DNA from: Acidothermus cellulolyticus 11B
GTDB lineage: Bacteria; Actinomycetota; Actinomycetes; Acidothermales; Acidothermaceae
Reading direction: 5' to 3'
Length of the DNA stretch: 32,000 nt
Assembly (NCBI RefSeq): GCF_000015025.1
Contig: NC_008578.1
Coordinates: 870,001 to 902,000 of the forward strand
The position numbers and the translations under genes were made by a program. Under the pieces are notes generated by a model, which saw nothing but the letters and a program-made list of their open reading frames with translations, was not told the origin of the DNA and searched no databases. This document shows, in pieces, positions 1-32,000 of the stretch; positions within the stretch are counted from its first letter, which is position 1, and every line of letters begins with the position of its first letter.

Positions 1-42
1 GGACCACCCCCGCTGTGAGCACCGACCGTGGGGAGGAACGGC

Positions 43-384
43 ATGTCGGACTGTCTTTTCTGCCGCATCGTCGCGGGTGACGTGCCCGCAACCATCGTGC
101 GCGACTCGGCGCGAACCCTCGCGTTCCGCGACATTGCACCGCAGGCGCCGACGCACGTCTTGGTCATCCCCAAGGAGCACTACGACGACCTGCCTGCACT
201 GACCGCCACGGATCTCGATCTGGCCGCCCAGCTGCTCCACGACGCTCACCGGGTGGCGGCGGCCGAAGGGCTCGTCGAAACCGGCTACCGGCTTGTCATC
301 AACACCGGCCGGGACGCCGGTCAGACCGTGCCGCACGTCCACGTCCACGTTCTTGGTGGGCGGGCGCTCGGCCGGCTCGGTTAG
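43..384 (+). CDS. HIT (histidine triad) family hydrolase
   Basis: The ORF ends with the histidine triad motif HVHVHVLGG. The N-terminus CLFCRIVAG is typical of HinT-like proteins. The ATG at 43 sits 6 nt after GGGAGG (31-36), and the GTG at 28 is the alternative start. Confidence 0.85.
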   Translation: MSDCLFCRIVAGDVPATIVRDSARTLAFRDIAPQAPTHVLVIPKEHYDDLPALTATDLDLAAQLLHDAHRVAAAEGLVETGYRLVINTGRDAGQTVPHVHVHVLGGRALGRLG

Positions 385-483
385 CATGAACGGGCGGTAG
401 TCCTTCAACTGTCGCGACGACGTGCCGGCGAGGCGGTTGACGAGACGTAGAAAGCGAGGCGTGAGCAGGCCGCAGGCCGATCT

Positions 484-1485
484 ATGCGAGGCGAATCTTC
501 TGCGACGGCGCGAAACTCCGACGTCCAGCAGACCCGGATCGTGGTCCCCGGCGCGCATCCGATGGTGAGCCTGCTCGGTGCCCGTGACGAGCTTCTGCAC
601 ATCATCGAGCGCGCGTTCTCCAGCGACATTCACGTCCGCGGCAACGAGATTACGATTACCGGCGACCCGGAAGAGAACGCCGCGGTCGTCCGGCTCTTTG
701 AGGAGCTCATTGCCTTGTTGGCGAACGGCGCCGTGCTGACGACAGACGACGTTGAGCGCAGTGTCGCCATGCTGCGGTCGGCGACACCGGAGCGTCCCGT
801 CGAGGTCCTGACCCACGACATCCTGTCCGCGCGGGGTCGGACGATCCGGCCGAAATCGGTGAACCAGAAGCGTTACGTGGACGCCATCGACCGGCATACG
901 GTGGTCTTTGCCATCGGACCGGCCGGAACCGGCAAAACGTACCTTGCGGTGGCGAAAGCGGTTCAAGCGCTGCAAGCCAAGAAGGTCAACCGGATCATTC
1001 TGACCCGGCCGGCGGTCGAAGCCGGCGAGCGGCTTGGATTCCTGCCCGGCACGCTGTTCGAGAAAATCGACCCGTATCTGCGGCCGTTGTACGACGCCCT
1101 GCACGACATGGTCGAGCCGGAATCCATTCCGCGTCTCATGCAGAACGGCACGATCGAGGTCGCGCCGCTGGCGTACATGCGCGGGCGCACCCTCAATGAC
1201 GCGTTCATCATTCTCGACGAGGCGCAGAACACCACGCCCGAGCAGATGAAGATGTTCCTGACCCGGCTCGGTTTCGGGTCGAAGATGGTGGTGACCGGCG
1301 ACATCACCCAGGTCGATTTGCCGCCGAATACGCGCAGCGGCTTGCGGGTCGTCCGGGAGATTCTCGCCGGCATTCCCGACGTGTATTTCGCCACTCTGGC
1401 AAGCGGCGACGTCGTCCGGCACAAACTCGTCAGCACGATTATCGATGCCTACGAACGGTACGACGCCGGCCGGGAATCCCCGTGA
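484..1485 (+). CDS. phoH: PhoH-like ATPase (PhoH/YbeZ)
   Basis: It has Walker A GPAGTGKTYLAV, Walker B FIILDEAQN and the VVTGDITQVDLP motif. It lies directly upstream of ybeY, as in the conserved phoH-ybeY-corC-era cluster. Confidence 0.9.
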   Translation: MRGESSATARNSDVQQTRIVVPGAHPMVSLLGARDELLHIIERAFSSDIHVRGNEITITGDPEENAAVVRLFEELIALLANGAVLTTDDVERSVAMLRSATPERPVEVLTHDILSARGRTIRPKSVNQKRYVDAIDRHTVVFAIGPAGTGKTYLAVAKAVQALQAKKVNRIILTRPAVEAGERLGFLPGTLFEKIDPYLRPLYDALHDMVEPESIPRLMQNGTIEVAPLAYMRGRTLNDAFIILDEAQNTTPEQMKMFLTRLGFGSKMVVTGDITQVDLPPNTRSGLRVVREILAGIPDVYFATLASGDVVRHKLVSTIIDAYERYDAGRESP

Positions 1486-1499
1486 GGGTGTGACCGCAC

Positions 1500-1994
1500 G
1501 TGACTGTCGAAATCGCCAACGAATCGGGGGTGGACGTCGACGAGCTGCGGCTGCTCGACCTCGCCCGGTACGTCCTTGACCGGATGCGGATTCATCCGCT
1601 CGCGGAGCTGTCGATTCTCTTGGTCGACGAAGGGGAGATGGCTGTCCTGCATGAGCGGTGGATGGATGAACCCGGTCCCACCGATGTGCTGAGTTTTCCG
1701 ATGGACGAACTCCGTCCCGGGCGGCTGGATGTGGAGATCGATCCCGATGCTGAACCGGCGGTGCTCGGGGACGTGGTGCTCTGCCCCGCGGTTGCGAAGC
1801 AGCAGGCCCGTCACGCCGGCCACTCGACCCAGGATGAACTGGAACTCCTTACCGTGCACGGAATTCTGCACCTGCTGGGGTATGACCACGCGGAGGAGGA
1901 TGCGGAGCGCGAGATGTTCGCGTTGCAGAGTGAATTGCTCACGGCATGGCGGGCCGATCGGAGAATCGCCGGCCGGCCCGGCCGCAAACGGTAG
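1500..1994 (+). CDS. ybeY: Endoribonuclease YbeY (rRNA maturation)
   Basis: It carries the zinc-binding motif [11 protein letters not shown], is 164 aa long, and sits between phoH and the CNNM/CorC gene. Confidence 0.9.
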
Positions 1995-2000
1995 GCGGTC

Positions 2001-3452
2001 ATGGTGGACGCCGTCTTGTTCACCCTCGCCGCCCTGCTCGTCGTGTTCGCCGGGGCGTGCGCGATGGCCGATTCCGCACTCTCCCGGGTACCCCGGGTGC
2101 ACGTGGAGGAATTCACCCGCGACGGTCGGCGTGGCGCCAAGTCCCTGGCCAAGGTGATCAATGACGCATCGCATTACCTCAATCTCGTCTTGCTGCTGCG
2201 GGTGACCGCGGAGATGACGGCGGCGGTCATTGTCGCGGTCGCCGCGGTACGGATTTTCGGTTTGCATTGGCCGGTCGTCGTCGTGGTGTCGCTCGTCATG
2301 GTGGTGGTCAGTTACGTCGTCATCGGCGTGGCGCCGCGCACCATCGGACGCCAGCACGCGGACGGCGTTTCGCTCGCCGTCGCCCCGGTCGTCTACGGCC
2401 TGGCGCGTGTTCTCGGCCCGCTGCCCCGGTTGCTCATCGCATTCGGCAACGCCATCACCCCCGGCCGGGGTTTCCGGGAGGGGCCGTTCACCACCGAAGC
2501 CGAGTTGCGTGACCTCGTGGATTTAGCCGAAAAGGCCCGGGTCATCGAGCACGGCGAGCGGCAAATGATTCACTCGGTCTTCGAATTGGGGGACACGCTC
2601 GTGCGTGAGGTGATGGTGCCGCGGACGGACATCGTCTTCATCGAGAAAACGAAGACCCTGCGTCAGGCGATGTCCTTGGCGCTGCGCAGCGGATTCTCGC
2701 GGATTCCCGTTGTCGGAGAGAATGAAGACGACGTCGTCGGAATCGTCTACCTGCGCGACCTTGCAAAGCGCATTTACGAGTATCGGGAAGCGGAGACCCT
2801 GGAGCGCGTCGAATCGATTATGCGCCCGCCGGTGTTTGTGCCGGACAGCAAACCCATCGATGAATTGCTCCGCGAAATGCAGGCGGCGCGCAATCACGTC
2901 GCGATCGTCGTGGACGAGTACGGCGGCACGGCCGGGCTCGTCACGATCGAGGACATTCTCGAGGAAATCGTCGGGGAGATCACCGACGAGTACGACCTGG
3001 AGCGGCCGCGGGTCGAGCCGCTTGAGGACGGCACGGTTCGGGTGACCGCGCGGCTGTCGATTGACGAGCTCGAGGAGCTCTTCGGCGTGCAGATCGACCG
3101 CACTGACCACGAGGTGGAGACCGTCGGGGGATTGTTGGCCCAGGTTCTGGGTCGAGTGCCGATACCGGGGGCGCGGGCGGCGGTCGCCGGCTTGGAGCTC
3201 ATCGCCGAGGGCGCGGCGGGCCGGCGCAACAAAATTGCCACTGTTCTCGTCCGCCGGCTGCCGGAGGCGCCGGAGGCGGCAGCGGAGACGGAGCACACCG
3301 CTGCTGCGGAGCCGGCCGACGCTCCGGGACGCGGCCCTTCCCGGGCCGACGGCGGCGACCCGGCCGTACCTAGCCAGCCGGCAGAGAATGGCGCGCACGA
3401 CGCCGGTACGCCGGTCGCGGCGGCCCCGCGTGGTGACGGAGTACGCCGGTGA
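2001..3452 (+). CDS. CNNM/CorC-type hemolysin-family membrane protein (DUF21 + CBS pair + CorC_HlyC) with an Ala/Pro/Gly-rich C-terminal tail
   Basis: The N-terminus is hydrophobic. The central region has CBS-type sequence (VMVPRTDIVFIE ... IPVVGENEDDVVGIVYLRDL), followed by HVAIVVDEYGGTAGLVTIEDILEEIVGEI. The last roughly 80 aa are low complexity. Confidence 0.85.
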   Translation: MVDAVLFTLAALLVVFAGACAMADSALSRVPRVHVEEFTRDGRRGAKSLAKVINDASHYLNLVLLLRVTAEMTAAVIVAVAAVRIFGLHWPVVVVVSLVMVVVSYVVIGVAPRTIGRQHADGVSLAVAPVVYGLARVLGPLPRLLIAFGNAITPGRGFREGPFTTEAELRDLVDLAEKARVIEHGERQMIHSVFELGDTLVREVMVPRTDIVFIEKTKTLRQAMSLALRSGFSRIPVVGENEDDVVGIVYLRDLAKRIYEYREAETLERVESIMRPPVFVPDSKPIDELLREMQAARNHVAIVVDEYGGTAGLVTIEDILEEIVGEITDEYDLERPRVEPLEDGTVRVTARLSIDELEELFGVQIDRTDHEVETVGGLLAQVLGRVPIPGARAAVAGLELIAEGAAGRRNKIATVLVRRLPEAPEAAAETEHTAAAEPADAPGRGPSRADGGDPAVPSQPAENGAHDAGTPVAAAPRGDGVRR

Positions 3453-3814
3453 GCGCCGAGACCAATCAGCCCGGGCAGGCCACCCTTTCGGCCGAGGACG
3501 CCAAACTGGTCACGCTGGCCCGAGCGGCGCGGGCCCGCACCGGAGCGGCCGAGGCTGCCGCGCTCCGCGACACGACGGGACGCACCTATGTCGCCGTCGC
3601 GGTGGATTTGCCGTCCTTGCGGCTGCCGGCTCTCGCGGCGGTTGTCGTCGTCGCACTGGCGAGCGGGGTTGCGGACGTCGAAGCCGCGGCGGTGGTCGGC
3701 GTCCGGAGCACGCTCTCCGCGGACGACACCCGCGTCATCGCTGATCTTGCGACCGGAATTCCGGTGTACCTCGCCGCGCCGGACGGCGAGGTGCGCGCCA
3801 CCGTGGTCGTGTGA
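3449..3814 (+). CDS. Small conserved protein between corC and era (cytidine-deaminase-like/hypothetical)
   Basis: The GTG start overlaps the upstream stop (GTGA). Its position matches the small conserved ORF found between the CNNM gene and era in actinobacteria. I saw no catalytic motif. Confidence 0.55.
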   Translation: MSAETNQPGQATLSAEDAKLVTLARAARARTGAAEAAALRDTTGRTYVAVAVDLPSLRLPALAAVVVVALASGVADVEAAAVVGVRSTLSADDTRVIADLATGIPVYLAAPDGEVRATVVV

Positions 3815-3824
3815 GGGGTCCTCG

Positions 3825-4718
3825 GTGAGTCACCCGTTTCGCTCGGGTTTCGCATGCATCGTCGGTCGGCCCAACGTCGGGAAATCGACCCTGCTGAACG
3901 CGATGGTCAAGACGAAGGTCGCCATCACCAGCGATCGGCCGCAGACGACCCGCCACGTGGTGCGCGGCGTCGTCCACCGGCCGGACGCGCAGCTGGTCGT
4001 CGTCGACACCCCCGGACTGCATAAACCGCGCACCCTGCTGGGCAGCCGGCTCAACGACTTGGCCCGAGCCACCCTTGCCGAGGTTGACGTCATCGTTTTC
4101 TGTCTGCCCGCCGATGAGCGGATCGGGCCCGGCGACCGCTTCCTCGCCGACGAGCTGAACCGGATCAAGACGCCGACCTTCGCCGTGGTGACGAAGACGG
4201 ACCGCGTCCGCAAGCCGCGGGTCGCCGAGCAGCTTCTCGCTGTCGCGGAACTCGGCGACTGGGCGGAGATCGTCCCGGTTTCGGCGGTGACGGACTACCA
4301 GGTGGAACTGCTGGTGGATCTGCTCGTTGCGCGCCTCCCGGAGGGACGCCCGTACTATCCCGAAGGCGAGGTGACGGACGAGCCCGAGCAGGTGCTGGTC
4401 GCTGAATTGATCCGCGAAGCTGCACTCGGCGAGTTGCGTGACGAGCTGCCGCACAGCCTCGCGGTGGTGGTCGAGGAGATGGCGCCGCGGCCCGGTCGGG
4501 ACGACCTGGTCGACGTCCACGCCGTCTTGTACGTCGAACGGCCCAGCCAGAAGCCGATCATCATCGGCGCAGGCGGCGAGCGGCTCCGGGAGGTCGGAAG
4601 CCGGGCGCGGCACCAGATCGAGGCCTTGCTCGGGGTGCACGTCTATCTCGACCTGCGGGTCAAGGTGGCGCCGGAATGGCAGCAAGACCCCGAGCAACTG
4701 CGCCGGTTGGGTTTCTAG
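3825..4718 (+). CDS. era: GTPase Era
   Basis: It has the G1 motif GRPNVGKSTLLN, G3 DTPG and G4 TKTD, plus a C-terminal KH-like region. The GTG at 3825 follows GAGGGG. The longer ORF from 3588 overlaps the upstream gene and is Arg/Ser-rich, so I trimmed it. Confidence 0.9.
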   Translation: MSHPFRSGFACIVGRPNVGKSTLLNAMVKTKVAITSDRPQTTRHVVRGVVHRPDAQLVVVDTPGLHKPRTLLGSRLNDLARATLAEVDVIVFCLPADERIGPGDRFLADELNRIKTPTFAVVTKTDRVRKPRVAEQLLAVAELGDWAEIVPVSAVTDYQVELLVDLLVARLPEGRPYYPEGEVTDEPEQVLVAELIREAALGELRDELPHSLAVVVEEMAPRPGRDDLVDVHAVLYVERPSQKPIIIGAGGERLREVGSRARHQIEALLGVHVYLDLRVKVAPEWQQDPEQLRRLGF

Positions 4719-4784
4719 CCGGACGCCGCGCAGGGCCGGATCCGAGGCGCGGGCTGGGACCGAGGCGCTAGCCGGACGCCGCGC
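4715..4784. repeat. Perfect 17-bp direct repeat CTAGCCGGACGCCGCGC (4715-4731 and 4768-4784); the first copy contains the era stop codon
   Basis: Read directly from the sequence. The two copies are offset by 53 bp. Confidence 0.8.
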
Positions 4785-4857
4785 TAGCGGAATGACAGTT
4801 TCCTGACCCGCGGTTCGCGACGGCGACGGCAGATGCACCCGTTATAGTGGGGACACC

Positions 4858-4899
4858 ATGGCACGTTCGCTCCTGCTTAGCTGCCGCGGCGGGGCCTGA
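4858..4899 (+). promoter_or_regulatory. Candidate leuA leader peptide MARSLLLSCRGGA (three consecutive Leu codons), probably leaderless or nearly so
   Basis: The 13-codon ORF has CTC CTG CTT at 4870-4878. A TATAGT -10-like hexamer lies at 4843-4848, 10 nt before the ATG. The self-complementary GCCGCGGC occurs at 4883-4890 and 4920-4927. CTCCTC (4914-4919) is complementary to the leuA SD GAGGAG (4968-4973). Confidence 0.45.
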
Positions 4900-6746
<1,847 letters not shown>

Positions 6747-6903
6747 ATGGTTATCTGCGGCTCGTGGCCGAGGGCGATCCGCTGCGGCGTCCGGCGCGCG
6801 GCCGCCCGGACATCGCGACGCTGCCGGTGTCGTTCCGGCGCGGATGCTCCGGCGGCGGCGTGGGATGCCCACCCGGACGGTCGGGTTGCGCCAGAATGGC
6901 GCA

Positions 6904-7635
6904 GTGAGCCTGTACCGTGATGACGCCGTCGTGCTGCGCACCCAGAAGCTTGGCGAGGCTGACCGCATCATCACCGTGCTGACGCGGCGCAACGGCCGGG
7001 TCCGTGCGGTGGCCAAAGGCATTCGGCGGACGTCGTCGAAGTTCGGCGCTCGATTGGAGCCGGCGAACCACGTGGATGTCCAGCTCTATCTCGGCCGATC
7101 GCTGGACATCGTGACTCAGGCGGAGATCCGTGACCCGTTCGGCGATCGTCTCCGGCACGATTACGAGTCCTACACGCTGGGCACCGCGATGCTGGAAACC
7201 GCAGAGAAATTGACAGCGGAGGAGCGGGAACCGGCGATCCGGCTCTACCTTCTGCTGCTCGGCGCGTTGCGGGCCCTGACCGAGCAACGGCACGATGCCC
7301 GGCTGATATTCGATGCATTTGTGCTGCGGGCGCTCGCGACGTCCGGTTATCAACCGGCGCTGGATGACTGTGCCCGATGCGGTGCGCAAGGACCGCACCG
7401 GTGGTTCTCCGTGCCGGCCGGCGGCCTGGTCTGCGGCGACTGCCGACCGCCTGGGTCCGTGGCGCCGGCGTCGGCCACGATTGCGCTGCTGCGCGCCCTG
7501 CTTACCGGGGAGTGGGCGGCGGCCGATGCGAGCGCGCCGGAATTCCGCCACGAGGCAAGTGGTCTCGTCGCCGCCTACCTGCAGTGGCATCTGGAACATG
7601 GCATTCGTTCCCTACGGCTGCTTGAACCTGCGTGA
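6904..7635 (+). CDS. recO: DNA repair protein RecO
   Basis: The N-terminus is an OB-fold sequence (LYRDDAVVLRTQKLGEADRIITVLTR..G). A zinc motif CARCG...CGDC is present. It lies upstream of uppS. The GTG at 6904 was chosen over the extended ORF start at 6844. Confidence 0.9.
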   Translation: MSLYRDDAVVLRTQKLGEADRIITVLTRRNGRVRAVAKGIRRTSSKFGARLEPANHVDVQLYLGRSLDIVTQAEIRDPFGDRLRHDYESYTLGTAMLETAEKLTAEEREPAIRLYLLLLGALRALTEQRHDARLIFDAFVLRALATSGYQPALDDCARCGAQGPHRWFSVPAGGLVCGDCRPPGSVAPASATIALLRALLTGEWAAADASAPEFRHEASGLVAAYLQWHLEHGIRSLRLLEPA

Positions 7636-7644
7636 CGGCTGCCC

Positions 7645-8454
7645 ATGCGTCGGACATTTCGGCCGCCGGCACCGCACCCCTCCGGGGTGCGTCCGCCCAG
7701 CCTTCCGCCGGAGCGGATTCCCCGGCACGTCGCGATCGTCATGGACGGCAACGGTCGGTGGGCCCGCGCCCGCGGCCTGCCGCGAACCGCCGGTCACGAG
7801 CGCGGTGAGGCTGCGCTGCTCGACGTCGTCGAAGGCGCCATCGAAATCGGAGTGAAGTGGCTGTCGGCGTACGCATTCTCGACGGAGAATTGGAAGCGTT
7901 CGCCGGAAGAAGTGCGTTTTCTCATGGGGTTCAATCGGGACGTCATCCGGCGGCGCAGGGATTACATGAATGAGCTGGGCGTCCGGGTGCGCTGGGCCGG
8001 CCGGCGGCCCCGGCTGTGGCGGAGTGTCATCCGTGAACTCGAGCGCGCCGAGGAGATGACGAAGCACAATGACGTCCTCACCTTGACGATGTGCGTGAAT
8101 TACGGGGGACGGGCGGAAATCGCGGACGCCGCGCGGGCGCTCGCCGCGGACGTCGCCGCCGGCCGGCTGTCGCCTGCATCGGTCACCGAACGGGTGTTCG
8201 CCCGTTACCTCGATGAACCGGATATGCCCGACGTGGATTTGTTCATCCGGTCATCCGGCGAGCAGCGCACGTCGAATTTTCTGATTTGGCAGTCCGCGTA
8301 CGCGGAACTGGTGTTTGTCGACACGTTGTGGCCGGACTTCGACCGGCGCGATTTGTGGCGTGCCATCGAAATCTACGCTCAGCGGGAGCGGCGGTACGGC
8401 GCGGCACTGCCGAATCCGACGGAGCCTATGCCGTCGATTGCAAGCTCGTCATGA
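7645..8454 (+). CDS. uppS: Isoprenyl transferase / undecaprenyl diphosphate synthase
   Basis: It carries [22 protein letters not shown] and [14 protein letters not shown], all hallmarks of cis-prenyltransferases. Confidence 0.9.
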
Positions 8455-9991
8455 ATTGGTGGAACCCCGCCCGGGCCTTCGCGCTCCCTGCGTCAAGAAA
8501 GAGGATGACGTCGATGTCCGACGAATCGTCGACGATGGCGATGTCGCCGTCTGAGCCCTGCATGCGCACCGGCACCTGCAGCACGTCGCCGATCGGATAA
8601 CTGACGAGTCCGGCCTGGGCGGCGTCAACCTGGGCGCCGGGTAGGGTCCGGGCCAGCAGACCGGCAAGCACGTCATTCATACGCGCGGCGAGTATGCTCA
8701 CCGGTACCGGGCTTGGCGTCGGTGTGACGTTGACCGCGAGGACCGCCCCCGACGGTCCTTGGTAGAGGGCGAGACCGGCGTCCGTTTTGGTTTTCACCGC
8801 ATGCCATCCCTGCGGTTTGACGTATGCCAGATTTCCAAGGTGCGCCGGTGCCGCCGGCGTCAACGCAACGCTGATCGCGACCAGGGCCAGCGTGCCGTTG
8901 AAGGCGGCATGCGCACTCATCGACGCGACGAGCCCGCGCTTCCAGTACAGGAGCCCGAGCAGGACTCCCATGAGGGTGTAATACCGCCATTCGCCCAGCC
9001 GGTAGTGCCAGACCGCGAAGGCAAGCGCGCTGACGAGGAGTGCGATCCGGATGCCTTTCGGGCGCAGCCATTCGAGAAAAATGCCGCGGAACAGGGTTTC
9101 TTCCACCAGCGGCGCGGCGACGGCGACAAGTAACAACGTGGAGAGCACGTGTGCGGTGTCACCCTCGCTGGCCAGCGTGATGAGGCTCGGATCGCTGCTG
9201 AGGTGTCCGGCGGCGGCCGACTGCACGAGCACGCCGAGCAAACCGCCCGCGCATCCGAGGGTCACGCCGAGGATCGCGCCGACCACGGGGCTGGACCCCC
9301 GGAACCAGACCAGTCGGCGGCGGGTCGATCCGAGCCAGCCGAGCACGATGAGCCCGACGATCGCGTAAAAGGCGACCGTGCCGGCGAGAACATACCGTCC
9401 CATCGCGTTGGGTGCGAAGTCGTGCCGGCCAAGCGTCCAGAACACGAGCTGATAGATGCCGCCGAGGACGATCGGAACGATGACGGTGAGCCAGGTGCCG
9501 GCGACGGGAGGTTGGAGCGTCGTCGGCGGCAGAGGTTCCGGTGCGTTGGGAGCCTGGTGGACCGGGATGGTGACGTGCCAGGCGCTGAACATGTGCTGGG
9601 CGTACGGATTCGCCGCAGGTGTAGGCGGTGTGTACGGGTGTGGGTCGGGCAGTGCGTTCGGGTTCACCGCCGATGGCGGGGCTGTGTACGGGTGCACGTC
9701 GGACGGCGCAGTCGCGTACGGGTGTGCGGCGGGCGCCGGGGCCGTGTAGGGGTGTGCGGCAGTCGCATACGGATTCGCGGCGAGTGGCGGGGCCGTGACC
9801 GTTGGGGTCGGCGGCGTCGAGGAGGCCAGCGGGGCGAACGCCGGGGCTGTCGTCGCTGCAGTGGGTTGCGTGACCGGCTGGCGCGACGCCGCGGGCGTTG
9901 GCGGGTCGTCGACTCGCAGGAGTGCCGAACAGTGCACGCACGCCGGGTAGGCCGGATCGCTGGGCGCCCCGCACCGCGGGCAAAGGATCAT
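8426..9991 (-). CDS. CPBP (CAAX) family intramembrane metalloprotease with an N-terminal zinc ribbon, a Pro-rich [HN]PY repeat linker and an extra C-terminal domain
   Basis: The N-terminus is CPRCG...CVHC. CPBP motifs EETLFRG, FAVWH and HAAFN are present along with multiple TM segments. Its 3-prime end converges on uppS and overlaps it by 29 bp. Confidence 0.8.
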
Positions 9992-10161
9992 GCGTGGTGT
10001 ATCGGGACGGGAACGAGCCGCCTTGAGCCCGGTGATCGCACGTCACGGTCAGCGCAAACGCCGACCCGCCGTGGACGGTGTAGCGACCAACCGGTACGCT
10101 AGATCACCGACCGTTCGCCGGCAAGGGACCGGCCACCGGTCACCCGCCGACCGCCAGCCGG

Positions 10162-11557
<1,396 letters not shown>

Positions 11558-11571
<14 letters not shown>

Positions 11572-12124
11572 GTCCGGTCTCGTCCCGGTTCGCCGCCGGA
11601 CGGGGGGACGACGACCCGGCAGGGCTGATGTCCAAGGTCTGAACGATCTCTGCAGATTCGCCCGCCAGCTCGGCGATGCCGGACGCCGGCACGCTGACGA
11701 AGGTAGCGACCAGCCAGCGCGAGGCAAGCGGGACGACGTACTGCACGGATCCGGCTGCGCGGTCGATGAACCGGATCGCAACGCCGATCGGCAGTCGGAC
11801 GACGTCGCTGCCGGGCAGTTCGGCCTGAAGCGCCTGCCAGGAGACGCCGTCCGGGACAGGAAACGCGCCGTCCACGATCTGCAGAGTCACCGTCGCGACA
11901 GCCGGCCCGGGGCGCAGTCGGCTGGCGCAGAAGAACGCGCCGGCACGCCGTGCGGCGTCGGCGGCGTAGTCCGTGACGGCGGCGAGTCTGCCGGCGAATG
12001 CCCCGGCGGGCGCACCACGGGCGGCCGCGGACCGGACCATGGTCCGCACGGCCGCCCGGCGTCCGACGTCGAGCGGAAGCGGTTGCCACGTAGCCGGCAG
12101 GGTGAGACTGACGTCGAATGTCAC
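11558..12124 (-). CDS. Hypothetical protein, translationally coupled to the upstream EspC/WXG-like gene
   Basis: The GTG start overlaps the upstream stop (GTGA at 12121-12124). It is 188 aa long and I recognised no motif. The 3-prime end overlaps the glyQS end by 14 bp. Confidence 0.5.
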
Positions 12125-12408
12125 TGCGGCTCGATCGTCCGGGCGATCGCGTCGTCGGCAGCGGTGTACTGCTCAGCGGCCTGGGTCAACATCGCGGCGA
12201 GTGCACCGATTTCTTCGCGGAGTTCGCCGGTGCGCCGGGACCACCCCGTCGCGAACCGCTCGAAAGCGGCCGCGACGTGCGGTTCACCAAGCGCGGCGGT
12301 GACGGACTCGGCCAGCGACCGGATGGTCGCGACCTGCGCACCCGCGGCCGCGACGTCCCGGGCCAGCCGGGCGACCTCTTCCGGAGTGACGGCAAAGTTG
12401 CCGGGCAT
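12121..12408 (-). CDS. Small helical protein resembling type VII secretion targets (EspC/DUF2580 or WXG100-like)
   Basis: It is 95 aa, starting at the ATG at 12408, which is preceded by GGAGGTGAAG. The sequence looks like a helix-turn-helix hairpin (FAVTPEEV...ALGEPH...AAEQYTAADDAIA). I trimmed the longer 182-aa track ORF. Confidence 0.5.
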   Translation of the reverse strand: MPGNFAVTPEEVARLARDVAAAGAQVATIRSLAESVTAALGEPHVAAAFERFATGWSRRTGELREEIGALAAMLTQAAEQYTAADDAIARTIEPQ

Positions 12409-12700
12409 CTTCACCTCCAGCTCACGAGCACGGGACACGGGCGCCCGCGCGACGGTTCTGTGCCCGCGGGCGGTTCCGCCGGGTGCCCGCGCGGCGTTTC
12501 CCAGCGTGTGATCGTCTGTTGCGCGATCACCCGGCTTGCGGATGACGGTAACGCAGCGACGCCGTACCGTGGGTTCGTTGACCAGTTCGCTGTGGATAGC
12601 GGGCTCATCGGTACGCTTGCCCCGTGCGTAGCCTCCGGCCCGGCGGCGCACACCGAGGGTAATCGTCATCGATCGTGGTGACCTGCGAGGGAGCGTTCCA

Positions 12701-15391
12701 GTGCCGAAGTATGTCTATGACTTCACCGAGGGCAACCGTGACATGAAAGACCTGCTCGGCGGGAAGGGTGCCAACCTGGCCGAGATGACCAACCTTGGGT
12801 TGCCCGTGCCACCCGGGTTCACCATTACCACCGAGGCCTGCCGGGTCTACCTGGCGACCGGAGCACCGCCGCCCGAACTTGCCGCCGAGGTCGACGAGCA
12901 CCTCGCGCGGCTCGAGCAGGTGATGGGACGCAAACTCGGGGATCCGGACGATCCGCTCCTGGTCTCGGTGCGCTCCGGCGCGAAATTCTCCATGCCCGGG
13001 ATGATGGACACCGTTTTGAATATCGGGCTGAACGACGCCAGTGTGAATGGGCTCGCCAAGCAAGGGGGAAATGAGCGGTTCGCGTGGGATTCCTACCGGC
13101 GGCTGCTCTCCATGTTCGGCAAGACCGTCCTCGGCGTTGATGGGGAGCTTTTCGAACACGCGCTGGACGAGGCGAAGAAGGCGAAGGGGACGACGAGCGA
13201 CCTCGACCTGGAAGCCGATGATTTCCAGCGGCTCGTCGAGGTGTACAAGGACATCATTCGGACCCACGCCGGCCGGGAATTTCCGCAGGATCCGCGGGAG
13301 CAACTGAACCTCGCGATCCGGGCGGTCTTCGAGTCGTGGAACGGGGAGCGCGCCCGGCTTTACCGCCGGCAGGAGCGCATTCCGCACGACCTCGGCACGG
13401 CGGTCAATGTCGTCGCCATGGTTTTCGGCAACATGGGCCTGGACTCGGGGACCGGTGTCGCGTTCACCCGGGACCCGGGATCGGGGGACCAGGGCATTTA
13501 CGGCGACTACCTGCAGAATGCGCAGGGCGAGGACGTCGTCGCCGGAATCCGCAACACGGTTCCCCTCACGGAACTGGAGAAGCTGAACAAGGCGGCGTAC
13601 GACCAGCTGCTCGACATCATGCGCACCTTGGAACGCCACTACAAGGATCTGTGCGACATCGAATTCACCATCGAGCGCGGCAAACTCTGGATGCTGCAGA
13701 CCCGGGTGGGGAAGCGGACGGCGGCCGCCGCATTCCGGATCGCGACCCAGCTGGTCGACGAGGGCCTCATCGACATGGACGAGGCGCTGCAGCGCGTGAC
13801 TGGCGCGCAGCTTGCCCAGCTGATGTTCCCGCGGTTTGACGAGAAGGCCGCGAAGAAGCAAATTGCCAAGGGTGTCAACGCCTCGCCGGGAGCCGCGGTC
13901 GGGAAGGCGGTGTTCGATTCCAAGACGGCGGCGGAGTACGCCGCCCGCGGGGAGCGCGTCATCCTGGTCCGCCGGGAGACCAACCCCGACGACCTGCCGG
14001 GAATGATTGCCGCGCAAGGAATTCTCACCGCCCGCGGCGGCAAGACCAGCCATGCCGCGGTGGTTGCTCGCGGCATGGGTAAGACGTGCGTGTCTGGTGC
14101 GGAGCAGATCGACATCGACCTGGCCAACCGCCGGTTCACCGGGCCGAACGGCGAGGTGGTCCAGGAAGGCGACGTCATTTCCATCGACGGCACCAGCGGC
14201 GCGGTGTATCTCGGCGAGGTGCCGGTCGTGCCGAGCCCGGTCGTCGAGTATTTCGAAGGCAAATTGGCGCCGGACGCCGACCCGCTGGTCTCCGCCGTCC
14301 ACCGGATCATTACGCACGCCGACGCTCGGCGCCGGCTGGGTGTCGAGGCCAACGCGGACACGCCGGAGGACGCCCAGCGGGCCCGGCGGTTTGGCGCCGA
14401 GGGTATCGGTCTCTGCCGTACCGAGCACATGTTCCTCGGTGAGCGCAGGAAGGTCGTGGAGCGGCTCATTCTGGCGAAGGATGAAGCCGAACAGCAGGCG
14501 GCGCTTGCGGAATTGCTCCCCTTGCAGCGGGACGATTTCGTCGGCATTTTCGAAGCGATGGACGGCCTGCCGGTGACGGTGCGGCTCATCGACCCGCCGT
14601 TGCATGAATTCCTTCCCGACCTGACCGACCTGTCGGTGCGGATCGCGGTCGCCGAAGCGAAAGGCGAGCCGGTCGATCCCCACGATCGTGAGCTGCTCGA
14701 CGCCGTCCGACGGCTGCATGAGCAGAATCCGATGCTGGGACTGCGCGGCGTGCGGCTTGGCCTGGTCATTCCCGGGCTCTTCGCCTTGCAGGTCCGGGCG
14801 ATCGCCGAGGCGGCCGCCATTCTCATCAAGCGCGGCAAGAATCCGCGGCCGGAAATTATGGTGCCCCTGGTCGGCGCGATTCAGGAACTGGAAATCGTCC
14901 GGGAGGAAGCGGAAGGAATTCTGCGGACCGTCTCCAAGGAGACCGGGGTCGACGTGCACGCCCTCATCGGCACGATGATCGAGGTGCCGCGGGCGGCGTT
15001 GACCGCCGCGCAGATTGCGGAGGCCGCGGAATTCTTCTCCTTCGGCACCAACGACCTCACCCAGATGACCTGGGGCTTTTCGCGGGACGACGTGGAGGGG
15101 GCCTTCTTCGGCCGGTACATGGACCTCGGCATTTTCGGCGTCTCGCCGTTCGAGACCCTCGACCGGGACGGCGTCGGCCGGCTCATCCGGATGGCGGTCA
15201 CCGAAGGCCGCGCAACCCGGCCGGATTTGCGGATCGGCATCTGCGGCGAGCACGGCGGCGATCCCGAATCGGTGCACTTCTGCCACGAGGTCGGCCTCGA
15301 CTACGTGTCCTGCTCGCCGTTCCGGGTGCCGGTGGCTCGGCTGGAGGCCGGCCGGGCCGCGGTGGAGAGCGCCGGTTCCGATACCCGCTGA
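12701..15391 (+). CDS. ppdK: Pyruvate, phosphate dikinase
   Basis: It is 896 aa long. It has GGKGANLAEM, the phosphohistidine region GGKTSHAAVVARGMG, and the PEP-utilising C-terminal motif FFSFGTNDLTQ. Confidence 0.93.
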   Translation: MPKYVYDFTEGNRDMKDLLGGKGANLAEMTNLGLPVPPGFTITTEACRVYLATGAPPPELAAEVDEHLARLEQVMGRKLGDPDDPLLVSVRSGAKFSMPGMMDTVLNIGLNDASVNGLAKQGGNERFAWDSYRRLLSMFGKTVLGVDGELFEHALDEAKKAKGTTSDLDLEADDFQRLVEVYKDIIRTHAGREFPQDPREQLNLAIRAVFESWNGERARLYRRQERIPHDLGTAVNVVAMVFGNMGLDSGTGVAFTRDPGSGDQGIYGDYLQNAQGEDVVAGIRNTVPLTELEKLNKAAYDQLLDIMRTLERHYKDLCDIEFTIERGKLWMLQTRVGKRTAAAAFRIATQLVDEGLIDMDEALQRVTGAQLAQLMFPRFDEKAAKKQIAKGVNASPGAAVGKAVFDSKTAAEYAARGERVILVRRETNPDDLPGMIAAQGILTARGGKTSHAAVVARGMGKTCVSGAEQIDIDLANRRFTGPNGEVVQEGDVISIDGTSGAVYLGEVPVVPSPVVEYFEGKLAPDADPLVSAVHRIITHADARRRLGVEANADTPEDAQRARRFGAEGIGLCRTEHMFLGERRKVVERLILAKDEAEQQAALAELLPLQRDDFVGIFEAMDGLPVTVRLIDPPLHEFLPDLTDLSVRIAVAEAKGEPVDPHDRELLDAVRRLHEQNPMLGLRGVRLGLVIPGLFALQVRAIAEAAAILIKRGKNPRPEIMVPLVGAIQELEIVREEAEGILRTVSKETGVDVHALIGTMIEVPRAALTAAQIAEAAEFFSFGTNDLTQMTWGFSRDDVEGAFFGRYMDLGIFGVSPFETLDRDGVGRLIRMAVTEGRATRPDLRIGICGEHGGDPESVHFCHEVGLDYVSCSPFRVPVARLEAGRAAVESAGSDTR

Positions 15392-15483
15392 GCGCTACCA
15401 GTCGCCCTGCCCGGCTGGGATGACTGATACAGCGGCTGCACGCGGCGGGTTAGGCGTCCGGTTCGTCGGCTGCACGCGTGGGT

Positions 15484-15509
15484 GGGGGCGGCGGAGTTCC
15501 GCCGCCCCC
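15484..15509 (+). terminator. Perfect 11-bp stem hairpin GGGGGCGGCGG-AGTT-CCGCCGCCCCC downstream of ppdK
   Basis: Read directly from the sequence, about 95 nt after the ppdK stop. It has no U-tract, so I cannot confirm that it terminates transcription. Confidence 0.5.
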
Positions 15510-15607
15510 ACATTGCCGGCGGCCGGCTCGTCCCCGCGGTCGTGAGCAGGTGCGGCGGCGTTCCGCTGTCCCGACGTGTTGTCGGCGGTCGTCGATAGTC
15601 TCAGGCT

Positions 15608-17014
15608 GTGTCCGACGTAGCGGTGCCGCGTCAGATTGCCGCGTATGACGCGGCGGCCATGGAGCGGCGGGTCGACGAAGCGCCGAAGCACTCCGCCCGC
15701 TCGGCGTTCGCCAGGGACCGGGCTCGGGTGCTGCACAGTTTCGCGTTGCGGCGGCTCGGCGCTAAAACCCAGGTGGTCGGTCCCACCGATGTCGAGAGCG
15801 ATTTCCCGCGTACCCGGCTCACGCATTCGTTGGAGTGCGCGCAGATCGGTCGGGATCTGGGTGCAGCCCTCGGTTGTGATCCTGACATCGTGGAGACGGC
15901 CTGCCTCGCGCATGACCTCGGTCATCCGCCGTTCGGGCACAACGGCGAATCGGCGTTGGCGCAGATTGCCCGGCATATCGGCGGCTTTGAGGGAAACGCC
16001 CAGTCCTTCCGCCTGCTGACCCGTCTGGAGGCCAAGATTCTCGACGCCGCCGGGCACAGTGTCGGTTTGAATCTGACCCGGGCCAGTCTGGACGCCGCGA
16101 CGAAATACCCGTGGGGCCCGGATACGTCCGATGCCGACGCGGCATCTCATTCCGATGCCGGGGCGGCGTCCGTGCCTGATGCCGGGGTGTCTCCTCCCGG
16201 TGGGGTTGCATCCGTGCCCGATGCCGGGGCGGCGTCCGGCGGTGCGAGTGGCCGGAAATTCGGCGCCTACCGGGAGGATCTAGCGGTTCTGGACTGGGTG
16301 CGGGCCGGGGCGCCGGCGCGGCGTCCCTGCCTTGAGGCGCAGGTCATGGATTGGGCGGACGACGTCGCCTACTCCGTCCACGACCTGGAGGACGGGATTC
16401 ACGCCGAGTTGGTGCCGCTTCGCCGACTGCGGAATCCGGCCGGGTGGGCGGACGTCGTCGACGTCGCCGCCGAGCGGTACCTCATCGGGGTCGAACGCGC
16501 CGAAATCGACGACGCCGTACGCCGCTTGCTGAGCTTCCCATGGTGGTTGACGGAATACACCGGCAGCCGGCGTGAGTTGGCGGCATTGAAGAACATGACG
16601 AGCGAGCTGATCGGCCGCTTCTGTTCGGCGGCCGAAACCGCAACGCGCCAGGCGTATGGAGCCGCGCCGGTGAACCGGTACGCCGCCGAACTCGTGGTTC
16701 CTCGGGAGGCGCGGATCGAGTGCGGCCTGCTCAAGGCGGTCACCGCGCACTTCGTGATGGCCCGTCATGGCGCGGAGGAGACGCGGGTCCGGCAACGGGA
16801 GGTGCTGGCGGATCTCGTGGAGGCGCTGGTGGCATTGGACGGCACGGTCCTCGATCCGGTCTTCGCGGAGGAATGGCGGGAGGCGGCGGACGATGCCGGG
16901 CGGTTGCGGGCGGTCGTCGACCAAGTGGCGGCGTTGACCGACACCTCGGCGCTTGCGTGGCATCGCCGGCTCTGCCCACGCAACGCGGTGGTGATTGCCG
17001 GCACAACGGGATAG
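15608..17014 (+). CDS. dgt: dGTPase-like HD-domain triphosphohydrolase with an internal low-complexity insertion
   Basis: The HD motif is LAHDLGHPPFGH and the start is F.RDRARVLHS.ALRRL. It lies near dnaG, as in mycobacteria. An insertion SDADAASHSDAGAASVPDAGVSPPGGVASVPDAGAASGG is encoded at about 16126-16255. Confidence 0.88.
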   Translation: MSDVAVPRQIAAYDAAAMERRVDEAPKHSARSAFARDRARVLHSFALRRLGAKTQVVGPTDVESDFPRTRLTHSLECAQIGRDLGAALGCDPDIVETACLAHDLGHPPFGHNGESALAQIARHIGGFEGNAQSFRLLTRLEAKILDAAGHSVGLNLTRASLDAATKYPWGPDTSDADAASHSDAGAASVPDAGVSPPGGVASVPDAGAASGGASGRKFGAYREDLAVLDWVRAGAPARRPCLEAQVMDWADDVAYSVHDLEDGIHAELVPLRRLRNPAGWADVVDVAAERYLIGVERAEIDDAVRRLLSFPWWLTEYTGSRRELAALKNMTSELIGRFCSAAETATRQAYGAAPVNRYAAELVVPREARIECGLLKAVTAHFVMARHGAEETRVRQREVLADLVEALVALDGTVLDPVFAEEWREAADDAGRLRAVVDQVAALTDTSALAWHRRLCPRNAVVIAGTTG

Positions 17015-17142
17015 CGGCGCCGAGCAGGGGAAGGGATAGCGGCGCGAGCTGGGGAAGGGATGGCGGGGCGTCAGCCGGGTGCGCTAGCTGCGCCAGGGGT
17101 AAGGAAGACGAAGGCACGCAGGGGGAGACAACCGAGGAGGCA

Positions 17143-18372
17143 GTGGTGAGCGAACAGACATTCGTCGTCGTCGGGGCGAGTTTGGCCGGTGCGAAGGCGG
17201 CGGAGGCATTGCGCAGCGGCGGTTTCGACGGCCGAATTCTGCTCATCGGCGACGATCCGGAACGTCCGTACGAGCGGCCGCCGCTCTCCAAAGGTTTTCT
17301 CCTCGGAAAAGAGCCCAAAGAAAAAGCCTACGTGCATCCGGAGAATTTCTACGCCGAGCAGAATATCGAGCTGCGGACGTCGACCAGCGTCACCGCCGTG
17401 CACCGGGACCGTCACGAGGTCGAACTTGCCGGTGGTGAGCGGATTCGCTACGACAAACTGCTCCTGGCAACCGGTGCGGCGCCGATTCGGCCCCGGCTTC
17501 CCGGCGCGGATCTCCCCGGCGTGCTTTACCTGCGCACGATGGCGGATTCCGTTGCCTTGCGGGCGGCGTTGGAACGCGGCGGCCGGGTCGTCATCGTCGG
17601 CGGCGGTTGGATCGGACTGGAGGTCGCCGCCGCGGCGCGGCATTACGGGTGTGCGGTGGTCCTGCTCGAACCACTGCCGGCGCCGTTGTACCGCGTGCTC
17701 GGGTTGGAGCTCGGCGGGTTTTATGCGCAGGTGCACCGCGACCACGGCGTGGATGTGCGGCTCGGGGTCGGCGCGGCTGAATTCCGCGGCACCGACCGAG
17801 TGGAGGCGGTTGTCGCCAGCGACGGCACGGTGCTGACGGCGGACGTCGTGGTGGTCGGCGTGGGCGCCCGACCCAACACCGCACTCGCCGAAGCGGCCGG
17901 CCTGCCGGTTGAGAACGGCATTCTCGTTGACGAATTTCTCCGCACCGCCGACCCGGACATTTTCGCCGCCGGCGACGTCGCGAATGCCTACAATCCCTTC
18001 TACGGAACGAGAATCCGGGTCGAGCACTGGGCGAACGCGCAGGATCAGGGGTCGGCCGCGGCAGTGTCGATGCTCGGCCGGGGCGAGCCGTTCGCGAAGG
18101 TGCCCTATTTCTACTCCGACCAGTACGACGTCGGCATGGTGTACTCGGGTTTGCTCAATCCCGAGGAGAGCTACGAGCTCGTGTACCGGGGCAGCCGGGA
18201 TTCTGGAGAATTCTGTGTTTTCTGGCTCAAGGACGGCGTCGTCGCCGCGGGAATGAATGTCAACGTCTGGGATGTCCACTCCGACATCCGCGCGTTGATA
18301 AAGTCCCGGACGCCGGTGGATCCGGCGAAATTAGCGGATCCTGGAACGCCGATCGCCGAGGCGGCGCGATGA
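17143..18372 (+). CDS. FAD/NAD(P)-dependent oxidoreductase (ferredoxin-reductase type)
   Basis: It has Rossmann motifs VVVGASLAGAKAAE and VIVGGGWIGLEVAA, plus AAGDVA. GTG starts at 17143 and 17146 follow GAGGAGG. The Gly/Arg-rich extension back to 16720 overlaps dgt, so I rejected it. Confidence 0.85.
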   Translation: MVSEQTFVVVGASLAGAKAAEALRSGGFDGRILLIGDDPERPYERPPLSKGFLLGKEPKEKAYVHPENFYAEQNIELRTSTSVTAVHRDRHEVELAGGERIRYDKLLLATGAAPIRPRLPGADLPGVLYLRTMADSVALRAALERGGRVVIVGGGWIGLEVAAAARHYGCAVVLLEPLPAPLYRVLGLELGGFYAQVHRDHGVDVRLGVGAAEFRGTDRVEAVVASDGTVLTADVVVVGVGARPNTALAEAAGLPVENGILVDEFLRTADPDIFAAGDVANAYNPFYGTRIRVEHWANAQDQGSAAAVSMLGRGEPFAKVPYFYSDQYDVGMVYSGLLNPEESYELVYRGSRDSGEFCVFWLKDGVVAAGMNVNVWDVHSDIRALIKSRTPVDPAKLADPGTPIAEAAR

Positions 18373-18956
18373 CCGAGACCGTGGGCCAGCACACCGACAT
18401 CGCCGGGCAGCGGATTGACATCGCCGGCCAGCACACCGATACCGCCGCGCAGCGCACCGAGACCGGCGCGCAGCGGACCGAGACCGTGGGCGATGCGTCG
18501 TCCGGGCGGCGTCCGGTGGACGTTGAATCGGTGTCCGCGGTACTGGTGGTGGCTGAGGTGATTCGGCCGCTGCGGTGGCGGGTGCTGCGCCCGGACCAGC
18601 CGTTCGCCGAGGCGGTCTATCCCGGTGATGATGCGCCGGACACGTTTCACGTCGCCGTTCGAAGCGGCGGCGATGTGCTTGCCTGCGCGTCGTTTCACCG
18701 GGAACCCGCGCCGGACGGCCGGGAGGGGTGGCGGCTTCGTGGGATGGCGAGCGCCACGCCGGGGCGCGGATACGGGTCGACGGCCCTCACGTTCGGATTG
18801 GCGGAAGTGCAGCGCCGCGGCGGCCGGTTGGTCTGGTGCAACGCCCGCCTGCCCGCCGTCCCGTTCTACCAGCGGCATGGTTTCACCGTGACCAGCGCCG
18901 AATTCGAGATTCCCCCGATCGGCAGACACGTCGTCATGGAGCGGGTGCTGCCGTGA
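18369..18956 (+). CDS. GNAT family N-acetyltransferase with an N-terminal heptad-repeat extension
   Basis: The acetyl-CoA-binding-type segment is RGMASATPGRGYGSTAL ... FYQRHGF. The ATG overlaps the upstream stop (ATGA). Confidence 0.8.
   Translation: MTETVGQHTDIAGQRIDIAGQHTDTAAQRTETGAQRTETVGDASSGRRPVDVESVSAVLVVAEVIRPLRWRVLRPDQPFAEAVYPGDDAPDTFHVAVRSGGDVLACASFHREPAPDGREGWRLRGMASATPGRGYGSTALTFGLAEVQRRGGRLVWCNARLPAVPFYQRHGFTVTSAEFEIPPIGRHVVMERVLP
18372..18491 (+). repeat. In-frame 21-bp tandem repeat, about 5.7 copies (QHTDIAG/QRIDIAG/QHTDTAA/QRTETGA/QRTETVG)
   Basis: The units begin at 18387, 18408, 18429, 18450 and 18471. A partial unit (ACCGAGACCGTGGGC) precedes them. Confidence 0.85.
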
Positions 18957-19897
18957 CGGTGCAGGTGCTCCGGTACGCCGCATTTACCACCACACCGAGC
19001 GGCGGAAATCCCGCCGGGGTGGTGCTGGACGCCGCGGATCTCGACGACGCGGCCATGCAGCGCATCGCCGCAGAGGTCGGGTATTCGGAGACGGCTTTTC
19101 TTTCGCCCCGGTTTTCCGTCCCGCATTCCGCGGGGTCTTCTCCTTCGTCCGGGTTTTCTCCCCAGCCGTCGCTGCCTTCGGCCCATCTTTCCCCGTCCGC
19201 GCCTTCTTTTCCCGCGGACGGCGGATTCGCGGTGCGGTATTTCACCCCGCAGGTCGAGGTCCCGTTCTGCGGTCATGCCACGATCGCAGCGGGAGTCGTG
19301 CTGGGGGAGCGGTATGGGGAAGGCCGGTACCGCTTGCACGCGCCGGCGGGTCCGATCGACGTCGACGTGGCCCGGGACGCCGATGGGTACGTCGCGACGC
19401 TGACGAGTGTCACCCCGTCGCTCGCGCCTCTGCCGGATGCCGAACCGCTGCTTGCCGCGTTGCGCTGGTCGGCGTCCGACCTCGATCCGCAACTGCCGCC
19501 GCGGGTGGCCTTCGCCGGTTTGCACCACCCGGTGCTGGCGGCGGCGACCCGGGCCCGGCTCGCCGACCTGCACCCGGATCTCGACGCCCTTGCCGCAGTG
19601 ATGCGCGCGGCCGGCTGGTCGACGGTCCAGCTGGTGTGGCGGGAGACGCCGACCGTGTTCTGGTCGCGGAACCCGGCTCCCGCGGTCGGCATTGCCGAGG
19701 ATCCGGCGACCGGGTCGGCGGCCGCCGCGTTCGGCCACTACCTGCGCGAGCTCGGGCTGGTCGACGTCCCGGCGACGGTGACCATCCACCAGGGTGACGA
19801 TCTCGGCCGGCCGAGCGTTCTCGTCGTCCACATCGGGGCTGACGATCCGCGGATCCGGGTCGCCGGTCACGCCGTGCCGATCGATGACCCCGCCTAG
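18953..19897 (+). CDS. PhzF-family isomerase-like protein with a Ser/Pro-rich insertion
   Basis: The N-terminus is YAAFTTTPSGGNPAGVVLDA...GYSETAFL, followed by FCGHATIAAG. The GTG start overlaps the GNAT stop (GTGA). The insertion is SPRFSVPHSAGSSPSSGFSPQPSLPSAHLSPSAPSFP. Confidence 0.85.
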   Translation: MTVQVLRYAAFTTTPSGGNPAGVVLDAADLDDAAMQRIAAEVGYSETAFLSPRFSVPHSAGSSPSSGFSPQPSLPSAHLSPSAPSFPADGGFAVRYFTPQVEVPFCGHATIAAGVVLGERYGEGRYRLHAPAGPIDVDVARDADGYVATLTSVTPSLAPLPDAEPLLAALRWSASDLDPQLPPRVAFAGLHHPVLAAATRARLADLHPDLDALAAVMRAAGWSTVQLVWRETPTVFWSRNPAPAVGIAEDPATGSAAAAFGHYLRELGLVDVPATVTIHQGDDLGRPSVLVVHIGADDPRIRVAGHAVPIDDPA

Positions 19898-19906
19898 ACT
19901 CGTCGC

Positions 19907-21874
19907 GTGGCCGGCCGTATCCGGGACGCCGATATCGCCCGCGTCCGTGAGCTCTCCCCGATCGCGGACGTCGTCGCCGAGTACGTCACGCTGCGCAACG
20001 CCGGAGGCGGTTCGCTCAAGGGACTCTGCCCGTTTCACGACGAGCGGACGCCGTCGTTTCACGTCACACCCGCCCGGGGGCTGTGGCATTGTTTCGGCTG
20101 CGGCGAAGGCGGCGACGTCATCACGTTCGTGGAGAAAATCGAGCACCTGTCGTTTTTTGAGGCCGTTGAACGGTTGGCGGCCCGGGTGGGTTATGAGCTG
20201 CACTACGAGCAGGGCCCGGCATCGCTGCGCGGATCGGGCGGGCAACGGCAGCGGCTGTTGGCGGCGAATACAGCGGCGGCTGCGTTCTTCGCCGCGCAGT
20301 TGAGTGATGCGCCGGCCGCCCGGCGTTTTCTCACCGACCGTGGTTTTGACGATGCGACGATTTCCCGGTACGGGCTCGGATTCTCACCGGCCCGGTGGGA
20401 TGAGCTGGTCCGGCATTTGCGGCGGGAGGGGTTCTCCGACGACGACCTGGTGACGGCGGGTCTGGCGATCCGGGGAAACCGAGGGCTGGTCGACCGGTTC
20501 CGCGGCCGGCTGATGTGGCCGATCCGCGATATCACCGGGGACATTGTGGGTTTCGGCGCCCGTAAACTCGACCCCGCCGACGACGGCCCCAAATATTTGA
20601 ACACCCCGGAGACACCGCTGTTCAAAAAGAGCAGCGTGCTGTACGGGATCGACCTGGCGAAGAAGGACATCGCGCGGATTCGGCAGGCGGTCATCGTCGA
20701 GGGGTACACCGATGTGATGGCGTGTCATCTCGCCGGTGTGACGACGGCGGTGGCCACGTGCGGCACGGCGTTCGGTGAGGAGCACGTGCGGGTGTTGCGC
20801 CGTTTGCTGCTCGATACGTCGGAATTCGGCGGGGAGGTCATTTTCACCTTTGACGCTGACGCCGCCGGGCGGAAGGCGGCGATGCGTGCGTTCGAGTCGG
20901 ACCAGAAATTCGTCGCGCACACGTTCATCGCCGTTGCGCCGGACGGCATGGATCCGTGCGACCTGCGGCTGGCGCGGGGTGACGCCGCGGTGCGGGACAT
21001 GATTGCACGCCGGCAGCCGCTGTTCGAATTCGCCATCCGCAGCCTGCTGCGGGATTTCAATCTGGACCTCCCCGAAGGCCGGGTGGCTGCGCTGGAGCGG
21101 ACAATTCCGCTCGTCGCCCGCATCAAAGATGTGTCGCTTCGCGATGAATACGCGCGGCGGTTGGCCGGCTGGGTCGGGGTGGGCGATGAATTGGCGGTGG
21201 TCCGCCGGGTCCGCCGGGAGGCCGGCGGGTCGGCGCGCGGGCCCCGTCCGGGAGCGCCGGGACTGCGGGGGGCAGCGGCGGATCCACGCGGGACGGCGTC
21301 CGGCCCGCGGGGAACGGCGTCCGGCCCGCGGGGAACGGCGTCCGGCCCGCGACCGCCGGAGGCGGGTCCGGCGGCGGACCCGGCTGCCGCGCCGGACCCA
21401 CGGGATCCCGCGTTGCAGGTCGAACGTGAGGCGCTCAAACTTGCACTGCAACGCCCGGCCTTGCTCGGCCCGGCTTTCGACGCGCTGGACGCGGCCGCGT
21501 TCCGTTCGCCGGCGTACGCCGAGGTGCGCGACGCGATTGAAAAAGCAGGGGGGACGGCGACCACCGCGGGGGGTGACGGCTGGGTGGCCGCCGTGCTGGA
21601 CGCCGCACCGGACGACCGGGTCCGCCGGCTGGTCCGCGAACTGCTGGTCGAGCCGCCTTTCGTCGCCGGCGAGCCCGACGTCCGGTATGCCGCTGCGCAG
21701 GTGGCCCGGCTGCGGGTTCGCCTGCTGGATCGGGAGATTGCCGAGCTGAAGTCGCGGTTGCAGCGCATCAATCCGGTGGAGCAACCGACCGAGCACACCA
21801 GGCTCTTTGCCGAGCTGGTGCAGCTGGAGAAGCGCCGCCGCGATGACCTGGAGAACTACCTCGGCGTGGGTTAA
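19907..21874 (+). CDS. dnaG: DNA primase
   Basis: It has the zinc finger CPFHDERTPSFHV...WHCFGCGEGGDV, the Toprim segment IVEGYTDVM, and a C-terminal helicase-interaction region. It is 655 aa long. Confidence 0.93.
   Translation: MAGRIRDADIARVRELSPIADVVAEYVTLRNAGGGSLKGLCPFHDERTPSFHVTPARGLWHCFGCGEGGDVITFVEKIEHLSFFEAVERLAARVGYELHYEQGPASLRGSGGQRQRLLAANTAAAAFFAAQLSDAPAARRFLTDRGFDDATISRYGLGFSPARWDELVRHLRREGFSDDDLVTAGLAIRGNRGLVDRFRGRLMWPIRDITGDIVGFGARKLDPADDGPKYLNTPETPLFKKSSVLYGIDLAKKDIARIRQAVIVEGYTDVMACHLAGVTTAVATCGTAFGEEHVRVLRRLLLDTSEFGGEVIFTFDADAAGRKAAMRAFESDQKFVAHTFIAVAPDGMDPCDLRLARGDAAVRDMIARRQPLFEFAIRSLLRDFNLDLPEGRVAALERTIPLVARIKDVSLRDEYARRLAGWVGVGDELAVVRRVRREAGGSARGPRPGAPGLRGAAADPRGTASGPRGTASGPRGTASGPRPPEAGPAADPAAAPDPRDPALQVEREALKLALQRPALLGPAFDALDAAAFRSPAYAEVRDAIEKAGGTATTAGGDGWVAAVLDAAPDDRVRRLVRELLVEPPFVAGEPDVRYAAAQVARLRVRLLDREIAELKSRLQRINPVEQPTEHTRLFAELVQLEKRRRDDLENYLGVG
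21284..21346 (+). repeat. In-frame 21-bp tandem repeat x3 inside dnaG (PRGTASG x3)
   Basis: Read directly: CCACGCGGGACGGCGTCCGGC, then CCGCGGGGAACGGCGTCCGGC twice. Confidence 0.9.
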
Positions 21875-21921
21875 AGGAGTGCGGCCGCGACGGCCTGGAG
21901 AACTACCTCAGCGTGGGTTAA
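21847..21921. repeat. Duplication of the dnaG 3-prime end including its stop codon (28 bp, 27/28 identical: 21847-21874 and 21894-21921)
   Basis: The repeat CCTGGAGAACTACCTC[G/A]GCGTGGGTTAA occurs twice. GGTTAACTCCCG also recurs at 22042. Confidence 0.85.
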
Positions 21922-22219
21922 CTCCCGGGGGCGGACGTTGCTTTGAGGCGGCCATTCGCGAGCTCGGCGACTCTCGGCGATTCCTGGGGCGGGCGGCGTC
22001 CCGCTGCCTGAGGCGCGCAGACCGGTAAGCTCGGCGCGCCCGGTTAACTCCCGAGGACGTCTCGCTGGCTGAGGCGGGCGGTCCGGCGGGCGCCAAGGTG
22101 TTCGGCCCCGTCGAGGATGGCTGACCAGGGCGGCTGTCCGGGGCCGGACGATGGGATCGGCTGGCCGGTCGCTGCCGACCGGGGCCGGACACGGGGCTGT
22201 GCCCGCGGGCCGAACTACG

Positions 22220-22552
22220 TCAGCTCTCCGGCATGCCGTTCGCGCTCATTGTCACGGTTTCCGCGTGCTGTTCGCTGCGGGCCAAGCGGTTGGCGAGGTG
22301 GGACATCGGTCCGGGCAGCTTGCCGCCGACCTTCTCGGCGAGGGTGCCGGCTTTCTCCTGGACCATGTGCCGCGCCTGATTGCCGAGGTGCACCGCCTGG
22401 GCCTGAACGCGACCCGCGGTGTTCTTGACCCTCGGGTTCTCGAACACCCGCTTGGCCGCCTGCTTGATCTGCTCGTAACGTTCGCGGCCCGCCCGGGTGC
22501 CGAGGATGTATCCGACACCTGCCCCGATGGCAAATCCGATGCGCATGCGCAT
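22220..22552 (-). CDS. YtxH-like small membrane-anchored protein
   Basis: The N-terminal Gly-rich hydrophobic segment is MRMRIGFAIGAGVGYILGTRAGRERY, followed by a predicted helical region. AGGAGG lies 6 nt upstream of the ATG. A hairpin CCGGTCG-CTGC-CGACCGG at 22165-22182 lies downstream on this strand. Confidence 0.6.
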   Translation of the reverse strand: MRMRIGFAIGAGVGYILGTRAGRERYEQIKQAAKRVFENPRVKNTAGRVQAQAVHLGNQARHMVQEKAGTLAEKVGGKLPGPMSHLANRLARSEQHAETVTMSANGMPES

Positions 22553-22850
22553 GGCGGCCTCCTACCCCGTTACTCCGTCCGGTGTCATGGGTCCTGCTCT
22601 ACTGGGTTTTGCGTGTTTCCTGTGATTGCGTACGTCTTGTCTTTTGACGGTATCCCCGTTTACGGCCGGAGTCGACCCGGCCGACCTGATCAGCTGTTGC
22701 AGTCCGGTGACAGTTCCGGCATCGCAGGGGCGTTCGTCGTTGTCACACGCCGAAACGACCGGCCCCTGGACAGTTTGGGGCTCGGGGGTGCTCTGTCCGG
22801 CGGTGCTTTCCCGGGCCCACCGCGTTCGAGGCTTGGCGTGCGTGCCGGAG

Positions 22851-23010
22851 GTGATTCGTGCCCCGATCCCGTCAGTGCGCGGGCCGGTGGTCGTGCGCGC
22901 AGCGGTGAATCGCGAAACTGCCCCGATCCCGCCTGTGCGCGGGCCGGTGTCGCTGCGCCGCCGCGCTCGCGGTGCTACTGAACCGGTTCCCGCCCGTGCG
23001 CGGGCCCGTG
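22851..23010. repeat. Tandem repeat of about 60 bp, about 2.5 copies, each with a GC hairpin core (CCCG..GTGCGCGGG)
   Basis: GCCCCGATCCCG[TC]C[AT]GTGCGCGGGCCGGTG occurs at 22860-22889 and 22920-22949. A degenerate third copy lies at 22986-23010. The sequences between the cores are also related. Confidence 0.7.
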
Positions 23011-23140
23011 TCGGTTCGTGATCCGGCTCCGGTTCGTTCTTGGTGACGGATCGGTGTTGACGCCGCGGTACGCCGGTCGCGTGCGGCTGATGACCGACAC
23101 CGGCGCGGGCGCTCGTCGCGATCCCTACGCACGATGTGGC

Positions 23141-23191
23141 CCTGCCTTGGCTATTGCCCTGCCGTGGCTATGGCATTGCCTCGGCTATGGC
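23141..23191. repeat. 17-bp tandem repeat x3 (CCTGCCTTGGCTATTGC / CCTGCCGTGGCTATGGC / ATTGCCTCGGCTATGGC)
   Basis: Read directly from the sequence, about 150 bp upstream of tRNA-Asn. Confidence 0.75.
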
Positions 23192-23342
23192 CGACGCGCG
23201 GCCAGGAGGGACGACCGGCTGCCACCGCCGACCCGCTGGCATCCGAGCGCGAGGCGGTCGGCGTCCCCTCGGTGTCCGTGGCGCGGGATACGCTACGCTG
23301 ACGTGGACGTCGGCCGCGCGGTGTTAGCCGTGGGCGGGTCGG

Positions 23343-23418
23343 TCCCGCGTAGCTCAATTGGCAGAGCGTCCGGCTGTTAACCGGTAGGTTGCAGGTTCGA
23401 GTCCTGCCGCGGGAGCCA
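23343..23418 (+). tRNA. tRNA-Asn (anticodon GTT), CCA encoded
   Basis: I folded the cloverleaf by hand. The acceptor stem is TCCCGCG/CGCGGGA and the D arm is GCTC-AATTGGCA-GAGC. The anticodon loop is CTGTTAA. The T arm is GCAGG-TTCGAGT-CCTGC. The discriminator is G, followed by CCA. Confidence 0.9.
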
Positions 23419-23538
23419 TGGGGGTGTTGCTGGGGTGTGGATTGCCGGATTGGTCACGGTTGGGTTTCCTCAGGTTGGTGGTTGGGTCTAGCGGCTGGTG
23501 CTGATCGTCCGCTAGGGTGCCCTGCTGTGATCTCATCG

Positions 23539-24243
23539 ATGCGCCGGGCACGTCGGCCGTGGCTGTGGCCGTTAGTGGCGGCCTGCGGCGCACTGGTCGC
23601 GGGGGGTGCACTGGCAGGCTGTGATGCGCGGAGTCGACCGAGTGTCCTGGAACCAGCGGTGTCGGCGTCGCCGGGTGTTCCGGTGCCGCGGGTGACGGGG
23701 TTGGCGTCGGGGTCGAGTGCAGGGTCGGCGTCGGCTTCGCCTGTGTCGCCGGGCGGTTCCACGCCGACTATGACGGCTACGGTTAGTCCGTCGGCGACGC
23801 CGTGGCATGACACGCAGCGGGAAGCGTTCTACCCGGAGGCTGCCGCGAAAGAAGACGTCGCGATCCACGTGATCGAGCAATTCTTTGCTGGTGTCAATTA
23901 TGAGCTGGATGCGAATGATGAGACGTTGCTCCGTGGCGTTGTCCGTCCGGATTGTGAAAACTGTCTGAGAGCGATGGAAGGTCTACACGCGCTTCATAAG
24001 AATGGACAGGTCAGTCGTGGTGGGCATTATCACCTGGTGAGTGTTGACCAGATTTGGCCGGTCGCCCCGTCGGTGGTCGAGGTCCGCGTGACCGGCTCGC
24101 GGGATCCGGGTGAGCTATTGTCGGCTTCCGGTCAGTTGCTGAATTCGTATCCGGTTCCACCCAACGCGTATTTGCAGTTCTTCGTCGATGTTAAGGCGTC
24201 ACCTCCGGTGATCCTCCAGTACGCGGCAGTGGGGCCCGCATGA
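23539..24243 (+). CDS. Putative lipoprotein (signal peptide with lipobox LAGC, Ser/Pro-rich linker, CxxC-containing globular domain)
   Basis: It starts MRRARRPWLWPLVAACGALVAGGALAGC and contains a DCENC motif. The ATG at 23539 was chosen because the longer ORF overlaps the tRNA. The gene looks AT-richer than the core genome. Confidence 0.65.
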   Translation: MRRARRPWLWPLVAACGALVAGGALAGCDARSRPSVLEPAVSASPGVPVPRVTGLASGSSAGSASASPVSPGGSTPTMTATVSPSATPWHDTQREAFYPEAAAKEDVAIHVIEQFFAGVNYELDANDETLLRGVVRPDCENCLRAMEGLHALHKNGQVSRGGHYHLVSVDQIWPVAPSVVEVRVTGSRDPGELLSASGQLLNSYPVPPNAYLQFFVDVKASPPVILQYAAVGPA

Positions 24244-25130
24244 CCCGCGCAACTGTCAGGTTTCTTGCTCTTACACTCGCCGTTCTTCCGGCTGTCTTAT
24301 CCATTATGCCGCCGGCTACTGCGGACGAAAGCGGTACATTGTGTCGGAGCCAAGGACTGGAGCCGGTCTATTGTCCGGTGCCGGATGGCGACGGTTACCT
24401 GTATGTCTATGATTTTAGCGATCGCTTTACCCGAAACGAGAAGCCAATAACCGGCGGCACGGCGGAAAAGAAGTACGAGTTTGCTTTGACGTTTGGGTGT
24501 GCGGTGGCGAATCCGAATCGGCCGCCGGAGGAGGTGGTGTGTGTGGAGGCGCGGGAGTGGTGTGTGGGTCGGGGGTTGGCGGGGGTGCATGAGGTGATCT
24601 GGGCGCGGGAGGTGTGGCCGGTGGCGGGGGAGTGGCATGTGGTGGCGGATCGGTGTGTGGCGGGGGATGGTCCGGGGGTTGACCGGGAGGTGTTGGACGC
24701 GGTGGGGGAGGTGGCGCGGTTGCGGTTGCCGCGCCTGGTGCCGGTGGTGCAACCACGAGGGGTTGTGGTGGTGAATTTGCCGGTGGTGGTGTCGGTGGTG
24801 GATCCGGGGGTGCAGCGGTTGGTGGTGGACCGTCCGGTGCGGGGGGTGTTGGTGGCCTCGCCGCGGTTTGTGTGGACGTTTGATGACGGGTCGGTGGCCG
24901 AGGGTGCGGGCCGGGTGTTTGACGGGGTGGATCCGCGGGTGGCACCGGACCATTACGTGTCGCACACCTACCGGGCGGCCCAGGCGGATGGGTGGGTGCG
25001 GCTTACCGTGCACTGGGAGGCGGTGTTCACCACCGGTGGGATCACCTACCCGATCGACCCGATCGACGTCACCACCACCATCCACTACCCCGTCCACCAA
25101 GCTCGCGCCGTCCTCGTCACCACTCCATAA
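24240..25130 (+). CDS. Putative secreted protein (signal peptide, Cys-containing N-terminal part, Val/Gly/Trp-rich C-terminal part)
   Basis: The ATG overlaps the upstream stop (ATGA). The signal-like N-terminus is MTRATVRFLALTLAVLPAVLSIMPPATA. I recognised no family. The + strand is strongly G-rich. Confidence 0.6.
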   Translation: MTRATVRFLALTLAVLPAVLSIMPPATADESGTLCRSQGLEPVYCPVPDGDGYLYVYDFSDRFTRNEKPITGGTAEKKYEFALTFGCAVANPNRPPEEVVCVEAREWCVGRGLAGVHEVIWAREVWPVAGEWHVVADRCVAGDGPGVDREVLDAVGEVARLRLPRLVPVVQPRGVVVVNLPVVVSVVDPGVQRLVVDRPVRGVLVASPRFVWTFDDGSVAEGAGRVFDGVDPRVAPDHYVSHTYRAAQADGWVRLTVHWEAVFTTGGITYPIDPIDVTTTIHYPVHQARAVLVTTP

Positions 25131-25200
25131 ACCCGCGTAACGCACGCTCCGCACGCTGTCGTGGACGTCGGTCGCGCGGTGGTAGCCGTGGGCGGGTCGG

Positions 25201-25275
25201 TCCCGCGTAGCTCAATTGGCAGAGCGTCCGACTGTTAACGGTAGGTTGCAGATTCGAGTCCTGCCCCGGAAGCCA
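25201..25275 (+). pseudogene. Degenerate second copy of tRNA-Asn (GTT), probably non-functional
   Basis: It matches the 23343-23418 copy apart from 5 differences, and all of them disrupt pairing. One is a substitution and one a 1-nt deletion in the anticodon stem. One is a T-stem mismatch. Two are acceptor-stem mismatches (TCCCGCG versus CCCGGAA). About 48 bp of upstream flank is also duplicated (25153-25200 versus 23295-23342). Confidence 0.65.
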
Positions 25276-25709
25276 GTAAACAAGCCCCGTATTTCGGCAA
25301 TTCCAACGGGTCTGTCAATTGCACCGAGATGGCGCGCCGTGGTTTTGCATCTAAGTTTTGGGTGTTCCTCTCGAGGGTGTGATCGCGTTGTGCGTAGCCG
25401 CTCGTTCGTGTTTCGTCCTGCCTCTCTCGTCACGTGACAGTGCGCACGGTCGCTCGGCGCTTCCGAGCCACGCTTGCCTCGTTGAGCTGTGCCGAGATCA
25501 GCAAGTCATGATCGAAGAGGGTCAGTCCGTTCGGCTATGTCGTAGCGGTCGTTCGGAGCGTGCACGTGGGAGCCAAACCGGCACGTCGCGCGTATGCCAA
25601 CGATCTCTCGCGACCCACGCGCGACACCAGCTGCCATTAACTGCAAATTACTGGGGTGGATCAAGTATGCTAACGCGGAGTCTGGCGTGCGGTCGGAGGG
25701 GTGTGACCG

Positions 25710-25892
25710 ATGGATGAGACACCGGGCAATGTCCTGACCATCGAGGAGCTGTCCACGTATCTGAAGATCCCGAAATCGACGCTCTACAAGCTCGTCCGGG
25801 AAGGCAAGGTGCCGTGCCAGAAGATTGGGCGCCATTGGCGCTTCCGGAAGGAAGCCATTGACCGCTGGTTGGACGATGCGGACGGCGAGTAG
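25710..25892 (+). CDS. Excisionase-family (HTH_17/MerR-like) small DNA-binding protein
   Basis: It is 60 aa long. The sequence LTIEELSTYLKIPKSTLYKLVREGKVPCQKIGRHWRFRKEAIDRWL is the canonical excisionase-family helix-turn-helix signature. It lies 41 bp upstream of the BrxF-like gene on the same strand. Confidence 0.8.
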   Translation: MDETPGNVLTIEELSTYLKIPKSTLYKLVREGKVPCQKIGRHWRFRKEAIDRWLDDADGE

Positions 25893-25933
25893 GAAGCCGA
25901 CGAATAGGAAAGCGGAAGGCAGGAGAAATACGA

Positions 25934-26410
25934 GTGGCGGAACCGTTGGCGGATCAGGTCCTGCGCGAAGTCGATAGGGCGCGCGAGCTGTATCATCGCC
26001 TGATCCTTATGGTAGGACCGTCGGGAAGCGGGAAGACGCACGCACTGCAGCAGGTATCGGCCTCGACCTCCGCACCGCTCGTCAACGTCAATCTTGAGCT
26101 GTCTCGCCGGATGCTGGACCTAACCGAACGCCAACGGGCTCTGCAGGCTCCAAGGCTCTTGGGCGAAATCGTGGGCGAAGCCACAGGCGAGCTGGTTTTG
26201 CTTGACAACATCGAGATTCTTTTCGATGTCCACCTGAAGCAGGATCCTTTGCGTCTGCTTCAGGGATTGTCCCGGAACAAGACGGTCGTGGCCGCCTGGA
26301 ACGGATCCATCGTGGATGGTCACATGACCTACGCCGTCCCGGACCACCCCGAATACCGCCGCTACCCGATTCGGGATTTTCTGGTGGTAAGTCTCTCGGT
26401 AACAACATGA
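25934..26410 (+). CDS. brxF: BrxF-like small P-loop protein (BREX type 3)
   Basis: It is 158 aa with Walker A GPSGSGKT (26015-26038) and Walker B-like LVLLDNIE. Its size and sequence ([21 protein letters not shown]...[17 protein letters not shown]) match my recollection of BrxF. The GTG start follows AGGAGA. Confidence 0.7.
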
Positions 26411-26447
26411 AGGAAAAGAGAAGCGAAGCTGCAAGGGGACATGTGCA

Positions 26448-29400
26448 ATGAGGTATGCAGACCTGATCCAGTTCGAGCCGATCGAGTCCGTCGTCCAGCT
26501 TCGGGATGCCGATGAGGTCACGAGCGCGAGACAGTTGGTCTGCACTTATGTCATCTCCGACGAGATGGCCGAGAAGCTGACCGGCCTTGTGATCCCCCAG
26601 CTTCAGTTCGACCAGCCCGCCGATAACAAGGGGCTGCTTGTCGTGGGCAACTACGGTACCGGTAAGTCACATCTCATGTCGGTGATCTCCAGCATCGCCG
26701 AGCACGCGGACCTGCTGTCCGCCCTGGACAACGCTCAGGTGGCACAAGCAGCAAGAGCGATCGCAGGCAAGTTCAAGGTGGTCCGCACCGAGATCGGGTA
26801 CACCACTATGTCGCTGCGGGACATCCTCGTCGGCGAGCTGGAGGAGCACCTGGCCGCCATGGGCGTGACCTACACCTTCCCACACGCCAGCCAGGTCCCC
26901 AACAACAAGCGGGCATTCGAGGAGATGATGGCTGCGTTTCATGCCGAGTTCCCGGACCATGGCCTGCTCTTGGTTGTGGATGAGCTCCTGGACTATCTCC
27001 GTGGCCGCCCGGACCAGGCGCTGATCCTCGACCTTAACTTCCTCCGTGAGGTGGGCGAGGTCTGCAAGGACCTGCGCTTCCGCTTCATGGCAGGTGTGCA
27101 GGAGGCCATTTTCGACAGCCCTCGTCTCGCCTTCGCGGCCGAAAGCATCCGCCGGGTCAAGGACCGCTTCGAACAGATCCTTATCGCCCGAAAGGACGTC
27201 AAGTTCGTAGTCGCCGAGCGCCTGCTCAGGAAGACTGGCGAACAGCAGGCCAAGATCCGCGAGCACCTTACACCGTTCGCCAAGTTCTACGGCCACATGA
27301 ACGAACGGATGGACGAGTTCGTCCGCCTCTTCCCGGTCCATCCCGACTACATCGACACCTTCGAGCGCATCACGGCGGTGGAGAAGCGCGAGGTGCTCAA
27401 GACCATCTCTCTGGCCATGAAGACGCTGCACGATCAGGAGGTGCCGGAGGACCGGCCCGGTCTCATTGCGTACGACAGTTACTGGACTTCCTTGCGCGAG
27501 AACCCCTCCTTCCGCGCCGTCCCGGACATCAAGGCGGTGATCGATTGTAGCCAGGTGCTGGAGTCCCGGATCGAGCAGGCCTTCACCCGGCCGGCGTACA
27601 AGCCCATGGCGCTCCGCATCATCCACGCGCTCTCGGTCCACCGGCTGACGACCGGAGACATCTACGCACCTCTGGGCGCCACGGCTGAGGAGCTGCGCGA
27701 CGCGCTCTGTCTTTACCAGCCCGGCATCGAAGAATTAGGTGGAGACCCGGCCGACGACCTCCTTTCCCAGGTGGAAACGGTCCTGCGCGAGATCCACAGG
27801 ACGGTCAGCGGCCAGTTCATCTCCTCCAATCCGGACAACCGGCAGTATTACCTCGATCTCAAGAAGACCGACGACTTCGACGCGCTTATCGAGAAGCGCG
27901 CCGAGAGCCTCGATGCCTCCCAGCTCGACCGCTATTACTACGAGGCTTTGAAACGGGTCATGGAGTGTACCGACCAGACCTACGTTACCGGCTACAAGAT
28001 CTGGCAGCACGAGCTGGAATGGCTGGAGCACAAGGCGGCAAGACAGGGATATCTCTTCTTCGGCGCTCCCAACGAGCGCTCGACGGCCGTACCGCCCCGT
28101 GATTTCTACCTCTACTTCATTCAGCCGTTCGATCCGCCGCACTTCAAAGACGAGAAGAAGGCGGATGAAGTGTTCCTTCGCCTGACCAACAGGGACGATG
28201 AGTTTCGGATCGCGCTGACGAACTATGCCGCGGCGCTGGAGCTCGCGTCCACCTCGAGCGGCCACGCCAAAGCCACCTACGAGTCCAAGGCCACCGGATT
28301 CCTGCGGGACCTGGTGGGCTGGCTGCAGAAGCACATGACCGATGCCTTCGAAGTGACCCACCAGGGACGCACCAAGTCGCTGGTCGAATGGACCAAGGGC
28401 AAGTCCATCCGCGAGCTGTCCGGGATCGCTTCCCACGAGCGGATCAACTTTCGCGACCTGGTGAACACCATCGCCGGCATCGTCCTGTCCGCACACTTTC
28501 AGGACCAGGCGCGCGAGTATCCCTACTTCTCGGTGCTCATCACAGGCCAAAACCGCGAGCAGGCGGCACAGGACGCCCTGCGCGCTATCGCCGGACAGAA
28601 TCGCACCAAGCAGGCGATCGCCGTGCTCGACGCCCTGGAGCTCCTCGATGGCGAGCGGCTCGATCCGTACCGCTCCAAGTACGCGAAGCACATCCTGGAC
28701 ATCCTCAAGAAGAAGGGGCATGGCCAGGTGGTCAACCGCTCGGAGCTGATCCAGGAGGTCTATGGTGTCGAGTACTTCGCACCGGACAAGGGCTACCGTC
28801 TGGAGCCCGAATGGGCTGTCGTGGTCCTGGCCGCGCTGGTCTACTCCGGTGACCTGGTGCTCTCGATTTCCGGCGAGAAGTTCGACGCCACCAGGCTGCC
28901 GCAACTGGCTGCGACGATCATAGACGAGCTGGTCCCCTTCAAGCACATCGAGAGGCCCAAAGACTGGAACCTGCCCGCGCTCAAGGCACTCTTCGAATTT
29001 CTCGGGCTGACGCCGGGCATGGCGCAGCTCGTCACCCAAGGCAAGGAAGAGCCGGTCCAGCAACTCCAGAAAGCCATCTCCGCGGTGGTGGAGAAGCTGG
29101 TCCTAGTCCAACAGAGCCTGCAAAGCGGCCTAGCGTTCTGGGGCAGGAACCTGCTCGCCGAGGAGGAAGCAGCCCAGCTGCGCGACCGGCTCGACCAGAC
29201 CAAGTCTTTTCTTGAATCCCTCCAGGCCTACTCCTCGCCCGGCAAGCTCAAGAACTTCCGCTATGACGCCCAGGAGGTGAAGCGTCACGAAGACGGCCTG
29301 AAGGCCGTCTCGGAGATCGAGTCCCTGCAGGAGCTGGTGAGCGACCTGGGCCGGGTGGCCTCCTATCTCTCCACCGCCGAGGCGGTGCTGCCCACGGACC

Positions 29401-30179
29401 ACGAGTGGGTAGAGCGGATGAAGGCGACGCGAGATGCGGTGCTCGCGCAAGTGTCGGACCCGGCCCAGCGCACGTCCAGCGCTTTCCGCCAGCAGGCTCT
29501 GCGCAAACTCGCTGGCCTCAAGAAGTCCTACGTGCAAGCCTATCTCGCCATGCACGCCCGAGCCCGACTGGGCGTGAACGAGGACAGGCGCAAGAGCGCG
29601 TTGATGGGCGACGAACGGCTCAAGACCCTCTCGAGGCTCTCCACCATCGACCTGATGCCGCGCCAGCACCTGACCGATTTCCAGAACCGCCTGGCTGGCC
29701 TGAAGAGCTGCTTCGCGCTCACCGAGCAGGACCTCGACGCATCGCCGGTCTGCCCGCATTGCTCCTTCCGGCCCGGAACGGAGGGCGTGGGCGCACCTGC
29801 CGCGACCGTGCTCGAGCACCTGGACACGGAGCTGGACAAGCTCCTCGACGACTGGACCCAGACGCTGCTGGCCAACCTGGAGGACCCAACCACCCGCGGC
29901 AACCTCGACCTGCTCAAGCCCGAGCCCAGGAAGCTGGTGGATGCCTTCCTCAAGGAACGCAAGTTGCCCGACGAGCTGGGCAAGGATTTTATCCACGCCC
30001 TGCAGGAGGTGCTCTCCGGGCTGGTCAAGGTCGCCGTGAAAACCGAGGATCTGCGCGCAGCCCTTCTCAAGAGTGGCTCACCGGCGACGCCGGCGGACAT
30101 GAAGAAACGCTTCGATGAATACCTTGACGAACTCACCAAGGGCCATGAGCCTGGCAAGGTGAGAATTGTGCTGGAGTGA
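26448..30179 (+). CDS. brxC: Large BrxC-like P-loop protein (DUF6079-type, BREX type 3)
   Basis: It is 1243 aa with Walker [10 protein letters not shown] (26646-26669) and Walker [13 protein letters not shown]. The N-terminus [22 protein letters not shown] matches the family I recall following BrxF. A CPHC motif lies near aa 1100. Confidence 0.7.
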
Positions 30180-31585
30180 CCGTGAATCGGAATGAACTCG
30201 AACAAATCGCCCAACAGGGTGAATCCGAAACCATCGAGTTCAAGAAATCCACAGCACAGATCCGGCGGGCGATGGAAACACTCTGCGGCATGCTCAACGG
30301 CCATGGCGGCCGTGTGCTGTTCGGTATTACACCCCAGGGGCAGATCGTTGGGCAGACGGTTTCTGACAAAACTTTACGGGAGGTAGTCGATCAGCCGAGG
30401 CGTTTCGAACCTCCGGGCACCGTTGCCCAAACACGCATTGACCTCGGTGATGACAAGGAGTTGCTGGTGCTGGAAGCACAGCCGGATCCTACCCGGCGCC
30501 CCTATATCTTTGACGGTCGGCCTTATCAGCGGGTGGGTTCCACCACCTCCGTGATGCCCCAGGAAACCTACCACCGGCTTCTGGCAGAACGTCCCGACAG
30601 TCGCACCCGCTGGGAAACGCTTCGAGCCGAGGGATATGGTGTGGCCGACCTCGACCAAGAGGAAATCCTGCGCACAGTGCGCCTTGGTGTTGCCGCCGGC
30701 CGCTTGCCGGAATCAACGGGCGGCGACATTCCCGATATCCTGCATCGGTTGGAATTGCTCAAGGGCGGTCGTCTGAACAACGCAGCCATCGTTCTATTCG
30801 GCACCTGCTTCCTCCCTGACTATCCTCAATGCCAGCTGCGTATGGCCCGCTTCCGTGGGGTGGACAAATCGGAGTTCCTCGACCAGCGCCAGATCGAAGG
30901 GCACGCCTTTGCCCTGCTTGACGAGGCCATGCTGTTTTTGCGCCGCCATCTTCCCGTGGCGGGCCGGGTCGTCCCCGGGCTGTTCGAGCGTGAGGACGAG
31001 CCATTGTTTCCGCTGGAGGTCCTGCGTGAGGCGCTGGTCAATGCCTTCTGCCACCGGGACTACACCATCGCAGGCGGGGCGGTCAGCCTGGCCATCTACG
31101 ACGATCGCCTGGAGATTTGGAGCGACGGGACCTTGCCATCCGGTCTCACCCCGGAGGATCTCAAGCGAGACCACACGTCAAAACCGAGCAATCCGTTGAT
31201 CGCCAAGGTGTTCTACCTTCGCGGCGTCATCGAGCGCTGGGGACGCGGGACACAAAAGATCGTCGAGCTGTGTGTCAAGGCTGGGCACCCAGAGCCAGAA
31301 TTCGGCGAGCAGGCCGGTAGCGTCTGGGTGCGCTTCGTACCGAGCGGTTACATTGCCCCGCATCGCGTAGCGCATGACCTTACCGAGCGACAGCGGGAGG
31401 TCCTGCAAATCACTGCTCATCATGGCCCGATCCCTCTTCGAGAGATCATGCAGCAGATGGCAAGCCCGCCGGCCTCCGCTACGGTCCGGGATGATCTCTA
31501 CCACCTGAAGCGTCTGGAATTGGTCGATTCCGCTGGACATGGCCGAGGGGCCGTGTGGCGGCTGCGCAGAGAGGAAAGCTCATGA
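30176..31585 (+). CDS. COG2865-type protein: AlbA_2 (Schlafen-like) DNA-binding domain + HATPase_c_4 domain + C-terminal winged-helix
   Basis: [10 protein letters not shown] and the [12 protein letters not shown] core are typical of AlbA_2. [13 protein letters not shown] is typical of HATPase_c_4. The tail REVLQI...[10 protein letters not shown] is HTH-like. The GTG start overlaps the brxC stop (GTGA). Confidence 0.8.
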
Positions 31586-31767
31586 GCACCGGAATAAGCT
31601 GGCATCGGCTGGAGAATAAGCGGGAATGGCCAGCGTATTTCCAGCTTATTCGCATGAACCATCGGGAAGCCTTTCCATATGGGCATCTTATGGAGAACCC
31701 ATATAAGGCGAAAATAAGTCGGCTCCATTCCGCCCTATCCCTCCCAAGAGGAGCGAAATTCACATGA
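31582..31767 (+). CDS. 61-codon ORF coupled at both ends (ATGA/ATGA); it may instead be a structured non-coding linker
   Basis: Its ATG overlaps the upstream stop, and its stop overlaps the downstream ATG. The segment is noticeably AT-richer and contains inverted repeats, so coding status is uncertain. Confidence 0.3.
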   Translation: MSTGISWHRLENKREWPAYFQLIRMNHREAFPYGHLMENPYKAKISRLHSALSLPRGAKFT

Positions 31768-32000
31768 ACCGGCAAAACAACCTTTTTGAAAACCAGGAGG
31801 CCAAAACCAGGGACCAGGAACCTGTCGAATGCCTTGGCAAGACCTTCGACTCCGACGAGGCGCGGCGGCAGCACTTCCTCCGCCTCTTGCGCGAAGGGCT
31901 GGAGGAACTCCACGCCAAGCTCGGCGGTGTGCCCTTCACCACGGTGGAAGACGCCGTGGAACGGATGAAGTCGGTCGAGAAATGGCCGATGGGAGGTGAG
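31764..32000 (+). CDS. N-terminus (79 codons, open at the window end) of a probable large DNA methyltransferase (PglXI-like)
   Basis: It is absent from the ORF track because no stop falls inside the window. My translation is MNRQNNLFENQEAKTRDQEPVECLGKTFDSDEARRQHFLRLLREGLEEL.... GAGGAG lies 10 nt upstream. The CLG.TF...EARR..F motif resembles N-termini of large N4/N6 methylases as I recall them. No catalytic motif is visible yet. Confidence 0.45.
   Translation, partial: MNRQNNLFENQEAKTRDQEPVECLGKTFDSDEARRQHFLRLLREGLEELHAKLGGVPFTTVEDAVERMKSVEKWPMGGE

Follow-up and report, generated by a model that had tools for sequence, protein, structure and literature searches.

The question raised by this locus is whether the genes at the 3' end of the 32,000-nucleotide stretch of Acidothermus cellulolyticus 11B DNA analysed here (the window) form a BREX type 3 defence operon, and whether their arrangement is new. 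A preliminary description had called the core a known family, BREX type 3-like, at a tRNA-Asn hotspot, and had proposed that its gene order might be a new variant. BREX type 3 is said to have been defined by Goldfarb et al. 2015 as brxF-brxC-pglXI-brxHII-pglZ-brxA. We consider it very likely that positions 25710-32000 are the 5' half of a complete BREX-3 operon, accessory genes included.

Core genes of the operon

Plus-strand open reading frames were present at 25710-25892, 25934-26410, 26448-30179 and 30176-31585, as first described, and are separated by 41 bp, 37 bp and then a 4-bp overlap. The 158-aa product of 25934-26410 is the BREX-3 P-loop protein BrxF (NCBIfam BREX_3_BrxF 206.5 bits, cut-off 50; PADLOC BrxF 7.3e-99). 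It carries the GPSGSGKT motif at residue 28, with G33, K34, T35 and D91 invariant in the family alignment (A1), and UniRef already labels the A. cellulolyticus 11B cluster as BREX-3 BrxF. The 1243-aa product of 26448-30179 is a BrxC/PglY-type ATPase of the DUF6079 family, matched over its full length by Pfam DUF6079 (1955 bits) and by PADLOC BrxC (2164 bits), and the motifs GNYGTGKSH and VVDELLDYL were found at residues 67 and 176. The BREX-3 assignments proposed earlier for these two proteins were borne out by the NCBIfam, PADLOC and Pfam searches.

The probable methyltransferase start at the window edge (31764-32000, plus strand) is the first 79 codons of PglXI, which runs off the window; a start at 31765 was rejected, as the ATG lies at 31764. 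The full-length protein (992 aa) was obtained from a contig (L001) that is 100% identical to the last 6.8 kb of the window (25201-32000) and from the same record at full length (L087), a 16.4-kb island contig that supplied all genes beyond the window. It matched PADLOC PglXI at 1495 bits and Pfam N6_N4_Mtase. Extension past the window, proposed in the preliminary description, placed the rest of PglXI, a 267-aa gene, the SNF2 helicase BrxHII, a type-3 PglZ and BrxA (3.6e-117) downstream.

The operon thus reads HTH_17, BrxF, BrxC, Schlafen-HATPase_c_4-wHTH, PglXI, DUF3800/RNase H2-like, BrxHII, PglZ and BrxA, nine co-oriented and tightly packed genes. All six genes that define BREX type 3 are there in the canonical relative order with full-length profile matches, and the differences are three interleaved extras: the leading HTH_17 gene, the Schlafen gene between BrxC and PglXI, and the RNase H2-like gene between PglXI and BrxHII. 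It is a complete, already annotated BREX-3 system, and the call was correct but ordinary.

Island edge, leader gene and promoter-like block

A genuine tRNA-Asn (GTT) lies at 23343-23418 on the plus strand (ARAGORN; Rfam tRNA 69.4 bits). A degenerate second copy on the same strand, a pseudo-tRNA-Asn at 25201-25272 (Rfam 38.7 bits, rejected by ARAGORN), lacks 1 nt in the anticodon stem and is mismatched in the acceptor stem. Both belong to a 124-bp direct repeat of 93.5% identity, with copy 1 (23295-23418) comprising the tRNA and 48 bp upstream and copy 2 at 25153-25275. The G+C fraction changes from ~0.67 to ~0.60 at the pseudo-tRNA, which is the left edge of a BREX island of ~16 kb and lower G+C. 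Of 50 other loci, 8 also have a tRNA-Asn shortly before BrxF, and the description of the site as a tRNA-Asn hotspot stands.

The leader gene (25710-25892, plus strand) encodes a 60-aa HTH_17/excisionase-family DNA-binding protein (Pfam HTH_17 67.9 bits; TIGR01764 'excise' 61 bits). It scored 61.8 bits against the NCBIfam MAD1 equivalog, below the cut-off of 80, and 2.8e-11 with PADLOC mad1. About 43 of 77 related loci have an HTH_17 gene immediately before BrxF, and it is the usual leader gene in this BREX-3 clade.

Upstream of the HTH gene is a conserved promoter/direct-repeat block. In the window, the alignment of 20 loci and k-mer and pattern counts placed this promoter/operator-like block at 25621-25651 on the plus strand, with GCGACA, a 17-bp spacer CCAGCTGCCATTAACTG and CAAATT. 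The clade consensus (alignment A2, 20 loci) is TTGACA-GCAACTGTCAATAACTG-TAAATT with two direct AACTGT repeats, and the window's block is a GC-shifted version of it in which both hexamers are degenerate. Nucleotide similarity to the Rubrobacter cassette described below begins at 25625, at the -35 element of the block. A simple sigma-70 scan found nothing, and given this and the degenerate hexamers, expression in Acidothermus can only be presumed.

By analogy, the HTH_17 protein most likely acts like a restriction-modification controller protein or BrxR, and would repress or time the operon by binding the two direct AACTGT repeats within its own conserved promoter. We infer from the sequences that these repeats are a putative operator, their conservation being that of cassettes related by horizontal transfer. 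As with MAD1, controller proteins and BrxR, the first gene of a methylation-based defence operon here encodes a small HTH protein. The HTH_17 fold family is shared with MAD1, the leading HTH of the MADS system, whereas BrxR, the WYL-domain regulator of BREX-1, is unrelated. Unlike in all of these, the putative operator consists of direct AACTGT repeats in the promoter spacer and is specific to this BREX-3 clade. Deletion of mad1 had a limited effect on defence, and the authors of that study placed MAD1 among the accessory components, partly for its homology to widespread regulators.

The match to TIGR01764, the adjoining tRNA-Asn copy and the recurrence of tRNA-Asn in the 8 of 50 loci would also suit a genuine excisionase (Xis) belonging to an integrative island that targets tRNA-Asn and carries BREX by chance. 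We regard this as very unlikely, since the distance between HTH and BrxF is fixed and very short in the ~43 of 77 loci, at identities up to 87%, and the HTH gene has its own conserved promoter. Moreover, integrase families were absent from the Pfam matches of all genes on the 16.4-kb island contig, and some loci with a directly adjacent tRNA-Asn, such as L016, have no HTH gene. It is likewise quite improbable that the locus is an inactive remnant whose expression was lost in Acidothermus. Compared with the clade consensus, both the -35 and the -10 hexamer have degenerate first bases and the first repeat is degenerate too; the neighbouring tRNA copy is pseudogenic, and the array 3' of the Schlafen gene is degenerate. 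However, weak -35 elements are tolerated by actinobacterial promoters, all nine reading frames are undamaged and match their profiles over the full length, the P-loop and catalytic motifs are kept, and at least 8 sequencing runs assembled the same contig.

The Schlafen gene and the linker to PglXI

The gene at 30176-31585 on the plus strand encodes 469 aa with a Schlafen RNase (AlbA_2) domain, a GHKL-type HATPase_c_4 domain and a C-terminal wHTH. The AlbA_2 and HATPase_c_4 domains named earlier were both matched strongly by Pfam (SLFN_AlbA_2 62.7 bits; HATPase_c_4 84.8 bits), and support for the wHTH is weak, a Penicillinase_R match (E = 0.0012) that falls below the cut-off. The true start is likely the GTG at 30182 (467 aa), as in homologs and gene calls. 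The Ex4ExK motif is found as ESETIEFK at residues 16-23. E16 and E21 were invariant among 26 homologs and K23 was present in at least 90% of sequences; N289, D317-G318 and G356-x-G358 were also invariant in the homolog alignment. BrxC was upstream in only 6 of 62 close homologs, most of which lie outside BREX, beside integrases, IS elements and restriction-modification genes.

In its order of domains and its catalytic Ex4(E/D)xK motif the protein corresponds to the HisKinase-HTH class, which makes up 19.2% of bacterial Schlafens (Taboada et al. 2025, bioRxiv 10.1101/2025.07.24.666596). In that preprint two of seven Schlafens of other architectures protected against phage and one of these two cleaves tRNA; those assayed had DUF262 or Ig-like partners, the HisKinase-HTH class not being among them. 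Because published bacterial Schlafens act in this way and Ex4ExK is kept here, the protein is most likely, by analogy, accessory cargo that would serve as a backup abortive-infection tRNase. A BREX re-survey (Rakesh & Krishnan 2026, NAR, PMC12839542) counts at least 1017 taxa in which BREX and BREX-related cores are associated with a Schlafen that has a minimal histidine kinase and wHTH; the module is the same and is likewise embedded beside BREX core genes.

The plus-strand linker between the Schlafen gene and PglXI (31586-31763, 178 bp) has 47-51% GC against ~61% in its flanks. It had been described as structured and AT-richer; the composition held, but the predicted fold was no better than that of shuffled sequences (z = -1.37; 16 of 200 shuffles folded as well). 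GAATAAG occurs at 31592 and 31614 on the plus strand and at 31645 on the minus strand, and an 11-bp inverted repeat (GAATAAGCTGG / CCAGCTTATTC) lies at 31592 and 31641. Further 3', the segment ATAAGGCG...CCGCCCTATCC resembles, by eye, the hairpin end of the L097 array, and the repeat element is followed by the PglXI ribosome-binding site GAGGAG. Positions 31598-31648 matched locus L048 at 82%.

Schlafen-kinase-wHTH genes carry a conserved tandem-repeat array of ~10-bp units at their 3' end, and the linker in the window is a degenerate version of it. The array is enriched across the family, including after Schlafen genes outside BREX, and a keyword search of the Taboada et al. 2025 preprint found no mention of it.

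It was also considered whether the Schlafen protein regulates transcription of the methyltransferase gene that follows and is not a nuclease effector. This would agree with the older COG2865 annotation ('predicted transcriptional regulator'), the name 'transcriptional regulator' given to homologs in some sources, the wHTH-like C-terminus and the conserved array before PglXI. Such a role is unlikely given that the catalytic residues are invariant or nearly so in the 26 homologs, that BrxC accompanies only the 6 of 62, that the array follows the gene outside BREX too and so is not specific to PglXI, and that published bacterial Schlafens are tRNase effectors. About as little probability was given to a coding role for the 61-codon micro-ORF (31582-31767, plus strand), whose ATG overlaps the Schlafen stop and whose TGA overlaps the PglXI ATG. 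These ATGA overlaps at both ends could suggest a small protein, or a translated bridge coupling the Schlafen gene to PglXI; the frame is open over 103 codons with in-frame indels in Rubrobacter, and the two linkers differ in length by 126 bp and by 12 bp, both multiples of three. Against coupling, the L097 linker is 84 bp and its frame ends ~10 nt before PglXI (by eye), and in L160, L171 and others a stop follows after only a few codons. The window and Rubrobacter peptides share ~50% amino acid identity over alignable parts (by eye), well below the 82.6% nucleotide identity of the segment running into PglXI; no gene caller called the micro-ORF, and its peptide is largely translated DNA repeats. 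The frame described earlier is thus real and open but not conserved as protein, and is probably no gene but a side effect of the repeat element.

Cargo slots and layout among related loci

Two recurrent cargo slots were observed in the operon, BrxC|PglXI and PglXI|BrxHII. Only 7 of 38 loci had BrxC and PglXI side by side, and in 26 the two were more than 1 kb apart. A Schlafen-family gene occupied this slot in 16 of the 38, with 3 more loci in which PglXI was not reached, and 10 of the 19 Schlafen-bearing loci also had the HTH gene. The other occupants (OLD/TOPRIM, YhcG PD-(D/E)XK, HerA, DUF6602, GHKL ATPases, GmrSD and AIPR) are known defence cargo.

The PglXI|BrxHII slot was filled in 8 of 9 loci. 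Here it holds the 267-aa gene, just beyond the window, whose RNase H2-like product is DUF3800-like, at 17.2 bits below the Pfam DUF3800 cut-off of 21. Its AlphaFold model (pLDDT 93) had RNase H2 as all of its top 13 PDB matches, at TM-scores of only 0.35-0.5, and D7, E8, D131 and D182 are invariant. Relatives with 87% and 63% identity fill this slot elsewhere, in one case in a locus without the Schlafen gene, which suggests a mobile accessory effector. The RNase H2-like fold and N-terminal DE motif are shared with the DUF3800 effector of type VII retrons (Mestre et al. 2020, PMC7736814), whereas the 267-aa gene has no reverse transcriptase or ncRNA partner and its family is found inside BREX-3 operons or alone in mobile elements.

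A close counterpart is found in the public Rubrobacter naiadicus genome (GCA_028617085.1, JAQKGW010000011.1; L095), with the same HTH_17-BrxF-BrxC-Schlafen-linker-PglXI order, 89% nucleotide identity over window positions 25625-31648 and a 91% identical Schlafen protein. There the linker measures 304 bp and contains the repeat element twice, a 1414-aa ORF without a Pfam match takes the place of the 267-aa gene in the second slot, and the locus lies in other surroundings, where primase/DUF3987 genes are found upstream and a tRNA is lacking. This shared order and the census counts did not sustain the suggestion of a new variant, and a COG2865-type gene beside BREX was no novelty either, the Schlafen-kinase-wHTH accessory having been published in PMC12839542.

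Little experimental characterisation of type 3 BREX was found in the searchable literature. From established or proposed BREX behaviour, PglXI would methylate a motif in host DNA, and BrxF, BrxC, BrxHII, PglZ and BrxA would stop unmethylated incoming phage DNA from replicating. A leading HTH with an embedded Schlafen gene is the commonest layout among related BREX-3 loci, and interleaved extras are the rule in this clade, not the exception, on an operon whose core architecture is not new.

The BREX type 3 operon and its island

The identification of the operon as BREX type 3, made in the preliminary description from the sequence alone, is correct and has now been completed. All of its ORFs, and the P-loop and Walker B strings quoted from them, lie where they were first read, and profile searches placed BrxF and BrxC in the families claimed. 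The HTH_17 gene (25710-25892, + strand; Pfam HTH_17, 67.9 bits) is followed on the + strand by brxF (25934-26410), whose product scored 206.5 bits against NCBIfam NF033453 BREX_3_BrxF (cut-off 50) and matched the PADLOC model over its full length (7.3e-99). The BrxC/PglY-type ATPase gene (26448-30179, + strand) gave 1955 bits against Pfam PF19557 DUF6079 over residues 1-1243 and 2164 bits against PADLOC BrxC. Next, also on the + strand, come an AlbA_2/HATPase_c_4 gene (30176-31585), referred to here as the Schlafen gene (PF04326, 62.7 bits, cut-off 25.3; PF13749, 84.8 bits, cut-off 26), and PglXI, which starts at the ATG at 31764 and runs past the window end with its first 79 codons inside. 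The spacing along the operon is 41 bp, 37 bp and then a 4-bp overlap.

The downstream genes were read from a 16,371-bp contig (L087, the same record as L001) of short-read assemblies encoding the exact BrxC protein; it is 100% identical to window 25201-32000, and a window position equals the L087 position + 25200. PglXI is 992 aa long on this contig, with an N6_N4_Mtase match and 1495 bits against PADLOC PglXI over residues 3-991. Outside the window, BrxHII scored 1685 bits over its full length against the PADLOC BrxHI/BrxHII model and carries SNF2-rel_dom and Helicase_C domains, PglZ scored 823.5 bits against NCBIfam BREX_PglZ_3 (cut-off 250), and BrxA (L087 15175-15957, 260 aa; PADLOC 3.6e-117) overlaps the PglZ stop by 4 bp. 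The methyltransferase, SNF2 helicase, PglZ and BrxA, left unverified in the preliminary description, are all present downstream, and the locus holds all six defining BREX-3 genes in canonical relative order. Acidothermus cellulolyticus 11B is the named source of the BrxF sequence cluster, whose UniRef title is 'BREX-3 system P-loop-containing protein', and the locus was therefore already recognised in public annotation. A literature search returned nothing relevant on Acidothermus BREX, HTH_17 in BREX, or HATPase_c_4/AlbA_2.

In the BrxF alignment, identity was 70-94% across very distant phyla, with the Walker A G-K-T and D91 invariant. A 2026 survey of BREX (PMC12839542) groups BrxF with 'inactive STAND' BrxB-like proteins that are fast-evolving and without Walker motifs, whereas the clade studied here, with conserved sequence and Walker A kept, does not fit that description.

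A tRNA search placed tRNA-Asn(GTT) at 23343-23418, and near 25000 the G+C fraction drops from about 0.67 to about 0.60. A degenerate tRNA-Asn copy at 25201-25272 (Rfam 38.7 bits; rejected by ARAGORN) has a 1-nt deletion and acceptor-stem mismatches. The true tRNA-Asn and 48 bp upstream of it make up a 124-bp direct repeat (23295-23418 versus 25153-25275) of 93.5% identity. At its far end (L087 16310-16371, 62 bp) the island contig repeats window 24919-24980, part of the ORF at 24240-25130, with 96.8% identity. From this repeat at the contig end, the 16-kb BREX island, read up to position 41571 of the composite of window and L087, appears to have long direct copies of the segment ending in the pseudo-tRNA on both sides. 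The interval between the true tRNA-Asn and the pseudo-copy (23389-25130) is strongly GC-skewed and holds two ORFs (284 and 296 aa) without a Pfam match, the 284-aa ORF having a lipoprotein-like signal sequence (...LAGC).

The proposal of a tRNA-Asn hotspot was supported by comparison with 50 other loci, in 8 of which, from unrelated lineages, tRNA-Asn(GTT) lies in the same orientation 30 bp to 2.3 kb upstream of BrxF (L016, L020, L028, L032, L059, L062, L078, L093). It was far commoner in this position than any other tRNA; tmRNA (L023, L037), tRNA-Ser (L043) and tRNA-Phe (L060) were rarer. The tRNA-Asn association is a recurrent property of the cassette, and suggests that the cassette travels on tRNA-Asn-targeting elements.

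Gene order and cargo slots

The architectural novelty proposed for the locus, on account of its leading HTH gene and the Schlafen gene between BrxC and PglXI, is not real. A census of 80 BREX-3 loci from one-genome-per-species reference genomes was retrieved with the BrxF alignment, BrxF being chosen as the query because it is the type-3 hallmark and neutral to accessory genes. Gene order was scored by tblastn using the nine proteins of the locus (HTH_17, BrxF, BrxC, Schlafen, PglXI, a 267-aa protein, BrxHII, PglZ and BrxA). In 42-43 of the 77 loci with enough upstream sequence, the gene immediately preceding BrxF is a co-directional HTH_17 homolog, and its identity is at least 60% in 31 of these (maximum 87%). 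The BrxC-PglXI junction was scored in the 38 loci showing a complete BrxC plus PglXI. Only 7 of them have the two genes adjacent (no more than 300 bp apart), and in 26 the gap exceeds 1 kb (median gap 1.68 kb). When the ORFs in the gap were clustered, 17 ORFs from 16 of the 38 loci joined the Schlafen family of the window; three more loci have a Schlafen gene right after BrxC, their sequence ending before PglXI. The HTH_17 and Schlafen genes occur together in 10 of the 19 Schlafen-bearing loci. Rubrobacter naiadicus has the same HTH-BrxF-BrxC-Schlafen-linker-PglXI order, with 89% nucleotide identity over window 25625-31648. Auxiliary effectors enclosed by BREX core genes on either side are described in PMC12839542. 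The preliminary description had tied novelty to the HTH plus Schlafen layout being uncommon in annotated loci; the arrangement is common and published, and the claim therefore fails by that description's own standard. The layout of the window is the commonest in its clade and had previously been described in print.

Other occupants of the BrxC-PglXI interval include OLD/TOPRIM nucleases, ABC-type ATPases, YhcG PD-(D/E)XK nucleases, DUF6602, HerA, GHKL ATPases and small 23S_rRNA_IVP proteins; these non-Schlafen occupants are familiar defence cargo. A second slot, between PglXI and BrxHII, measures 0.7-3 kb in 8 of 9 loci and carries GmrSD, a GHKL ATPase (HATPase_c_3), AIPR or OLD. In the closest relative, the R. 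naiadicus locus (L095), this slot is filled by a 1414-aa ORF (14694-18938) without a Pfam match.

The region immediately before PglXI varies among loci. An integron-like boundary element shared upstream of PglXI was considered and rejected, the 100 bp before PglXI being unrelated between cargo-bearing loci; the palindrome TAAGCTGG...CCAGCTTA occurs in L048 only. In L031 (~17250-17390) about 20 heptamers GAAACTC/GCAACTC directly precede the PglXI start, and long simple tandem repeats are found likewise in L009, L020, L026 and L027. Such tandem repeats are candidates for phase-variable methyltransferase expression. The 23S_rRNA_IVP-like four-helix proteins (~94-150 aa) form a cluster of seven ORFs (L008, L009, L018, L048, L065, L031, L013; one representative tested, Pfam 120 bits) that recurs just upstream of PglXI, with the L013 member in the second slot.

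In A. cellulolyticus the gene between PglXI and BrxHII (L087 9546-10349, composite 34746-35549) encodes the 267-aa protein. No relatives of it were found in the 80 genome loci of the census, and a database search of 5.8 billion proteins returned only 123. The gene was weighed as a BREX-3 novelty in its own right and rejected, since the 123 relatives include both genes in the equivalent slot and genes unconnected with BREX. Other BREX-3 loci, one of which has no Schlafen gene, carry relatives of 87% and 63% identity between PglXI and BrxHII. Of the relatives with 41-57% identity, which are found away from BREX, one belongs to a neighbourhood resembling a defence island, another is at the margin of an AlpA/VapE-type mobile element and a third is surrounded by ordinary chromosomal genes. 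Against Pfam DUF3800 the protein scored 17.2 bits (E = 0.0085), below the cut-off of 21, and some homologs have a precomputed PF12686 match or the NCBI name 'DUF3800'. AlphaFold models a 93%-identical member with a pLDDT of 93.2, the top 13 Foldseek matches in the PDB are all RNase H2/HII (probability 0.92-1.0, TM 0.33-0.51), and D7, E8, D131 and D182 are invariant in the family. This predicted RNase H2-like fold agrees with DUF3800, though the Pfam score is under the cut-off. DUF3800 is the RNase H2-like effector of type VII retrons (Mestre et al. 2020, PMC7736814).

The Schlafen gene and its repeat array

An exact look-up of the 469-aa Schlafen ORF gave no match and the 467-aa form was matched, because gene callers start at a GTG six bases downstream. 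The catalytic motif Ex4(E/D)xK is present as ESETIEFK (aa 16-23). In a set of 26 homologs (65-91% identity) neither E16 nor E21 varies, and at least 90% have K23; in the GHKL region, which has an N-box-like EALVNAFCH, D317-G318 and G356-R-G358 are invariant in the same set. The only match in the putative C-terminal wHTH region (aa 402-464) was to Penicillinase_R, below threshold (E = 0.0012, 19.7 versus 22.6 bits). According to a preprint on bacterial Schlafens (bioRxiv 10.1101/2025.07.24.666596), the HisKinase-HTH architecture makes up 19.2% of these proteins, an estimated 1100 or so of 5,930 unique sequences, and defence and tRNA cleavage are established for other Schlafen architectures. We infer that the protein is most likely a backup abortive-infection RNase. 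BrxC lies upstream in only 6 of 62 close metagenomic homologs, and other neighbours include an integrase, an IS transposase, an SNF2 helicase, a type IIG methylase-nuclease and a RecG-like helicase; the Schlafen gene is therefore an autonomous mobile module.

The 178-bp linker behind the gene (31586-31763) had been described as structured and AT-richer. It is AT-richer, but its RNA fold is not significant (z = -1.37); tRNA was the only Rfam family matching in 23000-32000. The linker contains an 11-bp inverted repeat and all three GAATAAG heptamers of the 32-kb window. Schlafen-kinase-wHTH genes carry a unit of ~10 bp, GGAATAAGGC, in tandem (3-6 copies, spaced by 10 or 13 bp) that starts at or across the stop codon (L097, L098/L104, L100, L109, L119, L120, L122, L125, L127, L132, L134, L160, L171). 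The array often begins within the final codons, which gives many homologs a C-terminus of ...NKAE ahead of the stop. In a subset of arrays an inverted copy closes the array, forming a long hairpin. Among the 44 loci in which the Schlafen protein shares at least 58% identity with that of the window, 31 have AATA[AG]G two or more times in forward orientation in the first 150 bp past the stop, against a background of 0.017 copies per 150-bp window and none with two. In two loci Tandem Repeats Finder confirmed the arrays (5.1 x 10 bp and 2.6 x 23 bp); from the linker of the window it recovered no more than a weak remnant. The motif was not enriched upstream of the Schlafen gene. The array is present whatever the genomic context, BREX-3 or other, and a keyword search of the Schlafen preprint (bioRxiv 10.1101/2025.07.24.666596) found it unmentioned. 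These patterns are consistent with a cis-element of the gene's own that would travel with it into BREX-3 operons and many other contexts.

In four loci with Schlafen homologs of 46-50% identity (L141, L146, L151, L158), the forward motif is absent from the 150 bp downstream, and 3-5 reverse-complement copies (C[CT]TATT) are found there instead. The array may take an inverted or variant form in these loci.

The linker was also considered as coding sequence: the micro-ORF within it has ATGA overlaps at both ends, and the Rubrobacter linker, despite its indels, keeps the frame open because these are in frame. Conservation is lacking in other close relatives, its peptide diverges faster than the DNA, and it was rejected as a gene since further relatives do not keep it. 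The micro-ORF is best seen as a by-product of the repeats, and a role for translation through it is quite improbable. The array could be an iteron-like site at which the wHTH of the Schlafen protein itself docks, a putative role that we put forward tentatively and think somewhat doubtful. Its 10-bp period is one helical turn of DNA. Covariation between repeat-unit variants and the wHTH recognition helix was considered and set aside, only one position (Y/A against L) being weakly correlated. If the array were such a docking site, wHTH binding there would control the RNase, or read-through into the downstream gene (here PglXI), and the AT-richer linker of the window would be a degenerate copy of the site.

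The HTH_17 leader and its putative promoter block

The HTH_17 protein scored 61 bits against the TIGR01764 excisionase-family domain (cut-off 28.8), and its family is that of excisionase/MerR-like HTH proteins. Identity with MAD1 was rejected: the domain family is the same, and the score against the MAD1 equivalog NF047737 (61.8 bits) is under the cut-off of 80. A true Xis role, to which the domain family might point, is unlikely because the Pfam matches of the nine genes predicted on the 16.4-kb island contig include no integrase family; in about 43 of 77 loci, moreover, the gene is found linked to BrxF.

An alignment of 20 loci upstream of the HTH_17 gene (including L008, L015, L018, L021, L023, L028, L048, L076 and L083) has in common a TTGACA and a TAAATT hexamer with a spacer of 17 bp (GCAACTGTCAATAACTG) between them. 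This spacer contains a direct repeat, (C/T)AACTGT(C/A)A, in two copies 11 bp apart that extend as far as the -10 element, and the sequence 5' of the -35 element is unrelated between loci. Window 25621-25651 holds a GC-shifted version of this block (GCGACA / CAAATT), and similarity to the Rubrobacter cassette begins within it, at 25625. A sigma-70 and terminator scan of 25100-32000 returned no promoter, and terminator-like sites were under chance expectation. From the alignment we infer that the cassette brings its own putative promoter. By analogy with restriction-modification controller proteins, the HTH_17 protein would bind the AACTGT repeats and autoregulate, and the leader with its direct-repeat promoter may represent an undescribed dedicated BREX-3 regulator and its putative operator. 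In the MADS study, deletion of the leading HTH gene mad1 had a limited effect on defence, and its authors classed MAD1 as accessory, partly for its homology to widespread regulators.

A second, divergent HTH_17 clade upstream of BrxF, 35-41% identical to the protein of the window, occurs in L017, L024, L026, L027, L044, L047, L059, L062, L073 and L075. Its members have a different conserved upstream sequence (tttgtcctggtttgt...) instead of the AACTGT promoter block.

In its original form, the finding contributes a further correctly recognised BREX-3 locus and leaves current knowledge unchanged. It does illustrate that 'canonical' operon diagrams can mislead, BrxC-PglXI adjacency being the minority state in this BREX-3 clade; the operon acts as a scaffold whose two cargo slots gather backup effectors. 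The most interesting remainder is the Schlafen-kinase-wHTH repeat array together with the HTH_17 promoter and repeat block, both based on conservation. If these side observations hold, the HTH_17 gene and its repeat-bearing promoter would provide a handle on the regulation of type 3 BREX, and the array would provide one on the roles of the kinase-like and wHTH parts in the commonest class of bacterial Schlafens.

Follow-up and report, generated by a model that had tools for sequence, protein, structure and literature searches.

A Schlafen-type nuclease–ATPase gene carried as accessory cargo in a BREX type 3 operon, with a 3′ repeat array that appears to match its winged helix

The gene lying between brxC and the methyltransferase gene of the BREX locus of Acidothermus cellulolyticus 11B raises two connected questions: what a Schlafen-like ATPase contributes to such an operon, and what the short repeats that follow its stop codon might do. 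Within the window (the whole 32 kb stretch of DNA that was analysed), the island is headed, on the + strand like the other window genes described here, by a small HTH_17/excisionase-like (MAD1-like) gene (25710..25892; Pfam HTH_17, E 9e-19), which scores 61.8 bits against the NCBIfam MADS1 profile, under the cut-off of 80, and has a homologue upstream of brxF in two related loci (L001 and L015). It is followed by brxF, encoding the BREX type 3 P-loop protein (25934..26410; NF033453 BREX_3_BrxF, E 1.4e-61; PADLOC BrxF, E 7e-99), and by a DUF6079-type brxC of 1243 aa (26448..30179; Pfam DUF6079, 1955 bits; PADLOC BrxC, 2164 bits), which bears out the identification of the upstream gene as BrxC in an earlier, sequence-only reading. 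The Schlafen–GHKL ATPase–winged helix gene ('Schlatpase'-wHTH, 467 aa) occupies 30182..31585, with GTG 30182 as its likely start. Beyond it lies the 5′ end of pglXI, the BREX type 3 methyltransferase gene (31764..32000; PADLOC PglXI and MTase_II), which begins at ATG 31764 and runs off the window with its first 78 codons present, displaying 81 % identity to the N-terminus of PglXI from L001. An N-terminal extension of pglXI into the preceding spacer is excluded by in-frame stops upstream. As BrxF, a DUF6079-type BrxC and PglXI share one operon, the original placement of the gene within a BREX operon stands, and BrxF refines this to BREX type 3. The closest homologue, 92 % identical, occupies the same brxC–pglXI position in Rubrobacter naiadicus (L001), where PglXI is followed by a 1414-aa ORF and then BrxHII; in another locus (L004), both BrxHII and PglZ are present.

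The gene forms a single long ORF (30176/30182–31585), for which the sequence-only reading had placed the start at a GTG overlapping the brxC stop. Whilst this GTGA at 30176 is real, the conserved start is GTG 30182, in frame and 2 nt past the brxC stop. The latter is preferred, and GTG 30176 ruled out, because homologous proteins measure 465–467 aa, with an N-terminus of the form M/V-N-R-x-E-L, and because brxC ends in TAG in two relatives (L009 and L017), where a GTGA overlap is impossible, yet the downstream GTG is retained. L001, L008 and L010 share the junction CTGGAGTGAccGTG, and a GGAG Shine–Dalgarno-like motif, read from the sequence, lies within the last brxC codons (30173..30176, + strand), 5 nt ahead of GTG 30182. 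Given a conserved start in this position, preceded by such a motif and spacer, tight coupling to brxC is plausible and the gene is probably translated together with brxC, although this is not universal, as the gap widens to 51 nt in L004 and 78 nt in L015. At the 3′ end, the stop was thought to overlap the ATG of the next gene; instead, ATGA at 31582–31585 opens a non-conserved 61-codon ORF (31582–31767), and pglXI begins 178 nt downstream. This ORF was rejected as a coupled small gene, as it has no family match and displays indels and length variation among relatives of ~90 % identity. Thus, of the proposed co-translation with the BREX genes, the link to brxC is retained as probable and that to the next gene is lost, the two being separated by a 178-nt, non-coding, repeat-bearing spacer, in which a search for a sigma-70 consensus found none.

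With regard to the encoded protein, the AlbA_2, GHKL-like and wHTH architecture suggested at the outset is recovered by Pfam, with matches to SLFN_AlbA_2 (E 6e-17) and HATPase_c_4 (E 4e-24), and, at the C-terminus, a weak one to a winged helix. NCBIfam profiles yield no named family for the window protein; in databases, members of the family are often named 'transcriptional regulator'. The Schlafen/AlbA_2 nuclease domain spans residues 14–125 (30221..30556; PF04326, 62.7 bits against a cut-off of 25.3, at residues 16–127 of the 469-aa reading) and contains an E-x4-E-x-K catalytic motif composed of E14, E19 and K21. E14 and E19 show no variation amongst 37 homologues, in which conservation of K21 is ≥90 %, and the motif corresponds to the E17/D22/K24 triad of CbCash (PMC13462974). 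Conservation does not extend to the third carboxylate of the Schlafen site, a position taken by Q52 in the window protein; however, as published RzAgo D72A and SLFN11 D252 mutants show retained or increased activity, this residue is no argument for inactivity. The GHKL (HATPase_c_4) ATP-binding domain (approximately residues 278–385; 31013..31336) harbours an N-box with E283 and N287, which is the segment proposed earlier for mutation, together with D315-G316 and G354-R-G356, all of which are invariant in 37 homologues. At the C-terminus, residues 400–462 (31379..31567) are modelled by AF2 as a winged helix (pLDDT 85–89), comprising helices at 402–414, 419–425 and 432–444 plus a beta wing. The last of these is the predicted recognition helix (31475–31513), a segment that occurs as discrete variants among otherwise similar homologues.

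The AF2 model is moderately confident overall (pLDDT 74, pTM 0.39), with values of pLDDT 83–94 for the N-terminal domain. The structural comparison with Schlafen folds that had been called for gave a positive answer, as Foldseek matches the N-terminal domain to the tRNase domains of SLFN12, SLFN13, SLFN11, SLFN14 and SAMD9 (E 2e-4 to 4e-3), the GHKL domain to histidine kinases, and the C-terminus to the winged helices of ArsR, MarR and BlaI. The best PDB match in both structure and sequence is DIP2311 of Corynebacterium diphtheriae (3LMM; Foldseek E 5e-17), which has the same three-part architecture, but comes from structural genomics without functional characterisation, extends further at its C-terminus and is only 15–17 % identical in the structural alignment. 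On these grounds, the window gene is predicted to encode a Schlafen-type nuclease joined to an ATP switch and to a tail that binds DNA.

Proteins of this kind have been described elsewhere. In no fewer than 1017 taxa, Schlafen-RNase/minimal-His-kinase/wHTH genes adjoin the core loci of BREX or BREX-related systems, and have been interpreted as back-up suicidal effectors (PMC12839542), whilst a further study reports a BREX-associated Schlafen–ATPase–DNA-binding cluster and cleavage of tRNA loops by the CbCash triad (PMC13462974). The combined SLFN+GHKL module, termed 'Schlatpase', is an ATP-gated tRNase in the Schlafen–Argonaute fusion RzAgo, where ATP-driven tetramerisation switches on cleavage of tRNA and defence is abolished by D32A or E314A; Schlafen-ATPases account for ~59 % of ~100,000 prokaryotic Schlafen proteins, most of them with a C-terminal HTH (10.64898/2026.05.29.728809). 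The Schlafen–BREX link is therefore already published (NAR 2026, Nat Commun 2026), and the view that no role had been established for COG2865 proteins in defence islands is outdated, with no paper found that tests a BREX-embedded copy. The window gene belongs to the pSlfn-HisKinase-HTH class (PMC13056530), to which it is identical in the order of its domains and in its genomic setting, and which corresponds to the back-up effectors of PMC12839542. It shares with RzAgo the SLFN_AlbA_2 (PF04326) and GHKL (PF13749) pair, in Schlatpase order within one polypeptide (residues 16–127, then 300–387), as well as conserved equivalents of the nuclease residue D32 (E19/E14) and of the ATPase residue E314 (E283, equated by its position in the N-box motif, with no direct alignment to RzAgo). 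The PADLOC pAgo and SIR2-PNTD models give weak partial matches at residues 201–370, a reflection of this common Schlatpase region and no sign that the protein belongs to those systems. Unlike RzAgo, the window protein has neither an Argonaute core nor a guide RNA, and in the place of the sensor carries a C-terminal winged helix and candidate cognate DNA repeats.

Whether the gene belongs to the BREX core can be judged from its distribution. The recommended survey of the position between brxC and the methylase reveals a Schlafen-ATPase gene at the brxC–pglXI junction in 32 of 68 evaluable BREX-3 loci, often starting 2–20 nt past the brxC stop without a promoter consensus of its own. It is absent from the other 36: in 11 there is no insert and pglXI directly follows, and is coupled to, brxC, and the remaining junctions contain PD-(D/E)XK, HD, Fic, PLD or similar genes, so that the slot carries effector-type cargo. 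The brxC–pglXI junction is thus a variable slot for alternative cargo, and the window gene is an accessory cargo, not a component of the BREX core. The enrichment in BREX or restriction–modification (RM) contexts on which the earlier proposal was made to depend is upheld, in that 9 of 15 species-level loci at ≥72 % identity are BREX-3, some of them decayed, and at least 11 more distant homologues reside in type I RM loci, where some occupy the X position of hsdM-hsdS-X-hsdR. Homologues of 50–75 % identity lie in type I RM loci or unrelated contexts, and as those of 66–75 % identity are found outside BREX loci, the protein need not have BREX proteins as specific partners.

The spacer downstream of the gene harbours ~11-bp repeat units in both orientations. 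A proximal cluster (31592..31651), beginning 7 nt past the stop codon, consists of U1 GAATAAGCTGG (31592–31602, + strand), U2 GAATAAGCGGG (31614–31624, + strand), U3, a complement copy with one mismatch (31629–31639), and U4 CCAGCTTATTC (31641–31651, complement). Two degenerate distal units lie just ahead of the pglXI ribosome-binding site, namely AAATAAGTCGG (31712–31722, + strand) and CCGCCCTATCC, the complement of GGATAGGGCGG (31730–31740, complement). The array is therefore short and partly degenerate, with two direct, two inverted and two weak distal units, the direct units being spaced by 22 nt and the inverted ones by 12 nt. Allowing one mismatch, the motif occurs 11 times in the 32 kb window, five of these inside 130 nt of this region, and none of 100 shuffles attained 11 occurrences. 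Neither the region ahead of brxF nor the remainder of the window contains occurrences beyond chance, and a second operator was therefore not found.

The spacer between the gene and pglXI varies in length and sequence even amongst close relatives, its sole invariant block being ATTCCGCC.TAT, 25–35 nt ahead of the pglXI start. Arrays are frequent in the family: using TRF (score ≥45, period 8–26, within −15 to +120 nt of the stop), arrays were identified after 58 of 79 homologues compared with 18 of 673 control gene ends. Periods among 69 arrays are 10–12 nt in 47 loci and 20–23 nt in 20 loci. A search of plasmids returned only relatives of ≤36 % identity, of which that from Rhodothermus has a clear array and that from Hymenobacter has two tandem 11-nt copies ~120 nt downstream with none directly after the stop; the plasmid Arcobacter homologue has no array after its stop, and some distant homologues are thus array-less. 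Literature searches returned nothing relevant on repeats or iterons tied to Schlafen or HATPase_c_4 proteins, and PMC13056530 and PMC12839542, which catalogue the genomic association, do not describe 3′ arrays or wHTH specificity variants in the portions of their text that were searched. Relative to the literature found, it is the 3′ arrays matching the wHTH that appear to be new, the occurrence of Schlafen genes in BREX loci being known.

The sequence of the repeats tracks the recognition helix of the winged helix, and not the remainder of the protein. Where the bodies of two homologues are ≥80 % identical, their arrays have a k-mer similarity of 0.67 if the wHTH is ≥60 % identical and 0.03 if it is not, and 22 mosaic pairs combine a body of ≥80 % identity with a wHTH of <60 %. 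Identity of the recognition helix predicts shared repeats even when identity across the rest of the wHTH is held fixed. Helix ATVRDD is paired with the repeat GAATAAGCTGG, RRLREE or RTLRDD with GAATAAGGCGG (the type-C unit), RMIQED with GAATA(A/G)CGAAAC, and EWE(I/V)K with GAATTGGAGT; type-B arrays are built from GAATAACGAAAC, and RRLREELLHLKK is a recognition-helix variant for which a preference for GAATAAGGCGG is predicted. Divergent wHTHs with only the EWx(I/V)K helix motif in common possess ACTCC(A/C)AT-type units in common. When helix type was predicted from the array for held-out loci, two of three were correct, and the third agreed with another type that had been encountered before. A confounder is that the coding segment for the wHTH physically adjoins the array, so that block exchange of this 3′ end could generate covariation without binding. 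The arrays thus resemble iterons in having tandem sites with helical periodicity that covary with recognition-helix residues, with linkage confounding the latter.

This arrangement would resemble the iteron-type protein–DNA filaments of plasmid partition centromeres, tubC bound by TubR and parC bound by ParR, where a compact DNA-binding domain, which in TubR is a winged helix, contacts 11–12 bp tandem repeats at one unit per helical turn. It differs from these in that the wHTH is fused to a nuclease–ATPase and the array lies 3′ of its own gene. By the covariation, each winged helix may bind one ~11-bp unit, which would place several protomers side by side along a single face of the DNA immediately beyond the gene that encodes them.

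What, then, does the protein do? A sensor, a regulator and a second effector had all been entertained, and the last is best supported by the conserved nuclease and ATP-binding residues, the cargo of the slot and the tRNase relatives. Our preferred interpretation, which we consider somewhat better than evens, is a stand-alone tRNase that serves as a back-up effector and binds the repeats at the 3′ end of its gene. By analogy with characterised relatives, ATP binding to the GHKL domain would drive oligomerisation, and the oligomer would assemble an active Schlafen site, leading to tRNA cleavage, arrest of translation and abortion of infection. The DNA-bound state might, speculatively, regulate the nuclease, most probably by keeping it switched off, or read-through into pglXI, or both. 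In acting beside the BREX core, the protein may resemble PrrC, the anticodon nuclease of the EcoprrI type I restriction locus, where the gene for an NTPase-regulated tRNA nuclease sits inside an RM operon. PrrC combines an ABC-type ATPase with its own nuclease domain and is held in check by the restriction enzyme. The likeness is one of back-up abortive effector logic, and relatives of the window gene occupy hsdM-hsdS-X-hsdR; the folds, however, are unrelated, and window-type genes also occur without an RM or BREX neighbour.

The extent to which the protein relies on BREX is the sole difference between this effector and a self-contained mobile cassette, i.e. an addiction or independent defence module in a permissive junction without a functional BREX link, with which the tRNase mechanism is equally compatible. 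A cassette would account for the spread of 64–92 % identical proteins across many phyla, for copies among metabolic genes (L006, 66 % identical) and after hsdR (L011, 75 %), for copies that are whole, or almost so, next to degraded remnants of BREX loci (L017 and L043), and for an array that travels with the gene everywhere. It sits poorly with the strong positional preference, seen in the occupied BREX-3 junctions and the frequent starts just past brxC without a promoter consensus, and with recurrence of the analogous position in type I RM operons, and we consider it unlikely. The location of the repeats between the gene and the pglXI ribosome-binding site, and of the only invariant spacer block so close to the pglXI start, could alternatively denote a protein that is mainly a transcriptional regulator of the BREX operon, setting pglXI expression through its wHTH and using its Schlafen and ATPase domains for sensing or oligomerisation, not as a nuclease; the wHTH itself and the frequent database name agree with this. 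Yet the array follows the gene regardless of its downstream neighbour, convergent or unrelated genes included, the nuclease and ATPase residues are invariant, the slot in other BREX-3 loci carries nucleases or toxins and not regulators, and loci without an insert couple pglXI straight to brxC. A primarily regulatory role is therefore distinctly unlikely.

The remaining explanations concern the repeats, which need not be protein-binding sites at all. Were they scars of recombination or hotspots of cassette exchange, their covariation with the helix would merely be that of co-inherited neighbouring DNA, as the adjacency of wHTH and array and the mosaic pairs would allow; in L001, L008 and L015 the present array is followed by a stack of relics from arrays of other types, and repeat-like elements are also present at gene-less brxC–pglXI junctions (L119 and L136). 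Near-perfect tandem arrays are, however, maintained in lineages whose proteins share only 45–50 % identity, a distance at which neutral DNA would have become random, the EWx(I/V)K proteins share units despite their divergence, and a period of 10–12 bp, or double this, suits one site per helical turn; such an origin is very unlikely. Action as RNA is suggested by the position of the repeats in the 3′ UTR of an RNase gene and by inverted end copies able to form hairpins in many arrays (L029, L032 and L066), which could serve in stability or termination. Tandem-repeat RNAs are also the antitoxins of type III toxin–antitoxin systems such as ToxIN, in which repeats lie beside an RNase gene and their RNA neutralises the toxin, although ToxI repeats measure 36 nt and are upstream, whereas window-type units lie downstream, measure ~11 nt, occur in either orientation and vary in step with a DNA-binding helix. 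The same double-stranded motif is found on opposite strands in different clades (GAATAAGCCGG in L020, CCGGCTTATTC in L074), and many arrays are purely direct and hairpin-less (L049, L051, L055 and L078). For the window spacer, there is no Rfam match, no excess folding stability (z −1.3; 20 of 200 shuffles fold as well) and, between 31585 and 31764, no site resembling an intrinsic terminator (GC-rich hairpin and T run). An RNA function thus merits very little credence.

Returning to the back-up effector, a more specific form of it would make the array a cis-encoded DNA scaffold, or 'DNA antitoxin', that keeps Schlafen sites apart in a DNA-templated filament, a proposal we regard as doubtful. 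The winged helix of newly synthesised protein would dock at ~11 bp spacing on the repeats next to the encoding gene, and loss of binding would free the protein to become an ATP-bound, active tRNase. Possible triggers include degradation of host DNA, competing phage DNA and DNA-mimic anti-restriction proteins of the sort able to block both type I RM and BREX. The inactive state in RzAgo is an RNA-guided filament, for which a DNA-templated assembly would be the hypothetical counterpart here. If this scaffold holds true, the helix and array variants would represent orthogonal specificity pairs, enabling several cassettes to coexist.

With regard to the wider family, the existence of a cargo slot bears on the prediction of BREX locus functions beyond methylation-based exclusion. 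The arrays name candidate binding sites and suggest a table of amino-acid-to-base recognition. A gene-borne array matching the HTH therefore offers a cheap and concrete handle on the HTH target, and on the silencing and activation of stand-alone Schlafen-ATPases.

From 25934 onward the window holds a type 3 BREX locus, in which brxF (25934–26410; NF033453, E 1e-61) is followed by a DUF6079-type brxC (26448–30179), the Schlafen–GHKL ATPase–winged helix (wHTH) gene (30182–31585) and pglXI, only the 5′ end of which is in the window (from 31764). A Rubrobacter naiadicus contig displays an equal gene arrangement, with proteins 86–92 % identical to the window's, and extends via PglXI and a 1414-aa ORF to BrxHII. 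Directly upstream of brxF lies a 60-aa HTH_17/excisionase-like gene (25710–25892), kept in this position in two homologue loci (L001, from R. naiadicus, and L015), which may be a regulator of the BREX operon; its product is similar to the methylation-associated defence protein MAD1, scoring below the cut-off of the MAD1 model. Further upstream, the window from 1 to ~25,200 is chromosome with 64–72 % G+C, containing a DnaG-like ORF (19907–21874), with a tRNA-Asn gene (23343–23418) closing the high-G+C stretch. This tRNA gene and 48 nt of upstream flank (23295–23418) are duplicated 1858 nt downstream with 92–95 % identity; the second, degenerate copy (25153–25275) receives no ARAGORN call, and the ORFs between the copies (23389–24243 and 24240–25130) are without family matches. 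After the second copy G+C is ~60 % and a single co-directional gene set begins. Since the lower-G+C BREX island starts directly after this copy, the arrangement suggests integration at the tRNA-Asn site.

The Schlafen-like ORF and the domains claimed for it by the sequence-only reading are real, with Pfam matches to SLFN_AlbA_2 (E 6e-17) and HATPase_c_4 (E 4e-24) and a weak C-terminal winged-helix match. Amongst 37 aligned homologues (64–92 % identical), E14 and E19 of the Schlafen motif G-E14-S-E-T-I-E19-F-K21 are invariant and K21 is ≥90 % conserved. Invariance extends to all the GHKL motifs, E283/N287, D315-G316 and G354-R-G356, the first lying in the 13-residue segment that the same reading had named. 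The third carboxylate of mammalian Schlafen sites, by contrast, is not conserved (Q52 in the window protein); where this residue has been mutated (RzAgo D72A, SLFN11 D252), activity is retained or gained. The suggested structure prediction bears out the Schlafen fold: the AF2 model is well defined for the Schlafen domain (pLDDT 83–94) and winged helix (85–89), and weak in the linkers; for the whole model the mean pLDDT is 74 and the pTM 0.39. Its best Foldseek match is the uncharacterised protein DIP2311 (3LMM, E 5e-17); the others are the tRNase domain of SAMD9 together with Schlafen 11, 12, 13 and 14, histidine kinases, and the winged helices of ArsR, MarR and BlaI.

With regard to the gene ends, the GTGA overlap with the brxC stop at 30176 exists, but the likely start is the in-frame GTG at 30182, matched by the starts of the homologues (465–467 aa). 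It lies 2 nt past the brxC stop and 5 nt past a GGAG within the final brxC codons. The conserved junction reads CTGGAGTGAccGTG, and relatives in which brxC ends in TAG, making overlap impossible, still keep the downstream GTG. Translational coupling to brxC is thus still likely in this lineage, and co-translation probable, although other BREX-3 loci have gaps of 51–78 nt. The coupling proposed to the next gene via ATGA (31582–31585) fails, as this ATGA opens a 61-codon ORF (31582–31767) and pglXI lies 178 nt downstream. Through ATGA that ORF overlaps the stop codon of the Schlafen gene at one end and the start codon of pglXI at the other; it is probably not a gene, having no family match and no conserved length. 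Close relatives differ in this region both in its length and in its sequence, and an in-frame stop lies upstream of the pglXI start.

The neighbourhood survey proposed for close homologues covered 80 species-level genome loci encoding relatives 45–87 % identical. Where the relative is ≥72 % identical (15 loci), 9 loci are BREX-3; below that value (65 loci), none is. At least 11 homologues reside in type I restriction–modification (RM) operons, typically as hsdM-hsdS-(other cargo)-X-hsdR, with that of L011 (75 % identity) directly after hsdR; three are near DUF1156 methyltransferases, many have no recognisable defence neighbour, and a 66 %-identical copy sits among metabolic genes. Some of the BREX-3 loci are decayed remnants: in L017 (9286–12831) and L043 (1177–3641), short remnants of brxF, brxC and pglZ or pglXI lie on either side of a Schlafen-ATPase gene which, compared with the query, is itself truncated or frameshifted, so that both look like BREX-3 loci in decay.

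A second survey used the BrxC C-terminus as query and covered 80 metagenomic BREX-3 loci. It found pglXI directly after brxC in 11, often as TAGgagcggctgATG, and 57 complete ORFs inserted at this junction. Schlafen genes account for 32 of the 57, and HATPase_c_4 is also present in 30 of these; they share 23–85 % identity with the window protein. Among the other inserts are YhcG-type PD-(D/E)XK (5–6), HD (4), Fic (3), PLD (3), metallophosphatase (2), 23S-IVP (2) and ABC-ATPase genes. Because these loci hold either no insert or varied effector-type genes, the brxC–pglXI junction is a cargo slot, the Schlafen-ATPase gene is its commonest occupant, and the protein is accessory to BREX-3 rather than core. 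In L004 (Inmirania thermothiophila) a 1039-aa helicase–PLD nuclease (AAA_11/AAA_12/PLDc_2; 3095–6214) lies between brxF and brxC, an interval that is a second cargo position within that operon.

The association with BREX flagged by the sequence-only reading is already published, as a cluster of Schlafen-ATPase-DNA-binding proteins associated with BREX (PMC13462974), and, for at least 1017 taxa, as genes tightly linked to the core loci of BREX and BREX-related systems, where they are termed back-up suicidal effectors (PMC12839542). Schlafen-HisKinase-HTH proteins form 19.2 % in a prokaryotic Schlafen classification (PMC13056530), and, in a set of 103,533 Schlafen proteins from prokaryotes, 58.6 % contain the Schlafen and GHKL pair, named 'Schlatpase', in most cases followed by an HTH at the C-terminus (10.64898/2026.05.29.728809). 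The window gene is an additional member of this known, recently described class.

Beginning 7 nt past its stop codon are short repeats, with units GAATAAGCTGG (31592–31602) and GAATAAGCGGG (31614–31624), two complement copies (31629–31639 and 31641–31651) and two weaker distal units (31712–31722 and 31730–31740). Five of the 11 one-mismatch unit matches in the whole 32-kb window cluster within 130 nt of this spacer, and shuffled sequence never reached 11 matches. Nearly all homologues, in any genomic context, have a short tandem array of ~11-bp repeats starting −15 to +40 nt from the stop, the first unit often containing the stop codon. Arrays (TRF score ≥45, period 8–26) occur at 58 of 79 target genes; of 673 control 3′ ends, taken from other genes of these loci, 18 have one (Fisher p ~2e-52). 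Periods are 10–12 nt in 47 loci and 20–23 nt in 20. Unit sequences vary by clade around a retained GAAT-type core, as in (GAATAAGGCAG)x5 of L006, (CGGGCTTATTC)x21 of L055, (ACTCCAATTC)x4 of L049 and (GAATTGGCCGA)x5 of L080. The arrays are not assembly artefacts, as isolate genomes of Rubrobacter, Inmirania and Propionispora and a Rhodothermus plasmid ((A/G)AATTGGGCAA x5) also carry them. BREX-slot Schlafen-ATPase genes of more distant subfamilies have short repeats past the stop too; an Arcobacter copy (27 % identical, overlapping hsdR) lacks an array.

The C-terminal 70 residues fall into discrete variants among otherwise very similar proteins, differing mainly in the predicted recognition helix (residues 432–444), and the array unit sequence tracks this helix in sequence comparisons. 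Where protein bodies are ≥80 % identical, array k-mer similarity is 0.67 for wHTH identity ≥60 % (43 pairs) and 0.03 below it (22 pairs); with the rest of the wHTH fixed at 55–75 %, the proportion of pairs with a repeated 7-mer in common climbs from 0.25 to 0.74 with recognition-helix identity. Helix ATVRDD accompanies GAATAAGCTGG, RRLREE or RTLRDD GAATAAGGCGG, RTLRED GAATAAGGCAG, RMIQED GAATA(A/G)CGAAAC, RTLQxEL GAATAGCGCAG and EWx(I/V)K GAAT(T/G)GGAGT. Helix type was predicted correctly from the array in held-out metagenomic loci L091/L099 and L106, whilst a third prediction (L159) fitted another, previously observed pairing.

Further repeats were observed around these genes. Degenerate arrays of other specificity lie downstream of the current array in L001 (11400–11700), L008 (11390–11560) and L015 (11390–11570), such as a AATAGCGC unit resembling type B, followed by units of type A (A and B being arrays of different unit sequence). 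Apparently, 3′ modules made up of wHTH and array were inserted one after another, and older arrays stayed behind. BREX-3 gene junctions (L119 5552–5620, L136 7053–7200, L004 9950–10000) and downstream regions of L126, L132 and L142 contain repeats of 10-nt period, ACGAATGAAC/ACGAATAGAC, together with an inverted partner. These either have no Schlafen gene next to them or precede one, and could be orphan arrays or else a small repeat element in its own right. Small 23S-rRNA-IVP-type genes after brxC in L101 (2125–2660) and L104 (1589–2110) have short GAGTCACGAGTC/GGGTCGCGA-type repeats on both flanks; in L090 (2834–3280), repeats of GGTTTCTGGTT type lie upstream instead. Units of similar sequence, CGCGACCC, are found inside the first pglXI codons of L104 and, in L009 and L043, within the equivalent pglXI-like stretch. 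Gene-adjacent repeats are not confined to Schlafen cargo, since Fic-domain cargo genes of the brxC–pglXI slot (L120 2640–2730, L147 5527–5650) are followed by two copies of a ~30-nt unit, …TTAATGGGATCA..AATGGCTAT….

A role for the repeats at the RNA level would be one reading of their position past the stop codon, but one duplex motif switches strand between clades (it reads GAATAAGCCGG in L020 and CCGGCTTATTC in L074), and the window spacer has no Rfam match, excess RNA stability or terminator, which together point to double-stranded DNA as the recognised form. The repeats could alternatively be recombination scars. The main caveat to the covariation is that the wHTH codons adjoin the array, so that exchange of a 3′-end block would yield it too; that perfect arrays persist in lineages with only 45–50 % protein identity, and that diverged winged helices sharing only the helix motif still have common unit sequences, argues for functional covariation. 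As to the protein, rival proposals make it a pure regulator of pglXI, or its gene an autonomous hitchhiking cassette.

Going beyond the observed anatomy, conserved active sites, cargo-slot context and repeat–helix covariation, the most likely mechanism, that of a second-line effector beside BREX, would be as follows. In a Schlafen–Argonaute fusion, ATP binding leads to tetramerisation and tRNA cleavage (10.64898/2026.05.29.728809), and the E/D/K triad of CbCash cleaves tRNA loops (PMC13462974). Judging from these relatives, ATP-driven oligomerisation would activate the Schlafen tRNase, which would abort infection, much as PrrC, encoded within a type I RM locus, backs up restriction. The covariation suggests that the winged helix would bind the 3′ array, with about one protomer per helical turn and, more speculatively, that the DNA-bound state would restrain the nuclease or tune read-through into pglXI. 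The cognate 3′ array and recognition-helix variants appear unreported in the literature searched, and it is this array that makes the locus worth a bench test.
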